Part shown: positions 1 to 51,253 of the stretch, piece by piece | Numbering within the stretch: position 1 is the first letter of the stretch | Layout: each line of letters starts with the position of its first letter | Source: a phage | Length of the DNA: 51,253 nucleotides | Direction: 5' to 3' (one strand) | Sequence record: NC_105436.1 | Translations under genes and position numbers: made by a program | Notes under the pieces: generated by a model | Databases searched by the model: none | What the model saw: the letters and a program-made list of their open reading frames with translations, nothing else | What the model was told of the DNA's origin: nothing

Positions 1-1
1 A

Positions 2-727
2 ATGGCTAAAGATATTTTAGATAAAGACACCCATGACGCATTCGTTAGCTTTGAGCAGTTGGAGAGAGAAACGTTTATAGGGAATGCCCTTGCAACTGGA
101 GGCCATTACCAGGCAGTAAAGCCAAATCAATATTATAAGGTAAGCGGCAACAGATACGCTGGAAGCACCACGCCGGACGTTGTGCGCGATATGTGGAGCA
201 CGCCTCAAGAGATCGTGGAGTGGATGGAATCAGAATTTGGTGAATACGATCTCGACGCGGCAGCAAGCCAGGAAAACGCAGTTTGCGAGAAGTTCTATAG
301 CAAGGAAACAAACTGCTTAAAGCGTTGGTGGGGTAGCAACAAGCACGTATGGCTTAACCCGCCGTACAGCAACCCAACTCCATTTATCAAGAAAGCAATT
401 GAGCAAATGGAGCACAACAACCAAATTGATGTTTTGTTGCCAGCCGACAACTCTACAGCATGGTTTTATGAGGCGCAGAAAAACGCGGCTGAAATCATCT
501 GGATCACTGGCGAGGTTTACGAAGAGGGTGGAGTAGAATACTCCCGCACCGGAAGAATCGCCTTTGTGTCTGGATTGACTGGCGAGCCTGTACAGGGCAA
601 CAACAAGGGGAGCGTGATTTTTGTCATGCGAAAACTTAAAGAAGGCGAGGAGCAGAAAACGCGATACGTTAAGATCAGCGATATTTGCCCTTCTGTAACC
701 GAACGCCGCGCGCGCAAACGGAGCTAA
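2..727 (+). CDS. DNA N6-adenine methyltransferase (phage Dam-like)
   Basis: 241-aa ORF with NPPY motif (motif IV of N6-adenine MTases); RBS and box promoter appear to be supplied by the window end if the genome is circular. Confidence 0.75.
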   Translation: MAKDILDKDTHDAFVSFEQLERETFIGNALATGGHYQAVKPNQYYKVSGNRYAGSTTPDVVRDMWSTPQEIVEWMESEFGEYDLDAAASQENAVCEKFYSKETNCLKRWWGSNKHVWLNPPYSNPTPFIKKAIEQMEHNNQIDVLLPADNSTAWFYEAQKNAAEIIWITGEVYEEGGVEYSRTGRIAFVSGLTGEPVQGNNKGSVIFVMRKLKEGEEQKTRYVKISDICPSVTERRARKRS

Positions 728-731
728 CACG

Positions 732-989
732 ATGAAAAAAGAGAGAAGCGTTTATTTAAATGAAACTGGCGAATGGTTGTTATTTCGCGCTATGGTGTGC
801 GATGCACTTGATAAAAATCCTAACGTGAAAAAGATGATTGATTGCGATCCGTGGGAATTTTCAAGCGCATTAGATATGAGCTTTGAGGAGACAAGAAAAC
901 TCCCGCTTGAAAAATGGCACGAACAAATCAGAAATGACATGCAAGAGTTTGTTGATTCGTGGAATTTTCAGCACGGAATGATCCACTAA
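732..989 (+). CDS. hypothetical protein
   Basis: 85-aa ORF starting 4 nt after the Dam stop; no recognisable motif. Confidence 0.5.
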   Translation: MKKERSVYLNETGEWLLFRAMVCDALDKNPNVKKMIDCDPWEFSSALDMSFEETRKLPLEKWHEQIRNDMQEFVDSWNFQHGMIH

Positions 990-1032
990 TATCATTTTTT
1001 GTTAAAACGCCCGGCATTTTGTCGGGCATAAT
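988..1032 (+). promoter_or_regulatory. box cassette: 21-bp box + hairpin spacer + -10-like CATAAT
   Basis: ATCATTTTTTGTTAAAAC then inverted repeat GCCCGGC...GTCGGGC, then CATAAT 22 nt after TTGTTA. Confidence 0.55.
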
Positions 1033-1058
1033 TATTTCATAGAAACGAACGTGAGGAA

Positions 1059-1244
1059 ATGAAAATGGTAGTATATAGCAAGAAAGCATTTGACCAGGCG
1101 CAACAAACCGCACGCGAGGCGGTAAAAGGTGGAACGAAAAACAATATGCAGCTTGATTGGGGCGCTGCAATGATTCTACTTCGCGTTGCATATGGTCACT
1201 ACCCATTAGAATTTGCGGAGGCATATTATAAGCATGAAGGTTGA
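1059..1244 (+). CDS. hypothetical protein
   Basis: 61-aa ORF preceded by box cassette and conserved leader; alternative ATG at 1065 has better RBS spacing. Confidence 0.5.
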   Translation: MKMVVYSKKAFDQAQQTAREAVKGGTKNNMQLDWGAAMILLRVAYGHYPLEFAEAYYKHEG

Positions 1245-1476
1245 GCAAGGTAGAGATGCGGTATGGAATCACGCTAAAGAATGCGGAATAGCCGACGATA
1301 TAAAGAAGATCGCGCAATACTTTGATATTGCAGATGTGAGCATAATTAGCGGCGATAAGATGACTTTCCTCAAGGAAAGGCCGCGAAAAATGGTAAGAGT
1401 TCCAGCAGTTCCAACAAAAATTGATTTCAAAGAGGCAATGGCTAAAATCCGAGAGCCTCGCAAATATTATAAATGA
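1234..1476 (+). CDS. hypothetical protein
   Basis: ORF starting at internal ATG 1234, overlapping the upstream stop by 11 nt. Confidence 0.45.
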   Translation: MKVEQGRDAVWNHAKECGIADDIKKIAQYFDIADVSIISGDKMTFLKERPRKMVRVPAVPTKIDFKEAMAKIREPRKYYK

Positions 1477-1570
1477 GGATAGTTATCATGTGGCGCTTGT
1501 TTGTTCTACCGTTACCAGTTATCATCGCTGTTACAGTTATGTACCATATAGTAATGAGATAGGTATCAGA

Positions 1571-2686
1571 ATGAAAAATGTAAAAATTACAGATGAGCAA
1601 TTCAAGATCGAACGGGCGGCAGGTAAGACATATAAACAGATCGCTCAAGAGTACGGAATGAATGTGAGAAGCGTCGAGCGTCGCGCGGCGCGCCTTGCAA
1701 AACAAGGACAGCTATCAACCATCGGAGCGCCTGGTTTTGGTGTTCATGGTGAGTCAGTAATGACTGACAAAGAAGGAAATATAATCCTCAAGTGGACCAA
1801 AACCAGCAAGGATAAAGAGCAATTAGAGGCATTGATGCGCGCAGCAATGGAGGCGTTTAGCGAGGAAGTGCCGCGATTAGATCCAGTTCCATTGCAGGAG
1901 CGTAATTATAATGAAACGCTTTCATTGTATCCGATCTTTGACATGCACTTAGGCGCTATGGCCCATAAGCACGAATGCGGCGAAAATTGGGATACTGCGA
2001 CGGCAGAGCGCGTTATGAATAACTTTATCGACTATGCTTTGATGTGCGCGCCGGACAGCGAAAAGGCTGTTATCCTGATTGGTGGAGATATGCTGCATAG
2101 CGACGGCCTGGAGGCGGTGACACCTGCAAGCGGTCACGTACTTGATCAAGATAGCCGATATGCAAAATTGGTTTACGTTGCAATACGTGCAATGCGCCGC
2201 GCAATTAATAAAATGCTGTTAAAGCATAAACATGTTGAGGTCCAGATCGTAGAGGGGAATCACGACCAATCAGGAATGATTTGGCTACGCGCAGCAATGG
2301 CGGCAGCATATGAGAACGATCCGCGCGTTTACGTTGATGTTTCTCCTCGCGTTGTTCACCACACGCAATACGGAAAAACTTTCCTTGCGTACCATCACGG
2401 GCACACAGTGCGTAAACCTGAGACTTTGCTAATGATGTGCGCGTCAGATTGGCGGGAGGACTTCGGAAACTCAAAAACGATGTATGCGCACGTAGGGCAC
2501 TGGCATCACCAGACTGTGACGGAAACGTCGCTTGGCATCGTGGAGGTGCATAGCACCCTGGCGGCAAAAGACGCATACGCCGCGCGCGGTGGCTGGAGAT
2601 CTCGACGCCGTGCAGCGGTTATCATTTACGACAAAGAGCATGGAGAAGTTGGGCGATTTGTTCACTATCCAGAAATGATGAATTGA
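1571..2686 (+). CDS. HTH domain fused to calcineurin-like metallophosphoesterase
   Basis: Start taken at ATG 1571 (MKNVKITDEQ); N-terminal helix-turn-helix-like segment (KTYKQIAQEYGMNVRSVERRAARLAKQ); phosphoesterase motifs D-x-H (FDMHLG), GDxxD (GGDMLHSDG), GNHD (EGNHDQ), and His clusters HHGH and GHWHH. Confidence 0.65.
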   Translation: MKNVKITDEQFKIERAAGKTYKQIAQEYGMNVRSVERRAARLAKQGQLSTIGAPGFGVHGESVMTDKEGNIILKWTKTSKDKEQLEALMRAAMEAFSEEVPRLDPVPLQERNYNETLSLYPIFDMHLGAMAHKHECGENWDTATAERVMNNFIDYALMCAPDSEKAVILIGGDMLHSDGLEAVTPASGHVLDQDSRYAKLVYVAIRAMRRAINKMLLKHKHVEVQIVEGNHDQSGMIWLRAAMAAAYENDPRVYVDVSPRVVHHTQYGKTFLAYHHGHTVRKPETLLMMCASDWREDFGNSKTMYAHVGHWHHQTVTETSLGIVEVHSTLAAKDAYAARGGWRSRRRAAVIIYDKEHGEVGRFVHYPEMMN

Positions 2687-2733
2687 TGAATTTTTATTTA
2701 AATCAATGACAAATTAAATCAAAAACTTGCAAA

Positions 2734-2761
2734 GGGGCGGCGTTTGTCGCCTCTTTTTTTT
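2734..2761 (+). terminator. rho-independent terminator candidate
   Basis: GC-rich stem GGGGCGGC/GTCGCCTC followed by T8. Confidence 0.55.
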
Positions 2762-2833
2762 GTTTAAATTTTTATCATGTGCGTTTATTATGCGGTTAAT
2801 ATATTGACTTTTAATTAATATGGAGCATTAAAA

Positions 2834-3049
2834 ATGAAAGATTTTATTAACGCAGCTACCGCCGGATCTGGCGGTTCATCTATCGCAAGCGCCGCTACAG
2901 GTCAGTTAACCATTGCTATTGCCAGCTTTGTTTTAATGGCTGCATTCGGTGCGTGGGGCGCTTACCTTCGCTGGCGTGATAGTAAAAAATTCCACGAGGC
3001 GATAGAAAAAGGTGATATTCAAAAAGCTATTGAGATCAGGGGCAAGTAA
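2834..3049 (+). CDS. holin
   Basis: 71-aa protein with hydrophobic transmembrane segment and charged C-terminus, immediately upstream of the endolysin with TAATG overlap. Confidence 0.7.
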
Positions 3050-3540
3050 TGAGCATAAAGAACAGGGTAGCGGCTGCGGCATTTGGCGTTGCGGTTGCCT
3101 TGACTTCTCCACTTCTTGAAGAGATCGAAGGGGTAAGATACAAGCCATACAAAGATATTGCTGGAGTATGGACGGTTTGCGCAGGAATCACCGGACCAGA
3201 TGTTATCCTGGGGAAAACGTACACTAAAAAAGAGTGTGATGCTTTGTTGGCTAAACATATCCAGGTTGCTAAAAAAGAAGTTGACAAGCAGGTTAAGGTT
3301 GACATTCCTGATAGTATGCGTGCAGCAATGTACTCATTCACTTATAATGCAGGTGTGGGAGCTTTCAGAAATTCAACAATGCTGAAACTCATCAACCAGG
3401 GGAAATTAAACGAGGCTTGCGATCAGCTTTATCGTTGGACGTATTACCATAACCCCAAAACAGGAAAGCGCGAGAAGTCTAAAGGCTTACTTAACAGGCG
3501 CAAGGTCGAATACAAATATTGCACGATGGATCTGAAATGA
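3049..3540 (+). CDS. SAR endolysin (T4-lysozyme/GH24 family)
   Basis: N-terminal signal-anchor-release-like hydrophobic segment; E-x8-D-x5-T catalytic triad ([19 protein letters not shown]). Confidence 0.8.
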
Positions 3541-3932
3541 TGAAGAAATTTTTACTTACACCAATCGCAATGGCGGTGATCTTGTCTGGATGTTCAACCG
3601 TTACGCCACTGACCGGATTAATCGGCAGTAAGCCGGAAATCACAGCACAGGCTGGCGCGGAGAACGTGAAGCAGACAGTTGGCATTACAGCAAAGCAGGA
3701 CGCCAGCACAAAACAGGAAACCACAATAAAGGAATCTGCGGTTGACAAGGTGGACACGTCCAGCAAGAAGGATTTCACAACATCAACCATTCAGGCCAAT
3801 ACCATCAAGGCAGACAAAATTCAGGTCGTGCAGGGTAATAACGGCAGATGGTACGATCCGGTAATCATATGCGTGGTTGTGTTAATTGTGCTGATTTGTC
3901 TTTACTGGAGAGAAAAGAAAAAGGAGGCTTAA
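3537..3932 (+). CDS. unimolecular spanin (outer-membrane lipoprotein with C-terminal TMD)
   Basis: Lipobox LSGC after signal peptide plus C-terminal transmembrane helix ([16 protein letters not shown]); ATGA overlap with the endolysin stop; matches the T1-type u-spanin architecture. Confidence 0.7.
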
Positions 3933-3946
3933 TGCCTCCTTTATTT

Positions 3947-4171
3947 TTATGCGTCGGGCCACATATGAGTTTCGTTTGTTGGCTTGTTCGATTCGTCGTA
4001 CTGCCTTACTTCAATGCTGCAAGTGTCGCCATACATTTCTGCAATCTTGCGCTCATTTTCAACAGCCGATTGCTCACTCCATCCAAAATCCCTGTCATAA
4101 ATTGTCGGGATTTCAGCAGAAGATCCGTTGTCATGATTATATACGCGAACTACTAAAAACTTGCTGGACAT
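3947..4171 (-). CDS. hypothetical protein
   Basis: 74-aa ORF with box cassette and conserved leader upstream on the minus strand. Confidence 0.5.
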   Translation of the reverse strand: MSSKFLVVRVYNHDNGSSAEIPTIYDRDFGWSEQSAVENERKIAEMYGDTCSIEVRQYDESNKPTNETHMWPDA

Positions 4172-4205
4172 AATTTTACCTTTTGGTTGTTTCGTTTCGA
4201 TGAAA

Positions 4206-4253
4206 CAAATATACCCGACACTAGGCCGGGCGTTTTAACAAAAAATGCTATTC
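4206..4253 (-). promoter_or_regulatory. box cassette (minus strand)
   Basis: Minus strand reads ATAGCATTTTTTGTTAAAAC + hairpin + TATATT at 22-nt spacing, then conserved leader. Confidence 0.55.
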
Positions 4254-4442
4254 CATACGCTTTACCGTAACCAGTAATACACCATCATCATTGCATAAAA
4301 CATGTTCAGTGGTGCTAAAAGCGCGCATATCTGAATAAAGTAGCGTAAGTAAAGCATGAATAAAATCCTCATGTGATATTGAATTTACGGCGCAGTGCTT
4401 CAAGATCTTGTCTATTAGCTTTTGCCTGGAACAATTCATCAT
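4248..4442 (-). CDS. hypothetical small protein (uncertain start)
   Basis: ORF whose TAG stop is embedded in the box at 4232-4253, as for other genes; overlaps upstream gene, so start uncertain. Confidence 0.25.
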   Translation of the reverse strand: MMNCSRQKLIDKILKHCAVNSISHEDFIHALLTLLYSDMRAFSTTEHVLCNDDGVLLVTVKRME

Positions 4443-4764
4443 CGCCCATCTCCCCTATTCTAGCCATATCCCTGATCCAGTCGTTGCGCATACCATCCAG
4501 GCTATACAATTCGAATCCGAAAGGCCGCTTTGACGATCCTTTGGACCAGTATTTACCGCAGACCCCATCTATATAACCAGCCGTCATCATTCTTGCGCAA
4601 AATTCCTTAGATGCAAGGCTGGCGAACATTCGCGGCGTAAGTCCGGCGGCCCGTGCGAGCCGCTCGCATTCTCTATGCTGATAGATAAATTTGGCTATGT
4701 GCTGCCTGTTAAACCAGTCGTATGACTCACACCATTTATACAGATCAAGCAAAAACATAATCAT
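4369..4764 (-). CDS. hypothetical protein
   Basis: 131-aa ORF, ATGA overlap with the upstream ATPase gene stop. Confidence 0.5.
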   Translation of the reverse strand: MIMFLLDLYKWCESYDWFNRQHIAKFIYQHRECERLARAAGLTPRMFASLASKEFCARMMTAGYIDGVCGKYWSKGSSKRPFGFELYSLDGMRNDWIRDMARIGEMGDDELFQAKANRQDLEALRRKFNIT

Positions 4765-6341
4765 CCCAGCAGTATTGGATTGACAAAAATAACACCATTA
4801 ATCACACAAACATAATTTCTTTCTTCCAGCATTGGCAGCAAGTGCCCTTCTATCCTCTTCATTACGCCAGCTTGACCAACGAAAGGTTTTACCTTTCTCG
4901 CTGATTCGTACAGTGCGCGAATATTCAGAATCCCTTTATTAGCCTTGCCGTGTCTAGTGATCAATTCAATCAATTTACCCATTTCAGCATCATCACCAGC
5001 ATAACCAGAAGCATTGGCGGCGCTAATGTATGTTTTGCTCAATTCCTGAAACATGATCAGCGCCTCTTGCATTGTTTCCACGTCGATCTCTTTCGACTTC
5101 TGCGGGTATCCGGCAGGATTAAACCAGTTGCGGATAACATGCAGTACGGAAGCAAGCCTGATCACCTGTTTATCCATTTTACCCAGCGCACCGCGTAACA
5201 TTGTATGAGAATACTTTCCGCCGTCTGCAAGATGCGGTTCCATATCCTGGCGAGCAATGTTGAGCACTCGCATAGCTGAACGGCTTATTTTCAGCGATAC
5301 ATTTGATTCGCTCATGATGTTATGCACCAACTGATAATATTGGGCCTTCAATTCAGAATCCACCGCCTCATAGGTAGAATCACCATTTTCATCAATGAAT
5401 GAGCGACGGCCTAAGAATGATTCCTCGCGGACCAACAAAAAGCGCTCACTCACACCGATACCGCGCGATCCAGCGTCCATGATTCCGCTTATCGTTTCAT
5501 CCTGGGCTATAACGCTCATACATCCAAGCGCGCGAAAACTCATGTTATTGTCAGCATTAGCACGGGCAATTGATACGTGACCATTATCCCACGCCTTAAG
5601 CACTAGCTCACTGTTAGTCTTCCTTTCGCTATTTGCATAGGTCAAGCCTAACAGGCTGTTAATACTTGTTGCTTCGTCAGATATTACGGCAAAGTTACCT
5701 TGCTTGTTGTTGATTTTCGCCAAGCCTTCTGGAGTTGTATCTGAAACAGGGAAAGTTATATCACACATCTTTTCCAGCTTCTCCTCCAGATCCTCTTTTT
5801 CCTGGTATAGAGATTCCATATCAGCGCCTGACCTTTCGCTTTTCATCTCCTTTGAAAGACCTGCCAACTTTGCCTGTATTTTCTTTCTTTCCTTGCGGCG
5901 TTGCTCGTTGATCTTCTCAACTTCCGCAATCATCGGAGCAATAGCCATGCTGTTGATCGCAGATTTACCAGTTGATGGCGGCTGGCTTGTAACGACGTAA
6001 AGCGCAGTCGGCTGATCTGTTCCGTGATAGTCAACCGTAAAGCGTCCAAGCATAGCGGCAGAAATGCAGCCGATAAAGTGCATGTAAGCCGATGATTCAG
6101 GGAATTGAACGGATCGCGCAATGCTGCGTGATAGCTTGCCGACAACATCAATATCATTACCAAGAGAAATTACGGGGTAGCGATCGTGACCGCTATTTAC
6201 ATCCTTCACGTCGCCCCAAAAGCTGGACGACTGGCGATAGCCGTTAGCCTGAATTGATACGCGAACTGGCGAAAGGTTCTGGCTTTCAGCCATAGCGATT
6301 ATTTGCTGTGGAGTTAATTTGTTCGTTTCTAATGAAAACAT
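4761..6341 (-). CDS. putative P-loop NTPase (replication-associated?)
   Basis: 526-aa ORF with Walker A-like PPSTGKS and Walker B-like FAVISDE; coiled-coil K/E-rich stretch; family assignment (DUF3987-like) is a guess from motif pattern. Confidence 0.4.
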   Translation of the reverse strand: MFSLETNKLTPQQIIAMAESQNLSPVRVSIQANGYRQSSSFWGDVKDVNSGHDRYPVISLGNDIDVVGKLSRSIARSVQFPESSAYMHFIGCISAAMLGRFTVDYHGTDQPTALYVVTSQPPSTGKSAINSMAIAPMIAEVEKINEQRRKERKKIQAKLAGLSKEMKSERSGADMESLYQEKEDLEEKLEKMCDITFPVSDTTPEGLAKINNKQGNFAVISDEATSINSLLGLTYANSERKTNSELVLKAWDNGHVSIARANADNNMSFRALGCMSVIAQDETISGIMDAGSRGIGVSERFLLVREESFLGRRSFIDENGDSTYEAVDSELKAQYYQLVHNIMSESNVSLKISRSAMRVLNIARQDMEPHLADGGKYSHTMLRGALGKMDKQVIRLASVLHVIRNWFNPAGYPQKSKEIDVETMQEALIMFQELSKTYISAANASGYAGDDAEMGKLIELITRHGKANKGILNIRALYESARKVKPFVGQAGVMKRIEGHLLPMLEERNYVCVINGVIFVNPILLG

Positions 6342-6371
6342 TCGTTAGCTTCTCCTTTGTGGGCCGTAAAT

Positions 6372-6416
6372 TTTAACGGCCCAATACTACCCCGTTTTGT
6401 CAAAAAGTGCTATTTG
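6372..6416 (-). promoter_or_regulatory. box cassette variant (TTGACA in place of TTGTTA)
   Basis: Minus strand AATAGCACTTTTTGACAAAAC, hairpin GGGCCGT/ACGGCCC with TAAAAT in the loop. Confidence 0.5.
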
Positions 6417-6631
6417 ATCCGCTCTATTGCAACCAGAAGTCGATCAGGCTGGCGGTCGCTGTAGCATTCTCCTGTAATCCCATCCTTAAACGTAAAGTAA
6501 AGCGCCTTATGATATGAAAAACCAATCAGCCAACCTACCGCCGTTTTTTTGATGGGCCTGACTATATCGCCAGGCTTGAAAGTCTTTGTGGTAGAATGCG
6601 TTACTTTGTAACGGTTTTCACTGTTTATCAC
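6410..6631 (-). CDS. hypothetical protein
   Basis: 73-aa ORF, overlapping stop/start with neighbour. Confidence 0.45.
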   Translation of the reverse strand: MINSENRYKVTHSTTKTFKPGDIVRPIKKTAVGWLIGFSYHKALYFTFKDGITGECYSDRQPDRLLVAIERIK

Positions 6632-7014
6632 AGATATTTGCCCTCAAACAGATAACAGCCGCCAGCAGAGAATCCGACCTCTTCACGGTACAGGTTCCAG
6701 CGGTCGCCGCACTCATCAAAAACATAACCCGCAACGCTTCCAAGCGGTCGCCCTTTCTCGATCTGGTATCGCTTGCCCTGCTTAAAGTGCTTTTTGCACG
6801 GCATGTTATGATCTACAAACGTGCAAAGAACGGTTTTTGTGTTAATGGCGCGGTAATCATCTCGGTTTGCTGGAAGCCAGCGGCTACCCTTAACAAGCGT
6901 CTTAACCTGGAACTCTTCCACCTCGATCACATCATCACTTCCTGCAATCTTCTGATAAACCGTTTTAAAACGGCCTTTCATCAATACGTTGGTTTCATTA
7001 CAGATAACATTCAT
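6628..7014 (-). CDS. hypothetical protein
   Basis: 128-aa ORF with box cassette, hairpin, CATAAT and RBS GGAG upstream. Confidence 0.5.
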   Translation of the reverse strand: MNVICNETNVLMKGRFKTVYQKIAGSDDVIEVEEFQVKTLVKGSRWLPANRDDYRAINTKTVLCTFVDHNMPCKKHFKQGKRYQIEKGRPLGSVAGYVFDECGDRWNLYREEVGFSAGGCYLFEGKYL

Positions 7015-7043
7015 GATCAGATCTCCTTTGTTTGTTCGATGTG

Positions 7044-7088
7044 ATTATGCCAGGTTTTTACACCTGGCTTTTAACAAAAAGTGCTATT
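7044..7088 (-). promoter_or_regulatory. box cassette (minus strand)
   Basis: Box + hairpin GCCAGG/CCTGGC + CATAAT at 22-nt spacing. Confidence 0.55.
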
Positions 7089-7794
7089 TTGAGTTTGACT
7101 CAAAGACGGCGCGAGCAAAGCCGCGCGGAGTGAGGGAGCGGATCATCTTTGTGCGCGATGACTTACCGCCAGTTTTGGCCCAGCCTGGATTATCTTTGTC
7201 TTCCTCTTTCGGCAGGATTAAAGCGCGCGGAGGAATAACAAAGCCGTTGCCAGTCCAGAGGCACGTTTTCTTAAAATAGCGATCCCGTGCCGGAATAATA
7301 TCAGGGAAGTCGGGATGTTTATCATCTTCCGGCAGATAGCCAGCGTAATCGCACGGATGGAACGTATAATCAGGCTTTCGCCATAACGTTGACAACTTGC
7401 CAACCGGATTTTCGATCATGTAAGGAACACCGAAATAATCAGCTATATCAGCCGCGATTCTGCAAGTGTCGGCGGCCTCATCCTGGAACGATGGATTCTC
7501 AAGGCGTTTTTTGGCCCAATGGCGAGATCCGCTATTTGCAAGGTCGGTGCACGGCGGAAATGCCATAATAAAGTCAGGAATGCCCCATTCCTCCCAGCGC
7601 GCGCGGTGGTAAAATCTTTCATCAATCCAGACGTTAACGTATTCGATATTCTCATGCTGTATGCGCACTGACTGGTAATCACCGTGATCGCCGCCGTCAG
7701 CATTAAAGCAAATGCACTTATAGCCATTATCAGCCCAATCTTTAACAGCTTTACCAGATCCATCAAATAGGGAGAATATTAAACCTTTATACAT
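7084..7794 (-). CDS. DNA cytosine-C5 methyltransferase-like protein (short)
   Basis: Start taken at ATG 7794 (MYKGLIFSLFDGSG); motif I-like FSLFDGSG, PC catalytic motif (FPPCTDLANSG), ENV-like motif (YMIENPVG); unusually short at about 237 aa. Confidence 0.5.
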   Translation of the reverse strand: MYKGLIFSLFDGSGKAVKDWADNGYKCICFNADGGDHGDYQSVRIQHENIEYVNVWIDERFYHRARWEEWGIPDFIMAFPPCTDLANSGSRHWAKKRLENPSFQDEAADTCRIAADIADYFGVPYMIENPVGKLSTLWRKPDYTFHPCDYAGYLPEDDKHPDFPDIIPARDRYFKKTCLWTGNGFVIPPRALILPKEEDKDNPGWAKTGGKSSRTKMIRSLTPRGFARAVFESNSK

Positions 7795-7804
7795 CGTAAT
7801 TACC

Positions 7805-8029
7805 TCAAAACGGAAAACAGCGCGCACAACCAGGATCGAAATCGCATCCACAATCATTAACAATCATAGTGGGATCTGCAAATATTGCGCTTGATTCAAG
7901 ATCCATATCCATATCACCTAAAGCCTCATCAAGAGTCTTAATTTTATATGCCACTTCAAGCGCCGCCTCTTTATTTAGTCCGGCATCTTCTGCCATTTGA
8001 AGGCGCTCAAAAAAACCGTCCTGACTCAT
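7805..8029 (-). CDS. hypothetical acidic protein
   Basis: 74-aa ORF, strongly acidic (D/E-rich) with a C-terminal Cys cluster. Confidence 0.45.
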   Translation of the reverse strand: MSQDGFFERLQMAEDAGLNKEAALEVAYKIKTLDEALGDMDMDLESSAIFADPTMIVNDCGCDFDPGCARCFPF

Positions 8030-8142
8030 CGCATAATCTCCTTAATAACAACCAAGATAATAGCCAGGCCAGCAGCAGTAACCAAAAAGCCAGCCGCGCC
8101 AATAATCGAATAAAAAAAGAAATCAATAGCTTTATCCATCAT
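8026..8142 (-). CDS. hypothetical small membrane peptide
   Basis: 38-codon ORF (MMDKAIDFFFYSIIGAAGFLVTAAGLAIILVVIKEIMR) with RBS GAGGTGA; below the ORF-track size cutoff. Confidence 0.3.
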   Translation of the reverse strand: MMDKAIDFFFYSIIGAAGFLVTAAGLAIILVVIKEIMR

Positions 8143-8184
8143 TTTTCACCTCATTTAAAAGGCGGCAAAACGCCGCCAGATTAA

Positions 8185-8412
8185 TTAAAGAGCGCGCCAA
8201 CTTTGAATATAGAAAGCGTTTTCTTCCAGTAATTCTTTTAACTGATCTTTATTGTATTTGCGCACCTTACCGCCTGGATGGATGCCAATAAGATAGCCTC
8301 CTTTGCCCTCGGTGATAGTGATTTGGCTAATTCCGCAAGACTTATCAAGTTTTACAGACACGCGGTGATGAGCGTCAATAGTTGCCATAATGTTTAAAAC
8401 TTTTGCTTTCAT
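8185..8412 (-). CDS. hypothetical protein
   Basis: 75-aa ORF. Confidence 0.45.
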   Translation of the reverse strand: MKAKVLNIMATIDAHHRVSVKLDKSCGISQITITEGKGGYLIGIHPGGKVRKYNKDQLKELLEENAFYIQSWRAL

Positions 8413-8520
8413 TTAAATATCCTCAATTGAAATATGAATGACGTGGCGCTCTTTTTCCGTCGCCGCCGTAATGGTCATTTGCAACCGCTACCATCCAGGC
8501 ATTTTTGAAAATAAATAGCC

Positions 8521-8733
8521 TCATTTCTTATTTTTCATCTTAAATTTATGGCCTGGAACACCAGCGCCAATATAGCCATCGTTGTATTCCATTAAATAAA
8601 GGTGAAGACCATTGTCTGAAATTACATGGGGATCTTCTTTGGGATTTCCCATTAGTGGATATTCTTTTCCGCGCGTAAATCTCCAAGCTGAGTTATAAGT
8701 TTCTACGCATTTAAGTTTTAATTGCTTTGCCAT
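8521..8733 (-). CDS. hypothetical protein
   Basis: 70-aa ORF. Confidence 0.45.
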   Translation of the reverse strand: MAKQLKLKCVETYNSAWRFTRGKEYPLMGNPKEDPHVISDNGLHLYLMEYNDGYIGAGVPGHKFKMKNKK

Positions 8734-9014
8734 TATGCGATCCCAGTTACGTTAAAACTTACAGCCCTTGTTGCGCTAAATACATAAGCATCAACAGCGC
8801 CGCCAAATACACGAATTTTACCCTGGCCGTACTGCGCATTCATATTTCGCCAAACCGTTCTATTAGAGCAGAATGCGCTACCAGTCTTAATAAGCGTATC
8901 CATCTCTTTTCTTAGATCGCGATAGTCCAGCCAGAATCTAAAGGCACGCTGTTTAATTCGCGCCGCCTTGATTTTTTCTCTTGCGCTATTGAAATCATTC
9001 TTTTCGTATGCCAT
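8733..9014 (-). CDS. hypothetical protein
   Basis: 93-aa ORF, start/stop overlap with neighbours. Confidence 0.45.
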   Translation of the reverse strand: MAYEKNDFNSAREKIKAARIKQRAFRFWLDYRDLRKEMDTLIKTGSAFCSNRTVWRNMNAQYGQGKIRVFGGAVDAYVFSATRAVSFNVTGIA

Positions 9015-9211
9015 TAAATGATCTCCATGTATGTTTCAAAGCCATTTAACTTGAACAGGCCGTTTTCACATTTGCGCACGTTCCAAGTTAGCCCTGAGTG
9101 GTACGCCTCCATATCATCAAGGTCAATGGTGATTTCAGCACCTTTCTTAAACAAACCTTTTTCGTGAGACTTGTCGCGCTTAACAACTTTAACATCAACC
9201 TGATTTTCCAT
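9014..9211 (-). CDS. hypothetical protein
   Basis: Start at ATG 9211 (MENQVDVK) directly after conserved leader GAGGATTTAAAG. Confidence 0.5.
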   Translation of the reverse strand: MENQVDVKVVKRDKSHEKGLFKKGAEITIDLDDMEAYHSGLTWNVRKCENGLFKLNGFETYMEII

Positions 9212-9241
9212 CTTTAAATCCTCGTTTGTTGTCGATGGGTG

Positions 9242-9288
9242 TAATATACCATTCAGGAGCACATCGTTTTTAACAAAAAGTGCTATTC
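9242..9288 (-). promoter_or_regulatory. box cassette (minus strand)
   Basis: Box + 22-nt spacer + TATATT + leader CCCATCGACAACAAACGAGGA. Confidence 0.55.
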
Positions 9289-9573
9289 AACAACTTTTCC
9301 AGTTAAAGAGATAAGTTGCCTTGTAATCTTGTGGCGTCGATACTTACGCGCAACAACCGGAAGATTTTCACCGCTTTGATGACCAAAACAGATCGGCAAT
9401 TCACCTTCAATGGAGCGGAAGCCACCAAATTCAAGATCCCGCACTGGCTTAGCGCGCCAGGCTTCAATAAATCCGCGCTCGTCACGAGTGATATAGCGGT
9501 ATATATTCGGGAGGGGCAATTGTATCCCCTCAAAATCCACGGTATCGGTATAGCTATAAAACTTAGAACTCAT
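9283..9573 (-). CDS. hypothetical protein
   Basis: Start at ATG 9573 (MSSKFYSY), overlapping the upstream small gene stop. Confidence 0.45.
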   Translation of the reverse strand: MSSKFYSYTDTVDFEGIQLPLPNIYRYITRDERGFIEAWRAKPVRDLEFGGFRSIEGELPICFGHQSGENLPVVARKYRRHKITRQLISLTGKVVE

Positions 9574-9713
9574 AGTCAACAACTCCAAACTCATTGACGA
9601 TTTGCGCCTTATAGAATCCGCCATTTTTCGCCATGTTGTAACAAGCGGCTACGGTTTCAAATTCGCGCGCTTCCGGCTGGCTGTTTTCGTGTTCCCAGGT
9701 AATCAGAGTAACC
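9563..9713 (-). CDS. hypothetical small protein
   Basis: 49-codon ORF (MVTLITWEHENSQ...) preceded by box cassette and conserved leader CATCGACAACGA...GAGGATTTGAAA; not in the ORF track (under 60 aa). Confidence 0.4.
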
Positions 9714-9734
9714 ATTTTCAAATCCTCGCATTCG

Positions 9735-9785
9735 TTGTCGATGCGTGTAATGTACAGGAATACGAGGATTGAGTTTTAACAAAAA
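9735..9785 (-). promoter_or_regulatory. box cassette (minus strand)
   Basis: Box + 22-nt spacer + TACATT + conserved leader. Confidence 0.55.
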
Positions 9786-9792
9786 GTGCTAT

Positions 9793-10056
9793 TTAGTCCA
9801 GGAATTCGATTTCACGCTCTCCAGTTAACGGATCTACAAGCCAGAATCCGAGCGGTTCGCCGTGAACACCGCCATAGAATCCAAGCGCCGTCAGATCTTC
9901 ACCTTTAACGAATACCAGATTCCCGCTACGGCTTACGTGAGACACGTTAACGATAACCGGAAATGTGCGATCCTTAAATGCAGGCCGCAGGGCGTAACAT
10001 CCGTTGTTGAGCAAACGTGCTTTGCGCTTAACTGGAATAGGTGCATTAATTTTCAT
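9793..10056 (-). CDS. hypothetical protein
   Basis: 87-aa ORF with RBS AAGGAG. Confidence 0.5.
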   Translation of the reverse strand: MKINAPIPVKRKARLLNNGCYALRPAFKDRTFPVIVNVSHVSRSGNLVFVKGEDLTALGFYGGVHGEPLGFWLVDPLTGEREIEFLD

Positions 10057-10282
10057 GGTTATTACTCCTTATCGTAAAGATTTAAAGACGTATAGTTTAT
10101 TGCGGTAACTATATATCCGCATTGTTATTTCTCGCAGTACAATATATTCCTTCCTGTTTTCCGGCAGACTGGCGAGCAACAACAGGCAGTATTTATAAGC
10201 GCGGTCAAGATTCCTTTCCGTGCCCCTGCAATATCCCTTGTTGCGCCTGGAGCGGTACAGCAATAACAATTTCTTGAACATT

Positions 10283-10492
10283 TCAGATACGCCCATACAG
10301 ATCACAGACTTCGTTGATAAAACAGCGTTGAGACTCTTTATCCTGCTTCTCAAACATCGCACGGCATTCAAACTTATGATTATGCACGATGACTACAACC
10401 ATGTTTTCAGGCATTGAGCGGTTATAGCGTTGCGCATCACTGATTGAAACGTCCATACCCATCTCATGTGCTTTCTTGATCACATCCAACAT
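10283..10492 (-). CDS. hypothetical protein
   Basis: Start at ATG 10492 (MLDVIKK), 11-nt overlap with upstream gene. Confidence 0.4.
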   Translation of the reverse strand: MLDVIKKAHEMGMDVSISDAQRYNRSMPENMVVVIVHNHKFECRAMFEKQDKESQRCFINEVCDLYGRI

Positions 10493-10746
10493 TTTTTCTT
10501 CTCCTGCAATAAGCAAACATCATTGATAAAATCAGCACGGCCCTTAATGTTGCTGATGTGGAACGTCTTTTCAGCGTACAGGCCATCACCTTCAATCACG
10601 ATCATTACGCGAGTCGGTTTATTCACGGGCGCACACGAAAAGAGTGGTCGCACCGGAAGAAATTTAGTAGCCACATCCAGGTTAGCCCTGGCGGCCCTGC
10701 AAAATGCCTCCGCCAGATCCAAATCATTTTCGGTAATCACCGCCAT
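10480..10746 (-). CDS. hypothetical protein
   Basis: 88-aa ORF, overlapping start with the upstream gene stop. Confidence 0.45.
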   Translation of the reverse strand: MAVITENDLDLAEAFCRAARANLDVATKFLPVRPLFSCAPVNKPTRVMIVIEGDGLYAEKTFHISNIKGRADFINDVCLLQEKKKCWM

Positions 10747-11018
10747 TACTTCTTGATCTCCTCACTGATAAATTTCAGCACCTGACGCAAGAAAACCTCG
10801 TTGTTGATAGTCGCTGGCAATTCTTCTTTCACTTCTTGCGGCAGATAGATATTGCCGTGCCAGGTCAAGCAATCGTAGTTGATACGATAAGAGCAAAGCC
10901 ACTCGCAATCGTTATCTGCTTCCCAAATACAGAGTTGCAGAACATCGCCAAAATCTTCAACAGTCAGATCCAGACCGTGACGCTTAGCGAAATTGAAAGT
11001 GGTTTTGCTGATGTTCAT
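10746..11018 (-). CDS. hypothetical protein
   Basis: 90-aa ORF, first gene of the leftward block, with box cassette and leader upstream. Confidence 0.5.
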   Translation of the reverse strand: MNISKTTFNFAKRHGLDLTVEDFGDVLQLCIWEADNDCEWLCSYRINYDCLTWHGNIYLPQEVKEELPATINNEVFLRQVLKFISEEIKK

Positions 11019-11047
11019 TGCTATCTCCTGAGCGGTTCGTTTCGATG

Positions 11048-11097
11048 TGTGTAATGTACCCGATCAGGCGGCCTGAGTTTTAACAAAAAGTGCTATT
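11048..11097 (-). promoter_or_regulatory. box cassette (minus strand)
   Basis: Box + hairpin TCAGG/CCTGA + TACATT at 22-nt spacing + leader CATCGAAACGA. Confidence 0.55.
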
Positions 11098-11127
11098 TGA
11101 CGGTTAGCGCCAGGATTGTGATCGAAA

Positions 11128-11215
11128 TAATCAGAAGTAATCATTCGTAATCAAATCACGTCAAAATGATGATTGCCTTTGCAAATTTGATGAGAAAAGT
11201 AATCACGTTTAATCA
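11128..11215. repeat. iteron-like array of five TAATCA repeats
   Basis: TAATCA at 11128, 11138, 11148, 11200 and 11210, with 10-bp phasing within each group; in the divergent non-coding region. Confidence 0.5.
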
Positions 11216-11651
11216 TTGGTTGCAGGGGAGATAGTGAAACCTTCCCCTCTTGCCTCACTTTTCCGCCTGGCTGTCAGTGGTTGTTGTCTTTTGTTCACCC
11301 CTGTTACCGATTTCAGGCGGCGTGTTTCCGCGCGGTTTTCCGGTGTAGCGAAAACGGAAAAAACAAAGAAAATCCTCTATAATACATTGAAAATAAAGAT
11401 TATTTATTTATATATATCTATAATGTTTTCTTTTTGTTCTCACTGTTACAGTGCTTTTTGTTGGGTGTGGTGTGGTTGTGTGTTGGTATATATGGATAGT
11501 TGCGCGCGCGGCGGATTGCATATGTATATATACTTTTTCCGGCGGATTGCGTTAACAGCGTGAACAGAAAAATAACAGCCCTGAAATCAATAACTTGCGC
11601 ATGATTTTGTAGTTTTTCGATATTGGTAACGTTTTGAATACAACAAAAACA

Positions 11652-11680
11652 TTGACACGCACCAAATAGCTTTTATAATG
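11652..11680 (+). promoter_or_regulatory. consensus sigma70-type promoter (TTGACA-17-TATAAT)
   Basis: TTGACA at 11652-11657, 17-bp spacer, TATAAT at 11675-11680; 30 nt upstream of the first rightward gene. Confidence 0.7.
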
Positions 11681-11710
11681 CGCCAACAGTCAACAACCGG
11701 AGGAAAGGAA

Positions 11711-12175
11711 ATGGAACAGAAAACCACTAAGGACTATTGCGATTGGCTTCGCGAGCTTGGTCGCCGCCTGGCTAGTGGCGATATTGAAGAGTATAAAATG
11801 TCACTAATTGACCTGGCCGGAATGTTAAGCGGTGACGACTGCTACAAGATCACGCGCAGTTCATCCTACAGCCGGACCATTATCAACCGCGTTCCAGAAG
11901 TAAGGGCCGCAGGTCGGGTAAGTATCAAGGTCGAGGAAACGGAAGATGATAAATTTTACGTTTTCCGCATGGTCCACGAATCGAAAAGGAAAATCATCAC
12001 ACCCGAAGAATTGCCAGCCATCAAGGCAAGGGCGATCAAAAAGTTTGCCGATCGCTTACTGGCAGCAATCCCGAACATCGTGGACCTGGAAGGGGATAAA
12101 CTGGCTGGAGCTTGTGAGGGCGTAAGCCGCTACCAGGATATGATCCGCGAAATCATCAAAGAGGAGGAGCAATAA
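11711..12175 (+). CDS. hypothetical protein (first gene downstream of consensus sigma70 promoter)
   Basis: Start at ATG 11711 with RBS GGAGG; sits 30 nt downstream of the TTGACA-17-TATAAT promoter. Confidence 0.55.
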   Translation: MEQKTTKDYCDWLRELGRRLASGDIEEYKMSLIDLAGMLSGDDCYKITRSSSYSRTIINRVPEVRAAGRVSIKVEETEDDKFYVFRMVHESKRKIITPEELPAIKARAIKKFADRLLAAIPNIVDLEGDKLAGACEGVSRYQDMIREIIKEEEQ

Positions 12176-12435
12176 TGAAAAAGGCATTAATCGGCGTTTT
12201 GGCGGCAATGGCACTCCTGACCGGATGCGAAAAGGCATCAGAATCAACGGTTGTCGTAGGCGTGGAGTCAGATTTCAAAGTCGGTCGCCTGTTCACTGTT
12301 GACGGATGCACAGCATACAGATTCTATGATAACGGTCGCGCGATCTATTACACCAATTGCAAAGGCGCAACGGATAGCACGTACAACAGCGGAAAGAACG
12401 TAATGCACCAGCAAGTCACAACAGATATTAAATAG
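12175..12435 (+). CDS. putative lipoprotein
   Basis: Signal peptide with lipobox LTGC; 86 aa, two further Cys in the mature part. Confidence 0.6.
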   Translation: MKKALIGVLAAMALLTGCEKASESTVVVGVESDFKVGRLFTVDGCTAYRFYDNGRAIYYTNCKGATDSTYNSGKNVMHQQVTTDIK

Positions 12436-12475
12436 CACTTTTTGTTAAAACGCCAGGCGCAAAGCCTGGCATAAT
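12431..12475 (+). promoter_or_regulatory. box cassette
   Basis: AATAGCACTTTTTGTTAAAAC + hairpin GCCAGG/CCTGGC + CATAAT. Confidence 0.55.
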
Positions 12476-12507
12476 AGCCTCATCGAAACGAGATTGAGGA
12501 AACAAAA

Positions 12508-12693
12508 ATGGCACGTCGCATCACCAAAGACCTTAAAGTCCTGAACAAAGAAAACGTAGTTAAAATCCTGGTTATCTGGGGCTACAACGAAGAAACAGCA
12601 AAGCAGAAGGTAGAGGCAGGTTATGATCTTGCTGTAAAAGCAATGCCAAACGACGACGCCAAAGGCATTGCAAACTATGTAGCGTTCTTTTAA
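12508..12693 (+). CDS. hypothetical protein
   Basis: 61-aa ORF after box cassette. Confidence 0.45.
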   Translation: MARRITKDLKVLNKENVVKILVIWGYNEETAKQKVEAGYDLAVKAMPNDDAKGIANYVAFF

Positions 12694-12708
12694 TTAGCAG
12701 GTGAATAA

Positions 12709-12894
12709 ATGAAAACGAAATTAGTCCATAAATCAGAAATCAAGATTGGCGATACCGTGATTCACAACGGCGAGCTTAGAACGGTTGGCAAAGAGTCAAT
12801 AAGCCACGATGAATTTATGGGGATCTTGTTGTTCGGTGACTCTTATCGTCTTGGTTACAAGATGGTTGAGCTTGTGGAAGAGGTAAAATTCTAA
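12709..12894 (+). CDS. hypothetical protein
   Basis: 61-aa ORF. Confidence 0.45.
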   Translation: MKTKLVHKSEIKIGDTVIHNGELRTVGKESISHDEFMGILLFGDSYRLGYKMVELVEEVKF

Positions 12895-12938
12895 ATAGCA
12901 CTTTTTGTTAAAACTCGAAAACGATAACCAGGCATAAT
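12895..12938 (+). promoter_or_regulatory. box cassette
   Basis: Box + 22-nt spacer + CATAAT. Confidence 0.55.
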
Positions 12939-12993
12939 AAATCACATAGGGCGGCACGGCGTCGCCCAGTTAAACAAATCAGGAGAAAGCACC

Positions 12994-13887
12994 ATGTTAA
13001 AACTTGCTGACATTAAATTCCCGATCACCTTCGAATCTCGCGGCATTGGTCATTACACTTTTACCGATGAAAAAACATGCCATAAGGTTGATATGAATAG
13101 CGACAAATTAAGCCCATCAACAATGGAGATTGAACACTTTATTGATGCGCACAATACGCATTACAACGCACTTAAAGACTACGGCTACGCAATGCCAGGC
13201 TACACATGCTTGCACTACAAGCCATATAAGGGCCAGGTGTTACCAGTGCGCTCACCGGAACGCGCAGAGATTCCGATGGTCCATATGAAAACCTGCGACT
13301 ACAAAAAACTGTGGTGCTTAAGTCTGGACAATATCAAGTATCCGATCACGTTCCACACGACTGGTAAGTCAACGATTCGCTACACATCGCGCGACAATGG
13401 CGTTTATAGCGATGGTACGAAATCAGAGTTGAAAGTCGATTTCTTTGTCAATGGTCACAACAAATTCAATCCGCACAACGAAGAGGATAAAGTGTATTAC
13501 GTGGAAGACATTACAAAACACTTGTTTGGAGAAACTCCATTCGGCGGCGGGAAGACGGCAATTCAGAAAATCATTGGCGAGGAGATCCATAAAGCGGCTG
13601 TCGAAATGAAAGCGCCTGGAGGCTGGCGTATTGACAAGAGCGCCTTTGCCTATCAAGAAATCGTAACGCAGGGCGCGATTGAAGATATGCCAGTTACAGC
13701 CACGCTAAAAGGAGTCCGGCTTGATGACGGCAGTTGGTATGAATTAACGGCTACACCAAAGACGATCGAAATTCATGATGATGTTGTTATCCTTCTGCTT
13801 CACTACGGCGGCACTAAAAACCGGACTGTTGCAGGTGAGATCAGCATCAAGCGCGGAACGATGGTTAAGTGGAAGGTGAAGATTTGA
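12994..13887 (+). CDS. hypothetical protein with internal tandem duplication
   Basis: 297 aa; two related segments (DIKFPITFES...HFIDAHNTHYN and NIKYPITFHT...FFVNGHNKFNPHN). Confidence 0.55.
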   Translation: MLKLADIKFPITFESRGIGHYTFTDEKTCHKVDMNSDKLSPSTMEIEHFIDAHNTHYNALKDYGYAMPGYTCLHYKPYKGQVLPVRSPERAEIPMVHMKTCDYKKLWCLSLDNIKYPITFHTTGKSTIRYTSRDNGVYSDGTKSELKVDFFVNGHNKFNPHNEEDKVYYVEDITKHLFGETPFGGGKTAIQKIIGEEIHKAAVEMKAPGGWRIDKSAFAYQEIVTQGAIEDMPVTATLKGVRLDDGSWYELTATPKTIEIHDDVVILLLHYGGTKNRTVAGEISIKRGTMVKWKVKI

Positions 13888-13963
13888 GTTTGTTCACTGC
13901 GGCGCACGTCGCCGCATGGATCGGATTGTTTGCCTACCTGTTTAGCTTTTATTGAGGTGAGAG

Positions 13964-14116
13964 ATGGCTACATGGATTTTGCTGATTCTTATGATTGATG
14001 GCGGCGTTGACCATATCGAAATGAATAGCCAGCAATCTTGCATTGAGGCACGAGAGCAGATCAAGAACAACAACAGGTTTTATGCGTACACTCGCACGCT
14101 ATGTATTAAGAAATAG
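13964..14116 (+). CDS. hypothetical small protein
   Basis: 50-codon ORF with RBS GAGGTGAGAG; its TAG stop is embedded in the next box. Confidence 0.3.
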   Translation: MATWILLILMIDGGVDHIEMNSQQSCIEAREQIKNNNRFYAYTRTLCIKK

Positions 14117-14155
14117 CACTTTTTGTTAAAACTCAAATGTGGGGCCAGGTATAAT
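14112..14155 (+). promoter_or_regulatory. box cassette
   Basis: Box + hairpin GGCC/GGCC with TATAAT in the loop. Confidence 0.55.
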
Positions 14156-14185
14156 GGCCTCACTTTCAACGAAGGAGATAAAACG

Positions 14186-14416
14186 ATGTACATTAAAAAG
14201 AAGATGAAATGCGTTTCCGTTAACTATGCTTGCTCTGGCATGTTCAAGCCTGGCGAAATCTATACGGCGCAAAAACTGAAAACATCAACCGGATCTTTTT
14301 ACGTGAGCAATAGTAAGGGACATCGCATGTTCCTGAACGGCGGCGAAGGCACTAAGGTTATGGCACACGCTATGGTAATGGCTGAATTTGAGGAGGTGAA
14401 AGATGAAAACAAATAA
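14186..14416 (+). CDS. hypothetical protein
   Basis: Start at ATG 14186 after RBS AAGGAG. Confidence 0.5.
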   Translation: MYIKKKMKCVSVNYACSGMFKPGEIYTAQKLKTSTGSFYVSNSKGHRMFLNGGEGTKVMAHAMVMAEFEEVKDENK

Positions 14417-14624
14417 TCGCGTCAAGCACAGGTTTACTGATAACCAAGGAGACGCGATTGATGTATACAAGTTCGGCGATCGCGTGTTTATTGATGGCAC
14501 GTTTGAAGGTGGTCGCAGGCCGGATTTTAGGTCGATACTTACCGTTGACCAAGTGCGCAAGCTGGCAGATAAGTTAAATGATCTGGCAGATGAAATAGAA
14601 TACAGGCAAATCCATTTTAATTGA
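14403..14624 (+). CDS. hypothetical protein
   Basis: 73-aa ORF with RBS GAGGAGG. Confidence 0.45.
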   Translation: MKTNNRVKHRFTDNQGDAIDVYKFGDRVFIDGTFEGGRRPDFRSILTVDQVRKLADKLNDLADEIEYRQIHFN

Positions 14625-14635
14625 TAGGTTTGATA

Positions 14636-15346
14636 ATGAAAAAATACACTTTCGAACTGTGGGGCAAGAAGTACGAATTAATCACCAGCAAGCCGATTGT
14701 TATCGTTGACCTGGACGGAACACTATCGGACGGTTCGCATCGTTTGCATTTGCTGCCAACTGAAAACTTGCACCTTACGGAATCGTGGCGCGAGTTTAAC
14801 AGGGCCGCCGCCGGAGATTCACCGATTAAAAGCACGATCGCGGTTATTAACGGTTTATGGGTGTCGGGATTTGCCATCGTCATCTTGACCGGACGCAGCG
14901 ACGAGGTTCGCTATGAAACCTGCAAATGGTTGAATGAGAACGGCGTGAAGTTTGACGAAATCATCATGCGCCGCCAGGAGGACAACCGAAAGGATACTGT
15001 TATTAAAGAAGAAGCCTTGCGCGCTATTGGCCTGGACAACATTGTTTGCGCCTTTGACGATTCGCCGAACGTGGTTAAGCACTTCCGCAGCTTGGGGATC
15101 ACAACCTATCAGGTCACGGAATACGACAAGCCACACGCTCACATACAATCTCACGGCGTGGAATCAATAAAGATCACGAAGCGCGCCCGATTCGTCGGCA
15201 GCAAAGACAGCCTGGTCAATGCCAGCTTTATCAAAGGCAAGGTTTATGATGTTCATAGCCATGATAAAAACCGATTCTTTTTGTGGGATGAAAAAGGTTT
15301 TGGCTGGTGCTTTGAACACGACGACGGCGATTTTGTTAATGCGTAA
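14636..15346 (+). CDS. HAD-superfamily phosphatase (nucleotidase or polynucleotide 3'-phosphatase-like)
   Basis: DxDGT motif (VIVDLDGTLSDG) near the N-terminus; start taken at ATG 14636. Confidence 0.6.
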   Translation: MKKYTFELWGKKYELITSKPIVIVDLDGTLSDGSHRLHLLPTENLHLTESWREFNRAAAGDSPIKSTIAVINGLWVSGFAIVILTGRSDEVRYETCKWLNENGVKFDEIIMRRQEDNRKDTVIKEEALRAIGLDNIVCAFDDSPNVVKHFRSLGITTYQVTEYDKPHAHIQSHGVESIKITKRARFVGSKDSLVNASFIKGKVYDVHSHDKNRFFLWDEKGFGWCFEHDDGDFVNA

Positions 15347-15388
15347 TAGCACTTTTTGTTAAAACATCTTAACGGGCTTGCGGTATAG
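15345..15388 (+). promoter_or_regulatory. box cassette
   Basis: Box + hairpin GGGCTT/AAGCCC with TATAGT in the loop + leader CCCATCGACAACGAAAGAGGA. Confidence 0.55.
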
Positions 15389-15420
15389 TAAGCCCATCGA
15401 CAACGAAAGAGGAAACAACG

Positions 15421-15720
15421 ATGTTAGTACGCAATGCGATGTATAAAATCAAATCTGATGAGCGTGTCCACCTGTTTCATGTGAACGAGCACGGCGACCT
15501 TTCGATCGCGATGTACCGTAACGACCGAGGCGGTTGCGAGGAATCAACAGGCGGTAAAGTGCATCCAATGTTTTTCATGTTCCGCCACAAGGCCGATCAA
15601 TACAGCCATCACAACCACTGGATCGGTGACTTGCTGCAATATGGGAAATTGGTTGCGTCGCACGTTGTAGATCCTGGCAAGTTAACCAGCCGCCAGCTTC
15701 GCAAAATGGCGCGCAAATAG
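15421..15720 (+). CDS. hypothetical protein
   Basis: 99-aa ORF after box cassette and conserved leader. Confidence 0.5.
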   Translation: MLVRNAMYKIKSDERVHLFHVNEHGDLSIAMYRNDRGGCEESTGGKVHPMFFMFRHKADQYSHHNHWIGDLLQYGKLVASHVVDPGKLTSRQLRKMARK

Positions 15721-15759
15721 CACTTTTGTTAAAATCAACTTTACGGCCTGCGGTATAGT
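15716..15759 (+). promoter_or_regulatory. box cassette (near-duplicate of 15345-15388)
   Basis: Box (one T shorter) + TATAGT + leader CCCATCAACAACAAACGAGGA. Confidence 0.55.
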
Positions 15760-15790
15760 AAGCCCATCAACAACAAACGAGGATTAAATC

Positions 15791-16054
15791 ATGGCTAACA
15801 AGATCGAATTTTTTAAAGCGGTAGACATTATCGACGGCGCGCCTAGCTTCTTCGCTATCCATTCTATTGACGGCAAGGATATTGGGTACAACGTTATCCG
15901 TCGAGATGGAATATCAAAACTTAGTGACCTGGTAGGCCATATTGTGTCAATCGGGAAATGCGCATGGCCCGATTCGCCACGAGAGCCACGCCGCCGCGAC
16001 ATGGTAGAGCCTGTTCTGCTTTACACTCTGGTAGTAGAAGGAGAAAATAAATGA
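15791..16054 (+). CDS. hypothetical protein
   Basis: 87-aa ORF after near-duplicate box cassette and leader. Confidence 0.5.
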   Translation: MANKIEFFKAVDIIDGAPSFFAIHSIDGKDIGYNVIRRDGISKLSDLVGHIVSIGKCAWPDSPREPRRRDMVEPVLLYTLVVEGENK

Positions 16055-16236
16055 TTTGGTTACTTGCTTTTTTGGTTGTTTTTCTTTACATTTCAGGCTT
16101 GTTTACGTTCCGCGCGTTGGTGAAATATTCTGACACGACAGACAAAGACGATAAAATCGTTCTCGCTTTCTGGTTTGTTTGGGTGTGGTTAGCAATTTAC
16201 GAGATCATCAGAGACAAACAGAAATTTGAGTGGTGA
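16051..16236 (+). CDS. hypothetical membrane protein
   Basis: 61 aa with two hydrophobic helices. Confidence 0.45.
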   Translation: MIWLLAFLVVFLYISGLFTFRALVKYSDTTDKDDKIVLAFWFVWVWLAIYEIIRDKQKFEW

Positions 16237-16293
16237 TTCTTGCTATGGCGCATTCATGCAGTGCGCCATGTTGAGAAAACCTAAAGGGGGGAA

Positions 16294-16446
16294 ATGATGC
16301 GTAACTTTGAAAAAATCATTACCAAAAAGAAGCGTCGCGGGTACGATGAGCATGTGGAGCTTGTGAAAAAGCAACGCAAGAAGCGCAACGAAGACAAGAA
16401 GCGCGGGAAAAAATTTAATGCGATTTTTCGCTATGGAGATCATTAA
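16294..16446 (+). CDS. hypothetical small basic protein
   Basis: 50-codon K/R-rich ORF with RBS AAAGGGGGG. Confidence 0.3.
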   Translation: MMRNFEKIITKKKRRGYDEHVELVKKQRKKRNEDKKRGKKFNAIFRYGDH

Positions 16447-16448
16447 TC

Positions 16449-17039
16449 ATGAAACGAGACATTATTATCCTTAATGGGCCGCCTGGCTGTGGAAAGGACA
16501 CTATTGCAGCTTACCTAACGGGCCATCGTTACCCAGCGGTTAAGGCGTCATTCAAGCAGCCGATGTTCGATATTGCGTTTTCCATGCTGGGCGTGTACAG
16601 ATACGATGAATTTATGGACCTGTACAACGACCGAGAACAAAAAGAAAAGCCTCAAGTTATTTTGGGCGGCAAGTCACCGCGACAATTCATGATCTGGATT
16701 AGTGAGGAGGTCATGAAGCCAGTTTTTGGTGATCACTATTTCGGGCGTCGAATGGTTGAAGAAATTCACGAGATGTACCGAGATTTGGCAGTTGTGATCA
16801 GTGATGGCGGATTCCCCGAAGAAATCAAGCCGCTCGTTAAGGCGGGGCATGAGGTGCATATTTGCCGATTGCATCGCGACGGCTTCACGTTTGCTGGCGA
16901 TTCGCGAAACTATATTGACCTGAGCGGTTATCACTATCGAATCCATCACTATGATTTCCACTTGCAGGATGGCAAGCCTGAACTGGCTGTAAACGAGATC
17001 GTCAATGCTGTCAAATGGAAGCACACAAAGATTAAATAG
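16449..17039 (+). CDS. P-loop nucleotide/nucleoside kinase-like protein
   Basis: Walker A at the N-terminus (ILNGPPGCGKDT); size and motif placement resemble phage dNMP kinases or polynucleotide kinase domains. Confidence 0.55.
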   Translation: MKRDIIILNGPPGCGKDTIAAYLTGHRYPAVKASFKQPMFDIAFSMLGVYRYDEFMDLYNDREQKEKPQVILGGKSPRQFMIWISEEVMKPVFGDHYFGRRMVEEIHEMYRDLAVVISDGGFPEEIKPLVKAGHEVHICRLHRDGFTFAGDSRNYIDLSGYHYRIHHYDFHLQDGKPELAVNEIVNAVKWKHTKIK

Positions 17040-17079
17040 CACGAATTGCTAAACGCGGGGCGCAATGCCTCGCTATAAT
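17035..17079 (+). promoter_or_regulatory. box cassette variant
   Basis: AATAGCACGAATTGCTAAAC + 22-nt spacer + TATAAT. Confidence 0.5.
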
Positions 17080-17109
17080 GCAAACACCAATCAACGAGAG
17101 GAAATCACA

Positions 17110-17490
17110 ATGGTTAACATCCGAAAAATCCGCGTCGGCACTAAATTCTTAGTTACTTACGCAATTCCAGAGAGCGGAATGAAGAAGGGCCAGATTGTTA
17201 AGGTTGATAGCAAAAGGTTCGGAATCCCTGGTATCAATGGCTATCTAATCAATAGAGATCTTGGATTCGACGGATTCGCTATCCGTGCGCTTGAGGGTAT
17301 TGTTGCCACTCTTAAACGAATCACTAATCATCGCGGCTGCCCAATCAAGACGATTAAAGCGCCAGTAAATTACGGCAAACTGGATAATCGTCGAATCCGC
17401 CGCCTGGCGCGTAACGCGTTAAAATTCCGTGGCGTAGGCGATGATTTCTACTGTGGATACAAGAGGATTGCGCGCAATGCTGGGAAATAA
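17110..17490 (+). CDS. hypothetical protein
   Basis: Start at ATG 17110 after RBS GAGAGGA. Confidence 0.45.
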   Translation: MVNIRKIRVGTKFLVTYAIPESGMKKGQIVKVDSKRFGIPGINGYLINRDLGFDGFAIRALEGIVATLKRITNHRGCPIKTIKAPVNYGKLDNRRIRRLARNALKFRGVGDDFYCGYKRIARNAGK

Positions 17491-17516
17491 CAATAACGCA
17501 ACGAATCCTAAGCCAC

Positions 17517-17565
17517 CTTTTGATTTTCATTCCGCAATGATTGCGGTATTATCAATGCTACTTTT
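17517..17565 (+). promoter_or_regulatory. degenerate box cassette
   Basis: CACCTTTTGATTTTC + palindrome CCGCAATGATTGCGG + TATTAT. Confidence 0.35.
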
Positions 17566-17589
17566 TCTTTATAGCATGAGGGCGCTACT

Positions 17590-17853
17590 ATGGTTTTTAA
17601 CGCATTGAAACGACTGTTTAAGCCGGAATACCGGATCGTTGCTTGCACAGAATGCAAGATTTATTATCTGCAACGCCGCCGCGTTATTAGTGGGGATTGG
17701 GAATATCTGACGGATGATGCTTTCGGCTTTTGGGCTATGGAGTTCAATAGCTACAGCGAAGCGCGCGAATACGCTAAAAAGTTGCACAAGTTCAGACCTT
17801 ACAAGCTGCGTTTGCTGGTTGTCAAAAAGTGCGACGTATGGGATCACGAATGA
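17590..17853 (+). CDS. hypothetical protein
   Basis: 87-aa ORF. Confidence 0.45.
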   Translation: MVFNALKRLFKPEYRIVACTECKIYYLQRRRVISGDWEYLTDDAFGFWAMEFNSYSEAREYAKKLHKFRPYKLRLLVVKKCDVWDHE

Positions 17854-18026
17854 AAAGAGTAATTATCACCTTTATTGCCATTATCGCTGGTTCCCACTTG
17901 GCATATGGGTATAGCGGCATTGTTGAGTCAATCGGCGGAATGATTATCTTCCTAGCTGGCGCATGTTACGGCTACGGCGATGGATTTAAAAACGGCAAGC
18001 GTTACATCCTGACCGGGAAGAAATAA
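17850..18026 (+). CDS. hypothetical membrane protein
   Basis: ATGA overlap with upstream stop; two hydrophobic segments. Confidence 0.4.
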   Translation: MKRVIITFIAIIAGSHLAYGYSGIVESIGGMIIFLAGACYGYGDGFKNGKRYILTGKK

Positions 18027-18069
18027 TGTTTAATCGCGCCGCTTCGGTGGCGCTAAAAGGAGGAAAAAA

Positions 18070-18357
18070 ATGGCTAAAAGCAATCGTAAGATGTTGATTA
18101 ACGCATTCGAAAAGGCAGCGCTTGAGCGTGGTTGGAATGACTCATTTCACACGGCAAACTGTATCCGCAGTTACGGATTCAAGAATTGCCGCTCATGGGC
18201 ACGTGAAATGGCGTCATGGTATGATTTTGATGCTCATTACCTTGATATGGATTGCGCCCTGGTTGAAATGATTGAACAGGCAGCATTAGAGGATCGACCA
18301 TTAACGCAATCTGATTTTGACGATTTTGTGCGCGATGAGCTTTACTATCTGAGCTAA
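18070..18357 (+). CDS. hypothetical protein
   Basis: 95-aa ORF with RBS AGGAGG. Confidence 0.5.
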   Translation: MAKSNRKMLINAFEKAALERGWNDSFHTANCIRSYGFKNCRSWAREMASWYDFDAHYLDMDCALVEMIEQAALEDRPLTQSDFDDFVRDELYYLS

Positions 18358-18399
18358 TAGCACTTTTTGTTAAAACTTCCGCAAGGGCATTTGGTAAAG
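18356..18399 (+). promoter_or_regulatory. box cassette
   Basis: Box + hairpin AAGGGCA/TGCCCTT with TAAAGT in the loop. Confidence 0.5.
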
Positions 18400-18432
18400 T
18401 GCCCTTATTGAAGCGAAACAGAGGAAAGCGCA

Positions 18433-18645
18433 ATGAAAATCAAAATCACCAAAATCGACACTATCAACGGCGACGGATCAATCACTCTTGAGCAATGCGG
18501 TTTGGTTGTTGGTGATGTGCTGGAAGTTGATGGACATTTCAGTGACGGATCTTATTGTGTTATTGCGCCGCGTAACAGCGAGTTTATCAAGGCTGGCGAC
18601 AATATTAGTGTTAACCATGACGAATGCGAGGTAGTAGAAGAATGA
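18433..18645 (+). CDS. hypothetical protein
   Basis: 70-aa ORF after box cassette. Confidence 0.45.
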   Translation: MKIKITKIDTINGDGSITLEQCGLVVGDVLEVDGHFSDGSYCVIAPRNSEFIKAGDNISVNHDECEVVEE

Positions 18646-18905
18646 TCACGATTAACCTGTCAGAGCAGCAAGCGCGCATTATGTTAGCGGCCTTTGGCTG
18701 GCGAGATGATGACGGCATCCAGGCAACGGTTAAAATTCCTGAGCCAGTTGCGCGTGAAGTTTTCAGCCAGCTAGAACACGCATTTGATCCTGCTGGGACT
18801 GAGCAAGCGGAAACTGCCGCATGGTTCGGAGAGAACGGATACAGAGATCAGCAAATCGAAAACTGGAAGCGCATAAACGAGACTATGGAGGAATCAGGTT
18901 TATGA
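18642..18905 (+). CDS. hypothetical acidic protein
   Basis: ATGA overlap with upstream stop. Confidence 0.45.
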   Translation: MITINLSEQQARIMLAAFGWRDDDGIQATVKIPEPVAREVFSQLEHAFDPAGTEQAETAAWFGENGYRDQQIENWKRINETMEESGL

Positions 18906-19216
18906 TTTACATTCACTACTACCAAATCGGAACTAACGAGAACAAAAAAGAGCATCGTTTCATCCACGATGATTTGGACAAGGCAAAGGCACAGCAACAG
19001 GTTTTAGGCGGCGTCATTCAGGCTTTTGAGCCTGTAGAAGATATTGAGTACCGCGAGCATTTAAAAGATGTTGTTATTGATGAGATCTCTTGCTTGATTG
19101 ATGATATGACAAATCACGGCCCTGGTTCCCCGTGGGAAGATGCAGGATCTGTAACGTGGGACAAGGCCAAAGTTAAGACGCTAAACAACTTTCGAGAGAT
19201 TCTCGACGGTTTTTAA
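18902..19216 (+). CDS. hypothetical protein
   Basis: ATGA overlap with upstream stop. Confidence 0.45.
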   Translation: MIYIHYYQIGTNENKKEHRFIHDDLDKAKAQQQVLGGVIQAFEPVEDIEYREHLKDVVIDEISCLIDDMTNHGPGSPWEDAGSVTWDKAKVKTLNNFREILDGF

Positions 19217-19286
19217 TTAAAAACGCATAGCCGTTAGAGCGCCTCAATCGCATTCTAACGAGCTATTTTTCTGGTAAGGTGATTTA

Positions 19287-19415
19287 ATGGATGAGTACAA
19301 ACAACCTTCGCAGTGGTGCAAAGAGAAGCAAGAAGAGGCACTGGAGCGCGGAGATGTGGAAGAAGCTATGAACTATTTCAAACTTGCGGAAGAATGGAAG
19401 GGGAGAGGATACTGA
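19287..19415 (+). CDS. hypothetical small protein
   Basis: 42-codon ORF (MDEYKQPSQW...) with RBS AAGGTGA. Confidence 0.3.
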   Translation: MDEYKQPSQWCKEKQEEALERGDVEEAMNYFKLAEEWKGRGY

Positions 19416-19645
19416 TGTTCGGCATGAATGAGGCGCAATTCAACGCAGCTAAACGCCAGGCTAAAAAGTGCGGCGAGGCGATGAAAGCGGATGTGGAAAA
19501 GCGCGGGAAGTATGTTGATGAAGTAATGAAGGGCATCATTGCAGAACACTACCAGCCAATCGCGCCAATGTTGACGATCACTCAATTCATTTGGCTATGT
19601 GGTTACTTGCGTGGACGTTGGGGGAACGCTTTCGACAGGGAATGA
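19415..19645 (+). CDS. hypothetical protein
   Basis: Start at ATG 19415 overlapping the upstream TGA. Confidence 0.4.
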   Translation: MFGMNEAQFNAAKRQAKKCGEAMKADVEKRGKYVDEVMKGIIAEHYQPIAPMLTITQFIWLCGYLRGRWGNAFDRE

Positions 19646-19807
19646 TTGACAACTCTTTCCTGATTGGTTAGCATGGCGTCGTTTACATAAGAGCGGCTTA
19701 GTCCGAACGCGTGACGCGATAGTCACACAACAACGGCGATATGCAGGAGGTTTTTGCAATGCAAAATAATCCGTAAGACGTATCGCCTTTTTTAATGGAG
19801 ATCCAAA

Positions 19808-20041
19808 ATGATTAAATACAAATTAACCGTTTCTTTCCGTGATACCGTTATCCATCCTTTTCTCAAGAGCTTTGTTAAATGCTTTACGGTAGAAGCTACA
19901 GAGGATCAGCTAGACGGTGACGAAACTTGCATTTCTATTGGAAATGTTGCTTACCCGATTCACAACATTACCAGCATTAAGCGTGAGGTTGTCGCTGATG
20001 AATTACAAAGTGAAGATGACGATCCGGCGAATGGGGCGTAA
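19808..20041 (+). CDS. hypothetical protein
   Basis: 77-aa ORF. Confidence 0.45.
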   Translation: MIKYKLTVSFRDTVIHPFLKSFVKCFTVEATEDQLDGDETCISIGNVAYPIHNITSIKREVVADELQSEDDDPANGA

Positions 20042-20179
20042 TTGCCAATCATGCAAACAGGAATATGAATGCGTAGTTGATGCTCTTGATGAACTGGAAG
20101 CAGTAGCAAAAGCAAAAGAGCAATCGGGCGCTAATCCTGAAACACATCAATTTTCAATTAATCTTGTGAGGGCTTTACA

Positions 20180-20404
20180 ATGATCGCATTATCTTTCTGC
20201 ATTGGTTTTATCATGGCTATCATTATCTTTTCCGTTGTCATGCGCTTTGCTTATAAGTTCGTGATTAATAAAGGTTGGTACGCTTCTGCAATCTGGAGCG
20301 AAAAACAAAAGAAATGGCTTGTACGTGGTCAATACCTGATGATCGGTAGCAAGATCCTAAATTCCATTCGAGCCAAAGATGGGAAAGTAAAATATACAGC
20401 TTAA
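20180..20404 (+). CDS. hypothetical membrane protein
   Basis: 74 aa with N-terminal transmembrane helix. Confidence 0.45.
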   Translation: MIALSFCIGFIMAIIIFSVVMRFAYKFVINKGWYASAIWSEKQKKWLVRGQYLMIGSKILNSIRAKDGKVKYTA

Positions 20405-20410
20405 AAATCA

Positions 20411-20432
20411 CCCGCCGCACGGCGGGTTTTTT
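20411..20432 (+). terminator. rho-independent terminator candidate
   Basis: CCCGCCGCACGGCGGG hairpin + T6, between early block and terminase. Confidence 0.65.
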
Positions 20433-20482
20433 ATTGCCCGTTGTTTGGTATAATCAGGCATCTAACCAAAGGAGGATTAACA

Positions 20483-21010
20483 ATGGCTAAAAACGTTGAG
20501 CCTGCTGTAAAGGCATTAAATTTCAAAGAGTTATACAATAAAACTTATGGAGATATTGTTACGCTAAACAACCGCCACAAGTACACGCCGGAACAGGTTT
20601 TTGATATGGCGATCCGCTATTTCACTTGGGCCGAAGAGAATCACATCCAGGCGGCTGAAACTGCTTCCTTTCAGGGTGACGTGTACGAGAGCAGAGTTTA
20701 CAAGCCTCGCGTTTTCACGGTTAACGGATTCAGCTTGTATCTCGGCGTGACTGAGGCCGCCGTAAGCAAATGGCGTAAAGAGCCTGGATTCTGCGATGTG
20801 ATGGAGTTTGTTGATAAAGTAATTTACGAGCAAAAATTCCAGCTTGCGGCAAACAACATGATTAATGCTGGATTCATCGGTAAAGAGATCGGCGTAGAGA
20901 AACCAGCAACAGTGAGCGTTGAAGCGAGCGCGGCAGCTAATGCAAGCATTGACGCAGTAACTGCCGATGAGGTGAAAGAGGCTGTGATTGATATTCTGGA
21001 GCAACTTTAA
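20483..21010 (+). CDS. terminase small subunit
   Basis: Start at ATG 20483 with RBS AAAGGAGG; about 175 aa, immediately upstream of and overlapping the large terminase (TAATG). Confidence 0.6.
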   Translation: MAKNVEPAVKALNFKELYNKTYGDIVTLNNRHKYTPEQVFDMAIRYFTWAEENHIQAAETASFQGDVYESRVYKPRVFTVNGFSLYLGVTEAAVSKWRKEPGFCDVMEFVDKVIYEQKFQLAANNMINAGFIGKEIGVEKPATVSVEASAAANASIDAVTADEVKEAVIDILEQL

Positions 21011-22578
21011 TGATCATATGGGAAGATTTGACGGCGGCGCAAAAGCGAGCCATTAAAGAAATCAGTGAGCATTCATTCGAAAAGATGATCAGGATCTGGT
21101 TCCAGTTATTGCAGGGGCAAAAATTCCAGAGCAACTGGCATTTTAGCTTATTGTGCAGTGAGGTAGAGAAGATCATCAATGGAGAGTCGCAGAATGTGAT
21201 TTTCAACATTACGCCAGGTAGCGGCAAGACTGAGATTTTCTCGATCCACATGTCACCCTACGCGTCATTGAAAAGCCGGAAAGTGAGAAACCTTAACCTT
21301 TCGTTTAGTGATGGCCTTGTGCAGCAAAACAGCAACCGGATAAAGGAGATTATTGGTTCTCCTGAGTGGCAAGAGCTATGGCCTGGAAAACTGGCAAAGG
21401 CGAGCGCTAAAGATCTGATAGTCACCGAAGGCGGCAAGGTTAAATTGCAGGTTAACTCACGTTCTATTGGCGGCCAGGTAACAGGTTTGCGTGGCGGCTA
21501 TATGGATGATGGTTTTACTGGTATGCTGGTTCTTGACGATCCAGACAAGCCGGATGATATGCTTTCTAAGGTCAAGCGCGAGGCTATTCACATGCGGTTA
21601 AAAAACACAGTGCGATCGCGTCGAATGAAAGACACAACGCCGATTGTTATGGTGCAACAGCGACTACACGTTAATGATTCCACATGGTTCATGCTTAATG
21701 GCGGAATGGGTGGTATTGAGTTTAAAGTCGTGAGCATTCCTGCGCTGGTTACGAAAGAATACCGCGAAACGCTTCCTGATTGGTTGAAGCCTGAATTTGA
21801 TCGTGATGTGCTGTCAAGTAAGCCAGTGATGATAGATGGCGTTGCTCATTATTCATTTTGGCCTGCGAAGGAAAGCGCGGAGGAGTTGCTTGCATTGCGC
21901 AATGCAGATCCTTACACGTTCGCCAGCCAATACCAACAGCAACCAATCGCGCTTGGCGGGAACGTGTTTAAAACAGAGTGGTTCCAGTATTACGGCAGCG
22001 GAGAAAAGTGCGCACTACCAAAACCGGATCGCTTTGAATACACATTTATTACTGGAGATACCGCGCAGAAGGCCGGAGAGCTTAACGACTATTCAGTTTT
22101 TTGTTATTGGGGGATGTATAAGAATCGCGTTTACTTCATTGATGGCATTCGCGGAAAGTGGGAAGCGCCGGATCTTGAATTAAATTTTATTGCCTTCGTT
22201 AACCAGTGCTGGAAGCGCAATAAGGAGTGTGGCAGCTTGCGACGTATCCACATTGAAGATAAGGCCAGCGGCACGGGTTTGATTCAGGGGGCCAAAAAGA
22301 AGATCCCGATTGATATAAATCCCGTTCAGCGAAGCAATGACAAGGTGACGCGAGCAATGGACGCCGCGCCAGTAATGAGGGCCGGACGTGTGGCGCTGCC
22401 AGAAAATCACCCCATGCTGCCTGAGATACTGGCAGAGGTTGCAGCATTCACTTTTGATGATTCTCATCCCCATGATGATATTGTCGATAATATAGTTGAT
22501 GCTGTTAACGTCGAAATGAACTTGGCAGATGATCCGGTGGCAAGGATGAAAAAGCTGGCTGGTCTACGCAATAAATAG
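21010..22578 (+). CDS. terminase large subunit
   Basis: Walker A (NITPGSGKTEIFS), Walker B-like (LVLDDPDKPDD), 522 aa. Confidence 0.85.
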   Translation: MIIWEDLTAAQKRAIKEISEHSFEKMIRIWFQLLQGQKFQSNWHFSLLCSEVEKIINGESQNVIFNITPGSGKTEIFSIHMSPYASLKSRKVRNLNLSFSDGLVQQNSNRIKEIIGSPEWQELWPGKLAKASAKDLIVTEGGKVKLQVNSRSIGGQVTGLRGGYMDDGFTGMLVLDDPDKPDDMLSKVKREAIHMRLKNTVRSRRMKDTTPIVMVQQRLHVNDSTWFMLNGGMGGIEFKVVSIPALVTKEYRETLPDWLKPEFDRDVLSSKPVMIDGVAHYSFWPAKESAEELLALRNADPYTFASQYQQQPIALGGNVFKTEWFQYYGSGEKCALPKPDRFEYTFITGDTAQKAGELNDYSVFCYWGMYKNRVYFIDGIRGKWEAPDLELNFIAFVNQCWKRNKECGSLRRIHIEDKASGTGLIQGAKKKIPIDINPVQRSNDKVTRAMDAAPVMRAGRVALPENHPMLPEILAEVAAFTFDDSHPHDDIVDNIVDAVNVEMNLADDPVARMKKLAGLRNK

Positions 22579-22603
22579 CACTAATTGCTAAAAAGTTATA
22601 TAA
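22573..22603 (+). promoter_or_regulatory. box variant upstream of portal gene
   Basis: AATAGCACTAATTGCTAAAAAG followed by TATATAAT at shorter spacing, then terminator-like hairpin. Confidence 0.4.
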
Positions 22604-22607
22604 TCAA

Positions 22608-22632
22608 GGCTGGATTTTTCCAGCCTTTTTTA
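22608..22632 (+). terminator. terminator-like hairpin + T-run
   Basis: GGCTGG/CCAGCC stem + T6, immediately followed by ATTATGGAG. Confidence 0.5.
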
Positions 22633-22648
22633 TTATGGAGATTTGACT

Positions 22649-23941
22649 ATGAGCGAAAAAACAAGGCTAGTTAAGGCCGATGGATACAACGAGATTTTCA
22701 AGGGTAGCAAGGGCAATGGGCGTGTGGAGTTGCCTTTCTTTATGCAAGGGTTCGAATACACCACGCACGCTGATTTTTACATTCGCGACGGCCTAGCAAA
22801 ACGAATTATCGACGTTGTTCCAGAAGAAATGGTGACGCCTGGATTTAATATTGATGGCGTGGAAGATGAGGAGGGTTTTAGATCTTTGTGGGATGAGAAG
22901 CGACTAAACGATAAAATCATTGATGCGCTTTGCTGGTCGCGTCTTTTTGGTGGCGCTGCAATCGTGGCAATCGTTCAGGATGGCAGGGCATTAAAGTCAC
23001 CTGTAGCGCCTGGTGCAATCCTTGAAGATGTTCGCGTTTACGATCGCTTTCAGGTTCGCGTAGAGAAGCGAGAAACTAATCCGCGCAAGGTGCGATATGG
23101 TGAGCCATTGATTTACACCATTACACCTGGTGCTGACCTGCCAGAATACCAGGTTCACTATTCGCGAGTCTGTATTATCGACGGTGAGCGGCTACCAAAT
23201 CAGCGACGTCAGTCAAATGATGGTTGGGGTGAGTCGATCCTGAATAAGCGACTTGTTGAGGCCATTTGTGATTATAACTACTGCGAAAACTTAGCAACTC
23301 AATTGTTGCGACGTAAGCAACAGGCGGTATGGAAAGCTAAAGGTCTTGCTGATCTTTGTGATGATGATGATGGTGTTAACGCCGCACGTTTGCGCCTTGC
23401 TCAAGTTGATGATGAGGGTGGCGTGGGCCGTGCGATCGGCATTGATGCGGAAGATGAGGAATATGATGTTTTAAATTCTGATATTTCCGGCGTCGATTCA
23501 TTCCTTGAAAAGAAGATGGATCGAATTGTATCTCTTTCCGGCATCCATGAAATCATCCTCAAAAACAAGAACGTTGGCGGTGTTAGCGCGAGCCAAAACA
23601 CGGCGCTTGAAACCTTCTACAAGCTGATCGATCGAAAGCGAAAGGAAGAATACAAACCAATCCTTGAATTTCTGATCCCGTTCCTGATTCAAGAGGAAGA
23701 ATGGAGTATTCAGTTTGCGCCGTTAAGCGTTCCCAGCGAAAAGGACCAGGCCGAGATCTTGAACAAGAATATTGATTCTTTGAGCAAGGCTATTGACGGT
23801 CAATTCATGGATACAGAGGAGGCGCGCGACACATTGCGAGCCATTGCGCCTAACGTTAAACTAAAGGACGGCAATAACATTAAATTACCTGAGCAGGACG
23901 TAGAGCCGGAGCCAGGAACAACCGAGGGTAGCAATCAATGA
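22649..23941 (+). CDS. portal protein
   Basis: About 430 aa directly downstream of the large terminase; call by size and synteny. Confidence 0.65.
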   Translation: MSEKTRLVKADGYNEIFKGSKGNGRVELPFFMQGFEYTTHADFYIRDGLAKRIIDVVPEEMVTPGFNIDGVEDEEGFRSLWDEKRLNDKIIDALCWSRLFGGAAIVAIVQDGRALKSPVAPGAILEDVRVYDRFQVRVEKRETNPRKVRYGEPLIYTITPGADLPEYQVHYSRVCIIDGERLPNQRRQSNDGWGESILNKRLVEAICDYNYCENLATQLLRRKQQAVWKAKGLADLCDDDDGVNAARLRLAQVDDEGGVGRAIGIDAEDEEYDVLNSDISGVDSFLEKKMDRIVSLSGIHEIILKNKNVGGVSASQNTALETFYKLIDRKRKEEYKPILEFLIPFLIQEEEWSIQFAPLSVPSEKDQAEILNKNIDSLSKAIDGQFMDTEEARDTLRAIAPNVKLKDGNNIKLPEQDVEPEPGTTEGSNQ

Positions 23942-24693
23942 TAGTGAAAGGCGTCGTTAAACAATGGCGCTTTCCTGAAGCAAGCGAGCGGCAATTGCGC
24001 CGCTCAATTCAGGAGGCGATAAGGGATCTTGTTGTGCTGATGCGCAGCAAAACAAAGGAAATGAAATTTGACGCGGACACCGAAGAAATCAACGCCGCAG
24101 AGGATGAGATTAGTAGCTTCGCGTTAAAGCTAATAGCTGGCATCGCAGCATCACTTCCGGTTATCGGCCTTGCTGTTTATAAATTCAACGCAAAGCAATT
24201 TATTAACGTAGCGAAATCAACGGGAGGCAAGTCAAATTCAGCCGTTATCATCCTTATGGCTATTGGGGCCAATGCGAATGAGAGTTGGTATAGGGCGCTA
24301 TACGGTCAATGGCATGACATGACGATCGCATCTCTTCAAAAACTATTTGGAAACATTGTGTCTGACTGGTCAACCAATATCAGATCGGCAAACTTTCGCG
24401 GAATGAGAGATAGTCAGGTTAATGAATTGGCTGGTAAGAGGTTCGCAGTTTATAGCTCTTGGGGTAAGACAAGGGCGGAAAACATCATAGGCGCTTGGAA
24501 TAGTAGACTCATGCGCCAGCGTCTGTATGATGCAAAAGTAACTCATTATTTTTGGCATGGTATGCTTGATGACAGAGAGCGATTGCAGCATGTACAATGG
24601 GAAGGTAAGCGCATTGCGCTAGATTCTGAACATGATTTTCCTGGTGAGCCTTTCGGTTGTCGTTGTTGGGCCATACCAGATTGGAACAGTTAA
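23938..24693 (+). CDS. head morphogenesis protein (SPP1 gp7 / Mu F-like)
   Basis: Position after portal; C-terminal GxxxGCRC-type motif (GEPFGCRCWAIP). Confidence 0.55.
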   Translation: MIVKGVVKQWRFPEASERQLRRSIQEAIRDLVVLMRSKTKEMKFDADTEEINAAEDEISSFALKLIAGIAASLPVIGLAVYKFNAKQFINVAKSTGGKSNSAVIILMAIGANANESWYRALYGQWHDMTIASLQKLFGNIVSDWSTNIRSANFRGMRDSQVNELAGKRFAVYSSWGKTRAENIIGAWNSRLMRQRLYDAKVTHYFWHGMLDDRERLQHVQWEGKRIALDSEHDFPGEPFGCRCWAIPDWNS

Positions 24694-24703
24694 GAGGTAT
24701 TAA

Positions 24704-25819
24704 ATGAAAGCAAAACAAAGATTTGATAGCGCCAAAGTAAAGGCGCACTTTGATGATAACGGGTTTTTAGTTGATCGCCCTATCGTGGCGCGAATTGGTT
24801 TGCAAGTCTATCAGACTCCTTTCGGTGAGCGCAGAGAATTTCGTCCTGCGTCCGAAGTATTCAAGGCCGACTCACTCGCCACCTTCGCAGGGAAGCCAGT
24901 CACGGTTGGTCACGTTACGGTAACTCCAGAAAACGCCGAAAAGGTTGTGGTTGGTTCTTGTGCTGGTGCTGGTGTGCCGAACGGGATCGGCGTAGAGGTT
25001 CCGTTAAGCATTTACTCAAAACGAGCAATCGAAAGCGCGAAGAAGCGAGACACGGCGGAAATTTCAGTTGGTTATACATCGGTTGATATTGATAAACCAG
25101 GCTGGGGCAATAATAAAACTGGTGAGTACGTTTTCGATGAGGATGTTAGCGAAGACTGGAAACCGGATTCTCCTGATTGGGTTAAGTTTGATGCAATCCA
25201 GACTGAAATCAAGGTAAACCACATCGCGTTAGTTTTCCGAGGTCGGGCTGGTATTGCGAAATTAAACCTTGATAGTCAGCAAGATTTTCCGTATAGTGAC
25301 GAAGTTATTAACAACAAAGAGGATCAAATCATGACTGTAAAAATTAAACTGGATGGCGCTGTAGAATTTGATGTTCCGAAAGCAGTTGCGGATCACATTG
25401 AATCACTGAAAGCTGATGCCAAAGCGCAGAAAGAAAAGGCGGACGGCCTGGAGGCTGAGCGCGATGCGCTGCAATCCAAAGTAGATGGCATTCAGGATCA
25501 GATTGATGCCGCAGTCAAGAAAGCCAAAGAAGATGCCGCGCAACATGCTCAATTAGTAGCAGACGCTAAAGAGTTAGGCATCAAGTGCGACGGCCTGGAT
25601 GCGAAAGCAATCAAGGTTGCATACATCAAAGAAGTTATGGGTAATGACGTTTCTGATAAAACTGATGCCTATATCGAAACAGCTTTCGACATCGCCAAAA
25701 ACTCTGATAAAATGGCGGCACAGCGTAAGAGCATTAAAGGTGACTCTTTCGCGAATGAAAAACAGGATGAAGCAGGTTCTAAGCTGAATCCTAACGCTCG
25801 TTTTGAGAAACTGAAATAA
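24704..25819 (+). CDS. putative prohead protease/scaffolding protein
   Basis: Position between morphogenesis and capsid genes; C-terminal coiled-coil-rich region; function by synteny only. Confidence 0.4.
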   Translation: MKAKQRFDSAKVKAHFDDNGFLVDRPIVARIGLQVYQTPFGERREFRPASEVFKADSLATFAGKPVTVGHVTVTPENAEKVVVGSCAGAGVPNGIGVEVPLSIYSKRAIESAKKRDTAEISVGYTSVDIDKPGWGNNKTGEYVFDEDVSEDWKPDSPDWVKFDAIQTEIKVNHIALVFRGRAGIAKLNLDSQQDFPYSDEVINNKEDQIMTVKIKLDGAVEFDVPKAVADHIESLKADAKAQKEKADGLEAERDALQSKVDGIQDQIDAAVKKAKEDAAQHAQLVADAKELGIKCDGLDAKAIKVAYIKEVMGNDVSDKTDAYIETAFDIAKNSDKMAAQRKSIKGDSFANEKQDEAGSKLNPNARFEKLK

Positions 25820-25831
25820 GGAGTAATTAAA

Positions 25832-26341
25832 ATGGCTAAAATTGGAGCAAGTTATTTTGACACTATGGCGCGTGCGCTTCCTGGTCAGGTATCCGACACG
25901 TCAGCATATAACATCGACGGCGCTTGCGTTCTTGACAAGGAAGACGGCATCCCAATCCTGGTTGGCGTGGCTGTTAAGCTAAAAGGCGTTGACTCAATGG
26001 GTAATAAGCTGATCGACGCTATTTCTGGTGGTGGTGATGTTCCTTATGGCGTTGGCGTTCGTTCGCACTTTCAAACTACGGCTGATAATGGTCGAATGGT
26101 TTATGAGGCTGGCGGCGGAATCAACGTTATGACTGAGGGCCGTGTCTGGATGATTGGCGATGATTCAGATAAAAGCAAAAAGCCAGAATATCGTAAGCCT
26201 GTAAAAATTGATGAAAACTCTGGCAAGGTGAAAAGTGCTGGCGCTATCAATACAAACTGGGTTTACACTGGCGATAAAACCACTTTTGGAACTGGCAATA
26301 ATATGTTGACTTTGTTTGAAGTTCAGGTCTTCCCAAGCTAA
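25832..26341 (+). CDS. putative head decoration/structural protein
   Basis: Paralogous to the next ORF (shared YNIDG and GRVW segments); in head module. Confidence 0.4.
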   Translation: MAKIGASYFDTMARALPGQVSDTSAYNIDGACVLDKEDGIPILVGVAVKLKGVDSMGNKLIDAISGGGDVPYGVGVRSHFQTTADNGRMVYEAGGGINVMTEGRVWMIGDDSDKSKKPEYRKPVKIDENSGKVKSAGAINTNWVYTGDKTTFGTGNNMLTLFEVQVFPS

Positions 26342-26347
26342 AATCAA

Positions 26348-26371
26348 GGCGCTCGCTTGAGCGCCTTTTTT
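26348..26371 (+). terminator. terminator-like hairpin + T-run
   Basis: GGCGCTC/GAGCGCC stem + T6 + ATTATG. Confidence 0.55.
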
Positions 26372-26391
26372 ATTATGTAAGGAGAAATGAA

Positions 26392-27180
26392 ATGGCTAAA
26401 GATTATTCATCTGTTATGGGTCTTTCTTGCCCTGGTTGTTTGGTTGATTCTACTCGCTACAATATTGATGGTACTGGCGTTTGTGGTTCTGAATCGATCA
26501 TTGCTGGTAAGGTTGTTTTCTTCAAAGAGAGAGTAGAAGGTTATAACATATTTGTTGATCAAAAAGAGGCTGATGCAGTAGTTGCTGGTATTGCGCTAAG
26601 GAGCAACATAACAACAACAGTTAACGAGGAGGACGGGTACTCTGACTACAAAGAAGGTGATCCTATTAGCGTTGTAACTCGTGGTCGCGTGTGGGTGTTA
26701 ACTGAAAGTATTGACGAAGCTCCTTCACACGGTGAAAAAGTATATGTTAATAACGATGGATTTGTTGGTAAGTCCGGCGACCAGGTTGTTGATGGGTGGA
26801 TTTTTACAGGTGATTTTATGAAATTTGACAGTAGCATTAACATTGTAGGGATTCATATCAAACCTGTAATAGTACATGTTCAAAAGTTAACAGCGGCTAT
26901 TATTGAAGATGTTGATGGTAACAAGCCTGATGGAAACAGACCAAACAATGAGCCTGTTAATCTCAAGGTTACTGTAGAGCCTGAATATGCAACAGATAAA
27001 ACTGGAACATGGGAGATTTCATTAGGAGGAGAATACGCATCAATTTCGCCAAGTGGTGAAACGGCGCAAGTAACGCCATCAAGCAATGGTGATGTATATG
27101 TAAACTGGATGGCAAATGACGGATCTGGTGTATCTGACACATTTATCATCAACTTTGTAGATCCAGATCCTGGTCCTTAA
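26392..27180 (+). CDS. putative head decoration/structural protein with C-terminal Ig-like extension
   Basis: Paralogue of 25832-26341 plus a beta-rich C-terminal domain. Confidence 0.4.
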   Translation: MAKDYSSVMGLSCPGCLVDSTRYNIDGTGVCGSESIIAGKVVFFKERVEGYNIFVDQKEADAVVAGIALRSNITTTVNEEDGYSDYKEGDPISVVTRGRVWVLTESIDEAPSHGEKVYVNNDGFVGKSGDQVVDGWIFTGDFMKFDSSINIVGIHIKPVIVHVQKLTAAIIEDVDGNKPDGNRPNNEPVNLKVTVEPEYATDKTGTWEISLGGEYASISPSGETAQVTPSSNGDVYVNWMANDGSGVSDTFIINFVDPDPGP

Positions 27181-27192
27181 CATAAAAACATC

Positions 27193-27220
27193 TTGCACGT
27201 TTAACAAAAAGTGCTATCAT
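27193..27220 (+). promoter_or_regulatory. sigma70-like promoter (TTGCAC-16-TATCAT) with inverted box as spacer
   Basis: Spacer GTTTAACAAAAAGTGC is the reverse complement of the box core; upstream of the major capsid gene. Confidence 0.5.
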
Positions 27221-27261
27221 CTAGGCCGTTACATTTAACGGCCTTTTATGGAGGAAACAAA

Positions 27262-28233
27262 ATGGCTAAAAAATATGATGAACTAGATGCTACGATTGTA
27301 GCGAATCATTTGCAGATTCAGGGTGTTAAGACCGACGCTTCTGATATGGGTATTTGGACCGCTCAAGAGCTACACAAGATCCGCTCTACCGCATACGAGA
27401 AAGAGTATCCGGCAGGTTCCGCGCTTCGCGTATTCCCTGTAACAAACGAACTTTCTGATACTGACAAGACTTTCGAATATCAGACTTTTGATAAGGTTGG
27501 CTACGCGAAAATTATCGCCGACTACACCGATGATCTGCCGACTGTTGACGCGTTGATGACTTCTGAGTTTGGCAAAGTGTTCCGCCTGGGTAACGCTTAT
27601 CTGATCTCCATTGATGAGATTAAAGCAGGTCAGCGAACTGGCAAGAGCCTGTCAACTCGCAAGGCTAACGCTGCGCAAAATGCGCATGATCAGTTGATTA
27701 ACTTCTTGGTGTTCAAAGGTTCTAAGCCTCATAAGATCGTTTCCGTTTTCGATCATCCTAACCTTACGAAAATTGCATCCAAAGGCTGGATGAGCAATGA
27801 CGGCAATACCAAGTTCCCGCAGGTAGCAAGCGATGAACTGGAGGCCGCAATCGAAACGATCGAGGAAGTAACAAAAGGCCAGCACCGCGCGACTAACATC
27901 CTGATCCCGCCGTCCATGCGCAAAGTCCTGACGGTTCGAATGGAAAATACCACTGAAAGTTATCTGGAATACTTCCAGAAGCAAAACGGCGGTATCACTA
28001 TCGACTCTATCGCAGAGCTTGAGGATATTGACGGCAAAGGTACGAAAGGTTGCTTGGTTTACGAAAAAGATCCAATGAACATGAGCATTGAGATTCCAGA
28101 AGCGTTTAACATGCTTCCGGCGCAGCCAAAAGACCTACATTTCAAGGTTCCTTGCACTTCCAAGTGTACTGGCCTTACGATTTATCGTCCGTTTACGATG
28201 GTGCTAATTACTGGCTTGAAAAAAGCTGAGTAA
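27262..28233 (+). CDS. major capsid protein
   Basis: Start at ATG 27262 (RBS GGAGG); about 323 aa; own promoter TTGCAC-16-TATCAT; call by size and synteny. Confidence 0.6.
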   Translation: MAKKYDELDATIVANHLQIQGVKTDASDMGIWTAQELHKIRSTAYEKEYPAGSALRVFPVTNELSDTDKTFEYQTFDKVGYAKIIADYTDDLPTVDALMTSEFGKVFRLGNAYLISIDEIKAGQRTGKSLSTRKANAAQNAHDQLINFLVFKGSKPHKIVSVFDHPNLTKIASKGWMSNDGNTKFPQVASDELEAAIETIEEVTKGQHRATNILIPPSMRKVLTVRMENTTESYLEYFQKQNGGITIDSIAELEDIDGKGTKGCLVYEKDPMNMSIEIPEAFNMLPAQPKDLHFKVPCTSKCTGLTIYRPFTMVLITGLKKAE

Positions 28234-28244
28234 TTAGATAACAT

Positions 28245-28271
28245 GGGGAGCCTTAAGGGTTCCCCTTTTTT
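28245..28271 (+). terminator. terminator-like hairpin + T-run
   Basis: GGGGAGCC/GGGTTCCCC imperfect stem + T6, after the major capsid gene. Confidence 0.55.
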
Positions 28272-28289
28272 ATTTATGGAGTACGCAAA

Positions 28290-28556
28290 ATGAGCAAAAA
28301 TTTAAAACTTAAAGTAACTGGCGTTTGCATGATCATTATGAACGGTAAGCGTTATCATCCTGGTGATGAAATTGAAATTGAATCCGATCGCATTAATGAT
28401 TCCGCAATTGAATACCTGATCGCTCGCGGTGATGTGGAAGTTAAAGACAATTCCGAAATTAACGAGCAAATCAAGGCGAAAGCGGAGAAGAAGCGCAAAA
28501 AAGATCCTACCGAGGGTAAGAGCCGCAAAGAGCTAGAGGACGGCGGCGAATATTAA
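28290..28556 (+). CDS. hypothetical structural-module protein
   Basis: 88 aa, Lys/Glu-rich C-terminus. Confidence 0.4.
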
Positions 28557-28562
28557 TAATTG

Positions 28563-28583
28563 GGGCGCTTATGCGCCCTTTGT
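28563..28583 (+). terminator. terminator-like hairpin
   Basis: GGGCGC/GCGCCC stem followed by TTTGT. Confidence 0.4.
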
Positions 28584-28602
28584 CACATCTGGAGAAAACA
28601 AA

Positions 28603-29022
28603 ATGGTAGATGAATTTTACACAGACGCTGAAATCATGCAGCAAATCGTAAAGTTAGCGCCGCCAATGCAACAGGTTGATCCCGATTTAATTGTGGCATG
28701 GATTGAGCTTGCTAAAGAGTTTGTTTGCAAAAAACGGTTTAAAAACTCATACCCTAAAGCGGTTGCGCTTTACACTCTTCACCTTATGACCTTAGACGGG
28801 GCAATGAAACAGGAAGGTGAAAGCGTAGAAAGCTATTCCCGCCGCGTTGCTTCGTTCACTCTGACTGGTGAGTTTAGTCAGACGTTTGATCGAATTTCTT
28901 CCGATGCAAGCGGAAAGCAGATCCGACAAACGCCGTGGGGCAAAATGTACGAAGTGTTAAACCGTAAGCACGGTGGCGGCTTTGGCCTTGTAACTGGATT
29001 GCGCCGGAGGTGCTGCCGATGA
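28603..29022 (+). CDS. putative head-tail connector protein
   Basis: Position between capsid and tail genes; synteny only. Confidence 0.35.
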
Positions 29023-29390
29023 ATTACAATGAGATTGCAAGAATGGCTACGGCTGGGATTAACTTTTTCAGTGATGGCAACGGTGAGTTTAAGTGCATAA
29101 CGCAGCGTGGAAGCGTTGAAATCGTCGGTGGCGAAGAAGTAGAAAAGCCAGAGATCAGCGTAATGATCAAGGGTTTAATCCGCTCCCCAAAAGTCCGCGA
29201 GGTTGATGGCGAGACAATACGAGTAACCGATAAGTTGGGGATATTCACCAATGAAACTGAGATCAAAAATGGTTATCAGATTGAAATTGATGGCGAACGT
29301 TATGTTGTCGTTGAAGCAAGGCCAGTCAGGCAGACTAACATCACGGCGGCTTATCGTCCGATATTAAGGAGGATTGCTGTGCATGGCTGA
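29010..29390 (+). CDS. putative head-tail joining protein
   Basis: Synteny only. Confidence 0.35.
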
Positions 29391-29826
29391 TAACTATAAG
29401 ATCAGGGAATTTCACGGTGATATAAGCAGGTGGATTGATTCAGTAAGCAGCGGCCTTGTTGATTGCGTTGAAATGTTCGCGACAAACGTCCACGAGGATC
29501 TTGTAAATCGCTCGCCAGTTGATACGGGCCGATATAAAGCCAACTGGCAGATAACAGCAAACAAGCCGCCGCTATATGCGCTCAACCAATACGATCGCGA
29601 TGGTGGTAAAACCATTGCAGAAGGCAAGCGAGCAATATATGCAATCATGCGTGGCGGTGGCGCGGTGCGGTCAATCTATTTTTCAAACATGCTTATTTAC
29701 GCCAACGCGCTTGAATACGGTCATTCAAAACAAGCGCCGTCCGGCGTACTTGGAATCGTGGCGGTAAAGCTGCGATCCTATATGGCTAAAGCAATAAAGG
29801 ATTCGAGGGCAAAAAATGCACTATGA
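29383..29826 (+). CDS. putative neck/tail-completion protein (HK97 gp10-like)
   Basis: Start at ATG 29383; position and size; sequence resemblance is my recollection only. Confidence 0.35.
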   Translation: MADNYKIREFHGDISRWIDSVSSGLVDCVEMFATNVHEDLVNRSPVDTGRYKANWQITANKPPLYALNQYDRDGGKTIAEGKRAIYAIMRGGGAVRSIYFSNMLIYANALEYGHSKQAPSGVLGIVAVKLRSYMAKAIKDSRAKNAL

Positions 29827-30217
29827 TTTAATGTTGGCGGCAAGAAAGGCGCTGGCGTCGGAATATGAATCACGATTCAGGATCTCCTATGAAAACGTTG
29901 ATTTTGTACCGCCTGGCGACGGTTCTATGTGGTTAAAATTTGACTACATGGAAGCAGACACGGTTCGCATATCTCTTGATAGAAAATGTGTTTCTTATAT
30001 CGGTTTGGTTCAGGTTGGAATTGTCATTCCTCCTGGCGGCGGCACTGATAAAGCGCGTTTGCTGGCTAAAGAGATTGCGAGATTTTTCTATGATGGTAGA
30101 ATGTTTGAAACTGGCTATATTAGCGAGGGAGCAAACGTCCACGCATTACTAAAAAGTGAAACAGGTTGGTTCTTGCCGATCCGTTTCAGTGTTAGGCTTG
30201 ATACAAAGGAGGAATAA
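29816..30217 (+). CDS. putative tail terminator/completion protein
   Basis: Synteny immediately upstream of the tail tube gene. Confidence 0.35.
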   Translation: MHYDLMLAARKALASEYESRFRISYENVDFVPPGDGSMWLKFDYMEADTVRISLDRKCVSYIGLVQVGIVIPPGGGTDKARLLAKEIARFFYDGRMFETGYISEGANVHALLKSETGWFLPIRFSVRLDTKEE

Positions 30218-30219
30218 TC

Positions 30220-30882
30220 ATGCACTTGCCTAATGGTTCTCAAATTTTCATCGGCGTTAATATGGGTGAGCCAATTAGCGCGACTCAAATCAGCAATGCT
30301 GATAATCCTGTTTTTACAACCGAAAACACTCAAAGCATCAAAAAAGGCGCTTATGTTCTTATTGAAACATCTTCTTGGGGCAAACTTGTTAGTCGAGTGC
30401 TTCGAGTTAAGGAAGTATCAGATAATGCAAGTGTTACTCTTGAGGGTGTTAGCACTAAAGATACAAACGTATTTCCAGAAGGACAGAACACAGCAACTTT
30501 CCGAGAAGTGAAATCTTGGGTAGAGGTTCCTTGCGTACAGGATCTTGCGCAGGACGGCGGCGAGCAACAGTATTACACTTATCAGTGTTTGGCTGATGAC
30601 CAGGAACAGCAGTTGCCGACCTACAAGAGCGCCGTTTCTCTTACCTATACTTTCGCGCATGAATATGATAATCCGATTTATCCGATCTTGCGCGAGGCTG
30701 AGGAATCCGGCGACGTAACAGCTTTGCGTATGTACGTGCCGAAAGCTAAAGAGATGCGTTGCTGGGCTGGCGTATTGTCTTTTAATGACATTCCGCAAAC
30801 CACTATGAACGAAATGGAAACTGTTTCCCTTTCCGTATCTCTGAAAGGTCGATTCACGTTCTTACCTTCTGACGTTAAGTAA
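30220..30882 (+). CDS. major tail (tube) protein
   Basis: 220 aa with RBS AGGAGG, followed by terminator and then the tail chaperone pair. Confidence 0.55.
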   Translation: MHLPNGSQIFIGVNMGEPISATQISNADNPVFTTENTQSIKKGAYVLIETSSWGKLVSRVLRVKEVSDNASVTLEGVSTKDTNVFPEGQNTATFREVKSWVEVPCVQDLAQDGGEQQYYTYQCLADDQEQQLPTYKSAVSLTYTFAHEYDNPIYPILREAEESGDVTALRMYVPKAKEMRCWAGVLSFNDIPQTTMNEMETVSLSVSLKGRFTFLPSDVK

Positions 30883-30885
30883 AAC

Positions 30886-30908
30886 AAGGGGCGTTGCGCC
30901 CCTTTTTT
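30886..30908 (+). terminator. rho-independent terminator candidate
   Basis: AAGGGGCG/CGCCCCTT stem + T6, after the tail tube gene. Confidence 0.65.
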
Positions 30909-30942
30909 CATTCCTGTAAAATCAATCTATCAAATAAATTAA

Positions 30943-30968
30943 TTCCACTTTTAACAAAAAGTGCTATA
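30943..30968 (+). promoter_or_regulatory. inverted box copy upstream of tail chaperone gene
   Basis: CACTTTTAACAAAAAGTGCTATAAGGAG: reverse-orientation box abutting the RBS. Confidence 0.4.
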
Positions 30969-30981
30969 AGGAGATCTTGAG

Positions 30982-31299
30982 ATGGCAAAGATGAAACTAA
31001 CGTTAGGCCCACTGCCTGATTTTAAACTGCCTGTTTCTTTCGTGCTTCCAAATGGTGATGAGCAAGTTATTGTTTTCACTGTGCGCCACAAGAAGGCAAG
31101 CGAGATTCACGAACGATACACGGCAGAAAAGCCGATGAGCGACGTAGAAATGATCACCTTCCTTGCTTCCGGTTGGGATCTGGAAGATGAATTTAACGAG
31201 GAAAACGTTGCTAAATTGCTGGATTATTACCCTTCTGCGTCATTATCGCTGACTGGTCATTATATGAAAGCACTTGCGGGGCAGCGGGTAAAAAACTAA
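30982..31299 (+). CDS. tail assembly chaperone (gpG-like)
   Basis: 105-aa ORF ending at slippery A-AAA-AAC directly before its stop; immediately upstream of tape measure. Confidence 0.7.
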   Translation: MAKMKLTLGPLPDFKLPVSFVLPNGDEQVIVFTVRHKKASEIHERYTAEKPMSDVEMITFLASGWDLEDEFNEENVAKLLDYYPSASLSLTGHYMKALAGQRVKN

Positions 31300-31616
31300 A
31301 GCGGGCGGTTTACCTGTTTTACCTCAAGCCGCCAACTGACGCACAATTAGAGGCCGTCGGCCTATCCCGCTCAGACTACGAAGGGGAGGAGCCGCCGGAG
31401 GTAATTTTTGATGAATCAATGTTTCAATCTTGGGATCTGTTTTGCGCCATGCAGACGCAATGGAGATCGACTAGCGGCAGCGTGTATGGGTTCGACTATA
31501 ACGTTTTGCCTATGCTTTTTGACATTTACAAGATTGAGGATCGGGAGATGGCGCTAAATGATTTGCGCATCATGGAACAAAAGGCGCTAGAAATGATTCA
31601 TTCAAACAAAACATAA
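30982..31616 (+). CDS. tail assembly chaperone frameshift product (gpGT-like)
   Basis: -1 shift at AAAAAAC (31290-31296) opens a continuous frame to the TAA at 31614-31616; conserved arrangement in siphoviruses. Confidence 0.65.
31290..31296 (+). promoter_or_regulatory. -1 programmed ribosomal frameshift slippery heptamer (A AAA AAC)
   Basis: Canonical X XXY YYZ heptamer immediately before the chaperone stop codon; the -1 frame is open to 31616. Confidence 0.7.
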
Positions 31617-31636
31617 GCGCCGCGAGGCGCTTTTTT
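31616..31636 (+). terminator. terminator-like hairpin + T-run
   Basis: AGCGCC/GGCGCT stem + T6, between chaperone and tape measure. Confidence 0.5.
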
Positions 31637-31655
31637 AATATCTGGAGGTTTTAAA

Positions 31656-34337
31656 ATGGCTGAAAAATACGCTGGCCTAACGCTAGGCGTTGACGTGTCG
31701 CAGGTCAACAATGCTGTTAAATCATTGCAGCAATTCAAGAAGGCAAACGACGACGCAAAAAAAAGCGTTAATGAATTTGTTGATTCTGAGGTTGTGGCCC
31801 GACAGCAAGCAAAACAGCTTGCCGAAGAACTGGCGCGCCAGAAAGCAGAATTTAAGAAAATCCAGGAGTCAATTGATCCCACTGCATCAAAGATGGATAA
31901 GCTGCGAAAGGCAGCGACACAGCTTGATGCGCTATGGAAAAAGGGCGTTGTTCCTGATCAGACTTTTTTTGAGCTTGGGGCAATTCTTGAGACGCAGCAA
32001 AACAAGCTGATCGCAACCAAAAAAGCGATGACAGAGGAAGGCCGCGCTGCGCTTGAGGAATCAAAGAACAAGGCGCGCGCAGCGGAAGAGGCTAAAAAAT
32101 TCGTCCAGGCTTTGCGTGAGCAGGAAGAAGCAGCAGGAAAAAGCAAGTCTGAATTGCTGGAAATGAAAGCGGCACAGCTTGGAGTTAGCCAGGAGGCAGC
32201 ACCTTACATCGCAAGGCTGAAAGAGCAGGAAAAGCAGATCCAGAAACTTGGTATTTCTACAGGCCAATACAAACAAGCAATGCAGCAATTGCCAATGCAG
32301 ATCACAGACGTGGTGACTTCACTTGCTTCTGGTATGCCCGTTTGGTTGGTCGCAGTCCAGCAGGGTGGACAGATCAAGGATTCTTTTGGTGGTGCATCCA
32401 ATGCTTTAAAAGCGTTGCTATCTTTCCTGAATCCGGTAAACGTGGCGTTTGGTTTGCTTTCCGGCACGCTGGCAATTGCTGCATATAATGCCCACAAAGC
32501 ACAGACAGAGCTTGAGGCAATTAAAAAAACCGTTCAGGAAACAACTGGCTTGAGTGGTGAGTTTGCCGAAAAGATTGCTATAGGAATCCAGGAGCTTTCC
32601 GACAAGACAGGCGAAAGCGCCGAAGATCTGGCAAAGGCTTACATCACCACGAAAGACGGCGCGAGCGAGGCGATTAAAAAACTGGTTGACGTTGGAATGA
32701 CTTATGATGACGCGAAAAAGAAAGTCAACGAGTACAAGGGCGCGTCTAGCTTTGTCAGCTTGAATAACGAAATTGCAAACCACAAAAACAAAGTCCTTGA
32801 GTTGGGAGAGTCGTGGTATGAAGTTTTGAAAGCTAAGCGTGATTACGCTTCCCCGTCCGGCGGCCTGTTAGGTAAAGAGCTTGGCTATGTTAATCCTATG
32901 CTTAAGTTTGCACTTAACACTTATGAAGACATTGGAAAGGTCGTAAAGGATGCGAATAAGGACATGGCGGAGCGAGCGGAGCGAATCGACAAAGAAAACC
33001 TTTCATTAAACAGAGTGAGAGCGGCGCAAGAGGCTTTAAACAAAGCCATTGAGGATCAGAAGGGCGTGGCGCGTTCGGCTGATGAAGAACTGAAAAAGCG
33101 CGCGGCTGAAAACGTGGAGTTCAGACGCAAAGAGCTTGAGGAGATCAAGAAGCAGGAGCAGAAAAAGAAAGAGGCTAAAGGCGGAATAGTTCGCGGCCCA
33201 ACTGAGCAGCTTGATAAAGAGTTGTACGTTTTAAAAGCGCAACTGGAAACTCTTAAAGAGCATCGCACTGTTAATGATGTTATTTCTCGCCAGCGTAAAT
33301 CTTTATGGAGCATCGAAAAGCAGATCGAGATCCTGGAGGATGCGCAGAGCAAGCGTAAATTGACCGGAGCGGAACAGGCGCTACTAAACGAGCAAAAAGC
33401 CGTTTTGGAAATGGCAAGGCAAAAGGCTGAATTAGGGGATCAGATTGTTTTGCAGGAGCGCAAAAACAAGCTGGAGCAAGATAGCATTAAGTTTATCCGT
33501 GAAACGCAGGCGGCTATTGATGTGCTTGGCCTTAAGCAACTTGGCTACACTGAAAAACAGATCGAGCGTGAGCTAGAGTTACGCAAGCTGCGCACCGACT
33601 ACGAGGCACAAGGCGGAAGCGTTAACGATGAAGTTTTTCAGCAAATGGAGGAGAAACTTAAGCTGTATTACCAGGCGCAAGACGATGCGCAAAGCAACTG
33701 GTTAGCAGGAGCAAAGAACGCATGGGAGCTATTCGCGGAAGATGCAAACAATGCCTATGGCAATGTTCAGCAGATCGCAAGCGAGGCGTTAAACGGCATT
33801 ACAAACCAATTAGCGAATTTTATCGCTACTGGCAAGGCAAACTTTAAAGACTTCTCGACGGCTATCATCAAAATGATTATTCAGATGATCACGAAAATGG
33901 TTGTCTTTAATGCGTTATCTGGCCTGATGGGTGGTCAAACCTGGACGATGGGGAGCTTGCTTAAGAACATTGGCGGATTTGCTGGCGGTGGATACACTGG
34001 CGACGGCGGGAAGTATGAGCCAGCCGGAATTGTTCATAAGGGCGAATTTGTCATGACGAAGGAGGCAACGCAGCGTATCGGGGTAGGCAACTTGTACCGC
34101 ATGATGCGAGGCTATGCTAACGGCGGAGTTGTTGGTGGTTCCGGCTATACTGGCGGTGGCGCTGTCACTGGTGGAGCACCTCAATTTAACATCGGTGGGA
34201 TTGATGTTAGCATCACTAACGGCAACGATCCGAAGGGCATCGAAACTGGTGTTAAGATGATCTTTACTGATATGATTAAGCGTTCCTGTATGCAGGGCGG
34301 CGAGGTTTACGAATTTGTTATGAGCAAGCGAGGTTGA
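31656..34337 (+). CDS. tape measure protein
   Basis: 893 aa, long coiled-coil K/E/A/Q-rich region, Gly-rich C-terminal part, immediately upstream of M/L/K/I/J homologues. Confidence 0.85.
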   Translation: MAEKYAGLTLGVDVSQVNNAVKSLQQFKKANDDAKKSVNEFVDSEVVARQQAKQLAEELARQKAEFKKIQESIDPTASKMDKLRKAATQLDALWKKGVVPDQTFFELGAILETQQNKLIATKKAMTEEGRAALEESKNKARAAEEAKKFVQALREQEEAAGKSKSELLEMKAAQLGVSQEAAPYIARLKEQEKQIQKLGISTGQYKQAMQQLPMQITDVVTSLASGMPVWLVAVQQGGQIKDSFGGASNALKALLSFLNPVNVAFGLLSGTLAIAAYNAHKAQTELEAIKKTVQETTGLSGEFAEKIAIGIQELSDKTGESAEDLAKAYITTKDGASEAIKKLVDVGMTYDDAKKKVNEYKGASSFVSLNNEIANHKNKVLELGESWYEVLKAKRDYASPSGGLLGKELGYVNPMLKFALNTYEDIGKVVKDANKDMAERAERIDKENLSLNRVRAAQEALNKAIEDQKGVARSADEELKKRAAENVEFRRKELEEIKKQEQKKKEAKGGIVRGPTEQLDKELYVLKAQLETLKEHRTVNDVISRQRKSLWSIEKQIEILEDAQSKRKLTGAEQALLNEQKAVLEMARQKAELGDQIVLQERKNKLEQDSIKFIRETQAAIDVLGLKQLGYTEKQIERELELRKLRTDYEAQGGSVNDEVFQQMEEKLKLYYQAQDDAQSNWLAGAKNAWELFAEDANNAYGNVQQIASEALNGITNQLANFIATGKANFKDFSTAIIKMIIQMITKMVVFNALSGLMGGQTWTMGSLLKNIGGFAGGGYTGDGGKYEPAGIVHKGEFVMTKEATQRIGVGNLYRMMRGYANGGVVGGSGYTGGGAVTGGAPQFNIGGIDVSITNGNDPKGIETGVKMIFTDMIKRSCMQGGEVYEFVMSKRG

Positions 34338-34690
34338 TAATGAAGCTGGATCAGTTTAAGTGGTGTACGCAGGTTCAGAATGGTGGCGGGGCCATGACGT
34401 CATCGAATAACGATCGAGAGATTGCATTCGGTAACGGATACACACAGGTAGCATCTGGAGGTTTTAACACAATCCGGCGAGAGTTTAGCATTGTTTACGC
34501 TGGGCTTGATTACAGAGATGTTGTCAAGTTCCTGAATGAGCACAGGCTAAAACCTTTCTTGTGGATCATGCCAGATGGAAGCCCTGGATTGTTTAGGGTG
34601 AAAAGCGGTAGCGTCGGCCTTACTCCATTGTCGCCAACCGTTCAGGAAGTAAAAGCCACTTTTACGGAACAATTTACATCAATGCAGTAA
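34334..34690 (+). CDS. minor tail protein (lambda gpM-like)
   Basis: 118 aa, position after tape measure. Confidence 0.65.
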   Translation: MIMKLDQFKWCTQVQNGGGAMTSSNNDREIAFGNGYTQVASGGFNTIRREFSIVYAGLDYRDVVKFLNEHRLKPFLWIMPDGSPGLFRVKSGSVGLTPLSPTVQEVKATFTEQFTSMQ

Positions 34691-34694
34691 TTTA

Positions 34695-34718
34695 AAGCCG
34701 CCTTTGTGCGGCTTTTTT
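34695..34718 (+). terminator. terminator-like hairpin + T-run
   Basis: AAGCCGC/GCGGCTT stem + T6. Confidence 0.55.
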
Positions 34719-34752
34719 CTTGATGTTACAATGAGCAAAAAGGAGGTAGAAA

Positions 34753-35514
34753 ATGACTAATAAAGAATCAGGTAGAGTTGAATTTGAGAACTGCCTACAA
34801 AGTTTGTACCCAGGTGAAATTATAACGCTTGTAGAGATTGACGGGACGAAGTTTGGGGCAAATATTTACCGATTTCACAATGAAAACATCTCTTATACTG
34901 CCGAAGAATTAATGCAAGCGCAGCAAACTGGAATCTTGCCGCCGAAAGATATTATTTTCCAGGGTGAGGTTTACGGAGCGCGGCCTTTCGGTGTGAGCGG
35001 GATTAACTTCACAAGTAACGGCAGGGCAGATAAGCCTCAGCTTATAGTGTCAAACCTTGACAGCAGGGTTAGCGCCATGATCAGAAACTACAATGGCATG
35101 ATGCAAGCAAAGGTGACTTTCTGGATTACGGCAAAGGAATTTATAGGAGAAGGCGGAGCAATCAAAGATGGCGCTTACAGAAAATTGGTTTATTACATTG
35201 AGCGCCCAAGCCAGTATAATAGAGAGGTGGCGAAATTTGATCTGACATCGCCTTACGATATGGATGGATTAATGATCCCGCCGCGCATCACTCAAAGCGT
35301 TTGCTATTGGGCGCAAAGGGGGTGGTACAGGAGCGGAAAGGGTTGCTCTTATAACGGATCGGCAATGTTCGATAAAGACAATAAGCCAGTAACAGATCCA
35401 TCACAAGACTATTGCGCCGGAACTGTAACGGCTTGCAAATTGAGATTCGGTCAGCAAAACGAGTTGGATTTCGGCGGTTGCGCGGTGGCGTCACTGCTAC
35501 GGAGGAATCAATAA
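34753..35514 (+). CDS. minor tail protein (lambda gpL-like)
   Basis: 253 aa, Cys-containing C-terminal part, synteny. Confidence 0.65.
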   Translation: MTNKESGRVEFENCLQSLYPGEIITLVEIDGTKFGANIYRFHNENISYTAEELMQAQQTGILPPKDIIFQGEVYGARPFGVSGINFTSNGRADKPQLIVSNLDSRVSAMIRNYNGMMQAKVTFWITAKEFIGEGGAIKDGAYRKLVYYIERPSQYNREVAKFDLTSPYDMDGLMIPPRITQSVCYWAQRGWYRSGKGCSYNGSAMFDKDNKPVTDPSQDYCAGTVTACKLRFGQQNELDFGGCAVASLLRRNQ

Positions 35515-36245
35515 TGATTAGTGCAAAAATTAAACTTGAAATAATGCAGCACGTTAAAGAGGAATACCCTAAAGAGGCTTGCGGCGTCATAACTCAAAAA
35601 TCACGGGTACAGAAATATCACCGCATAACCAACGTGCATGACGATCCAGAAAATCATTTTGAAATGGAAGCCGTAGAATACGCTGAATCGCTCGACAAAG
35701 GCGAATTAATCGCGGTGGTGCATTCCCATTGCGGGGATGGTGCTAGTACGATACCGAGCGCGCACGACTCATGTATGTGCGATGAAATGGGTGTGTCGTG
35801 GATTATAGTATCATGGCCCGAAGGTGATATGAGAATTGTCGAGCCGCAGGAGAGGCCGCTTATCGGTCGCCCGTGGTCGCTGGGGTCGTTCGATTGCTGG
35901 GGTCTTATCATGGCGTGGCATAAACAGCACGGAGTAGTATTGAATGACTTCCGAAAACCTTACGAGTGGTGGAAGTCAGAATATGGTGAAAATCTTTACC
36001 AGGATAATTATTTGAAAGAGGGATTTGTTGAAACTAACGAGCCTCCAAAACCTGGTGATATGGTGATTATGCAACTATCATCGCCAGTCTGGAATCATGC
36101 GGGGATTTATTTGGGTAACAACCAGCTATTACATCATGCGTTTGGAAAGCTATCTCGCATCGACTTGTATTCTGGATGGTATCAGGAGCACACTGTAAAA
36201 ATTTGCCGACATAAGGATCTGAAATATGACATTGAAAGTAATTAA
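35515..36245 (+). CDS. tail tip assembly protein (lambda gpK-like; JAB/MPN + NlpC/P60)
   Basis: JAMM motif HSHxxxxxxxSxxD (VVHSHCGDGASTIPSAHD); NlpC/P60-like Cys/His (GSFDCWGLIMAWH ... HAGIY). Confidence 0.75.
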
Positions 36246-36822
36246 GCTATCTGGTTCCCTGGGTCGTAGATTTGGCGTCTTTCACAAAATGGCGGTTGAC
36301 TCATACCCCGAAGCAATACGCGCGTTATCTTCCCAGGTTGAAGGGTTCAAGGACTACATGCAAAGCGAAGTAGGATCGCGAATGAAGTATGCTGTATTCG
36401 TTGATGGAAAAAACGTTGGTCAGCATGATGAAAAATCATGGAAGTGCGCGCGAGAGGTTCGAATAGTTCCTGTTCCAACTGGTTCTAAGTCCGGCGGCCT
36501 GTTCAATGTTGTTTTTGGTGCTGTAATTATGGCTACTGCGTTCATTACTGGCGGTGCAAGCCTGGCGGCTATGGGCGCTTTTGCATCTTCCGCATTTATG
36601 ATGGGTGGTGCTATCGCGCTTGGCGGTGTCATGCAAATGATCTCGCCGCAGCAGGGCGGAATGAAACTGCAAAGCCAATCAGCAGAAAATAAGCCTTCTT
36701 ACGCTTTCGGCGGCGCAGTAAATACCACGGCGGCAGGTTATCCGGTTCCTTTGCCATATGGATATAGGACAGTAGGCGGCGCGATCTGGTCGGCTGGCAG
36801 CTACGCAGAAGATAAAGCATAA
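36226..36822 (+). CDS. tail assembly protein (lambda gpI-like)
   Basis: 198 aa with Gly/Ala-rich hydrophobic C-terminal half; overlaps the gpK-like gene end. Confidence 0.6.
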   Translation: MTLKVIKLSGSLGRRFGVFHKMAVDSYPEAIRALSSQVEGFKDYMQSEVGSRMKYAVFVDGKNVGQHDEKSWKCAREVRIVPVPTGSKSGGLFNVVFGAVIMATAFITGGASLAAMGAFASSAFMMGGAIALGGVMQMISPQQGGMKLQSQSAENKPSYAFGGAVNTTAAGYPVPLPYGYRTVGGAIWSAGSYAEDKA

Positions 36823-36828
36823 AAAAAT

Positions 36829-36851
36829 ACCCGCCTTGCGCGGGTTTTTTT
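36829..36851 (+). terminator. terminator-like hairpin + T-run
   Basis: ACCCGC/GCGGGT stem + T7, followed by TTTATAATG upstream of the gpJ-like gene. Confidence 0.55.
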
Positions 36852-36900
36852 GTGCCTTTATAATGTGCAAACCAAGAAACAGCACAAAAGGTTAAAAGTC

Positions 36901-39900
36901 ATGGCTAAATATATGATAAGTGGCAGTAAAGGTGGCGGTCAAAAGCCCTACGTGCCAAAAGAGATGGAAGATAACCTAATCTCGATAAATAAGATTAAAG
37001 TTTTGCTTGCTGTATCTGACGGCGAGTGCGATCCAAATTTCACGTTGCGCGATCTTTATCTTGATGATGTTCCGGTTATTGCCAGCGATGGCACTGTTAA
37101 CTACGAGGGAGTTACGGCTGAATATCGACCAGGTACGCAGACGCAAGATTACATCCAGGGGTTTACTGACACATCAAGCGAGGTGACAGTTTCGCGAGAT
37201 ATTACAGCAGACAATCCTTATGTTATATCTGTGACAAACAAAAATCTTTCTGCAATCAGAATCAAGATTCTGATGCCAGTTGGCATGAAGCAGGAGGATA
37301 ACGGCGATCTTGTTGGCGTAAGGGTTCAATATGCCGTAGATATGGCTGTTGATGGCGGTTCTTATAACGAGGTTATGAGAGATGTAATTGACGGCAAGAC
37401 GAGATCAGGATATGACCGCAGCAGAAGGATTGATCTTCCTAAGTTTGATGAGCGCGTTTTAATCAGGGTCAAGCGACTGACTCCAGACAGCACATCTTCA
37501 AAGGTGACTGATAAAATCAAACTGCAAAGTTACGCTGAGGTTGTGGATGCAAAATTCCGTTATCCTCTGACTGGCCTTGTATTCGTAGAATTTGACAGCG
37601 AATTGTTTCCTACGCAAATCCCTAACATTTCTATAAAAAAGAAATGGAAGATTATTAATGTGCCAAGCAACTATGATCCAATATCAAGAGAATATCACGG
37701 GTCATGGGATGGGACTTTTAAAAAAGCGTGGTCAAATAATCCTGCTTGGGTTCTTTATGATCTGGTAACGAATCAGCGTTATGGGCTTGACCAGCGAGAG
37801 TTAGGAATACAGATCGACAAGTGGAGCTTATACGAGGCAGGCGTTTACTGCGATCAGAAAGTTCCAGACGGTAAGGGCGGTACAGAGCCTCGCTACCTAT
37901 GCGATGTGGTGATTCAGAATCAAGTTGAGGCTTATCAGCTAATCCGTGACATTTGCTCAATCTTTCGCGGAATGAGCTTTTGGAATGGTGAGAGCTTATC
38001 AATCGTGATTGATAAGCCGCGCGATCCATCATACGTGTTTACTAATGAAAACGTCATCAACGGTGATTTTCAGTACACAACCGCAAGCGAAAAAAGCATG
38101 TACACGCAATGTAATGTGACGTTTGACGACGAACAAAACATGTATCAACAGGACGTCGAGGGGGTTTTTGATACTGAGGCTGCATTGCGATTTGGATACA
38201 ATCCAACAAGCATTACAGCGATCGGGTGTACACGCAGGAGCGAAGCGAATCGTCGCGGTCGGTGGGTTTTGAAAACAAACCTTAGAAGCACTACTGTAAA
38301 CTTTGCTACCGGACTAGAGGGGATGATTCCATCCATAGGTGATGTGATTGCTATCGCTGATAATTTTCAGAGCAGCAATCTAACGTTAAATCTTTCGGGC
38401 CGAGTAATGGAAGTTTCAGGCTTGCAAGTTTTCGTTCCGTTTAAAGTTGATGCGCGTCCTGGTGATTTTATTATCATCAATAAGCCGGACGGCAAGCCAG
38501 TTAAGCGAACGATCTCAAAGGTGAGCGCAGACGGAAAAACCATTGAGTTAAATATTGGCTTTGGTTTTGATGTTAAGCCTGATACTGTTTTTGCGATTGA
38601 CCGTACTGACCTTGCGTTGCAGCAATACGTTGTGACAACTATCAGCAAGGGTGATGACGAAAACGAGTTTACCTATTCAATCACGGCTGTAGAGTACGAT
38701 CCGAACAAATACGACGAGATTGATTATGGAGTAAACATTGATGACAGGCCAACTTCAATTGTTCAGCCTGACGTGATGGCAGCGCCTGAGAACGTGCAGA
38801 TCTCTTCTTATTCTCGCGTCGTGCAGGGTGTAAGCGTTGAAACTATGGTTGTGTCGTGGGAAAAAGTTCCTTATGCGTCACTGTATGAAATGCAATGGCG
38901 AAAAGGTGATGGCAACTGGCTGAATACGCCGCAGACAGCTAACAAAGAGATAGAGGTAGAAGGGATTTACTCGGGGAACTATCAAGTAAGGGTTAGATCT
39001 GTTTCTGCAAGTGGGAACACCTCCCCGTGGTCAAAGATTGCAACCGCCACACTGACAGGTAAAGTTGGCGAGCCAGGGGCGCCGATTAATCTTACAGCTT
39101 CTGATAATGAAGTTTTTGGCATTCGTGTCAAATGGGGTATGCCGGAAGGATCAGGCGATACGGCTTACATTGAGCTTCACCAATCGCCAGACGGAACGGT
39201 TGAAAACTCAAGCCTGCTTACGCTGATTCCATATCCTCAATATGAGTATTGGCATAGCACGTTACCAGCGGGTCAAGTTGTATGGTATAGAATCCGTAGC
39301 GTTGACAGGATCGGCAACGTTTCCGGCTGGACTGACTTTGTTCGTGGCATGGCGTCAGATGATGTTGAATCTGTTTTAGGCGACATTCTGGACAAGATTT
39401 TTGATACCGAAGCGGGTCAAGAAATCAAAGAGAACGCCATAGACAGTGCCAACAAAATCAAAGACCAAGCGCAATCAATCATCCAGAACGCATTAGCAAA
39501 CGATGCTGATGTGAAGTGGACGCGAGTACAAAACGGAAAGCGTAAGGCTGAATATGGTCATGCTCTTGAGCTTATCGCCAACGAAACTGAGGCGCGCGTA
39601 ACTCAAATCGAAGAGTTAAGGGCGTCAATTGATGAAGATATAGTTTCAAGTATCAAAACCGTTCAGGAAGCGATTGCCAACGAATCAGAGACGCGAGCTA
39701 CTCAAGTTCAGCAGCTTGATTCTAAATTTACGAAGGAAATAGACGGCGTAAAACGAGATACGGCTGCAAGTATTGGTGAGGTAAGGCAAACCATTACCAA
39801 TGAATCAGAAGCGCGCGCTCAGGCCGTTCAGCAGCTTGACGCTAAGTTCACGAAAGAGATAAACGACCTTGACGGAGTTATCAAAACAGAAGTCGAGGCT

Positions 39901-40479
39901 AACATCTCAGAAGTGAAACAGGCGATCGCCAATGAGACAGAGGCAAGGGTTCAGGCTGACCAGTCTTTAACAGCTAAATTCGGAGACGTTGAATCAGCAC
40001 TAGCAGAAAAACTTGATTCGTGGGCTAACGTTGATTCGGTTGGCGCTAAGTACGCTATGAAATTGGGCCTTACTTACAATGGGCAGAAGTACAGCGCAGG
40101 AATGGTAATGCAGCTATCGCAATCGTCGCAGGGGTTGATCTCACAAATCCTTTTCGATGCTAACCGATTTGCAATTATGACCAGTTCGTCAGGTGGCGTT
40201 TACACATTGCCGTTTGTAGTAGAAAATAACCAGGTTTTTATCAACAGTTTGTTGGTGAAAAACGGGTCCATTACTAACGCAATGATTGGCAACGTTATTC
40301 AGTCAAATAACTTTGTTCAGAATCAGCAAGGATGGAGGCTTGATAAAAATGGTAACTTTGAGAACTACGGAACTAGAGCGGGAGAAGGAGCTACAAAATT
40401 CACTAACGAAGGCTTAAAGGTGAAAGATGCAAATGGACGATTGAGAGTTGAGATAGGGAGAATAACCGGAAGTTGGTAA
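36901..40479 (+). CDS. central tail fibre / host specificity protein (lambda gpJ-like)
   Basis: About 1192 aa, start at ATG 36901; position after K/I; C-terminal coiled-coil repeats. Confidence 0.8.
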   Translation: MAKYMISGSKGGGQKPYVPKEMEDNLISINKIKVLLAVSDGECDPNFTLRDLYLDDVPVIASDGTVNYEGVTAEYRPGTQTQDYIQGFTDTSSEVTVSRDITADNPYVISVTNKNLSAIRIKILMPVGMKQEDNGDLVGVRVQYAVDMAVDGGSYNEVMRDVIDGKTRSGYDRSRRIDLPKFDERVLIRVKRLTPDSTSSKVTDKIKLQSYAEVVDAKFRYPLTGLVFVEFDSELFPTQIPNISIKKKWKIINVPSNYDPISREYHGSWDGTFKKAWSNNPAWVLYDLVTNQRYGLDQRELGIQIDKWSLYEAGVYCDQKVPDGKGGTEPRYLCDVVIQNQVEAYQLIRDICSIFRGMSFWNGESLSIVIDKPRDPSYVFTNENVINGDFQYTTASEKSMYTQCNVTFDDEQNMYQQDVEGVFDTEAALRFGYNPTSITAIGCTRRSEANRRGRWVLKTNLRSTTVNFATGLEGMIPSIGDVIAIADNFQSSNLTLNLSGRVMEVSGLQVFVPFKVDARPGDFIIINKPDGKPVKRTISKVSADGKTIELNIGFGFDVKPDTVFAIDRTDLALQQYVVTTISKGDDENEFTYSITAVEYDPNKYDEIDYGVNIDDRPTSIVQPDVMAAPENVQISSYSRVVQGVSVETMVVSWEKVPYASLYEMQWRKGDGNWLNTPQTANKEIEVEGIYSGNYQVRVRSVSASGNTSPWSKIATATLTGKVGEPGAPINLTASDNEVFGIRVKWGMPEGSGDTAYIELHQSPDGTVENSSLLTLIPYPQYEYWHSTLPAGQVVWYRIRSVDRIGNVSGWTDFVRGMASDDVESVLGDILDKIFDTEAGQEIKENAIDSANKIKDQAQSIIQNALANDADVKWTRVQNGKRKAEYGHALELIANETEARVTQIEELRASIDEDIVSSIKTVQEAIANESETRATQVQQLDSKFTKEIDGVKRDTAASIGEVRQTITNESEARAQAVQQLDAKFTKEINDLDGVIKTEVEANISEVKQAIANETEARVQADQSLTAKFGDVESALAEKLDSWANVDSVGAKYAMKLGLTYNGQKYSAGMVMQLSQSSQGLISQILFDANRFAIMTSSSGGVYTLPFVVENNQVFINSLLVKNGSITNAMIGNVIQSNNFVQNQQGWRLDKNGNFENYGTRAGEGATKFTNEGLKVKDANGRLRVEIGRITGSW

Positions 40480-40480
40480 A

Positions 40481-40505
40481 AAAAAGGGGGCATAGCCCCC
40501 TTTAA
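40481..40505. terminator. bidirectional terminator candidate
   Basis: A-run, GGGGGC/GCCCCC stem, T-run; between convergent gpJ-like gene and minus-strand genes. Confidence 0.7.
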
Positions 40506-40507
40506 TT

Positions 40508-41122
40508 TTAATCATAGTGTGATGAATTTATAACCAAAACAGATGAAGCCGTGTAAATACCAACAGGACCAGAAGTTTGTGCAACCTGCCTAGATAAAGA
40601 ATATACCCCGTTGCCATACGCGGCAGCTTGAGACTCAAATATCATGAATCCACCTAAAGACGGATTACGCACAGAGTTTAAAGCTGTTAGTGATGGCATG
40701 ATGGCGCAAGGGTATCCCAAGTTAACGTCAAAAGTGATCCCGCTTACAGATACAAGTTTTGCATCTAAAGGCTTCATCTTTCCATGATAAACCATCTCAC
40801 CATTAGCATTATAAAAAGCTATTCCGTGACTACCAGGAGGAGTAACAATATTGCTAAAAGCATAAACAAATACCTCACCTTGATTGTCGGACTTTTCTAT
40901 CTTTATTGCGTGCTTACCACCATTATTAAATTGAGTAAATGCTATGTATGATTTTGATGTTAACCTTACAAAAAAGAAGCACGGTCTATTTATTGGTATA
41001 GAAGTATTAAAAACGGTTCCTGTTTTTGCTGATATTTTACCTTTATCTATAAGGTTAACAGGAGTGAAATCTGGACTTAACCACAATGATCCGTCTGGTT
41101 TTTTTATGCTCATCCCGTACAT
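40508..41122 (-). CDS. hypothetical protein (tail/receptor-binding locus)
   Basis: Start at ATG 41122 with RBS GGGGG; convergent with the gpJ-like gene; no motif recognised. Confidence 0.45.
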   Translation of the reverse strand: MYGMSIKKPDGSLWLSPDFTPVNLIDKGKISAKTGTVFNTSIPINRPCFFFVRLTSKSYIAFTQFNNGGKHAIKIEKSDNQGEVFVYAFSNIVTPPGSHGIAFYNANGEMVYHGKMKPLDAKLVSVSGITFDVNLGYPCAIMPSLTALNSVRNPSLGGFMIFESQAAAYGNGVYSLSRQVAQTSGPVGIYTASSVLVINSSHYD

Positions 41123-41124
41123 TA

Positions 41125-41403
41125 TTACCCCCAAAAAGTATATATATATCTTGAGTCAGATCCAGAAAGTCCGCTCCATGTAACGGTATCACCACTTACA
41201 CCTAAACTTGGAGCGCCTGGATCGCCTCCGCGCCACGAACTCATTCCAACATATATTGCTTTCAACGACTTACCTGGCGGCCTGTTTGAGTAGGTCTTAC
41301 TGCCAGATGATTGAGTAAATTTATCCAAGAAAAAAACTGGAGTTAAAAGGCCAGTAACATTTCTACCTTGCTCATCATATATTGCATACCCATATTCAGC
41401 CAT
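41125..41403 (-). CDS. hypothetical protein
   Basis: 92-aa ORF, Gly/Ser-rich. Confidence 0.4.
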   Translation of the reverse strand: MAEYGYAIYDEQGRNVTGLLTPVFFLDKFTQSSGSKTYSNRPPGKSLKAIYVGMSSWRGGDPGAPSLGVSGDTVTWSGLSGSDSRYIYTFWG

Positions 41404-41677
41404 TTTTGCACCTCAAATCAATGAATTTTCTTTCATCTTGCCAACGGTTGATAAATTTAACTTCTTTATTGTCAACGCTCAACCTGTATTGCTTTTGGCT
41501 GAATCTGTTTTCGCGGACCGCATTAATTTTAACTTCATGGAATCCGTTAACAGGGAATGTTTTAACGTTAAATTTTGCCGTGCAATCGATCTCCTTGAAG
41601 TTGCCAGTAGGCGAAGAAGAACATCCGGTCAGAGCGGCTACGGTGGCTATAACTGCGATTAATTTTTTCATCTTCAA
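41396..41677 (-). CDS. putative lipoprotein (candidate superinfection-exclusion factor)
   Basis: Signal peptide with lipobox LTGC; mature part with 3 Cys; RBS AAGGAG; box cassette upstream. Confidence 0.55.
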   Translation of the reverse strand: MKMKKLIAVIATVAALTGCSSSPTGNFKEIDCTAKFNVKTFPVNGFHEVKINAVRENRFSQKQYRLSVDNKEVKFINRWQDERKFIDLRCKNG

Positions 41678-41702
41678 TACTCCTTAGTTGTTGTTGACTG
41701 TA

Positions 41703-41746
41703 ACTATACACGATCCGGCAAGCCGAGTTTAGCAAAAAGTGCTACT
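41703..41746 (-). promoter_or_regulatory. box cassette variant (minus strand)
   Basis: Minus strand AGTAGCACTTTTTGCTAAAC + 21-nt spacer + TATAGT; upstream of the lipoprotein gene. Confidence 0.5.
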
Positions 41747-42114
41747 TGTTATTTTTTGTTTTCCGGTGTTATCTGATTTAAGACGGCGTAAATTTAGCGC
41801 AAATTTTAGCCAACATAAGAACAATAAATAATCAATAAAATAGGTATATACATATAAAATCAATAGTTTATTTATTTATGTATGTGTATTTGTTTTTTCT
41901 TGTTATCTGTGTTTCTTGTGGTTTTGGTTGTTTGTGGTGATTTTTCTTTCTGAGTATCTGTATGTGCCATCATTCATGTGTATGTATATAATCCGGCGTA
42001 TCTGAGAGAACAAGGGAACAAGAAAAATAACATATATTAATCATTAACTTACGCGTCAAATTTGTTTTATTGCCATCTTAGAACGTTTAGAAAACAGAAA
42101 AAACAAAACAACTA

Positions 42115-42142
42115 TTGACTAAATCAACCAAATGGCTACAAT
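42115..42142 (+). promoter_or_regulatory. near-consensus sigma70-type promoter (TTGACT-16-TACAAT)
   Basis: TTGACT at 42115-42120, 16-bp spacer, TACAAT at 42137-42142; upstream of the exonuclease/Erf/SSB operon; shares ACCAAAT.GC spacer core with the 11652 promoter. Confidence 0.65.
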
Positions 42143-42172
42143 GCACACACAAAGCAACGAGGAGCATTAAAG

Positions 42173-43228
42173 ATGAGTGATTTTAACGCCTACACTAGCG
42201 AAGAAATGAGCAACGAGCTTTATCATGATCCTAACGCATGGACGGCTGAATATGTCAGCGGTTCCAGCCTGGCGGAGATTTACAGCACTTGCCCGGCGTA
42301 CTGGAAGTACAAGCCTCGCCAGGAAACCAAAGCACTTGTTTTCGGTACGCAGTCGCATACCAATTTTGAAAGCAAGGAGTTATTCGAAAAAACATATCGC
42401 CGCGCACCGTCGCAGGATGATTTTAAAGATCTGATCACAAGTCAAACGGCGTTGGCCTCAAAGCTGAAATCTTTTGGCCTGAAAGGTACAACGGGTAAGC
42501 AATACCCCGAATTGCTGGAAATGCTGTACAAGTGCGGTGAGGATCTCAATGTATGGTGGCTTATCGAAATGATGGCAGAATGCCAGGCCGCAGCGGACGG
42601 CGTGCAGTTAATCGACGCGAAAGATTATGATGCCTGTGTAGCGATGCGGCGCGTACTTGAGGCAATACCTGAGCATAATGCTTGCATGAATAGCCCAACC
42701 GCGCAGCGTGAAATGTCAATATTCGGGATCATCAATGGCGTAAAAGTTAAAGTGCGCCTTGATCACGTTGACGTAAACAAGGATGTAAAGGCCACAATCA
42801 TTAACGGTTACGACGAAAAAGGCCGACCGATTTATGAAGAAGTCATCTATCCAGAAGCTGTGATTATCACTGACTATAAAACAACGGTTAGCGCAAATCC
42901 GGTTGACTTCCAGCGCCTGGCTTACAATCACGGCTATTATCTCAAAATGGCTTTGCAGCATGATTTATTTAAAAAGGCGTATCCAGACGAGGAAAGGCCA
43001 GTAATTGTGAGATTGCTTGCTCAAGAGAAGAAAGAGCCTTACTTGCCGCTCGCATTCCGCATGAACATTGAGCAATTGAAGATCGGTCGCATCCAGTACA
43101 TGAGCGTGATCAACAAGTTCAACGTTTGCCAACAGTTAGATGAATGGCCTTCGTATGCAAACGGGCAACCAGAAATTGATCTTGATACTCCTGATTGGGT
43201 ACGCGCTCAATTCAGGCAGTATCTATGA
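42173..43228 (+). CDS. PD-(D/E)XK recombination exonuclease
   Basis: D ... (D/E)xK arrangement (RLDHVDV ... ITDYKTT); first gene of the recombination module. Confidence 0.6.
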   Translation: MSDFNAYTSEEMSNELYHDPNAWTAEYVSGSSLAEIYSTCPAYWKYKPRQETKALVFGTQSHTNFESKELFEKTYRRAPSQDDFKDLITSQTALASKLKSFGLKGTTGKQYPELLEMLYKCGEDLNVWWLIEMMAECQAAADGVQLIDAKDYDACVAMRRVLEAIPEHNACMNSPTAQREMSIFGIINGVKVKVRLDHVDVNKDVKATIINGYDEKGRPIYEEVIYPEAVIITDYKTTVSANPVDFQRLAYNHGYYLKMALQHDLFKKAYPDEERPVIVRLLAQEKKEPYLPLAFRMNIEQLKIGRIQYMSVINKFNVCQQLDEWPSYANGQPEIDLDTPDWVRAQFRQYL

Positions 43229-43289
43229 CAAACCAAATAAATAGATAAACTTTTATAATGGTTGGTGATATAATTCGCCAACCAGATAA

Positions 43290-43958
<669 letters not shown>

Positions 43959-43963
43959 TAAAC

Positions 43964-43983
43964 GGGGCGCTTGCGCCCCTTTT
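43964..43983 (+). terminator. terminator-like hairpin
   Basis: GGGGCGC/GCGCCCC stem + TTTT between Erf-like and SSB genes. Confidence 0.45.
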
Positions 43984-44001
43984 GTCATAGGAGAAAACAA
44001 A

Positions 44002-44454
44002 ATGCACGTTATTACAGGTGAGATCCGAAAAGAGCCAAAAGTAAAGCAAATGCCTAACGGCAGCACGCTATATGTTGTTGAGCTTTCCGAGCGATACAAA
44101 GACCGAGAAGGAAATTGGCAGTATACAAACTATGTGTTTTTCTTTAACGCGAAAACAGACGGCCTGAATGGTTGGTATGCTGAGGCTTTCCAAGTAGGAA
44201 AGGTTATTTCTGTTTCCTGCGATACCTTGCGAGTTGAAACGCGAGAATACAACGGAAAGATTTACAGCACCGTGCAGCCTGGCGGATTTGCAAACCTGCT
44301 ATTTAGCCAGCGCGGAGAAAGCCAGCAACAATATCAGCAGCGAACGCAAGGAGGCTGGGGGCAACCACAACAGCAACAGCAACAAAATACTCAACAGCAG
44401 CCACAGCAAAGCAATCAGCCGCCGATTGACTTTGACGATGATATACCATTCTAA
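44002..44454 (+). CDS. ssb: single-stranded DNA-binding protein
   Basis: OB-fold-sized N-terminal domain, Gln/Gly-rich linker, acidic C-terminal tail ending DFDDDIPF. Confidence 0.8.
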   Translation: MHVITGEIRKEPKVKQMPNGSTLYVVELSERYKDREGNWQYTNYVFFFNAKTDGLNGWYAEAFQVGKVISVSCDTLRVETREYNGKIYSTVQPGGFANLLFSQRGESQQQYQQRTQGGWGQPQQQQQQNTQQQPQQSNQPPIDFDDDIPF

Positions 44455-44456
44455 TA

Positions 44457-44485
44457 ACAAAAAGCCCCGCATATGCGGGGCATTT
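44457..44485. terminator. bidirectional terminator candidate
   Basis: A-run, GCCCCGC/GCGGGGC stem, T-run; between convergent SSB and fibre genes. Confidence 0.7.
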
Positions 44486-47104
44486 TTATTTGAGATCAAC
44501 AAGTTTTGCAACCATCGACTTTAATTCGTCAACCTCACTTCTTAGCGATCGCAATTCCTCCTCCTGCTCTTTGCAAACTTGCAATATGTATGCAGTTACC
44601 GCTGAGTAGTCAACTTGTAGAAATCTTTCCTTCCCAATAAGTTCGCTACCGTCTTTTGTTGGGCCATGCAATTGCTGATAATCCTCAAAAGAACTAATAG
44701 CCTCCGGCACAACCTCCATGATCTCTTGAGCTATAACTCCAGCATAAGGCATACCATCTTTCTTTAACGTGTATGTATACCCACTAACTTTCTCAAGACC
44801 TAGCCTTGCATTTTCAATTGGTTTAATGTCAGTTTTCAAATCTCTGTCTGACCCCTGGTTAAATGCTGTTGCGTTCACAGGTCCGTTAACTTGCAGGTGT
44901 TTAGAGTTATTTGAGTTTAACTGAGCATAGAACACCCATCCAGGGCCGTTATCGAAACCCCACTCAATAACCGACTGACGATCTGACCCGTTGCCCCACA
45001 ACTTGAAGGTTGCCGGGTGTGACGAGTTGCCATCGTTCAGCATTTTGAAATACTTACCACTCGGTCGGTCTATCTCCAAACTCGCCGCCTGTACATATGC
45101 TTTCCCCGCGAAATTCTTAGTTCCGAGTACGACGCCGTCGGTGATCAACTCAACCTTAGAAGACGTGATGTCGTTCAGAAACAGCGCGCTCGTTCCGGTG
45201 TCCTTCCCTAAAAACCAAAGACGTGTGCCAGCGGAGTTGTACCCTGTTACGTGCAGTGGTTGGTTGTTTGTTGACGCTGTTCCGTCGATACGAAAACCGC
45301 CATTAGCAGTTGTAACTTTAATGGTTGGTACGGTCATAGCGAATGCGCCACTGGCAGCAAGGCCGTTATACGCGATCAGCTTGTTGTCATACGCAAGCTC
45401 ACCATTGTCGCGCATTTGTAGCACTTTCTGCGACGTCCTGTTGCGAATGCCAACATCCGTGCCGCCTACAAACATTTCGACGATTCGATCACCGCTTTTA
45501 GCTCTCACGTAAGCGTTATATTCCGGCGACGACCCCGCGTTATACAACTCGTACCATTTCGACCAGATGCCAGTAGTCGCGTTACTAAGCCATCGCATAA
45601 AACGACGCCCGCTATTGTATCCTGTAAACGTCTGTATGCAGCTTTTAGGATCGTTAGCGCCAGTGCGCTGAACAAGTAGACAACCTGCTTCCTGAACGGG
45701 ATAATTACGCTCCGGCGTTGCGTTGGCAGATAAGCCAGTATAATAAAATCCAGCCTTATCACCCTGAAGGATGTTAAGGTCTTCGCTAACCAACGTTGCC
45801 CTGCGCTCATGCATGACCTGAAGGTTGGCGCGCGCTCCCTGGTCGTTCGATGCGCCTGTCCCACCGTCCCCGATCGCCACGTCACCGTTAGCACCCAGCT
45901 TCGCCAGTTCAATGGCGCCCACATTTCCAGATGAGCCGTTAATCGCGGCATTGTTTCCAGCGAAAACCTTCACGCGAGAGGTCTGGTAGTCAACGTTAAA
46001 CGCAAAAAATGTGTCACCAGCCCCGCCGCACACCCCTGGACCATACCTGAACGGCGTCATCTCGCCAGAAGGGAACTGCGTAATATCATCGACGCGCCAG
46101 AATCCTCCTTTGACAGTATCGCGCAACCGCTTGAGCATATCCCTTACGCCAGTCGGCGCAGGTAATGTTACACCCGCATACGGCACTCTATTTTGAGCCT
46201 CTGAACTTTCAGCAGCAGCCGCTGCGCGATCAGCCTCTGTTTTAGCCTTGCTTGCACTGTTTGCAGCATTAGTTTCAGATGTTTTGGCGTTTGTCTCAGA
46301 AGTCTTCGCGGCACTAGCCGAGTTAGCAGCATTAGTTTCCGATGTTTTAGCCGCATTCTTACTTGCATTAGCTGCATTTTCAGATGCTTTGGCATTAGTT
46401 TCCGATGTTTTAGCAGCAGATGCAGAATTAGCAGCAGCAGCCTTGTTTGCGCTTGAGTTTGTCTCTGATTCCTTTGCGTTAGCTGCCGCGACTGAAGCCT
46501 CATTCCTGAAATTTTCAGACTCGTATCTATACCTTTGGGCGTCTGTTTTGCTGGTATTTGCTGCATTTTCAGATGCTTTGGCATTAGTTTCCGATGTTTT
46601 AGCCGCATTCTTACTTGCATTAGCTGCATTTTCAGATGCTTTGGCATTAGTTTCCGATGTTTTAGCGTTTGTCTCAGAAGTCTTCGCAGCGCTGGCGCTT
46701 TGTTTTGCTGATTCAGCGCCTTGTTTCACCTGATTTACAAGATCTTTCAACCCATCAAGATCGAAATCTCTAAAAAATTCAAGTGCGTCAGCGATCTCCG
46801 TTTCCTTGCTTTGATAGTAACGCAGTGTTTCCGCTACGTCCTGCGCCAGCCCGTCAACCGTTAACGAGTCATGAAGCAAGATCAGGTAATTTGTCTTTTG
46901 GACTACCGCGCCGCCAGTAGTAATTGCGCGAATGCTTGTATCGCTAATCACCTCTGTAATCACAGCAGCTTGCAAAGGTTGAGTAAGAAAGAAAATAGTT
47001 GCACCTGGGCGAATTAATGTTAATTGCTCACGCCATTTTGTATCGTAACCAGTTACATAACCTTGCGCGTCCATAGACGCTTGGCCTTGTCTGTAAATCG
47101 CCAT
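44486..47104 (-). CDS. lateral tail fibre with C-terminal intramolecular chaperone (peptidase S74-like) domain
   Basis: Start at ATG 47104 (RBS AGGAGG); tandem Ala/Ser/Thr/Asn-rich repeats; C-terminal segment ([30 protein letters not shown] ... [12 protein letters not shown]) typical of the auto-cleaving fibre chaperone domain. Confidence 0.8.
46250..46700. repeat. tandem and dispersed direct repeats inside the tail fibre gene
   Basis: Units such as GCATTAGTTTCCGATGTTTTAGC and GTTTGTCTCAGAAGTCTTCGC recur several times; they encode the A/S/T/N-rich protein repeats. Confidence 0.8.
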
Positions 47105-47120
47105 TTGTAAAATCCTCCTA

Positions 47121-47154
47121 AATAGCACTTTTTGCTAATGACAATGCAGATAAT
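47121..47154 (+). promoter_or_regulatory. box copy facing away from adjacent fibre gene
   Basis: AATAGCACTTTTTGCTAA on the plus strand directly abutting the minus-strand fibre gene RBS; no plus-strand gene downstream. Confidence 0.35.
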
Positions 47155-47170
47155 AGCATTTTCAAGTGTA

Positions 47171-47194
47171 AAAAAAACCCCCGCATAAGCGGGG
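47171..47194 (-). terminator. rho-independent terminator candidate (minus strand)
   Basis: Minus strand CCCCGCTTATGCGGGG + T7, downstream of the primase gene. Confidence 0.6.
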
Positions 47195-47210
47195 CAATAC
47201 TAGCGGAGTT

Positions 47211-48140
47211 TTATAGCAGTGATTCAGGCTTGTAGATTTTTCTTTCTACACCCTGTTTAAAATTATCGTTAACAGGCATCATTATGTCAAGCCCTCTTTC
47301 CTCTGCCGCGATTATCACATCACGATCATCTTTCCGGCATACTACGCGCATTCTTCTTTCTCCTTTATATCTATGCGCAACCATTTCAAGATTTGAAGGT
47401 GTAAAGCAGGCCCACACCTCTTGACCAGTTGATAAATGAACATGTTGGGAGTCAACCCAATCAAGGCACAAATAGATCGTCTTATCCGTGCTACCTGTTT
47501 TAACAACAGATCCGCGCGTGTAGTCGCGAGCTAAAAACCAATCCTTTCCATCCTCATCAATGAAAAGCACGTTACACATTTCATCATCCAGCCCGTCATC
47601 ATGCACCAGGTGACAAGGTAGCGCGTGAATGTATCGACCATTCTTGACGCCGCAATCATAATGACAATCTTCCGGCGGATATATCCCCTCATAAACGCTT
47701 AAGGGTGTGCGATCGAATTTTAATGTTTTTGCCATCACTTTTTCGCAGCATTCATGACTTGCCTGTTTCCCGAACGAGTAGCCAGAAGAACGTGAAGCGC
47801 GCTTGTTTGCTCTGATCCTGTAATCTTGTGGCACTTTGCCGAGAAAGCGGCCCAAAATGTTGATGGCCTCGCTGTAAGGTTCGCCAGTTAATTTCATTAA
47901 CCAACCGATCCCCGTGTCGTTACCGCATACGTTGCAGATAGCGCCGCCGTCGCCCTCTTCATTTAGCTTATCGGTCCATCTAAAACGATCCTTACCGCCG
48001 CAGTGTGGGCAAGGCTGATGCTTTTTGTTGAAAACATCGCTATGCAGTCCGCAAATGCTTTGTAGCGCTTCACGCCATAACCCCTTCATATATGGCAAAA
48101 CGTCTTCTTTCTGATAGGTCATAAAGTTTTCAGTATTCAT
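47211..48140 (-). CDS. DNA primase (zinc-ribbon type)
   Basis: Cys4 zinc ribbon CPHCGGKDRFRW ... CNVCG; start at ATG 48140. Confidence 0.6.
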   Translation of the reverse strand: MNTENFMTYQKEDVLPYMKGLWREALQSICGLHSDVFNKKHQPCPHCGGKDRFRWTDKLNEEGDGGAICNVCGNDTGIGWLMKLTGEPYSEAINILGRFLGKVPQDYRIRANKRASRSSGYSFGKQASHECCEKVMAKTLKFDRTPLSVYEGIYPPEDCHYDCGVKNGRYIHALPCHLVHDDGLDDEMCNVLFIDEDGKDWFLARDYTRGSVVKTGSTDKTIYLCLDWVDSQHVHLSTGQEVWACFTPSNLEMVAHRYKGERRMRVVCRKDDRDVIIAAEERGLDIMMPVNDNFKQGVERKIYKPESLL

Positions 48141-48152
48141 AGCAACCTCAAT

Positions 48153-48187
48153 AAAAAAGCCCAGCAAATATTATCATTTCGCTGGGC
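48153..48187 (-). terminator. terminator-like hairpin (minus strand)
   Basis: Minus strand GCCCAGC...GCTGGGC stem + T6 between the HTH gene and primase. Confidence 0.45.
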
Positions 48188-48194
48188 CTTATCA

Positions 48195-48671
48195 TTAGCT
48201 ATTCGTGCTGTTATCACCTTTGTAGAATCGTCCGCCTGGTTCGTAGTCTGAATTTTTGACTACGCGCAACATTTCGTATTTGTCGCAACGTGTAGTAAGA
48301 GGCTTGCCGTTAGAATCAAACCGCAGATCTGGACGACAAAACGAGGCGCGGTATCCTTTGCATCCATTATATTTGTAGTCGTTATGCACCTTTTGTGCTC
48401 CAGCGGCTGAAATCATACCACGCTTTCGCCACTGGTTAACGACTTGCTGAGATACGCGCAGACGTCGAGCCATAGCAGGAACACCGCCGTAATACTCGAT
48501 CAGAATGTCAAGGCGAGATTTCAGGCTTGCTTTTACCTCATCTCGCAGGATAAGAAATCCGGTTCGGTGTTTTCGTGGCTTTTTGTCTTTACCTCGTCGC
48601 GTTCCGTTGTTACCGTTAATAGTGCGCTTGTCGATCTCACCCGTAGACACTGCAATTCGTGCATCTTTCAT
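48195..48671 (-). CDS. putative HTH DNA-binding protein
   Basis: Helix-turn-helix-like segment (GGVPAMARRLRVSQQVVNQWRKRG); Cys-containing C-terminal region; divergent from the helicase gene. Confidence 0.45.
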   Translation of the reverse strand: MKDARIAVSTGEIDKRTINGNNGTRRGKDKKPRKHRTGFLILRDEVKASLKSRLDILIEYYGGVPAMARRLRVSQQVVNQWRKRGMISAAGAQKVHNDYKYNGCKGYRASFCRPDLRFDSNGKPLTTRCDKYEMLRVVKNSDYEPGGRFYKGDNSTNS

Positions 48672-48680
48672 CTAGTCACC

Positions 48681-48726
48681 TCATAGCATTTTTTGTTAAA
48701 ACAGTTTATTGTAATGAGTCTATTAT
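48681..48726 (+). promoter_or_regulatory. box cassette upstream of helicase
   Basis: CATAGCATTTTTTGTTAAAAC + 22-nt spacer + TATTAT. Confidence 0.55.
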
Positions 48727-48758
48727 ATACTCCAAATGGCATTTTTTAAAGGTTTAAG

Positions 48759-50756
48759 ATGATTCCAAATATCGAAAAACAAATATCAGCGTTAGGCGAG
48801 GCAGTAATAAAAAGCATCCAAGAGCGATTCACGGTTGGCAATATAGTGCCTTATCCTTATCAGTGCGTTGCGTATGCCGAGATCGCAAAGCGCATGAAAA
48901 ACTATGAGCATCCTTTCTTTGTTAAGGCTTCTGTGTCGGCTGGCAAAACATTGATGTTTGCAATGGTTGCGGCGCAATGCCGCAAAATGGGATTGAAAAT
49001 GATGGTCCTTGCTCGCCAGGCTGAAATTGTTGATCAGGATTCGGAAGAGATCAGCAATCTTGGCGTGCCAAACTCAATCTATTGCGCCGGACTGAAAACA
49101 AAAAGCGCATACTTTCCGATCGTAGTCGGTTCTGAGGGCACTGTAGTAAACGGATTGTTTAAGTCGTTAGGTGATTATGTTCCGCACGTTATCGGTATTG
49201 ATGAATGTCACCAGGTGGATTGGGAGGATCTCGCCGACGCGATAGAAAATAATGAATCTTACCAGCAGATGACCACTAAGAAGGATTTGCCTGTACTGAT
49301 TGGAGAAGAACAGCAATTTGATTCCAATGGCGATCCAATGTTCGGAACAGGGCGCACACAGTACACCGTAATAATCATGGAAATGATGCGCAGGTGTCGC
49401 GAGGCATACGGGCACGAATTGCGAATATTCGGTATGACTGGATCTGAGTTTCGCGGCGTTGTTCCAATACTGGTTGAAGATAAGAACAAAAAGGGATTCT
49501 GGCGTGAGCAGGTGACTAACATAGACACAAACTACTTAATCAAATTTGGTTCGGTAGTGCCAACAAATTTCGGCGACGTAGGCGACCTGGGGTATGACCT
49601 TTCAGAGTTCGAAGCCAGTAGCGAGGATGGCGTTTCAGACTTTGACGCTAAAACATTGCGCAAGATGGAAGAAAAAATCCATCAAGACGCAACAATGACA
49701 CAGAAAATCATGGCTAAAGTCCATGAGATATGCAAAGACAGGAACGGAGTTTTAGTTACATGCGCAGGGGAAAGACACTGCAAGGAGGCCGCCGCCGCAC
49801 TGCCGCAAGGCGTTGAATACAGGATCATAACTGGAAAAACTGGAGATAATCAGCGTAAAGAGTGGCTTAGGGAGGCATACGAGGGGAAAGTAAAATACAT
49901 CTTCCAGGTACAGGCGCTTACCACTGGCGTTAACGTTCCGTTTTGGGATACTTCGGTAATACTGAGAAAGATAGGATCTCTAACATTGCTTATCCAGCTT
50001 TTGGGGCGCGGTATGCGACTGCTTAAGCAATGGCACATTGAGCAGGGATTCAAGAAAAAAGATCATCTTGTATTGGATTTTGCAGGTACTATGGATGAGT
50101 TAGGGGATTTGTATTTCGATCCAATACTTGAGCAAGCGCAATTTCAAAAGAGATTTACAAACGGGAAAGAGCCTAAGACTTGCCCGATATGTGGAACGCT
50201 AAACAGCTTTTACGCTCGCCGATGTATGCACGTAGACGATAACGGGAAACGATGTGAGCATTTTTGGACTTACAGAATTTGCGAGGACCAGGTAGATCCG
50301 AGAACGAAAAAGATAATCAAGCGCGGTTGCGGAACAAAAAACGACGTAGTGGCGAGAGTATGCCGTTGTTGCGATATTTCTCTTGTCGATCCTAACGAGA
50401 AGTTAAGCGGCAAGCACTACACAAAAAACGATTGGTGCAACGTTAAATCTTTCCGCGTTGATATGACGAAAAACCAGAAAGGAATTGTTTTTTGCTATGA
50501 GCTTGAGGCAAACGGCGACACGTTCAAGGCATACGAAAGATTTTTCCCTGAGTCAGAAAGCAACATTTGCCGGACGATATGGAGAAAAATAGCATTGCAG
50601 CACATACCGGATCGCAAGATTGCTGGTATGGTGGCGAGCTATAGAAATGCGCGTAAAATAATGTCATACGCTCATCACATCATGCCTCCTGTACGCGTAA
50701 CGCATCGCAAGAACGGCAAAGGTGAGGATAACATTGCAAAACGGGAGTTTGTTTAA
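48759..50756 (+). CDS. SF2 helicase (DEAH-type) with C-terminal zinc ribbon
   Basis: Walker A (SVSAGKT), DEAH-like box (IGIDECHQ), helicase C-domain-like motifs, CxxC...C...C cluster. Confidence 0.75.
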   Translation: MIPNIEKQISALGEAVIKSIQERFTVGNIVPYPYQCVAYAEIAKRMKNYEHPFFVKASVSAGKTLMFAMVAAQCRKMGLKMMVLARQAEIVDQDSEEISNLGVPNSIYCAGLKTKSAYFPIVVGSEGTVVNGLFKSLGDYVPHVIGIDECHQVDWEDLADAIENNESYQQMTTKKDLPVLIGEEQQFDSNGDPMFGTGRTQYTVIIMEMMRRCREAYGHELRIFGMTGSEFRGVVPILVEDKNKKGFWREQVTNIDTNYLIKFGSVVPTNFGDVGDLGYDLSEFEASSEDGVSDFDAKTLRKMEEKIHQDATMTQKIMAKVHEICKDRNGVLVTCAGERHCKEAAAALPQGVEYRIITGKTGDNQRKEWLREAYEGKVKYIFQVQALTTGVNVPFWDTSVILRKIGSLTLLIQLLGRGMRLLKQWHIEQGFKKKDHLVLDFAGTMDELGDLYFDPILEQAQFQKRFTNGKEPKTCPICGTLNSFYARRCMHVDDNGKRCEHFWTYRICEDQVDPRTKKIIKRGCGTKNDVVARVCRCCDISLVDPNEKLSGKHYTKNDWCNVKSFRVDMTKNQKGIVFCYELEANGDTFKAYERFFPESESNICRTIWRKIALQHIPDRKIAGMVASYRNARKIMSYAHHIMPPVRVTHRKNGKGEDNIAKREFV

Positions 50757-51175
50757 TGGCTATAACTGATAAAGGCGATTATCTTGAGTTTTACGAAAGA
50801 GATCCAACCGACACGAGAAGGGAAGTTAATCACCAGATAGATAGTTTTCAGTGGTTGACTTATGCTCATCCTTATTTGCTGGCGTGGCATACGGTAAACG
50901 AGAATGAGAAGTCTAAAGCAACGGCGATGATTGATCAGCAGTCAGGCTTGGTTAAGGGTGTAAGCGATTTCATCATCCTGATTGGTTTAAACGGAAAATA
51001 CCCATTTGCAGCGATTGAGATCAAGCGAGTTAATAAATCAGGCAAGGGGAAAGCATCACCAGTCAGCGATGAACAAAAGGCTTTTTTGCGTCGAGTTCGC
51101 AGCTTAGGAGGATTCGCTGCGGTCGCCTACGGATTTAATCAGTTTAAGTTGGCTATTGAATACATGCTTAAATAG
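50756..51175 (+). CDS. VRR-NUC domain nuclease
   Basis: PD-(D/E)XK-like core (SDFIIL ... AIEIKR) in a 139-aa protein directly after the helicase. Confidence 0.6.
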   Translation: MAITDKGDYLEFYERDPTDTRREVNHQIDSFQWLTYAHPYLLAWHTVNENEKSKATAMIDQQSGLVKGVSDFIILIGLNGKYPFAAIEIKRVNKSGKGKASPVSDEQKAFLRRVRSLGGFAAVAYGFNQFKLAIEYMLK

Positions 51176-51214
51176 CACTTTTTGTTAAAACTGGCGCGAT
51201 GGATTGCGCCATAA
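51171..51214 (+). promoter_or_regulatory. box cassette at window end
   Basis: Box + hairpin GGCGC/GCGCC + CATAAT; followed by GGAGAAATGA at the very end of the window. Confidence 0.55.
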
Positions 51215-51253
51215 TTCAATAACACGAGATGGCTTTTAATAGCGGAGAAATGA

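What the first reader, a model, noticed from the sequence alone, without database searches (positions are those of the whole stretch)
11330..11700. Two paralogous GT-rich non-coding islands, each ending in a near-consensus sigma70 promoter
Regions 11330-11700 and 41750-42170 share an AT-rich segment with TTTATTTATTTAT, a G/T-rich tract (GGGTGTGGTGTGGTTGTGTGTTGG versus TTGTGGTTTTGGTTGTTTGTGGTG), short direct repeats flanking an ATGTATATATA-type segment, and then TTGACA/TTGACT-16/17-TATAAT/TACAAT with a shared ACCAAAT.GC spacer core. They drive the rightward early block and the recombination operon respectively. At 370-470 bp they are unusually long non-coding stretches for this compact genome. 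They could be immediate-early promoter regions with upstream enhancer-like elements, origins, or sources of non-coding RNA.
Basis: seen in the sequence. Interest (0 to 1): 0.55.

Follow-up and report, generated by a model that had tools for sequence, protein, structure and literature searches.

The report
Duplicated origin-like DNA module in T1-like phage
This T1-like coliphage has two old copies of a roughly 370-bp non-coding DNA module: short repeats in opposite orientations around the most easily melted DNA of the genome, next to a strong early promoter. The module looks most like a replication origin, which has never been located for this classic phage family.

Summary
The window is a Warwickvirus (Drexlerviridae, T1-like). 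Regions 11288-11679 and 41745-42142 align colinearly over about 370 bp (score 102; shuffles 23±3). The same two-copy arrangement is significant in T1, TLS and haarsle.

Neither island holds a conserved ORF, an Rfam match or a conserved RNA fold. The module nevertheless evolves more slowly than 4-fold sites of the adjacent recE. Its anatomy:
- arrays of DAACA pentamers in inverted orientation (9 of the 16 paired sites in the genome);
- the two least stable DNA segments of the genome;
- in this subfamily, the two most G+T-skewed tracts;
- GC boxes and an IHF-like site;
- about 80 bp further on, a sigma70 promoter. These promoters correspond to TLS P01 and P51, two of only three sigma70 promoters reported there.

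T1 uses a different repeat (TGTAAC) in both of its islands, which points to a phage-encoded binding protein. The phage encodes a predicted MCM-like AAA+ helicase with a C-terminal winged helix, a P4-alpha-type primase and a Cro-like HTH protein.

Best reading (inferred, about 0.45): iteron/unwinding-element origin modules, like SaPI ori, P4 ori/crr or SPP1 oriL/oriR. Main rival (about 0.3): an upstream control region of the immediate-early promoters.

The parts
11019..11710 (.). Island 1: the whole divergent intergenic region, between the leftward gene 10746-11018 and the rightward gene 11711-12175.
   Evidence: No ORF is conserved across relatives.
11053..11096 (-). Leftward DR-type promoter. 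The 19-nt repeat ATAGCACTTTTTGTTAAAA lies at 11078-11096, and a -10-like TACATT follows 19 nt downstream at 11053-11058.
11120..11215 (.). Part found only in island 1: five TAATCA copies phased at 10 bp (11128, 11138, 11148; 11200, 11210) and one GATC. This position is syntenic with the place where the T1 and TLS records start (their pac end).
   Evidence: The function is inferred.
11225..11249 (.). GC-rich hairpin GGGGAGATAGTGAAACCTTCCCCTC, found only in island 1. A similar hairpin is present in relatives.
11288..11308 (-). Left inverted-repeat arm IR-L, CTTTTGTTCACCCCTGTTACC. It holds two DAACA-type sites on the minus strand and contains TGTTCACC.
11316..11324 (.). GC box GGCGGCGTG, left of the AT-rich core.
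11375..11434 (.). AT-rich core. It is the second least stable 60-bp duplex segment of the window (z 4.7) and contains TATAAT and TTATTTATTTAT.
   Evidence: Sequence-specific conservation is shown.
11434..11448 (-). Inner pair of DAACA sites on the minus strand (TTGTTCTCACTGTTA).
11456..11495 (+). G+T tract (93% G+T over 40 nt). It is one of the two most G+T-skewed 40-mers of the window.
11509..11550 (.). Direct repeats CGGCGGATTGC (two copies) flanking ATATGTATATATAC.
11551..11578 (+). Right inverted-repeat arm IR-R, GTTAACAGCGTGAACAGAAAAATAACAG, with three sites on the plus strand.
11585..11597 (+). Perfect match to the IHF consensus (AATCAATAACTTG), lying in a conserved block.
   Evidence: The statistical support is modest.
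11652..11679 (+). Sigma70 promoter TTGACA-16-TATAAT (12 of 12), equivalent to TLS P01.
41678..42172 (.). Island 2: the whole divergent intergenic region, between the Cor-like lipoprotein gene 41396-41677 (minus strand) and the RecE-like exonuclease gene 42173-43228 (plus strand).
41703..41745 (-). Leftward DR-type promoter. The repeat lies at 41727-41745, and TATAGT follows 18 nt downstream.
41745..41774 (-). IR-L, CTTGTTATTTTTTGTTTTCCGGTGTTATCT.
41784..41790 (.). Left GC box CGGCGTA. A direct copy lies at 41994-42000.
41823..41882 (.). AT-rich core. It is the least stable 60-bp segment of the window (z 4.8) and contains an IHF consensus match at 41858-41870.
41890..41914 (-). Inner DAACA sites on the minus strand.
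41910..41949 (+). G+T tract (93% G+T over 40 nt).
41976..42004 (.). ATGTGTATGTATATAAT followed by the right GC box CGGCGTATCTG.
42006..42032 (+). IR-R, GAGAACAAGGGAACAAGAAAAATAACA.
42039..42051 (+). IHF-like block AATCATTAACTTA (12 of 13). It aligns with the island 1 site and is conserved in relatives.
42092..42105 (+). A-rich pair of AACA sites directly upstream of the -35 hexamer.
42115..42142 (+). Sigma70 promoter TTGACT-16-TACAAT, equivalent to TLS P51. It faces recE, erf and ssb.
4761..6341 (-). Candidate trans-acting factor: a DUF3987 helicase predicted to be an MCM-clade AAA+ ATPase with a C-terminal winged helix.
   Evidence: Binding to the repeats has not been tested.
48195..48671 (-). 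Alternative candidate binder: a Cro/YdaS-like HTH protein of 158 aa. In TLS its gene is served by the third sigma70 promoter (P57).
47211..48167 (-). Primase homologous to the N-terminal primase part of P4 alpha (zinc ribbon plus Toprim region).

Best explanation
Each island carries one copy of an ancient, protein-binding, non-coding DNA module. I read it as a replication-origin-type element physically coupled to an immediate-early promoter.

Proposed mechanism. A phage-encoded sequence-specific protein binds the short DAACA-type repeats, which lie in opposite orientations on the two flanks. The best candidate is the MCM-like AAA+ helicase with a C-terminal winged helix. The Cro-like HTH protein is the alternative. 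The DNA between the flanks then melts. It is the most easily melted DNA in the genome and, in this subfamily, is followed by a G/T-only tract that cannot form hairpins. The helicase and the P4-alpha-type primase are loaded there, and host polymerase does the synthesis. The neighbouring strong sigma70 promoter, the leftward DR promoter and an IHF-like bend would help opening through negative supercoiling and DNA bending. The two copies could act as two origins, or as an origin plus a cis helper or roadblock, as in P4 ori/crr or SPP1 oriL/oriR.

Shown here: the paralogy, purifying selection, absence of coding and of RNA structure, the repeat architecture, the duplex-stability and strand-skew extremes, lineage-specific repeats, the promoter motifs, and the predicted fold of the helicase.

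Inferred: protein binding, melting, and any role in replication.
For: - Paralogy is significant in four genomes: z 29 (window), 13 (T1), 14 (TLS) and 10 (haarsle).
- The module is present at both syntenic positions across Drexlerviridae: 174 and 155 phage records give matches.
- It evolves more slowly than 4-fold sites of the adjacent recE: 95 vs 79%, 67 vs 44%, about 60 vs 47%.
- Paired DAACA-N3-5-DAACA sites: 9 of 16 in the window lie in the islands, which are 2.3% of the sequence (shuffles give 4.2 genome-wide). The orientation pattern is the same in both islands. In haarsle 12 of 17 lie in its islands.
- The outer arms are inverted repeats, 90% complementary against 37-55% when slid, with some changes on both sides.
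- The AT-rich cores are the two least stable 60- and 100-bp segments of 51 kb. The G/T tracts are the two most skewed 40-mers.
- T1 has a different repeat, TGTAAC, with 9 of its 24 genome copies in its two islands (p 4e-9). This argues for a phage-encoded binder rather than a host one.
- The primase is homologous to the N-terminal part of P4 alpha (E 8e-16). The P4 record annotates ori and crr repeats as TGTTCACC. TGTTCACC and GTGAACAG occur in the island 1 arms.
- The published SaPI ori is defined as penta- or hexanucleotide iterons, at least two on each side pointing in opposite directions around an AT-rich centre, bound by the winged helix of a self-loading SF3 or MCM-like helicase (PMC9371898).
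- SPP1 uses two origin copies (PMC3485210).
- No origin has been found for T1-like phages (PMC11447400; PMC7718038).
Against: - There is no experimental evidence of initiation at these sites.
- The helicase gene is not adjacent to either module, unlike SaPI and P4. It lies 5 kb from one and 36 kb from the other.
- The AT-rich core lies between two arrays of the same orientation. The change of orientation falls at the G/T tract and TATATA segment, so the symmetry differs from that of the SaPI ori.
- Many positions of the AT-rich core are invariant, which a pure unwinding element would not need.
- Spacing to the sigma70 promoter is conserved (about 75-85 bp, with an IHF-like block in between). 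That fits a transcriptional role equally well.
- No homologue of the P4 alpha DNA-binding domain was found.
- The covariation between the arms is modest and could arise from shared ancestry.
- The GC-skew minimum at island 1 simply follows gene orientation.
- The G/T tract is absent from the T1 group.
Confidence: 0.45

Rival explanations
1. The module is an upstream control region of the immediate-early promoters. The repeats would be operator or activator sites for the phage Cro-like HTH protein (or another early protein). An IHF-induced bend and AT-rich curved DNA would bring the bound protein to RNA polymerase, to boost the two main sigma70 promoters at first and shut them off later. The duplication would then parallel the paired operator regions of lambda.
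For: - The module is always attached, in one orientation and at conserved spacing, to a sigma70 promoter.
- An IHF-like block lies between the repeats and the promoter.
- A-rich AACA pairs abut the -35 hexamer.
- TLS has only three sigma70 promoters, and two of them are these.
- The phage encodes a Cro/YdaS-like HTH protein whose gene is served by the third sigma70 promoter.
- Positions in the AT-rich core are conserved as sequence, not only as composition.
Against: - The arrays lie 75-370 bp upstream and do not overlap the promoter.
- The region around the third sigma70 promoter (48672-48758) has no such arrays.
- About 370 conserved bp, the extreme duplex instability and a hairpin-free G/T tract exceed what promoter control usually needs.
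- Transcriptional control and an origin function do not exclude each other.
Confidence: 0.3
2. The islands produce a non-coding RNA, either a small RNA or a long structured leader.
For: - A fully conserved TATA(A/T) lies in the AT-rich core, and a small hairpin with a T run sits at 11441-11462 in island 1.
- Conserved non-coding sequence by itself is compatible with an RNA.
Against: - No Rfam match at the gathering threshold or at E up to 5, apart from chance snoRNA-like hits.
- The consensus fold of 12 relatives is -6.7 (plus strand) and -4.3 (minus strand) kcal/mol over about 400 columns, with a covariation term of about -0.3. The only long-range helix is the inverted repeat.
- The hairpin at 11441 is not conserved.
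- No promoter-like site (at least 9 of 12) lies in the AT-rich cores; the only internal site, 41964-41992 in island 2, is not conserved in relatives.
Confidence: 0.05
3. The shared module is the packaging (pac) recognition site.
For: The T1 and TLS records start inside the equivalent of island 1. The T1 record marks 1-2800 as the terminal repeat. The TLS pac site was mapped by restriction digests.
Against: - Those starts fall in the left part found only in island 1, in lineage-specific phased repeats about 110 bp to the left of IR-L, and not in the shared module.
- Island 2 lacks that part.
- Per the TLS paper, a single submolar pac fragment marks the packaging start.
Confidence: 0.05
4. The module is a relic of a small mobile element, like a MITE with terminal inverted repeats, and has no function for the phage.
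For: It is about 290 bp bounded by imperfect inverted repeats of 28-40 bp, and there are two copies per genome.
Against: - Both copies sit at the same two syntenic positions throughout the family.
- They are under purifying selection.
- There are no further copies, and no copy in 5,426 E. coli genomes or 72,556 plasmids.
- The repeats also occur inside the element, not only at its ends.
Confidence: 0.03

Closest known systems
SaPI/PICI replication origin with a self-loading Rep helicase (PMC9371898)
   Same: - Short penta- or hexanucleotide repeats, at least two on each side and in opposite orientation, around an easily melted AT-rich region.
- The element encodes an AAA+ helicase (SF3 or MCM-like) with a C-terminal winged helix.
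- A separate or fused primase.
   Different: - Here the module is not next to the helicase gene.
- It exists in two copies.
- It has extra inner arrays, GC boxes and a G/T tract, and is joined to a sigma70 promoter.
- Binding and melting have not been tested.
Satellite phage P4 ori plus crr, bound by the alpha primase-helicase
   Same: - Two separated cis regions share the same repeats in both orientations.
- The repeat core TGTTCAC(C)/GGTGAACAG is nearly the same as the sites in the island 1 and TLS arms.
- The window primase is homologous to the N-terminal part of alpha.
   Different: - No homologue of alpha's helicase or of its C-terminal DNA-binding domain was found.
- The T1 lineage uses TGTAAC instead.
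- The match is to a 7-8-mer and could be coincidence.
Bacillus phage SPP1 oriL and oriR (PMC3485210)
   Same: - A virulent pac-type siphovirus with two copies of an origin-binding region.
- Per that paper's abstract, the fork might stall at the initiator bound to the second copy (oriR), and replication then restarts by recombination-dependent replication.
- Here the second copy lies directly upstream of recE, erf and ssb.
   Different: - The proteins and sequences are unrelated.
- The roles of the two copies here are unknown.
Promoters P01 and P51 and the 21-nt direct repeats of phage TLS (PMC11447400)
   Same: The same loci in a relative. The sigma70 promoters at the right end of each island and the DR at the left edge are already described.
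   Different: That paper does not describe the shared upstream module. It states that no iteron-like repeats or origin could be found.
Paired operator regions OL and OR of lambda-like phages (from general knowledge)
   Same: - Two paralogous non-coding regions, each with an early promoter.
- A phage-encoded Cro-like HTH protein.
   Different: - Here the sites lie far upstream and do not overlap the promoters.
- The phage is virulent.
- The module includes the least stable DNA of the genome.

Membership tests
Iteron/unwinding-element origin of a self-loading AAA+ helicase (SaPI ori type) | Short repeats, at least two on each side, pointing in opposite directions | tested here: met
   DAACA pairs lie on the minus strand on the left and on the plus strand on the right in both islands. 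Nine of the 16 pairs in the genome are in the islands. The outer arms are 90% complementary.
Iteron/unwinding-element origin of a self-loading AAA+ helicase (SaPI ori type) | AT-rich, easily melted region between the repeat sets | tested here: met
   The cores are the two least stable 60- and 100-bp segments of the window. They are 83-92% AT in 56 of the 57 related island sequences examined.
Iteron/unwinding-element origin of a self-loading AAA+ helicase (SaPI ori type) | The element encodes a helicase-initiator whose winged helix binds the repeats | tested here: inconclusive
   An MCM-clade AAA+ fold with a C-terminal winged-helix topology is predicted. Binding to the repeats cannot be tested with these tools.
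Iteron/unwinding-element origin of a self-loading AAA+ helicase (SaPI ori type) | Origin located immediately next to the rep gene | tested here: not met
   The helicase gene is at 4761-6341. The modules are at about 11.3-11.7 kb and 41.7-42.1 kb.
Iteron/unwinding-element origin of a self-loading AAA+ helicase (SaPI ori type) | Replication starts there, or the element confers replication on a plasmid | not testable with these tools
   This needs marker-frequency analysis or plasmid assays.
P4 ori/crr | Type 1 repeats TGTTCACC in two separated cis regions | tested here: inconclusive
   P4 repeats were confirmed from the record. The window has one exact TGTTCACC and one GTGAACAG in island 1. Island 2 has GAGAACA and GGGAACA variants. 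T1 uses TGTAAC.
P4 ori/crr | Alpha protein with a C-terminal origin-binding domain | tested here: not met
   Only the primase part of alpha has a homologue. Nothing in any window ORF matches the helicase or C-terminal parts.
Sigma70 promoter | -35 and -10 hexamers with 16-18 bp spacing, conserved in relatives, upstream of a gene | tested here: met
   12 of 12 at 11652-11679 and 10 of 12 at 42115-42142. Both are conserved in the alignments and are listed as P01 and P51 in TLS. Transcription starts have not been mapped.
Structured non-coding RNA | Rfam match, or a conserved secondary structure with covariation | tested here: not met
pac site of T1-like phages | Coincides with the mapped start of the packaging series | tested here: not met
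   For the shared module: the T1 and TLS record starts fall in the left part found only in island 1. The ends of this particular phage are not testable here.
MITE-like mobile element | Terminal inverted repeats together with variable or multiple insertion sites | tested here: not met
   Inverted repeats are present. However, the two positions are fixed across the family, and there are no copies in hosts or plasmids. Target-site duplications were not examined.

The most novel reading that the evidence does not exclude
T1-like phages replicate from a dual-origin system loaded by their own MCM-like self-loading helicase. One module (island 1, next to pac) fires theta replication. The second (island 2, directly upstream of recE, erf and ssb) acts as a second origin or as a protein-bound roadblock that switches replication to the recombination-dependent, concatemer-forming mode. 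The immediate-early promoters are wired to the same DNA. This would locate the long-missing origin of the classic phage T1. It would also give a bacterial-virus model of origin recognition by an MCM-type helicase.
Probability: 0.2. Interest if true: 0.7.

Novelty: new member of a known kind. Interest (0 to 1): 0.5.

Why it matters
T1 is one of the original T phages, yet recent genome papers on its relatives state that no origin or iterons could be found. These two modules give precise, testable candidate sites and two candidate binding proteins, one of them a predicted MCM-like helicase with a winged helix.

If the origin reading is confirmed, it would explain how these widespread, fast-growing contaminant and therapy-candidate phages start DNA synthesis, and how that start is tied to immediate-early transcription. 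If the control-region reading is right instead, the modules define how the only strong host-type promoters of the family are regulated.

Either way, the 'hypothetical proteins' annotated inside these regions in several GenBank records are probably spurious.

Tried and rejected
- **Chance resemblance of AT-rich DNA:** rejected by shuffle tests.
- **Hidden small genes:** rejected. ORFs differ in strand, frame and length among about 55 relatives.
- **Known RNA family or conserved RNA fold:** none found.
- **DnaA boxes:** not enriched (40 found, 50 expected).
- **IHF consensus:** only weak statistical support genome-wide (7 found, 4.2 expected), although one block is conserved.
- **GC-skew minimum at island 1:** not used as evidence, because skew follows gene orientation.
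- **Homology of any window protein to the P4 alpha helicase or origin-binding parts:** none.
- **Cro-like protein as a homologue of the P4 alpha winged helix:** no. It is a Cro/YdaS-type HTH.
- **Copies of the module in E. coli genomes or plasmids, as satellites or parasites:** none.
- **Co-evolution of the two arms within a phage, compared across phages:** no clear excess (15.3 vs 14.5).
- **The 21-nt DR and the iterons as sites of one protein:** they share TTTTTGTT in this lineage, but not in T1, so I treat them as separate.
- **Chi-like, Z-DNA or G-quadruplex readings of the G/T tract:** considered by eye and dropped. There is no Chi octamer, no regular alternation and no conserved G runs, and the tract is missing in T1.
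- **Literature searches for a mapped T1 origin or transcription map:** nothing usable.
Full report
**What the window is.** Both islands and their flanks match, at 95-100% identity, Escherichia phages of the genus Warwickvirus (Drexlerviridae, Tempevirinae), such as JLBYU07, tonnikala and SECphi27. These are T1-like virulent siphoviruses of about 51 kb.

**Position of the islands.**
- Island 1 is the whole intergenic region 11019-11710. It lies between a leftward block of small early genes (starting with 10746-11018) and a rightward block (starting with 11711-12175).
- Island 2 is 41678-42172. It lies between leftward Cor-like lipoprotein genes and the rightward recE-erf-ssb operon.
- Both are therefore divergent regions.

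**Check of the observation.**
- The two regions align colinearly over about 370 bp (11281-11651 with 41745-42105). The local score is 102, against 22.9 +/- 2.7 (maximum 34) for 500 dinucleotide shuffles.
- Other intergenic regions of the window score 17-38 against either island.
- The two islands of T1, TLS and haarsle are also significantly similar to each other within each genome (z 13, 14 and 10).
- The duplication therefore predates the divergence of the subfamilies examined (Tunavirinae and Tempevirinae). It is not kept alike by recent gene conversion: window island 2 finds a higher-identity, though shorter, match in island 1 of other phages than in its own island 1.

**The islands are non-coding but constrained.**
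- No ORF of 30 aa or more keeps its strand, position or length across 14 island 1 and 43 island 2 homologues. The 'hypothetical proteins' annotated inside the islands in JLBYU07 are therefore unlikely to be real.
- The module is nevertheless more conserved than 4-fold degenerate sites of the adjacent recE: 95 vs 79% in a close relative, 67 vs 44% in Hanrivervirus, and about 60 vs 47% in TLS.
- The alignments show blocks of invariant columns along the whole 400 bp.

**It is not a structured RNA.**
- Rfam gives nothing at gathering thresholds for the whole window. At E up to 5 in the islands it gives only chance snoRNA-like matches.
- RNAalifold on 12 diverse island 2 homologues gives -6.7 kcal/mol (plus strand) and -4.3 kcal/mol (minus strand) for about 400 columns, with covariation terms near -0.3.
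- The only long-range helix predicted is the pairing of the two outer arms.

**Anatomy, from left to right.** Coordinates are given as island 1 / island 2.
1. A leftward copy of the 21-nt family repeat ATAGCACTTTTTGTTAAAA (11078-11096 / 41727-41745).
2. In island 1 only, a stretch of about 190 bp. It holds five TAATCA copies phased at 10 bp and a GC hairpin (11120-11249).
3. The outer arm IR-L (11288-11308 / 41745-41774).
4. A GC box, GGCGGCGTG / CGGCGTA.
5. The AT-rich core (11375-11434 / 41823-41882).
6. An inner pair of repeats on the minus strand (11434-11448 / 41890-41914).
7. A G/T-only tract (11456-11495 / 41910-41949).
8. A TATGTATATA segment with a second, direct copy of the GC box.
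9. The outer arm IR-R (11551-11578 / 42006-42032).
10. An IHF-like block (11585-11597, perfect WATCAANNNNTTR / 42039-42051, 12 of 13).
11. About 75-85 bp after IR-R, a sigma70 promoter (11652-11679 / 42115-42142).

**Quantitative features.**
- The two AT-rich cores are the least and second least stable 60-bp and 100-bp duplex segments of the 51-kb window (z 4.8 and 4.7). The two G/T tracts are the two most G+T-skewed 40-mers (0.93 each; mean 0.50, sd 0.09).
- Paired DAACA-N3-5-DAACA sites number 16 in the window, and 9 lie in the islands, which make up 2.3% of the sequence. Shuffled genomes give 4.2 sites in all. The orientation pattern is the same in both islands: minus, minus, core, minus, minus, G/T tract, plus, plus. 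In haarsle, 12 of 17 sites lie in its two islands.
- IR-L and IR-R are inverted copies of 28-40 nt. Across 12 phages, 90% of cells are complementary, against 37-55% when the partner is slid. Twelve cells have changes on both sides, against 6.9 +/- 1.9 expected (3 of 500 shuffles). This level of covariation can also arise from shared ancestry, so it is only supportive.
- Across relatives the AT-rich core is near-universal (83-92% AT over 60 nt in 56 of the 57 island sequences). The G/T tract is found throughout Tempevirinae and is absent in the T1 group.

**The repeat differs between lineages.**
- In T1, the sites in both islands are TGTAAC/GTTACA. Nine of the 24 genome copies lie in its two islands (p 4e-9), and GTAACA and TAACAC behave the same way.
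- Tempevirinae use G(A/T)GAACA or ATAACA types.
- A repeat that changes between lineages but stays shared by both islands of one genome points to a phage-encoded binding protein rather than a host factor. This step is an inference.

**Promoters.**
- The island 1 promoter is the only 12 of 12 match to TTGACA-N16-18-TATAAT in the window. The two 11 of 12 matches lie inside genes; the six other 10 of 12 matches were not placed.
- The published re-annotation of TLS found only three sigma70-like promoters: P01, P51 and P57. P01 and P51 are the homologues of the two island promoters. P57 serves the Cro-like regulator and primase genes.
No transcription starts have been mapped.

**The family direct repeat is part of a second promoter class.**
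- The pattern occurs 22 times, against 2.6 expected, always in the direction of transcription.
- In 17 of 20 copies a -10-like hexamer starts exactly 18-19 nt after the repeat. A small hairpin often lies in between, and in 4 of the 20 copies a conserved CATCGAAACGA leader follows.
- The TTGTTA inside the repeat is 22 nt from the -10, too far for a normal -35. These promoters probably need a phage factor (inference).
- The TLS paper lists the function of this repeat as an open question.

**Relation to pac.**
- The T1 record begins inside its island 1 equivalent and marks 1-2800 as the terminal repeat.
- The TLS record, whose pac site was placed by restriction mapping, begins in a run of GATTTGA-type repeats about 110 bp to the left of its IR-L.
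- In the window, the matching place is the TAATCA-repeat stretch 11120-11215, which island 2 lacks.
- The extra length of island 1 is therefore best explained as a packaging-recognition region. The shared module is something else.

**Candidate trans-acting proteins.**
- The 158-aa protein at 48195-48671 is a Cro/YdaS-type HTH protein and is 58% identical to T1 ST23.
- The primase at 47211-48167 is homologous to the N-terminal primase part of P4 alpha (E 8e-16). Nothing in the window resembles alpha's helicase or C-terminal origin-binding part.
- The DUF3987 'helicase' at 4761-6341 was modelled from 28 homologues (pLDDT 87.9, pTM 0.86). Its last 80 residues have the helix-strand-helix-helix-strand-strand order of a winged helix.
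- Foldseek puts MCM2-7 and archaeal MCM subunits on top (E 2e-5).

**Comparison with known systems.**
- SaPI origins are described as 6-12 penta- or hexanucleotide iterons with an AT-rich centre. At least two iterons lie on each side and point in opposite directions. They are recognised by the C-terminal winged helix of a self-loading SF3 or MCM-like helicase (PMC9371898). The window meets the DNA features and, by prediction, the protein fold. It fails the 'next to the rep gene' feature.
- P4 has two separated cis regions, ori and crr. Both are annotated with TGTTCACC repeats. The same 7-8-mer occurs in the island 1 and TLS arms, but the match is short.
- SPP1 has two origin copies. Replication starts at oriL; per the paper's abstract the fork might stall at the initiator bound to oriR, and restart is recombination-dependent (PMC3485210). 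Here the second module sits directly upstream of recE-erf-ssb.
- Papers on TLS and SU57 report that no origin or iterons could be found in T1-like genomes. The T1 record carries no origin feature.

**Weighing the readings.**
- The origin reading accounts for the inverted repeat arrays, the extreme duplex instability, the hairpin-free G/T tract, the lineage-specific repeats, the two copies and the replication proteins the phage encodes. Every functional step is inferred.
- The control-region reading accounts for the fixed orientation and spacing to the promoters, the IHF-like block and the sequence-specific conservation in the AT-rich core. It does not explain why the third sigma70 promoter lacks the arrays, or why so much unstable DNA is kept.
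- The two readings are compatible with each other.
- The module is absent from 5,426 E. coli genomes and from 72,556 plasmids. With its fixed positions, this argues against a mobile element.

**Verdict.** I file it as a new member of a known kind (an iteron plus unwinding-element module, probably an origin) rather than a new mechanism. Interest is moderate.

Noticed in passing
window, 20-22 sites, e.g. 12432-12450 (+), 9774-9792 (-), 51172-51190 (+): The 21-nt family repeat ATAGCACnnnTTGnTAAAA looks like the upstream half of an unusual promoter class. In 17 of 20 copies a -10-like hexamer starts 18-19 nt after it. A small GC hairpin often lies in between, and a few copies are followed by a conserved CATCGAAACGA leader. 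The TTGTTA inside the repeat is 22 nt from the -10, so a phage activator is likely needed. The 2024 TLS paper lists the function of this repeat as unknown.
   Followed up: partly
window 11120-11215: Five TAATCA copies are phased at exactly 10 bp (11128, 11138, 11148; 11200, 11210), with a GATC at 11120. They sit where the T1 and TLS records start (their pac end). Relatives have different short repeats at the same place (TLS GATTTGA, haarsle ATTCC/GGAAT, T1 GATTAC). This is a candidate recognition site for the small terminase subunit.
   Followed up: partly
window 11225-11249: A GC-rich hairpin, GGGGAGATAGTGAAACCTTCCCCTC, lies between the TAATCA repeats and the module. A similar hairpin with a different sequence is present in Hanrivervirus relatives. 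No T run follows it, so it is not an ordinary terminator.
   Followed up: no
[not shown]
   Followed up: partly
L001 3218-3577; L002 3330-3571 (GenBank OK272485 JLBYU07_32, _81, _82); window 11216-11563: The 'hypothetical protein' genes annotated inside both islands in some GenBank relatives are not conserved in frame, strand or length across the family. They are probably annotation artefacts.
   Followed up: yes
search results (records MG0656xx): Between 9 and 18 records labelled 'Campylobacter phage' (host Campylobacter jejuni) match this coliphage's islands at roughly 72-92% identity. Their genome sizes (about 47-50 kb) are typical of T1-like phages. The host label may be wrong, or the records may be contaminants.
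   Followed up: no
window about 11468 (query position 450): Several Warwickviruses (Sip, MikeNSara, BEK26, JK16, tiwna, EC167) match island 1 at about 85% only up to the end of the AT-rich core, then diverge completely. A mosaic recombination junction seems to lie at the G/T tract.
   Followed up: no
window 10746-11018 (-): The 90-aa protein to the left of island 1 (phrog_6147, function unknown) has relatives at 45-65% identity in viral contigs of 19-165 kb, sizes that do not fit the about 50-kb T1-like genomes.
   Followed up: no
window 2655-2854: The third least stable stretch of the genome lies just upstream of the ORF 2834-3049 and downstream of the ORF 1421-2686. It contains TTTGTTCAC and an IHF consensus match (2717-2729).
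   Followed up: no
L046 and relatives, left flank of island 2: In TLS-like phages the left flank of island 2 has no leftward DR promoter. The module instead follows a terminator-like hairpin of plus-strand genes. The module therefore does not depend on divergent transcription.
   Followed up: partly

What the first reader, a model, noticed from the sequence alone, without database searches (positions are those of the whole stretch)
12431..18399. Variable-sequence inverted repeats fill the box-to--10 spacer, often with the -10 hexamer in the hairpin loop
Each cassette carries a 5-8 bp inverted repeat between the box and the -10 element, with different stem sequences in different copies (GCCAGG/CCTGGC, GGGCTT/AAGCCC, AAGGGCA/TGCCCTT, GGCGC/GCGCC, GGGCCGT/ACGGCCC). 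In several copies the -10 hexamer lies in the loop (14140-14160, 15373-15394, 18382-18405, 6372-6393). Conservation of pairing but not sequence points to a structural role: cruciform or hairpin extrusion exposing a single-stranded -10 (as in phage N4 hairpin promoters), or an RNA stem-loop if transcription starts upstream. The hairpins are not followed by U-tracts, so they are not typical intrinsic terminators.
Basis: seen in the sequence. Interest (0 to 1): 0.7.

Follow-up and report, generated by a model that had tools for sequence, protein, structure and literature searches.

The report
Promoter cassettes with built-in RNA hairpins
In this T1-like coliphage, most of the small repeated promoter cassettes between genes carry their own GC-rich hairpin tucked into the unconstrained bases around the -10 element; the evidence favours an RNA stem-loop that ends or protects the upstream gene's transcript, much like the promoter/stem-loop cassettes known from T4-like phages, and not a DNA cruciform promoter.

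Summary
The window is a whole Warwickvirus (Drexlerviridae, T1-like) genome. It has about 18 cassettes: upstream stop codon, 20-nt box ATAGCACnnnTTGnTAAAA, 18-nt spacer, extended -10 (TGnTATAAT-like), likely start site, RBS. Eleven of the 18 have a significant hairpin (5 of 7 in the reported range). Either it fills the spacer (class A) or it holds the -10 in its loop (class B).

Across 168 non-redundant cassettes from T1-like phages:
- Mean folding energy is -9.95 kcal/mol, against -6.7 for chimeras that keep positional composition.
- Orthologous cassettes show compensatory changes and complete hairpin replacement.
- No single consensus structure exists.

Four results point to an RNA element of read-through transcripts, not a cruciform or N4-type promoter:
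- The sense strand folds better than the antisense strand (p = 6.5e-11).
- GNRA and UNCG tetraloops are enriched in sense orientation.
- Hairpins go with an upstream co-directional ORF.
- Hairpins are absent at all three divergent-junction cassettes.

No U-tract is selected, so most are not classical terminators. I read them as attenuators or 3'-end stabilisers. The closest known system is the PeSL cassettes of T4-type phages, and homology breakpoints here also fall at the boxes. The box itself is a published, unexplained 21-nt repeat. I rate this a new variant of a known kind, of moderate interest.

The parts
12432..12451 (+). Box (21-nt T1-like direct repeat); the upstream ORF 12175-12435 stops on the TAG inside it
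   Evidence: consensus aaATAGCACnnnTTGnTAAAA in PMC11447400
12452..12470 (+). Class A hairpin GCCAGGC-GCAAA-GCCTGGC that fills the 18-nt spacer. Its last C is the first base of the -10 CATAAT (12470-12475). Predicted start site near 12482.
   Evidence: -15.7 kcal/mol, z -3.3. pSf-1 ortholog has C-G changed to T-A. Other relatives carry a class B hairpin before the same gene.
12895..12938 (+). Cassette with box and -10 (12933-12938) but no spacer hairpin. A separate hairpin lies in the 5' UTR at about 12949-12967.
   Evidence: MFE -0.6, z +1.0
14113..14132 (+). Box of cassette 14113
14139..14163 (+). Class B hairpin with the -10 TATAAT (14150-14155) in the loop; the stem includes one G.U pair
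   Evidence: -16.4, z -4.45. Sense -16.4 against antisense -12.7.
15346..15365 (+). Box of cassette 15346
15374..15395 (+). Class B hairpin GGGCTTGC/GTAAGCCC with most of the -10 TATAGT (15384-15389) in the loop
   Evidence: -14.9, z -4.0
15717..15775 (+). Paralogous cassette (box one T shorter, -10 at 15754-15759) whose stem has decayed (GGCCT against AAGCC)
   Evidence: -7.0, z -1.1. Orthologs in L124 and L125 keep GGGCTT/AAGCCC.
17036..17054 (+). Box, GAA variant (ATAGCACGAATTGCTAAAC)
17055..17073 (+). Class A hairpin GCGGGGC-GCAAT-GCCTCGC (one G.U pair), directly followed by the -10 TATAAT (17074-17079)
   Evidence: -13.3, z -2.8. Orthologs have GCGGGG...CCCCGC.
18357..18376 (+). Box of cassette 18357
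18383..18406 (+). Class B hairpin AAGGGCA.../...TGCCCTT with the -10 TAAAGT (18395-18400) in the loop and inner stem
   Evidence: -17.7, z -3.6. pSf-1 ortholog has A-T changed to G-C plus a sense-strand G.U.
989..1032 (+). Cassette outside the reported range: box 989-1008, class A hairpin 1009-1027, -10 CATAAT 1027-1032, T-rich tail
   Evidence: -14.1, z -3.8; listed as terminator-like
4208..4251 (-). Cassette: box 4232-4251, class A hairpin 4213-4231 (two G.U pairs), -10 TATATT 4208-4213, T-rich tail
   Evidence: sense -14.3 against antisense -7.8; compensatory changes in L075 and L122
6360..6413 (-). Cassette: box 6394-6413, class B hairpin 6360-6383 with the -10 TAAAAT (6370-6375) in the loop
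   Evidence: -15.6, z -2.7
7044..7087 (-). Cassette: box 7068-7087, class A hairpin 7049-7068, -10 CATAAT 7044-7049
   Evidence: -14.0, z -4.8
51172..51215 (+). Cassette: box 51172-51191, class A hairpin 51192-51211, -10 CATAAT 51210-51215
   Evidence: -12.1, z -3.2
11037..11096 (-). Hairpin-less cassette: first leftward promoter at a divergent junction, with no upstream co-directional gene
   Evidence: z -0.2; 0 of 3 divergent-junction cassettes have hairpins
48683..48742 (+). Hairpin-less cassette at the divergent junction before the helicase gene
   Evidence: z +1.1
41686..41745 (-). Hairpin-less cassette at a divergent junction
   Evidence: z +0.4
48152..48211 (-). Box-like sequence, then a long hairpin with a -10-like TAATAT in the loop, then a T6 run: a canonical intrinsic terminator before the primase gene. 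It shows the continuum from cassette hairpin to terminator.
   Evidence: -19.5, z -5.3; orthologs with different stems all keep the T-run
22575..22633 (+). Box (TAA variant) followed by a true hairpin plus T-run terminator

Best explanation
Each cassette is a compact, portable 'end of one gene, start of the next' unit.

Layout, numbered from the first base of the box:
- 1-20: the conserved box. It often supplies the upstream gene's stop codon (TAA ATAG).
- 21-38: a spacer free in sequence.
- 36-44: an extended -10 (TGnTATAAT-like).
- 45-50: a C-rich discriminator.
- About 51: the start site (the A of CATCG).
- About 76: the start codon, preceded by the RBS.

The box plus the extended -10 is inferred to be the promoter, read by host RNA polymerase. 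The box either takes the place of a -35 element or is the site of an unknown factor.

The inverted repeat is not part of promoter recognition. It is an RNA stem-loop made when transcription arrives from the upstream gene. Because the intergenic space is almost entirely taken up by promoter signals, the stem has to use the only free positions:
- Class A: both arms lie in the spacer.
- Class B: one arm lies in the spacer and one in the discriminator, which puts the -10 in the loop.

In the read-through RNA the hairpin marks the 3' end of the upstream message. I think it works as a leaky terminator or attenuator, and as a block to 3' exonucleases. This insulates each promoter from upstream transcription and sets the 3' end of the upstream mRNA.

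Shown: the hairpins exist, are cassette-specific, are maintained in evolution, carry a sense-strand bias, and are associated with upstream genes.

Inferred: promoter function, the start site, and the attenuator or stabiliser activity.
For: 1. Real, cassette-specific pairing: -9.95 against -6.7 kcal/mol in chimeras, z about -24. Excess long runs of pairs occur at registers 29.5-31.5, 38.5 and 42.5.
2. Maintenance in evolution:
   - Compensatory changes in orthologs of 12432, 18357, 4251 and 9286, and class A replaced by class B before the same gene.
   - Within clusters, 51 double changes keep a pair and 18 break it.
   - Stem columns vary less than unpaired columns (23% against 36%, p = 5e-12).
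3. One-strand, sense signature:
   - Sense RNA is more stable than antisense in 118 against 48 cassettes (p = 6.5e-11).
   - The excess is -1.65 kcal/mol, against -0.6 in chimeras (z -6 to -9).
   - In the window, 10 of 11 hairpins are more stable in sense.
   - Of 16 tetraloops, GNRA plus UNCG number 8, against 1 for their antisense equivalents. Internal G.U against A.C mismatches are 8 to 2.
4. Link to upstream transcription:
   - Cassettes with a co-directional ORF of at least 60 codons ending at the box fold at -11.3, against -7.3 without one (p = 3e-6).
   - 90% of class A cassettes have such an ORF, against 53% of hairpin-less cassettes.
   - All 3 divergent-junction cassettes in the window lack hairpins.
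5. Continuum with true terminators:
   - 48211- and 22575+ have a box, a hairpin and a T-run.
   - 989+ and 4251- pass a terminator scan.
   - In phage TLS, the ARNold terminators T57 and T62 directly abut direct repeats DR10 and DR12.
6. Precedent: PeSL cassettes of T4-type phages have the same layout, with stem-loops 'between the -35 and -10 or overlapping the -10'. One such stem-loop terminated about as well as rrnB T1 in a lacZ reporter (PMC2839356).
7. Promoter anatomy: G37 0.77, A40 0.85 and T44 0.85 at a fixed distance from the box, then C50 A51.
Against: - There are no transcript 5' or 3' end data for any T1-like phage in the searchable literature. Promoter activity, the start site and the effect of the hairpins are all untested.
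- No U-tract is selected after the hairpins. T content after class A stems equals that of hairpin-less cassettes (2.36 against 2.26), and class B stems are followed by AUCGAAAC. Classical intrinsic termination is therefore unlikely for most copies.
- Within-cluster single substitutions show no G.U over A.C bias (57 against 48).
- No shared consensus structure can be shown on alignments. Support rests on per-sequence folding against chimeras.
- About half of the cassettes with an upstream ORF, by the strict WC-only stem call, do without a hairpin, so it is not essential.
- The hairpin travels with the downstream module in recombinants, not with the gene whose RNA it would end.
Confidence: 0.55

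Rival explanations
1. DNA-level structure. Under negative supercoiling the inverted repeat extrudes as a cruciform or hairpin. This pre-melts or exposes the -10 (class B), or changes the geometry between box and -10 (class A), and so tunes initiation by RNA polymerase.
For: - Class B puts an AT-rich -10 between GC-rich arms, which is a good nucleation site.
- The box carries a -35-like TTGnTA at a non-functional 22-bp spacing, so spacer geometry could matter.
- Hairpin centres are not random relative to the -10.
Against: - Sense-only extra stability, G.U pairs that become A.C on the other strand, and GNRA/UNCG loops argue for one strand.
- Class B loops of 8-15 nt are unfavourable for cruciforms.
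- Several registers are used, and 40-50% of cassettes have no repeat yet have equally good box and -10.
- Hairpins correlate with an upstream ORF and are missing at the first promoters of divergent units. A promoter-intrinsic role does not predict this.
- There is no phage RNA polymerase for an N4-type mechanism.
Confidence: 0.1
2. The hairpins are classical Rho-independent terminators, and the A/T-rich -10 hexamer doubles as the U-tract. The cassette is then a strict terminator-promoter overlap.
For: - 989+ and 4251- pass a terminator scan.
- Class A stems end exactly on the first base of the -10, and C39 is used in 50% of class A against 21% of hairpin-less cassettes.
- TLS T62 was predicted by ARNold directly after DR12.
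- 48211- and 22575+ are full terminators.
Against: - There is no enrichment of T after class A hairpins, and no preference for T-rich -10 variants.
- Class B hairpins are followed by AUCGAAAC with no U.
- Most tails have only 2 U in the first 5 nt.
Confidence: 0.15
3. The repeats are by-products or signals of cassette mobility. Recombination between boxes shuffles gene modules, and the palindromes are recombination or processing sites, or hitch-hiking remnants, with no role in expression.
For: - Homology breakpoints against five relatives fall within 1-5 nt of box edges about 16 times, where about 2 are expected.
- The box middle triplet switches between orthologs.
- The genome encodes exonuclease VIII, a single-strand-annealing protein and SSB.
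- PeSLs recombine in the same way.
Against: - Crossovers map to the box, not to the hairpin.
- Hairpin sequences differ between cassettes, so they give no homology.
- Purifying selection on stems, compensatory changes and the sense-strand bias are not explained by this reading.
Confidence: 0.1
4. Translational switch. The C-rich discriminator (CCUC/CCCC) would mask the downstream Shine-Dalgarno sequence in read-through RNA, and the G-rich 5' arm is there to neutralise it.
For: In 12432+, CCUCA can pair with UGAGG at the RBS. Composition is G-rich at positions 27-31 and C-rich at 47-50.
Against: There is no cassette-specific complementarity between positions 44-54, or 21-36, and the 5' UTR/SD region beyond permuted partners (z +1.2 and +0.3). 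The idea also does not explain class A.
Confidence: 0.03

Closest known systems
PeSL cassettes (promoter-early stem-loops) of T4-type phages RB49/phi1, PST and nt-1 (Arbiol et al. 2010, PMC2839356; Comeau et al. 2014, PMC4122927)
   Same: - Intergenic composite unit: upstream stop codon, promoter, stem-loop of variable sequence, SD, start codon.
- The stem-loop is most often between the upstream promoter element and the -10, or overlaps the -10.
- G-T pairs are tolerated.
- The cassettes are dense among small genes of unknown function.
- Indel and replacement breakpoints between relatives lie in the cassettes.
   Different: - Different phage family (Drexlerviridae siphovirus).
- The upstream element is an invariant 20-nt box ending 18 nt before an extended -10, not a -35 hexamer with an AT-rich tract.
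- Stems are not G(n)-loop-C(n).
- No promoter, terminator or mini-circle experiments exist for these cassettes.
21-nt direct repeats of T1-like phages (TLS DR1-18; Kropinski, Misra and co-workers 2024, PMC11447400)
   Same: The box is this repeat: consensus aaATAGCACnnnTTGnTAAAA, intergenic, in the direction of transcription, about 76 nt before the start codon, with TTT/GAA/AAA subtypes.
   Different: The paper treats the repeat alone and lists its function as an open question (stoperator, enhancer site or UP element). It does not mention the extended -10 at +18 nt, the start-site motif or the hairpins. Two of its predicted terminators (T57, T62) abut repeats without comment.
Intrinsic (Rho-independent) terminators and 3'-end stabilising stem-loops of E. 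coli mRNAs
   Same: GC-rich stem of 6-10 bp, often with GNRA or UNCG loops, placed just after a stop codon, with a sense-strand signature.
   Different: Most copies have no U-tract and none is selected. They resemble U-tract-less protective hairpins more than terminators. This comparison rests on general knowledge and was not tested here.
Phage N4 early hairpin promoters and single-strand promoters (F plasmid Frpo, ssi)
   Same: A short inverted repeat at a promoter.
   Different: - N4 needs its virion RNA polymerase and a fixed 5-7 bp stem with a 3-nt loop at a fixed position.
- Frpo rebuilds a duplex -35/-10 from single-stranded DNA.
- Here there is no phage polymerase, registers and loops vary, and the -10 is in the loop or outside the stem.
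Lambda nut sites (boxA plus boxB hairpin)
   Same: A conserved linear box followed by a short hairpin, both present in the RNA.
   Different: boxB loops are conserved and protein-specific, and nut lies downstream of the promoter. Here stems and loops differ in every copy and lie upstream of the cassette's own start site. Rfam gave no match.

Membership tests
PeSL-type composite promoter/stem-loop cassettes | The intergenic unit begins at the stop codon of the upstream gene and ends at the SD and start codon of the next | tested here: met
   In 140 of 234 cassettes the upstream ORF stops on the TAG of ATAG, and in 30 on TAA at -3. The RBS and ATG lie about 76 nt after the box start.
PeSL-type composite promoter/stem-loop cassettes | Strong sigma70-like promoter with -35 and -10 hexamers and an AT-rich upstream tract | tested here: inconclusive
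   An extended -10 is present at a fixed position. There is no -35 at 16-18 bp: TTGnTA lies 22 bp away, and only 14113+ is called by the consensus scan. A conserved box stands in its place. Activity is untested.
PeSL-type composite promoter/stem-loop cassettes | Stem-loop of variable sequence placed between the upstream element and the -10, or overlapping the -10 | tested here: met
   Classes A and B
PeSL-type composite promoter/stem-loop cassettes | Cassettes flank small accessory genes and coincide with indel or replacement breakpoints between close relatives | tested here: met
   Breakpoints at 9284, 9774, 12430 (x3), 14111, 15345, 15716 (x2), 4249 and 11098/9 against L121-L125
PeSL-type composite promoter/stem-loop cassettes | Promoter and terminator activity shown in reporters; belongs to T4-type myoviruses | not testable with these tools
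The host phage is a Drexlerviridae siphovirus, so this is an analogue and not a member by descent.
T1-like 21-nt direct repeat (TLS DR) | Consensus aaATAGCACnnnTTGnTAAAA, intergenic, co-oriented with genes, many copies per genome | tested here: met
   16 matches at up to 3 mismatches against 0 expected; consensus; definition
Intrinsic terminator | GC-rich hairpin directly followed by a U-rich tract | tested here: not met
   Hairpin: yes. The U-tract is absent in most copies and not enriched. It is met only by 48211-, 22575+ and, loosely, 989+ and 4251-.
N4-type hairpin promoter | Phage-encoded (virion) RNA polymerase that recognises the hairpin | tested here: not met
   No such gene is annotated in the 96%-identical FritzSarasin. 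The largest ORFs are the tail tip (1209 aa), tape measure and tail fibre proteins. TLS has no RNAP or sigma.
N4-type hairpin promoter | Hairpin of fixed size (5-7 bp stem, 3-nt loop) at a fixed position relative to the start site | tested here: not met
   Loops of 3-15 nt, several registers, and many cassettes without a hairpin
Rfam RNA families | Match to a curated covariance model | tested here: not met
   0 matches at gathering threshold over the whole window

The most novel reading that the evidence does not exclude
The cassettes form a self-insulating transcription system of a kind not yet described.
- The invariant box is bound by a phage or host factor that replaces -35 recognition at an extended -10 promoter.
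- The same bound complex, or the polymerase waiting at the promoter, acts as the pause or roadblock that lets a U-tract-less hairpin release polymerases arriving from upstream.
- Termination efficiency at every gene boundary would then be coupled to how busy the next promoter is.

This would answer the published open question about the T1-like 21-nt repeats. It would also define a hairpin-plus-roadblock terminator class.
Probability: 0.12. Interest if true: 0.7.

Novelty: new variant of a known kind. Interest (0 to 1): 0.5.

Why it matters
T1-like phages (Drexlerviridae) are common coliphages, frequent laboratory contaminants and therapy candidates. Their transcription is almost uncharted, and a 2024 paper lists the function of their 21-nt repeats as an open question.

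This analysis gives that question a concrete, testable anatomy:
- The repeat sits exactly 18 nt before an extended -10, with a predicted start site.
- Most copies carry a private RNA hairpin belonging to the upstream transcript.
- Gene modules are exchanged at the repeats.

It also suggests that promoter/stem-loop cassettes of the PeSL kind arose independently in an unrelated phage family. That would be a general solution for packing many small, individually expressed, swappable genes. The practical outcome is better promoter and terminator annotation for hundreds of deposited genomes.

Tried and rejected
- **Anti-Shine-Dalgarno switch.** There is no cassette-specific complementarity between the discriminator or spacer and the 5' UTR/SD. 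Rejected.
- **A single conserved secondary structure.**
  - Fixed-register pair counts on an unselected 138-sequence alignment are at shuffle level for register 30.5 (174/500) and only weakly above for 38.5 (27/500).
  - RNAalifold on mixed orthologs finds only a spurious helix inside the box.
  - Even orthologs shift register by 1 nt, so alignment-based covariation is the wrong tool here. I relied on per-sequence folding against chimeras and on reading true orthologs.
- **Selected U-tract.** Not found.
- **G.U against A.C among within-cluster single substitutions.** No bias (57 against 48). This weakens the RNA argument but does not overturn it.
- **Known RNA family.** None.
- **Transcript-end data for T1-like phages.** Four literature searches found none. 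Two of them were poorly framed and wasted. The Rtp genome paper is not held.
- **Exact box sequence in the literature.** Only the TLS paper has it.
- **The box as a promoter's own -10 (TGnTAAAAC).** Rejected, because the last position is C, A or G and almost never T.
- **Integron attC analogy (GTTRRRY-like end of the box plus a hairpin).** Considered from memory and dropped: there is no integrase, and crossovers map to the box.

Full report
**What the window is**

The 51,253-base window is a complete genome of a T1-like coliphage. It is 95-97% identical over the queried 7 kb to vB_EcoD_Poky, FritzSarasin (Bas04), vB_EcoS-95 and tonnikala. These belong to Drexlerviridae, Tempevirinae, genus Warwickvirus.

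The 'box' of the finding, ATAGCACTTTTTGTTAAAAC, occurs 16 times at up to 3 mismatches, against 0 expected. A looser search adds degenerate copies at 15717+, 17036+, 22575+, 41745-, 47122+ and 48211-.

**The box is already published, but unexplained**

The 2024 re-annotation of phage TLS reports a 21-nt direct repeat, aaATAGCACnnnTTGnTAAAA. It has 18 intergenic copies, is co-oriented with transcription and lies about 76 nt before start codons. It is also seen in T1, Rtp and Rogue1.

The authors suggest stoperators, enhancer sites or UP elements, and list its function among the open questions for T1-like phages (PMC11447400). They mention neither a -10 downstream nor hairpins. It is the only paper in the searchable library that contains the motif.

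**Anatomy of the cassette**

I collected cassettes from the window, from pieces of several dozen T1-like genomes in IMG/VR and from five GenBank relatives. That gave 292 and later 534 unique cassettes.

Numbered from the A of ATAGCAC:

| Positions | Feature |
|---|---|
| 1-20 | Box |
| 21-35 | Almost no information |
| 36-44 | T36 (0.48), G37 (0.77), n, T39 A40 (0.85) T41 A42 A43 T44 (0.85): an extended -10 |
| 47-50 | C-rich |
| 50-51 | C50 A51, then tCGAAAC: a pyrimidine-purine start site at the canonical distance |

- The -35-like TTGnTA inside the box lies 22 bp from the -10. The hexamer at the proper distance is TAAAAC.
- The unit therefore looks like an extended -10 promoter whose upstream half is the box. 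Promoter function and the start site are inferred; nothing here tests them.
- In 140 of 234 cassettes with a long upstream ORF, that ORF stops on the TAG of the box. In 30 more it stops on a TAA three bases before it.

**Check of the observation**

The official folds of 44-nt segments give significant hairpins for 11 of 18 window cassettes, with MFE -12.1 to -19.5 and z -2.4 to -5.3:
- 989+, 12432+, 14113+, 15346+, 17036+, 18357+, 51172+
- 4251-, 6413-, 7087-, and the box-like 48211-

No hairpin is found at 12895+, 15717+ (decayed), 9286-, 9792-, 11096-, 41745- and 48683+. 'Each cassette' is therefore an overstatement (5 of 7 in the reported range), but the phenomenon is real.

Family-wide, the mean MFE of positions 19-56 is:
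- -7.76 in 156 non-redundant cassettes, against -4.41 +/- 0.17 for flank shuffles and -5.3 to -5.7 +/- 0.16 for chimeras.
- -9.95 in the enlarged set of 168, against -6.78 +/- 0.13 and -6.61 +/- 0.14 for chimeras.

The chimeras keep position-specific composition. The signal is therefore complementarity specific to each cassette, not the G-rich spacer meeting a C-rich discriminator.

**Two architectures**

Hairpin centres are bimodal.
- **Class A:** a 6-9 bp GC-rich stem with a 4-6 nt loop, centred at positions 29-31.5. It fills the spacer and ends on the first base of the -10. C39 occurs in 50% of class A cassettes, against 21% of hairpin-less ones.
- **Class B:** arms at about 27-34 and 43-53, centred at 38-40. 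The -10 lies in the loop, and the 3' arm covers the discriminator and the predicted start site.
- A minor group is centred at 42.5-45.

Class counts depend on the method:

| Method | Set | A | B | Other | None |
|---|---|---|---|---|---|
| RNAfold | 138 | 39 | 31 | 15 | 53 |
| Strict Watson-Crick-only | 168 | 30 | 33 | 25 | 80 |

**Are the stems maintained?**

Cassettes that precede the same gene in different phages show textbook compensation:
- 12432: GCCAGGC/GCCTGGC becomes GCCAGGT/ACCTGGC in pSf-1.
- 18357: AAGGGCA/TGCCCTT becomes GAGGGCA/TGTCCTC (A-T to G-C, plus a G.U).
- 4251: GCCCGGC/GTCGGGT becomes ACCCGAT/ATCGGGT.
- 9286 orthologs: GATGCGCT/AGCGCATC in one relative and ATGCGGTAA/TTACCGCAT in another, although the downstream sequence is 98-100% identical.
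- The gene after 12432 is preceded by a class A hairpin in Warwickvirus and Hanrivervirus, and by a class B hairpin in other relatives.

Within 75%-identity clusters:
- 51 double changes keep a pair and 18 break it.
- Stem columns vary less than unpaired columns of the same free regions (23.4% against 36.2%, p = 5e-12).

Selection is therefore for 'a hairpin here', not for one structure. Consistent with that, fixed-register counts on an unselected alignment are at or near shuffle level, and RNAalifold finds no shared hairpin.

**DNA or RNA, and which strand?**

Several independent measures favour the sense strand.
- Sense RNA folds better than antisense in 118 against 48 non-redundant cassettes (mean -9.95 against -8.29, Wilcoxon p = 6.5e-11).
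- Chimeras show only a -0.6 kcal/mol compositional bias, against -1.65 observed (z -6 to -9).
- In the window, 10 of 11 hairpins are more stable in sense (sum -167.6 against -143.8).
- Of 16 tetraloops closed by Watson-Crick pairs, 5 are GNRA and 3 UNCG, where under one is expected. Their antisense equivalents number 0 and 1 (12 against 2 by the RNAfold classification).
- Internal mismatches are G.U 8 against A.C 2.

One measure does not follow: within-cluster single substitutions go to G.U 57 times and to A.C 48 times.

A cruciform needs both strands to pair and gains nothing from RNA tetraloops, so these data argue against the DNA-level model. Because class A and much of class B lie upstream of the cassette's own predicted start site, the RNA in question must come from upstream.

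**Link to upstream transcription**
- Non-redundant cassettes with a co-directional ORF of at least 60 codons ending at the box fold at -11.33, against -7.32 for the rest (p = 2.9e-6; unique set).
- 90% of class A and 76% of class B cassettes have such an ORF, against 53% of hairpin-less cassettes (Fisher p = 3e-4 for A against none).
- The three window cassettes that open divergent transcription units (11096-, 41745-, 48683+) all lack hairpins (0 of 3 against 11 of 15, p = 0.043).
- A perfect sigma70 consensus promoter at 11652-11679 lies upstream of the rightward cassette series. It would supply read-through transcripts.

**What the hairpins do**

Most are not classical terminators.
- T content after class A stems equals that of hairpin-less cassettes (2.36 against 2.26).
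- T-rich -10 variants are not preferred.
- Class B stems are followed by AUCGAAAC.

There is nevertheless a continuum with real terminators.
- 48211- is a box-like sequence, then a long hairpin with TAATAT in the loop, then T6, before the primase gene. Its orthologs keep the T-run behind quite different stems.
- 22575+ is a box followed by a full terminator.
- 989+ and 4251- pass a terminator-like scan.
- In TLS, the ARNold terminators T57 and T62 start directly after DR10 and DR12.

I therefore read the hairpins as attenuators and/or 3'-end protecting stem-loops of the upstream message, squeezed into the only free positions of a very crowded intergenic unit. This step is inference.

**Closest known system**

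PeSLs (promoter-early stem-loops) of the T4-type phages RB49 and phi1 are described as follows (PMC2839356; PMC4122927):
- Stop codon of the upstream gene, AT-rich tract, -35, -10, a stem-loop, SD and ATG.
- One stem-loop reduced lacZ expression about as much as rrnB T1.
- Recombination between PeSLs shuffles small genes.

The same shuffling is visible here. Homology breakpoints between the window and five relatives fall within 1-5 nt of a box edge about 16 times among about 92 endpoints, where about 2 are expected. Examples are 9284, 9774, 12430 (x3), 14111, 15345, 15716 (x2), 4249 and 11098/9. The middle triplet of the box switches between TTT and GAA in orthologous cassettes.

The differences are the phage family, the invariant box in place of a -35, and the lack of any experiment.

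**Rejected ideas**
- An anti-SD switch has no support.
- N4-type promoters need a virion RNA polymerase that these phages lack, and a fixed hairpin geometry that is not seen.
- No Rfam family matches.

**Verdict**

The system is a new variant of a known kind, a PeSL-like composite cassette built on the unexplained T1-like 21-nt repeat. Interest is moderate. It turns a published open question into a specific, testable model, but the logic has a precedent and all function is still inferred.

Noticed in passing
window 11097-11680: About 580 bp with no annotated gene lie between the divergent leftward and rightward early units. The stretch holds five or six (A/G)TAATCA repeats (11125-11220), a very AT-rich block (11370-11430), two exact CGGCGGATTGC copies 31 nt apart (11509, 11540) and a perfect sigma70 consensus promoter, TTGACA-16-TATAAT, at 11652-11679. 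It could be an origin or an immediate-early control region.
   Followed up: partly
window 27198-27217 (-) and 30948-30967 (-): Two boxes point against the late structural operon. The second has a -10-like TAGATT and faces a bidirectional terminator (about 30885-30915). It is conserved in relatives. These could be antisense or early-against-late promoters.
   Followed up: partly
window 36879-36898 (+): A box variant, ACAGCACAAAAGGTTAAAAG, lies immediately before an ATG at the start of the J-like tail tip gene. It corresponds to TLS DR8. Its AAGG may serve as the RBS, and it has no -10 at +18, so this copy is not a promoter cassette.
   Followed up: no
window 48195-48671 (-): A 158-aa protein has weak Cro/YdaS-type helix-turn-helix matches (below Pfam cut-offs) and is annotated 'putative transcriptional regulator' in FritzSarasin. 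It lies between the hairpin-less cassette 48683+ and the box-like terminator 48211-. It is a candidate box-binding factor, untested.
   Followed up: partly
all cassettes, positions -3 to 4 (for example window 12429-12435): The sequence TAA ATAG at the start of the box supplies stop codons in two frames. In 140 of 234 cassettes the upstream ORF ends on the TAG, so the box is a portable translation stop as well.
   Followed up: yes
cassette positions 27-34 (for example window 51199-51205, loop GATGGATT): A G-run followed by A/T (GGGAAT or GGAT) is semi-conserved at -24 to -17 whatever the hairpin class. In class A it forms GGA-containing loops (AGGA, TGGA, ACGGAA, AGGGAA). It could be a protein or polymerase contact, or a CsrA-like GGA loop. 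Unexplained.
   Followed up: no
window 14113 and 15717 against L122, L123, L125: Orthologous cassettes differ in the middle triplet of the box (TTT against GAA), while spacer and gene are 92-98% identical. This suggests gene conversion or crossover inside the box.
   Followed up: partly
window 47122-47141 (+): A box copy with a damaged 3' end (…TTGCTAATGA) sits on the strand opposite the lateral tail fibre gene start, next to a strong - strand terminator (about 47165-47195). It is conserved in L121 and L123. It may be a remnant or an antisense promoter.
   Followed up: no
cassette positions 50-61 (for example window 12481-12492): The initial transcribed sequence CATCGAAACGA (or CATCGACAACGA) is conserved across most cassettes and phages. 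It is A-rich and G-poor, and could be a shared 5' leader, an RNase E site or a translation enhancer.
   Followed up: no
TLS genome (L023, L024); PMC11447400 Table S1: The published ARNold terminators T57 (35178-35214) and T62 (39643-39660) begin directly after direct repeats DR10 and DR12. The paper does not comment on the adjacency.
   Followed up: yes

What the first reader, a model, noticed from the sequence alone, without database searches (positions are those of the whole stretch)
15345..15790. Conserved 5' leader (ATCGA[A/C]AACGA ... GAGGA) duplicated together with the promoter in front of unrelated genes
Downstream of the -10 elements many cassettes share a leader such as CCCATCGACAACGAAAGAGGAAACAACG-ATG (15389-15420), CCCATCAACAACAAACGAGGATTAAATC-ATG (15760-15790), and minus-strand equivalents near 9212-9241, 9714-9734, 11019-11047 and 4172-4205. 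The two adjacent plus-strand cassettes are near-duplicates, yet the proteins they precede (15421-15720 and 15791-16054) are unrelated. This suggests mobile promoter-leader modules that capture or shuffle small genes, comparable to promoter stem-loop cassettes described in T4-type phages.
Basis: partly seen in the sequence, partly recalled or inferred. Interest (0 to 1): 0.6.

Follow-up and report, generated by a model that had tools for sequence, protein, structure and literature searches.

The report
Gene-shuffling promoter cassettes in T1-like phage
The repeated "leader" is the start of the transcript in about 17 copies of an ~80-base promoter-plus-hairpin cassette that sits between the small early genes of this T1-like coliphage, and related phages show that recombination inside these cassettes adds, removes and swaps genes, as described before only for T4-like phages.

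Summary
Observation confirmed; interpretation supported. The window is a whole T1-like (Drexlerviridae, Warwickvirus) genome. It carries about 17 cassettes with one anatomy. First comes the upstream gene's stop codon fused to a 21-nt box (AATAGCACTTTTTGTTAAAAC). A 19-nt variable spacer follows, usually a G+C-rich hairpin, then a -10 (TAtAaT) and a 6-nt discriminator. Then comes CATCGA(A/C)AACGA, then GAGGA and ATG.

The "leader" is the predicted transcript start plus a ~25-nt A-rich unstructured 5'UTR. The same cassette occurs in T1 and Rtp. Its -10-to-leader core matches the PeSL cassettes of T4-like phage RB49, including an identical 22-mer in front of an unrelated gene, and the mapped start sites of T7 promoters A1 and A3.

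In close relatives, gene 15421-15720 is present or absent, and the junction is a chimeric cassette with the crossover in TGCGGTATAGTAAGCCCATC. All four combinations of upstream half and leader-plus-gene half exist.

The 21-nt box was published in 2024 as a repeat of unknown function. Its link to a -10, a hairpin, a leader and gene shuffling appears to be new. Promoter activity is inferred, not shown. The -35-like TTGnTA lies 22 nt from the -10, so an extra factor may be needed.

The parts
15344..15346 (+). TAA stop codon of the upstream polynucleotide kinase/phosphatase gene, fused to the box
   Evidence: In every internal cassette the upstream stop is either this TAA or the TAG inside ATAGCAC (read).
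15345..15365 (+). 21-nt box AATAGCACTTTTTGTTAAAAC of cassette A. It is the T1-like 'intergenic 21-base repeat' and contains a -35-like TTGTTA and an imperfect dyad TAGCA-N5-TGTTA.
   Evidence: consensus published for phage TLS (PMC11447400)
15374..15395 (+). Hairpin GGGCTT / AAGCCC with the -10 hexamer in its loop. The 3' arm is the discriminator.
   Evidence: -14.9 kcal/mol, z = -4.3
15384..15389 (+). -10 hexamer TATAGT, 22 nt after TTGTTA
15396..15420 (+). Leader of cassette A. Predicted +1 is the A at 15396. ATCGACAACGA spans 15396-15406 and the Shine-Dalgarno GAGGA spans 15409-15413.
   Evidence: start-site context matches the annotated T7 A1 and A3 starts
15421..15720 (+). Gene A (99 aa, phrog_8382, function unknown). 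Present or absent among close relatives.
15716..15735 (+). Box of cassette B (AATAGCACTTTTGTTAAAAT, one T shorter). The TAG stop of gene A (15718-15720) lies inside it.
15745..15764 (+). Weaker hairpin of cassette B around the -10 TATAGT (15754-15759)
   Evidence: -7.0 kcal/mol
15766..15790 (+). Leader of cassette B: ATCAACAACAAACGAGGATTAAATC
15791..16054 (+). Gene B (87 aa, unrelated to gene A). Keeps the same leader in all relatives, behind three different upstream halves.
988..1058 (+). Cassette (box, hairpin GCCCGGC/GTCGGGC, CATAAT, leader ATAGAAACGA)
12431..12507 (+). Cassette. Its leader CATCGAAACGAGATTGAGGAAA (12481-12502) is an exact 22-mer also found in RB49.
12894..12993 (+). Cassette with a long leader. 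The hairpin lies downstream of the -10.
14112..14185 (+). Cassette (hairpin encloses TATAAT)
17035..17109 (+). Cassette with the perfect-dyad box variant TAGCACGAATTGCTA
18356..18432 (+). Cassette (hairpin AAGGGCA/TGCCCTT encloses TAAAGT; leader ATTGAAGCGA)
48682..48758 (+). Cassette heading the helicase gene, without a hairpin. The box lies about 14 nt from the start codon of the divergent Cro-like regulator gene (48195-48671, minus strand).
51171..51253 (+). Cassette that runs to the end of the window
4172..4252 (-). Cassette (leader ATCGAAACGAAAC; hairpin followed by a T-rich tail, terminator-like)
6342..6414 (-). Cassette whose box has the consensus TTGACA
7015..7088 (-). Cassette
9212..9287 (-). 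Cassette (leader ATCGACAACAAACGAGGA). A boundary of the replaced or deleted segment in relatives.
9716..9793 (-). Cassette (leader ATCGACAACGA). The spacer CCTCGTATTC pairs with GAATGCGAGG, which includes the Shine-Dalgarno sequence.
11019..11097 (-). First cassette of the leftward early operon, with only a weak hairpin
41672..41746 (-). Cassette heading a leftward gene, with only a weak hairpin

Best explanation
The finding is the downstream third of a composite ~80-nt regulatory cassette of the PeSL type (promoter-early stem-loop). About 17 copies lie between the small early genes of this T1-like phage.

Anatomy, in order:
- The upstream gene's stop codon, fused to a 21-nt box. The box also puts stop codons in all three frames.
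- A 19-nt spacer holding a variable G+C-rich hairpin.
- A -10 hexamer at a fixed 22 nt from the box's TTGnTA.
- A C-rich 6-nt discriminator.
- The transcript start (A of CATCGA), a ~25-nt A-rich unstructured 5'UTR with GAGGA, and the ATG.

Inferred working model:
- Host RNA polymerase starts at the A of CATCGA.
- The conserved 'leader' is mainly the start-site context and initial transcribed sequence of a strong early promoter. The rest is an unstructured ribosome-loading region.
- The hairpin lies upstream of that start. It therefore exists only in RNA read through from the gene before, where it attenuates or ends that transcript, or in one case hides the next Shine-Dalgarno sequence. Each gene thus becomes a semi-independent expression unit.

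Shown by comparison of genomes: the two conserved patches, the box and the -10-to-leader core, act as short homology linkers. Recombination within them deletes, inserts or replaces genes. The leader half stays with the downstream gene and the box-plus-hairpin half stays with the upstream gene.
For: Copy number and anatomy.

Rigid geometry: the TTGnTA-to--10 spacing is 22 nt in the large majority of about 80 box hits across the window, T1, Rtp and herni.

Conservation: the box, the -10, the discriminator and +1 to +8 carry information, while the 13 spacer positions between them carry none. This holds in three subfamilies.

Hairpins:
- Mean z = -2.8 against shuffles, and 68% have z < -1.5.
- The sense strand is more stable than the antisense strand (-9.8 against -7.4 kcal/mol, Wilcoxon p = 2e-7).
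- G-U pairs number 49 on the sense strand against 16 on the antisense strand, and GNRA loops occur. This points to an RNA-level role on the sense strand.
- The spacer arm covaries with the discriminator: native -12.5 against chimeric -6.6 kcal/mol.
- The three cassettes at operon starts lack strong hairpins.

Start site: the A lies 7 nt after the -10. The annotated T7 A1 start (tacagCC-A-TCGAGAGGG) and A3 start (gtaccaC-A-TGAAACGACAG) have the same context.

Leader: median 25 nt, 49% A, 13% U, MFE -1.4 kcal/mol.

Relation to validated elements: RB49 PeSLs share the consensus tAtAAT-ACaCcC-ATc.aaAc and an exact 22-mer with window 12481-12502 before an unrelated gene. RB49 PeSLs were shown experimentally to be strong promoters and effective terminators (PMC2839356).

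Recombination:
- Chimeric cassettes have the crossover inside TGCGGTATAGTAAGCCCATC, and all four combinations of 5' and 3' halves exist.
- JK16 has a one-cassette deletion with an 80-nt overlap, and there is a box-to-box replacement in tonnikala and FritzSarasin.
- The same leader plus gene sits behind three different hairpins.
- 10 of 48 unique junction ends fall inside cassettes that cover 5.4% of the early region (p = 2e-4).
Against: - No transcript data exist for any T1-like phage in the searchable literature, so promoter activity and the start site are inferred.
- The -35-like TTGnTA is 22 nt from the -10, outside the range sigma-70 normally tolerates. A standard sigma-70 scan does not find these sites apart from one fortuitous TTAAAA-18-TATAAT match at the 14115 cassette. 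Host polymerase alone may therefore not suffice.
- Only 2 of the hairpins are followed by a T-rich tail, so most are not classical intrinsic terminators.
- Against the stricter null of 'any gene junction', cassette-bearing junctions are only marginally over-used (13/31 against 27%, p = 0.05; Fisher p = 0.10). Several indels lie at junctions without cassettes.
- Leader conservation is moderate and absent from some cassettes (6411-, 48685+, 51174+).
Confidence: 0.75

Rival explanations
1. The leader is chiefly a post-transcriptional signal. It would be a binding site for a phage or host RNA-binding protein, a translational enhancer (an A/C-rich ribosomal protein S1 loading site), or a 5'-end sequence that slows 5'-end-dependent decay. 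On this view its conservation owes little to promoter function.
For: The leader is transcribed, A-rich and unstructured. It stays attached to the downstream gene through recombination. The same ATCGAAACGA...GAGGAA leader occurs in unrelated phage lineages with different upstream promoter halves. From general knowledge, not tested here: A/C-rich leaders enhance translation in E. coli.
Against: The best-conserved positions are -1 to +8, directly at the start site and contiguous with the discriminator. They are not near the Shine-Dalgarno sequence. T7 A1 and A3 share only this start-site part. No Rfam family matches. No candidate binding protein was identified. This reading is compatible with the main explanation rather than exclusive of it.
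Confidence: 0.2
2. The cassettes form a phage-specific regulon. The 21-nt box would be the operator of the family's conserved Cro-like helix-turn-helix regulator (window 48195-48671, T1 gp23 family). Bound at about -43, it would either activate promoters that lack a usable -35, as lambda cI does at PRM or Mu Mor does at Pm, or shut them off later in infection.
For: - The box is an imperfect dyad, TAGCA-N5-TG(T/C)TA, and is perfect in the GAATT and TAATT variants.
- It sits at a rigid distance from the -10, with its centre near -43.
- The -35-like hexamer is mis-spaced for sigma-70.
- The regulator has a Cro-like helix-turn-helix and is found in 829 phage records of ~44-53 kb, the Drexlerviridae genome size.
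- Its start codon lies about 14 nt from a box in the window, T1 and Rtp, a typical autoregulatory layout.
- Boxes also occur in reverse orientation in the late region.
- Only one perfect sigma-70 promoter exists in the early region, at 11652-11679. The TLS authors likewise found only three sigma-70-like promoters.
Against: - There is no binding data.
- The variable positions inside the box keep TTG..A, which is what sigma-70 region 4 reads. One copy is a perfect TTGACA.
- The leftward early operon starts with a cassette (11097-11019) and has no canonical promoter, so at least that cassette may have to fire before any phage protein is made.
- Co-distribution of the box and the regulator is expected for any two family-wide traits.
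Confidence: 0.3
3. The similarity of the leaders has no function. It is only the trace of recent local duplication or gene conversion between neighbouring cassettes.
For: Neighbouring cassettes are the most alike. Examples are 15348 and 15719, and 9284, 9790 and 11094. Recombination between cassettes is demonstrated.
Against: The same motif holds the same position in T1, Rtp, RB49, T7 A1 and A3, and other phage contigs. Meanwhile the spacer only 20 nt away has drifted to zero information. Orthologous cassettes of window and herni keep ATCGAAACGA while the following bases diverge.
Confidence: 0.05
4. The repeats are not promoters at all. They would be transcription stops ('stoperators' or terminators) or UP-type enhancer elements acting on promoters elsewhere, as suggested for phage TLS.
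For: These ideas were offered by the authors who described the 21-nt repeat. Two hairpins look like terminators.
Against: A -10 hexamer follows every gene-proximal box at a fixed 22 nt, and a start-site motif follows 7 nt later. The box lies at -51 to -31, which does not fit UP-element geometry. The core is homologous to RB49 PeSLs with measured promoter activity.
Confidence: 0.05

Closest known systems
PeSLs (promoter-early stem-loop cassettes) of T4-like phages RB49/phi1 (Arbiol et al. 2010, PMC2839356; Comeau et al. 2014, PMC4122927)
   Same: [quoted passage not shown]
- An A/T-rich upstream part and a -10.
[quoted passage not shown]
- A Shine-Dalgarno sequence and ATG at the 3' end.
- Concentration among small genes of unknown function.
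- Indels and replacements between close relatives, with crossovers inside the cassette.
- The sequence from the -10 to about +12 is nearly the same (TAtAAT-ACACCC-ATCGAAACGA). One 22-mer is identical.
   Different: - The host virus is a siphovirus of the family Drexlerviridae, not a T4-like myovirus.
- The upstream half is the 21-nt ATAGCAC...TTGnTAAAA box, with TTGnTA 22 nt from the -10. RB49 has TTGACA at 17 nt.
- RB49's leader ends in AGGAGAATCAAA, while the T1 type ends in GAGGAAA.
- Promoter activity, terminator activity and mini-circles are shown for RB49 only.
The 'intergenic 21-base repeat' of T1-like phages (German et al. 2024, phage TLS, PMC11447400)
   Same: It has the same consensus, aaATAGCACnnnTTGnTAAAA, and the same T, GAA and A sub-types. 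It lies in the direction of transcription, about 76 nt upstream of start codons, at about 18 intergenic copies per genome.
   Different: The paper treats the 21-mer alone and lists its function as an open question, suggesting a stoperator, an enhancer site or a UP element. It does not report the fixed -10, the hairpin, the conserved start and leader, the fusion with the stop codon, the relation to PeSLs, or the recombination junctions.
Early E. coli-polymerase promoters A1 and A3 of phage T7
   Same: The discriminator and mapped start have the same context. A1 is TACAGCC-A-TCGAGAGGG and A3 is GTACCAC-A-TGAAACGACAG. The window has ACACCC-A-TCGACAACGA and (C/T)C-A-TCGAAACGA.
   Different: T7 A1 and A3 have a canonical -35 at 17 nt, no 21-nt box and no cassette hairpin. 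They are not repeated between genes and are followed by long leaders rather than a Shine-Dalgarno sequence within 20 nt.
Activator-dependent phage promoters with a dyad site at about -42 to -43 and no usable -35 (lambda cI at PRM, Mu Mor at Pm). Recalled from general knowledge.
   Same: A dyad element is centred near -43, fixed relative to a -10, with no -35 at 17 nt. A phage-encoded helix-turn-helix protein is available.
   Different: No evidence that any protein binds the box. This is a functional analogy only.

Membership tests
PeSL (promoter-early stem-loop) cassettes | Intergenic element running from the upstream gene's stop codon, in an A/T-rich stretch, to the Shine-Dalgarno sequence and ATG of the next gene | tested here: met
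   In all internal cassettes the upstream stop is the TAA before, or the TAG inside, ATAGCAC. GAGGA and the ATG follow about 75 nt later.
PeSL (promoter-early stem-loop) cassettes | Sigma-70-like early promoter: -35 hexamer, 17-nt spacer, -10 hexamer | tested here: inconclusive
   A -10 is present in all cassettes (TAtAaT, G at -14). A -35-like TTGnTA is present but 22 nt upstream, and the alternative TTAAAA would be at 19 nt. The standard scan finds only the one TTAAAA-18-TATAAT match at the 14115 cassette. Published PeSLs all have N17.
PeSL (promoter-early stem-loop) cassettes | [quoted passage not shown] | tested here: met
   Mean z = -2.8. Both placements are seen. G-U pairs are enriched on the sense strand, and the arms covary.
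PeSL (promoter-early stem-loop) cassettes | Concentrated in plastic regions full of small genes of unknown function | tested here: met
   14 of about 17 cassettes lie in the two early arms, 1-11100 and 12400-18450, among ORFs of 50-165 aa without assigned function.
PeSL (promoter-early stem-loop) cassettes | Insertions, deletions and replacements between close relatives have their crossovers inside the cassettes | tested here: met
   Chimeric cassettes at 15345-15790, a one-cassette deletion with 69- and 80-nt overlaps, and a box-to-box replacement. The enrichment is significant against uniform positions and marginal against gene junctions.
PeSL (promoter-early stem-loop) cassettes | Measured promoter and terminator activity; formation of mini-circles | not testable with these tools
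   Shown only for RB49/phi1.
PeSL (promoter-early stem-loop) cassettes | Sequence relatedness to the RB49/phi1 elements | tested here: met
   This holds for the -10-to-leader half only: a shared consensus and an exact 22-mer. The upstream half is not related.
T1-like 21-base intergenic repeat (German et al. 2024) | Consensus aaATAGCACnnnTTGnTAAAA, intergenic, in the direction of transcription, about 76 nt before a start codon | tested here: met
   20 matches against 0.57 expected. The distance from box start to ATG is 71-100 nt and mostly 74-79 nt, for example 15345 to 15421 = 76 (definition).
Sigma-54 promoters (TGGCACG-N4-TTGCW) | GG and GC doublets separated by exactly 10 nt | tested here: not met
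   The box TAGCACGAATTGCT has AG, not GG, and only 8 nt before GC (read). No enhancer-binding ATPase is annotated in the relatives' gene tables.
Known RNA families (Rfam 15) | Match at the gathering score | tested here: not met
   No match anywhere in the window.

The most novel reading that the evidence does not exclude
The -10-to-leader core (TAtAaT-N4CC-ATCGAAACGA...GAGGA) would be a common adaptor shared by early-gene cassettes of unrelated enterobacterial phages: Drexlerviridae, RB49-like Straboviridae and at least three other lineages, with echoes in T7 A1 and A3. It would let small genes be exchanged between families during co-infection by short-homology recombination. Drexlerviridae would have placed this adaptor under their own control by replacing the canonical -35 with a 21-nt operator for the family's Cro-like regulator.
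Probability: 0.3. Interest if true: 0.8.

Novelty: new variant of a known kind. Interest (0 to 1): 0.6.

Why it matters
Three points.

First, it gives a concrete and testable answer to a question that the authors of the 2024 TLS reannotation listed as open: what the 21-base intergenic repeat of T1-like phages does. The repeat would be the upstream element of about 17-20 promoter-plus-hairpin cassettes, with a fixed -10 and a fixed start site.

Second, it extends PeSL-mediated modular shuffling from T4-like myoviruses to a large family of siphoviruses. More than 800 records in the phage collection carry the family's regulator. The direct evidence is chimeric cassettes found in natural isolates.

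Third, the start-site and leader core is shared, in places base for base, with RB49 PeSLs and other phages. This suggests either a strongly preferred start sequence for E. coli polymerase or a cross-family recombination adaptor.

For phage engineering, the cassettes mark natural, transcriptionally insulated insertion points in T1-like genomes.

Tried and rejected
- **Canonical sigma-70 reading.** No -10 lies 16-18 nt after TTGnTA, and the spacing is 22 nt.
- **UP element.** The box spans -51 to -31, and its A-tract lies at -35 to -32 rather than -44 to -41.
- **Sigma-54 promoter.** The spacing is 8 rather than 10 nt, and the doublet is AG rather than GG.
- **Sigma-32, Fis, IHF and CRP sites.** Compared by eye with the remembered consensus sequences, none fits. 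These comparisons were not scored.
- **Hairpins as classical intrinsic terminators.** Only 2 have a T-rich tail.
- **DNA-level cruciform role.** Disfavoured, because the sense strand folds better and holds the G-U pairs.
- **Leader as a structured RNA element.** Rfam finds nothing, and the leader is essentially unstructured.
- **Gene A and gene B as diverged duplicates.** No similarity.
- **RB49p196 related to the window gene behind the identical leader.** No alignment.
- **Literature searches.** Searches for T1-like promoters, transcriptomes or PeSL-like elements in Drexlerviridae found only the TLS paper. The Rtp genome paper is not held.
- **Breakpoint statistics.** The gene-junction null gave only marginal support. 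I did not fetch more genomes to raise the sample.
Full report
**What the window is.** Megablast of 14000-18000 finds 134 phage records. The best are Escherichia phages tonnikala, Sip, FritzSarasin and tonijn at 95-97% identity, all Drexlerviridae, Tempevirinae, Warwickvirus. The 51,253-nt window aligns end to end with the 51,277-nt tonnikala genome with a shifted start. It is therefore essentially a complete T1-like genome.

**Checking the observation.**
- The strict motif ATCGA[AC]?AACGA occurs 6 times against 0.23 expected in dinucleotide shuffles. Five of the six lie at the same place relative to a -10 hexamer.
- Relaxed versions fill that position in four more cassettes.
- The upstream box AGCACTTTTTGTTAAAA matches 20 times with up to 3 mismatches, against 0.57 expected.
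- The two focal cassettes are 63/77 identical.
- Their downstream proteins are unrelated and belong to different PHROG families.

**Anatomy.** Lining up all copies gives one architecture.
- The upstream gene ends either in the TAA directly before ATAGCAC or in the TAG inside it. TAAATAGCACTTTTTGTTAAAA carries stops in all three frames.
- Next comes the 21-nt box, then 19 nt of variable sequence, then a -10 hexamer (TATAGT, CATAAT, TATATT, TACATT) with G at -14.
- A mostly C-rich 6-nt discriminator follows, then C-A-TCGA(A/C)AACGA.
- Last come GAGGA (or AGGAG) and the ATG.
- The distance from TTGnTA to the -10 is 22 nt in the large majority of about 80 box hits in the window, T1, Rtp and herni.
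- Information content is high in the box and the -10, moderate (0.4-0.9 bit) in the discriminator and +1 to +8, and zero across 13 spacer positions. That spacer serves as an internal neutral control.

**The hairpin.**
- Folding the stretch between the box and +2 gives hairpins in most cassettes: mean z = -2.8 against shuffles, with 68% below -1.5.
- The 3' arm either abuts the -10, or it forms the discriminator so that the -10 sits in the loop.
- The sense strand folds better than the antisense strand (-9.8 against -7.4 kcal/mol, Wilcoxon p = 2e-7). It holds 49 G-U pairs against 16, and some loops are GNRA. The structure is therefore selected in sense-strand RNA.
- Swapping spacers between cassettes destroys the fold (-12.5 native against -6.6 chimeric). 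The discriminator therefore covaries with the spacer arm.
- The hairpin lies upstream of the predicted start, so only read-through RNA from the preceding gene contains it.
- The three cassettes that head operons (11094-, 41743-, 48685+) lack strong hairpins (Mann-Whitney p = 0.04, small sample).
- In cassette 9790- the read-through RNA sequesters the next Shine-Dalgarno sequence in a -18.6 kcal/mol stem. The cassette's own transcript is open, at -1.9 kcal/mol.
- Only two hairpins have a T-rich tail. Most would be attenuators or 3'-end structures rather than classical terminators.

**The leader.**
- The A of CATCGA lies 7 nt after the -10, the usual start position.
- In phage T7 the annotated starts of the E. 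coli promoters are the A in tacagCC-A-TCGAGAGGG (A1) and in gtaccaC-A-TGAAACGACAG (A3). This is the same context.
- From that A the leader has a median length of 25 nt, with 49% A and 13% U, and is essentially unstructured (MFE -1.4 kcal/mol, no more stable than its own shuffles (z +0.6)).
- No Rfam family matches.
- I read the conserved part as start-site context plus initial transcribed sequence, followed by a plain ribosome-loading region. That the initial transcribed sequence influences promoter escape is general knowledge, not tested here.

**Spread within the family.**
- Phage T1 (Tunavirinae) and Rtp (Braunvirinae) carry 13-15 cassettes each with the same box. The sub-types are TTTTT, GAATT and TAATT, and the latter two make a perfect dyad TAGCA-N5-TGCTA.
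- They show the same spacing, GGGG..CCCC-type hairpins, and leaders such as TACCCC-ATCGACAACGAACGAGGA and TACCCC-ATCGAAACGAAACGA.
- The 2024 reannotation of phage TLS describes the 21-mer (aaATAGCACnnnTTGnTAAAA) as 18 intergenic copies about 76 nt before start codons. It offers stoperator, enhancer or UP-element ideas and lists its function among open questions. It does not mention a -10, a hairpin, a leader or recombination.
- No other paper in the searchable library mentions the repeat.

**Relation to PeSLs.**
- The published description of PeSLs in RB49/phi1 lists a stop codon in an A/T-rich stretch, -35 and -10 boxes, a stem-loop with G-T pairs between the boxes or over the -10, and a Shine-Dalgarno sequence and ATG. 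This fits the T1-type cassettes point for point, except for the -35.
- A 50-aa gene of the window (9563-9715, minus strand) is 60% identical to RB49p053, so I read RB49 itself.
- Its PeSLs are TTGACA-N17-(C/T)ATAAT-ACACCC-AT(C/A)(G/C)AAACGA...AGGAGAATCAAA-ATG. The -10-to-+12 consensus matches the Drexlerviridae one.
- Window 12481-12502, CATCGAAACGAGATTGAGGAAA, is an exact 22-mer upstream of RB49p196. The two downstream proteins cannot be aligned. Random expectation for shared 20-mers is nil.
- RB49 PeSLs have measured activity: the stem-loop of PeSL211/210 lowers lacZ like rrnB T1, and PeSL206/205 gives about 13,000 Miller units.
- Neither PeSL paper mentions T1-like phages or a conserved leader.
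- A scan of IMG/VR for CCATCGAAACGA-N0-6-GAGGAA found 16 loci. Eight are T1-type. Five lie in other phage contigs of 22-183 kb, with a -35 at 17 nt and the same start, some with a hairpin around the -10. Three are chance hits in G+C-rich coding DNA.

**Recombination.** Nine Tempevirinae relatives were aligned to the window.
- Gene A (15421-15720) is present in FritzSarasin and MikeNSara. It is absent from the other seven.
- In those seven genomes one cassette aligns to both window cassettes, with a 69-nt overlap (six of them) or as a y-b chimera (JK16).
- The single cassette of tonnikala, Sip, tonijn and EC167 is a chimera. It has the 5' half of window cassette A (GTTAAAACATCTyAACGGGCTT) joined to the leader of cassette B (AACAACAAACGAGGATTAAATC). 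The crossover lies inside the shared TGCGGTATAGTAAGCCCATC.
- Three 5' variants (x, y, z) and two leader-plus-gene variants (a, b) occur as x-a and z-b (window), x-b (tonnikala), y-a and z-b (FritzSarasin, MikeNSara), and y-b (herni, JK16).
- On the minus strand, JK16 lacks the two genes between cassettes 9790- and 9284-, with an 80-nt overlap. Tonnikala and FritzSarasin have a different 707-nt insert between the same two boxes.
- The gene at 9014-9211 keeps the leader ATCGACAACAAACGAGGATTTAAAG behind three different hairpins.
- Herni and the window share everything up to TATATTTGTTTCATCG at cassette 4249- and then diverge into different genes.
- So the box and the -10-to-leader core are the homology patches. 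The leader half travels with the downstream gene.
- Ten of 48 unique junction ends lie inside cassettes that cover 5.4% of the early region (p = 2e-4). Against a null of gene junctions the excess is marginal (13/31 against 27%, p = 0.05; Fisher p = 0.10). Several indels lie elsewhere, for example 8573|8729, 9096|10676 and 16438|16444.
- The gene A family is patchy across 264 Drexlerviridae records.

**What remains unexplained: the box.**
- TTGnTA behaves like a -35. TTG and the final A are kept, the middle varies, and one copy is TTGACA. Yet it lies 22 nt from the -10.
- The standard scan finds the cassettes only once (TTAAAA-18-TATAAT at the 14115 cassette). It finds a single perfect promoter in the early region, TTGACA-16-TATAAT at 11652-11679, heading the rightward operon.
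- The box is also an imperfect dyad centred near -43. The family-wide Cro-like regulator starts about 14 nt from a box in the window, T1 and Rtp. Reverse-oriented boxes occur in the late region.
- A factor-dependent promoter class is therefore a serious complement to the main explanation. I rate it at about 0.3. Nothing here tests binding.

**Verdict.**
- The element is a Drexlerviridae variant of the PeSL type of cassette, built on the published 21-nt repeat. Its -10-to-leader core is shared with RB49 PeSLs and other phages.
- Shown: the anatomy, the conservation, the sense-strand hairpin selection, the cross-family sequence identity and the chimeric recombination junctions.
- Inferred: promoter activity, the start site, hairpin attenuation, and what the leader contributes to transcription as opposed to translation.

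Noticed in passing
window 11652-11679 (+): The only perfect sigma-70 consensus promoter in 1-20000 (TTGACA-16-TATAAT, 12/12). It heads the rightward early operon. Its discriminator and start, GCGCCAAC-AGTCAACAACCGGAGG, are followed by an ATG at 11713.
   Followed up: partly
window 11100-11650: A non-coding region of about 550 nt lies between the two divergent early operons. It holds four or five (G)TAATCA repeats (11136-11215), A/T-rich TATATATA stretches, and two copies of CGGCGGATTGC (about 11509 and 11540). It could be an origin or packaging region. Alignments with relatives break here (11468|12161).
   Followed up: no
window 30949-30965 (-) and 27199-27215 (-); T1 (L005) 18848 and 15084; herni (L007) 36169 and 32409: Boxes lie in reverse orientation inside the plus-strand late region, at conserved positions in three genera. 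The one at 30965 is followed at 22 nt by TAGATT and then by the two-way terminator GGGGCGCAACGCCCC. It could therefore give a ~40-nt antisense RNA. On the plus strand the box sits directly before the Shine-Dalgarno sequence of the next late gene.
   Followed up: partly
window 22572-22650 (+): A perfect-dyad box variant, TAGCACTAATTGCTA, is followed after 8 nt by TATAAT and then by a strong terminator, AAGGCTGGATTTTTCCAGCCTTTTTT. It lies between the large terminase and portal genes. A transcript starting at this TATAAT would begin inside the terminator's 5' arm.
   Followed up: no
window 9563-9715 (-): A 50-aa gene (MVTLITWEHENSQ...) has homologues in 463 phage records. They include Klebsiella weberviruses, Kagunavirus, RB49-like myoviruses (60% identity), and Aeromonas and Vibrio phages. 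It is a small gene shared across families.
   Followed up: partly
window 9724-9767 (-): In cassette 9790- the spacer CCTCGTATTC pairs with GAATGCGAGG, which contains the Shine-Dalgarno sequence. Read-through RNA folds to -18.6 kcal/mol and the cassette's own transcript to -1.9 kcal/mol. Translation of this gene may therefore be limited to its own transcript.
   Followed up: partly
window 46224-46687 (-, inside ORF 44486-47128): Tandem 21- and 63-nt repeats encode [14 protein letters not shown]-type repeats in the 880-aa lateral tail fibre protein.
   Followed up: no
window 4380|4408 and 1431|1471, compared with L001 and L009: The relatives carry extra genes at junctions without a cassette. Tonnikala has an HNH endonuclease of about 540 nt, and EC167 has a 486-nt ORF. 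Homing-type insertion therefore acts alongside cassette recombination.
   Followed up: no
window 7313-7334: An exact 22-mer is shared with RB49, inside the cytosine methyltransferase gene (RB49p189 homologue). This is coding-sequence conservation and has nothing to do with the cassettes.
   Followed up: no

What the first reader, a model, noticed from the sequence alone, without database searches (positions are those of the whole stretch)
14636..17039. HAD phosphatase and P-loop kinase encoded three genes apart: nucleotide salvage or a split polynucleotide kinase-phosphatase
The DxDGT phosphatase (14636-15346) and the Walker-A kinase (16449-17039) could be a 5'-nucleotidase plus dNMP kinase pair (known in other virulent phages for redirecting host nucleotides). 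They could instead be the two halves of a Pnkp-type end-healing enzyme that counters tRNA or DNA nicking defences. No ligase was recognised nearby, which weakens the repair interpretation.
Basis: inference. Interest (0 to 1): 0.45.

Follow-up and report, generated by a model that had tools for sequence, protein, structure and literature searches.

The report
Phage phosphatase plus dNMP kinase pair
Two early genes of a T1-like coliphage encode a phosphatase resembling the phosphatase half of T4 polynucleotide kinase and a deoxynucleotide kinase whose close relatives have been tested in the laboratory; both are already annotated in related phages, and the only new point is that the two genes travel together, and are sometimes fused, across several phage groups.

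Summary
Both ORFs are real. The window is an almost complete T1-like phage genome (Drexlerviridae, Warwickvirus, about 96% identical to tonnikala and FritzSarasin), where these genes are already annotated as "polynucleotide kinase" and "dNMP kinase / P-loop NTPase".

**Kinase (16449-17039).** It is a T4 gp1-type dNMP kinase, not a polynucleotide kinase.
- It and T4 gp1 match the same PHROG (phrog_139).
- Profile-profile comparison with the gp1 family gives 97.5% probability over 179 columns.
- Similarity to the T4 Pnk kinase is limited to the P-loop.
- An 84%-identical orthologue (phage KarlJaspers) triggers the Kongming defence. A 46%-identical one (Rao1 R1DNK) phosphorylates dAMP, dGMP, dCMP and dTMP in vitro.

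**Phosphatase (14636-15346).** It is a stand-alone Pnkp-type HAD phosphatase with every catalytic motif intact, fused here to a 55-aa accessory module.

**The pair.** In 80 related loci the HAD gene lay upstream of the kinase on the same strand in 67, and two natural HAD-kinase fusion proteins exist.

**Best reading.** This is a nucleotide-salvage module for host-DNA recycling. The HAD substrate is probably 3'-phosphates but is untested. A Dmp-like 5'-dNMPase role is disfavoured by published Rao1 data. The finding is ordinary, with one modest new observation.

The parts
14636..15346 (+). Stand-alone Pnkp-type HAD phosphatase gene (236 aa). The HAD core is about aa 1-176 and a C-terminal accessory module is fused to it.
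14708..14722 (+). HAD motif I, DLDGT (D25 nucleophile, D27 acid/base). The other catalytic residues are T85/R87 (T4 S211/R213), K124 (K258) and D141/D142 (D277/D278).
   Evidence: These columns are invariant in alignments A3 and A5. Residue correspondence comes from the phmmer alignment to 1LTQ. Residue roles are from PMC3592404.
15164..15343 (+). C-terminal module of about 55-60 aa, beta-rich, joined to the HAD core by a low-confidence linker.
   Evidence: AF2 pLDDT is about 90 for aa 183-235 and below 50 for aa 161-177. It is homologous to a free-standing 63-aa ORF placed just after the HAD gene in MikeNSara and in L007. The fused 236-237 aa form recurs in many contigs.
15421..16446 (+). Four small intervening ORFs (15421-15720, 15791-16054, 16051-16236, 16294-16446) of unknown function. 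Their equivalents are absent where HAD and kinase are adjacent.
   Evidence: PHROGs of unknown function only. One search shows a gap of 0-132 nt in 32 loci.
16449..17039 (+). gp1-type deoxynucleoside monophosphate kinase (DNK), 196 aa.
16476..16502 (+). P-loop GPPGCGKDT, with Asp at the position that is usually Ser/Thr, as in T4 gp1.
   Evidence: Read directly from the sequence. It aligns to GKKRSGKDT of the gp1 family.
1571..2686 (+). Metallophosphoesterase annotated as 'DNA repair exonuclease', with an N-terminal HTH. It is not adjacent here, but its orthologue directly precedes HAD and DNK in phage Rao1 (gp56-gp57-gp58). Possible nuclease partner; this is inferred.
   Evidence: Motifs DMH, GGDxxH, GNHD. 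It is 57% identical to Rao1 gp56. The KanT1 paper notes the same order.
11652..11679 (+). Consensus sigma-70 promoter-like site at the head of the rightward block of small early genes that holds both genes.
   Evidence: TTGACA-16-TATAAT, 12 of 12 matches. This is a consensus match only.
20410..20427 (+). Strong terminator-like hairpin at the end of the same block. No comparable site lies between the two genes.
   Evidence: 7 pairs, 6 of them G-C, followed by a T run. This is a consensus match only.

Best explanation
The two genes are the components of a conserved phage module. The module pairs a Pnkp-type HAD phosphomonoesterase with a broad-specificity dNMP kinase (DNK). It serves nucleotide supply in a phage that has no polymerase, ribonucleotide reductase or thymidylate synthase of its own and rebuilds its DNA from the degraded host chromosome.

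Shown for close homologues: the kinase converts 5'-dNMPs to dNDPs, and host NDK then makes dNTPs.

Inferred from family membership and intact catalytic residues: the HAD enzyme hydrolyses a phosphomonoester through an Asp25-phosphate intermediate. The most likely substrate is a 3'-phosphate, either on DNA ends or on 3'-phosphorylated deoxynucleotides (dNp or pdNp). These products would otherwise be dead ends for exonucleases, polymerases and the kinase.

Inferred from synteny and fusions: the two enzymes act in one pathway. In this genus four small early genes have been inserted between them, and a small accessory module has been fused to the phosphatase.
For: Kinase:
- It and T4 gp1 both match phrog_139.
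- hhalign against the gp1 family gives 97.5% over 179 columns. The alignment pairs GKDT, R62 with gp1 R68 ('DRE'), R78, D119, E125 and R140.
- R1DNK of the T1-like phage Rao1 (46% identical) phosphorylates dAMP, dGMP, dCMP and dTMP, and its K15A mutant is inactive.
- The KarlJaspers DNK (84% identical) and a Webervirus DNK trigger Kongming.

Linkage:
- HAD lies upstream on the same strand in 67 of 80 kinase loci.
- In 32 of those the gap is 132 nt or less.
- The pair occurs in Drexlerviridae, Guernseyvirinae (K1ind1), an Aeromonas Autographiviridae phage and Yersinia phage 526-2.
- Two natural HAD-linker-kinase fusion proteins share a linker motif. One of them was seen on three contigs.

Biology: T1 and TLS degrade host DNA and reuse the nucleotides (PMC11447400). 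In rV5-like phages the kinase sits beside thymidylate synthase and ribonucleotide reductase.
Against: - The HAD substrate has not been measured for any member of this stand-alone subfamily.
- No 3'-phosphate-producing nuclease is known in T1-like phages.
- Deleting dnk in Rao1 had no measurable fitness cost in the laboratory, so the module is not essential there.
- In this window the genes are 1.1 kb apart with four ORFs between them.
- In more distant lineages (Kuravirus, rV5-like, GJ1, Saclayvirus) the kinase occurs without the HAD gene.
- Many of the 80 loci are related to each other, so the synteny count overstates the number of independent events.
Confidence: 0.55

Rival explanations
1. 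T5-like pair. The HAD enzyme is a 5'-deoxynucleotidase like T5 Dmp. It would drain or rebalance dNMP pools, or protect against DNK-triggered immunity such as Kongming, while the kinase makes dNDPs.
For: - T5 Dmp is itself a DxDGT phosphatase.
- It shares the Arg 11 residues after the first Asp, and the T-x-R, KDxxxK and DD motifs, with the window HAD (sequence).
- Dmp homologues co-occur with DNKs and block Kongming by depleting dAMP.
- There is a weak hhalign signal between the HAD family and Dmp, E 6e-4.
Against: - Rao1 carries the orthologous HAD (gp57, 57% identical) directly upstream of its DNK. Yet it is the Kongming-sensitive model phage, dAMP rises 2-3 fold during its infection, and it is rescued by T5 Dmp supplied in trans.
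- The HAD family is far closer to the Pnkp phosphatase (97.7%, 30-32% identity) than to Dmp (28% probability; phmmer E 42).
- A 5'-dNMPase fused to, or co-transcribed with, a dNMP kinase would run a futile cycle. T5 avoids this by expressing the two at different times.
- T1-like phages reuse host nucleotides rather than discarding them.
Confidence: 0.15
2. Split Pnkp. The kinase phosphorylates 5'-OH polynucleotide ends and the HAD removes 3'-phosphates. Together they would heal nicked DNA or cleaved tRNA for sealing by host LigA or by a phage ligase.
For: - The HAD is a genuine Pnkp-type phosphatase.
- Natural fusions have the order phosphatase then kinase.
- In 15 of 80 loci an ATP-dependent DNA ligase directly follows the kinase.
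- In 9 of those 15 a metallophosphoesterase takes the place of the HAD gene. This echoes the two known Pnkp designs, T4-type and Clostridium-type.
Against: - The kinase family matches the T4 Pnk kinase only over the 25-residue P-loop.
- The Ser16 position is Asp, and there is no Asp35-x-x-Arg38 acceptor motif (sequence; PMC2831316).
- R1DNK is a dNMP kinase in vitro.
- Neither the window nor its annotated relatives contain a ligase.
- Genes in these small phage genomes are tightly packed, and T7 also places a nucleotide kinase near its ligase without any functional link (own knowledge).
Confidence: 0.1
3. The two are unrelated early genes that are neighbours only by shared ancestry of the early region, with no common pathway.
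For: - Four ORFs separate them in the window.
- The kinase occurs without the HAD gene in distant lineages.
- The HAD family also occurs without this kinase, for example in T4-like PseT and in actinophages.
- Many sampled loci are close relatives of one another.
Against: - The order and strand are the same in 67 of 67 loci, across at least four phage groups with different morphologies.
- The genes abut or overlap in 22-32 loci.
- Two fusion proteins exist, and they share a conserved linker.
Confidence: 0.15

Closest known systems
Phage dNMP kinases of the T4 gp1 family: T4 gp1 (PDB 1DEK), Rao1 R1DNK, KarlJaspers DNK
   Same: Same PHROG, full-length profile match, same fold, and the same G-K-D-T P-loop and 'DRE' arginine. 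It is 84% identical to the KarlJaspers DNK, which triggers Kongming, and 46% identical to the biochemically characterised R1DNK.
   Different: It is 45 residues shorter than gp1, with a smaller helical NMP-binding insert. gp1's D-x-R at the Walker-B-like strand is D-G-G here. T4 gp1 excludes dAMP and dCMP (own knowledge), whereas R1DNK takes all four dNMPs.
Phosphatase domain of T4 polynucleotide kinase-phosphatase (PseT; PDB 1LTQ, 5UJ0) and of bacterial Pnkp1 (4XRP)
   Same: DxDxT acylphosphatase fold at 30-32% identity. The nucleophile, the acid/base residue, the Ser/Thr, the Lys and the Asp-Asp residues are all conserved.
   Different: There is no attached kinase domain. It matches a separate PHROG (phrog_415 rather than phrog_505). 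It has a family-specific conserved insert in the flap (H-R-L-x-L-L-P ... E-x-W-x-x-F-N) that AF2 models poorly. T4 R279 is Ser here. It has an N-terminal beta-hairpin, and in this phage a C-terminal accessory module.
T5 Dmp (5'-dNMP phosphatase) plus T5 Dnk
   Same: A phage-encoded DxDGT phosphatase together with a dNMP kinase in one genome. Co-occurrence of the two was noted in the Kongming study.
   Different: Similarity between the HAD and Dmp is marginal. In T5 the two genes are far apart and expressed at different times, and T5 discards host nucleotides. Here the genes are in one early block and the phage family recycles host DNA. The Rao1 data argue that the HAD is not a functional Dmp.
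Clostridium thermocellum-type Pnkp (kinase, metallophosphoesterase and ligase-like domains)
   Same: The related-phage cassettes metallophosphoesterase-kinase-DNA ligase and HAD-kinase-DNA ligase contain the same three kinds of activity.
   Different: They are separate genes, the kinase belongs to a different family (gp1-type), and the ligase is an ordinary ATP-dependent DNA ligase. None of this cassette's ligase component is present in the window.

Membership tests
T4 gp1-type dNMP kinase (phrog_139, DNK) | Full-length profile similarity to gp1 homologues | tested here: met
   The window kinase hits phrog_139 at 3e-51 (profile positions 81-261) and T4 gp1 hits it at 1.8e-65 (positions 83-261). 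hhalign family against family gives 97.5%, E 2.9e-11 over 179 columns.
T4 gp1-type dNMP kinase (phrog_139, DNK) | Fold: P-loop core plus a helical NMP-binding insert, as in 1DEK | tested here: met
T4 gp1-type dNMP kinase (phrog_139, DNK) | P-loop G-x4-G-K-D-T, with Asp at the usual Ser/Thr position, and a conserved D-R-E arginine | tested here: met
   GPPGCGKDT and NDR62E are invariant across 31 homologues and align to gp1 GKDT and DR68E.
T4 gp1-type dNMP kinase (phrog_139, DNK) | Catalyses dNMP + ATP -> dNDP | not testable with these tools
   Shown in vitro for Rao1 R1DNK (46% identical). Inferred in vivo for the KarlJaspers DNK (84% identical) as a Kongming trigger.
T4-type polynucleotide 5'-kinase (Pnk domain of Pnkp) | P-loop GxxGxGKS with essential Ser16, and the Asp35-x-x-Arg38 acceptor motif after strand 2 | tested here: not met
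   The window has GKD, and the region after strand 2 reads SFK36QPMFD with no D-x-x-R. The essential residues are listed in PMC2831316. Sequence.
T4-type polynucleotide 5'-kinase (Pnk domain of Pnkp) | Profile or fold similarity beyond the P-loop | tested here: not met
Pnkp-type HAD phosphatase (Pfam PF25109) | Profile match above the curated threshold | tested here: met
   75.4 bits against a gathering score of 27.6. hhalign against the PseT phosphatase domain gives 97.7%, E 2.4e-12.
Pnkp-type HAD phosphatase (Pfam PF25109) | Catalytic set: DxDxT, motif II Ser/Thr, motif III Lys, motif IV Asp-Asp | tested here: met
   D25, D27, T29, T85, K124, D141 and D142 are invariant or nearly so. They correspond to T4 D165, D167, S211, K258, D277 and D278.
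Pnkp-type HAD phosphatase (Pfam PF25109) | Fold closest to the T4 Pnkp phosphatase domain | tested here: met
Bifunctional polynucleotide kinase-phosphatase (Pnkp), as the GenBank annotations imply | Kinase and phosphatase domains in one polypeptide | tested here: not met
   The 236-aa protein has no P-loop. phrog_505 is matched only over its C-terminal positions 159-292. The public label 'polynucleotide kinase' is therefore a misnomer.
Pnkp-type HAD phosphatase (Pfam PF25109) | 3'-phosphatase activity on polynucleotide ends or 3'-nucleotides | not testable with these tools
   No member of the stand-alone subfamily has been assayed in the literature I could search.
T5 Dmp-type 5'-deoxynucleotidase | Sequence membership | tested here: inconclusive
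T5 Dmp-type 5'-deoxynucleotidase | Depletes dAMP and thereby blocks Kongming | not testable with these tools
   Indirect published evidence is against it. Rao1 carries the orthologous HAD yet accumulates dAMP, is Kongming-sensitive, and is rescued by T5 Dmp in trans.

The most novel reading that the evidence does not exclude
The HAD-DNK pair, which in some phages is one fused polypeptide, is a dedicated two-step enzyme system. It would act as a mononucleotide-level counterpart of Pnkp. It would take 3'-phosphorylated breakdown products of the host chromosome (dNp, pdNp or 3'-P ends), perhaps made by the metallophosphoesterase encoded next to the pair in Rao1-like phages. It would remove the 3'-phosphate and pass the 5'-dNMP directly to the kinase. 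This would define a previously undescribed host-DNA-to-dNTP salvage route in phages that lack their own nucleotide biosynthesis. The conserved flap insert and the variable C-terminal modules (beta-module or zinc ribbon) would set substrate choice or partner binding.
Probability: 0.2. Interest if true: 0.55.

Novelty: already known. Interest (0 to 1): 0.3.

Why it matters
The practical value is mostly corrective.

- The widespread GenBank label "3'-phosphatase, 5'-polynucleotide kinase" for this T1-like gene is wrong by half, because the protein has no kinase domain.
- The nearby "ATP-binding protein / P-loop NTPase" is a dNMP kinase of the kind that triggers the Kongming defence. T1-like phages carrying it are therefore predicted targets of that system.
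- The conserved HAD-then-kinase order and the natural fusions give a concrete, cheap hypothesis for the unknown substrate of the stand-alone Pnkp-type phosphatases. They also bear on how T1-like phages turn the host chromosome into precursors, a step the TLS authors say is still unassigned.

Tried and rejected
- **More gp1 homologues.** The search for related loci with T4 gp1 returned only three near-identical loci. I fetched ten diverse gp1 genes one at a time instead.
- **Do the metallophosphoesterases form one family?** I compared the podophage metallophosphoesterase, the T1-like "DNA repair exonuclease" and T5 A1. There was no significant profile similarity. An earlier comparison used a mis-framed translation of the window gene and should be ignored.
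- **My recollection that T5 Dmp is an HD-domain enzyme.** The database sequence shows a DxDGT phosphatase, so I dropped it.
- **Thymidine-hypermodification kinases and base-substitution pathways (dTMPase plus dUMP or hmdUMP kinase).** Rejected because the genome has no polymerase, hydroxymethylase or other modification genes.
- **The retron Eco2 paper from the literature search.** It mentions PNK only as a laboratory reagent.
- **Kongming paper figures S3 and S17.** These show which phages carry "Dmp homologues" and their sensitivity, but they are images and could not be read.
Full report
**What is there.**

The window is essentially a whole T1-like phage genome. A 3.5-kb stretch around the finding is 95-97% identical to Escherichia phages Sip, tonnikala and FritzSarasin, and to other members of Drexlerviridae, Tempevirinae, Warwickvirus. 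Both ORFs exist at the stated coordinates:
- 14636-15346 (+), 236 aa, with DLDGT at residues 25-29.
- 16449-17039 (+), 196 aa, with GPPGCGKDT at residues 10-18.

They are separated by four small ORFs, not three: 15421-15720, 15791-16054, 16051-16236 and 16294-16446. All four match PHROGs of unknown function.

Both genes lie in a rightward block of small early genes. A perfect sigma-70 consensus site (11652-11679) heads the block and a strong terminator-like hairpin (20410-20427) ends it, with no comparable terminator between the two genes. These are consensus matches only.

Public records already annotate the first gene as [quoted passage not shown]. They annotate the second as "dNMP kinase / ATP-binding protein / P-loop NTPase".

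**The kinase.**

Pfam, NCBIfam and sequence searches of the PDB see only a P-loop. Stronger methods place it in the T4 gp1 family.

1. The protein matches phrog_139, "deoxynucleoside monophosphate kinase", at 3e-51. T4 gp1, checked against GenBank X03016, matches the same profile span at 1.8e-65.
2. I built a profile of 239 family members and compared it with an alignment of T4 gp1 plus ten diverse gp1 homologues.
   - The result was 97.5% probability, E 2.9e-11, over 179 columns.
   - The alignment pairs the G-K-D-T P-loop and the D-R-E arginine (R62 with gp1 R68).
   - It also pairs R78, D119, E125 and R140.
3. The same profile against a PseT taken from the database aligns only the first 26 residues, which is the P-loop.
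5. The residues essential for T4 polynucleotide kinase are Ser16 in GKS and the Asp35-x-x-Arg38 acceptor motif (PMC2831316). They have no counterpart here.

The literature then settles the activity. The Kongming study (bioRxiv 10.1101/2024.12.20.629578) found that phage dNMP kinases trigger that defence system.
- Its model enzyme is R1DNK of phage Rao1. R1DNK phosphorylates dAMP, dGMP, dCMP and dTMP in vitro, and its K15A mutant is dead.
- The DNKs of Escherichia phage KarlJaspers and Klebsiella phage vB_KpnS-VAC2 also trigger Kongming.
- The sequences in that paper's supplement are of this family. The window kinase is 84% identical to the KarlJaspers DNK and 46% identical to R1DNK.

The kinase half of the "split Pnkp" idea is therefore refuted as the main activity.

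**The phosphatase.**

- Residues 1 to about 176 match Pfam PF25109 (HAD_PNKP) at 75 bits against a threshold of 27.6.
- They match phrog_415 at 1.4e-66.
- They match only the C-terminal phosphatase half of the bifunctional phrog_505.
- By sequence the nearest solved structures are Pnkp1 (4XRP) and T4 Pnkp (1LTQ, 5UJ0).
- hhalign against the PseT phosphatase domain gives 97.7%, E 2.4e-12.

The catalytic residues described for T4 Pnkp are all conserved: D25, D27, T85, K124, D141 and D142. They correspond to the T4 Asp165 nucleophile, Asp167 acid/base, Ser211, Lys258 and Asp277/278 (PMC3592404). The Arg 11 residues after the first Asp (R36, T4 R176) and R87 (T4 R213) are conserved too.

The protein has no kinase domain, so the common annotation "polynucleotide kinase" is a misnomer. 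The subfamily has a conserved flap insert of its own (HRLxLLP ... ExWxxFN) that AlphaFold models poorly.

**The C-terminal module.**

In this phage the HAD core is fused through a low-confidence linker to a confidently modelled beta-rich module of about 55 aa.

- In FritzSarasin and MikeNSara the HAD gene stops after the core and a different small gene follows.
- MikeNSara's small gene (phrog_11551) is a homologue of the window's tail.
- Other homologues carry a Cys-rich, zinc-ribbon-like tail instead.
- The fused 236-237 aa form recurs on many contigs, so it is not a sequencing error.

**The two genes belong together.**

I fetched 80 viral loci encoding kinase homologues at 43-98% identity. 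I scanned them with my own HMMs for the HAD, the kinase, an ATP-dependent DNA ligase and a metallophosphoesterase.

- The HAD gene was present in 67 loci, always upstream and on the same strand.
  - In 22 of these the gap was 9 nt or less, and in 32 it was 132 nt or less.
  - In the other 35 the gap was 0.7-2.2 kb, as in the window.
- Nine loci had a metallophosphoesterase in place of the HAD, followed by the kinase and then a DNA ligase.
- Six loci had HAD, kinase, then ligase.
- Four loci had the kinase alone.

The adjacent pair occurs in several groups:
- Drexlerviridae, in Webervirus and in Rao1.
- Guernseyvirinae, in K1ind1.
- An Aeromonas Autographiviridae phage.
- Yersinia phage 526-2.

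A search of 1.8 billion representative proteins found 4358 family members, and two of these are HAD-linker-kinase fusions:
- P0255 is 403 aa and was seen on three contigs, including a 60-kb phage-like contig.
- P0265 is 461 aa.
- The two share a conserved linker motif.

In more distant lineages the kinase occurs without the HAD gene. In rV5-like phages it sits beside thymidylate synthase and ribonucleotide reductase, and in GJ1 it lies between a small DNA ligase and dUTPase. This fits an ancestral role in nucleotide metabolism.

**What the phosphatase probably does.**

T5 Dmp, the classical phage 5'-dNMPase, turns out to carry the same motif set: DLDGT, an Arg at +11, T-x-R, KDxxxK and DD. A mononucleotide substrate therefore cannot be excluded on family grounds. 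Three points argue against a Dmp-like role.

2. Published data on Rao1 point the other way.
   - Rao1 is a T1-like phage whose gp56 (metallophosphoesterase), gp57 (HAD) and gp58 (DNK) are contiguous. They are 57%, 57% and 46% identical to the window proteins.
   - Rao1 is the Kongming-sensitive model phage.
   - dAMP rises 2-3 fold during its infection.
   - It is rescued by T5 Dmp supplied in trans.
3. A 5'-dNMPase fused to a dNMP kinase would run a futile cycle.

T1 and TLS are known to degrade the host chromosome and reuse its nucleotides, and the genes responsible are still unassigned (PMC11447400). The window genome has no polymerase, ribonucleotide reductase, thymidylate synthase or ligase.

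The best-supported reading is therefore a salvage module.
- The kinase pushes host-derived dNMPs to dNDPs. This is shown for homologues.
- The HAD removes 3'-phosphates from ends or from 3'-phosphorylated nucleotides. This is inferred.
- The neighbouring metallophosphoesterase may be the nuclease. This is an analogy with T5 A1 only, with no detectable homology.

**Verdict.**

Both proteins are members of known families and are nearly identical to annotated genes in many sequenced phages. A close orthologue of the kinase has been tested experimentally.

The only new points are:
- the strength of the HAD-then-kinase linkage, including natural fusions and the metallophosphoesterase replacement;
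- the mis-annotation of the phosphatase;
- the argument from Rao1 that the phosphatase is not a Dmp equivalent.

Interest is low to moderate.

Noticed in passing
window 15164-15343 (C-terminal part of the HAD ORF); L002:4151-4342; L007:5373-5561: A beta-rich module of about 55-60 aa (pLDDT about 90) is fused to the HAD core in this phage. In relatives it is a free-standing 63-aa gene (phrog_11551, unknown function) placed directly after the HAD gene. Other HAD homologues carry a Cys-rich, zinc-ribbon-like tail instead. The module appears tied to the phosphatase by position, and its role is unknown.
   Followed up: partly
window 15347-15420: The intergenic stretch after the HAD gene contains the hairpin GGGCTT-GCGGTATAGT-AAGCCC. 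It is almost identical in the window, FritzSarasin and MikeNSara, while the segment just upstream of it (the HAD tail or small-gene cassette) differs completely. This looks like a recombination boundary or a conserved regulatory element.
   Followed up: no
window 1571-2686 (+): A 371-aa protein annotated in relatives as 'DNA repair exonuclease'. It has an N-terminal HTH and metallophosphoesterase motifs (DMH, GGDxxH, GNHD, HHGH). Its 57%-identical orthologue in phage Rao1 (gp56) sits immediately upstream of the HAD and DNK genes. It may be the unassigned host-DNA-degrading nuclease of T1-like phages, by analogy with T5 A1. No profile similarity to A1 or to the podophage enzyme was detectable.
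   Followed up: partly
L043, L045-L048, L050, L082, L083, L085 (about 8.9-11.5 kb in the 20-kb loci); L051, L057, L074, L077, L079, L080: Related phage contigs of 41-46 kb carry tight three-gene cassettes. Nine have metallophosphoesterase, DNK, then ATP-dependent DNA ligase. Six have HAD, DNK, then DNA ligase. The set of activities mirrors the Clostridium-type and T4-type Pnkp-plus-ligase repair systems, although the kinase is of the dNMP-kinase family.
   Followed up: partly
P0255 (L087:8001-9212, L088:3908-5119) and P0265 (L086:498-1883): These are natural single-polypeptide fusions of the Pnkp-type HAD (N-terminal) and the gp1-type kinase (C-terminal). The two halves are joined by a 60-110 aa linker with a shared F-x-G-P-E-L-H-G motif. 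P0255 lies on a 60.7-kb phage-like contig that also encodes RdgC, NinH, a Dam-like methylase, a PAPS-reductase-like protein and a Prim-Pol.
   Followed up: partly
window 12994-13887 (+): This 297-aa ORF (phrog_7116, unknown function) appears to be internally duplicated. The motif IK[FY]PITF..G..YT occurs near residue 7 and again near residue 113, and the PHROG matched in two stretches.
   Followed up: no
L103:124-858 (-) (T5 dmp): T5 Dmp, a biochemically established 5'-dNMPase, gets no Pfam hit at E < 0.01. Yet it shows the DLDGT, HR, T-A-R, KDxxxK and DD motifs of the Pnkp-type HAD clade. It seems to be an unmodelled, divergent branch of that clade.
   Followed up: partly
window 11652-11679 and 20410-20427 (+): A 12-of-12 sigma-70 consensus site and a strong terminator-like hairpin bracket an 8.7-kb rightward block of about 25 small early ORFs of unknown function. 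The HAD and kinase genes are the only ORFs in the part I checked (11.7-18.4 kb) that could be assigned a function.
   Followed up: no
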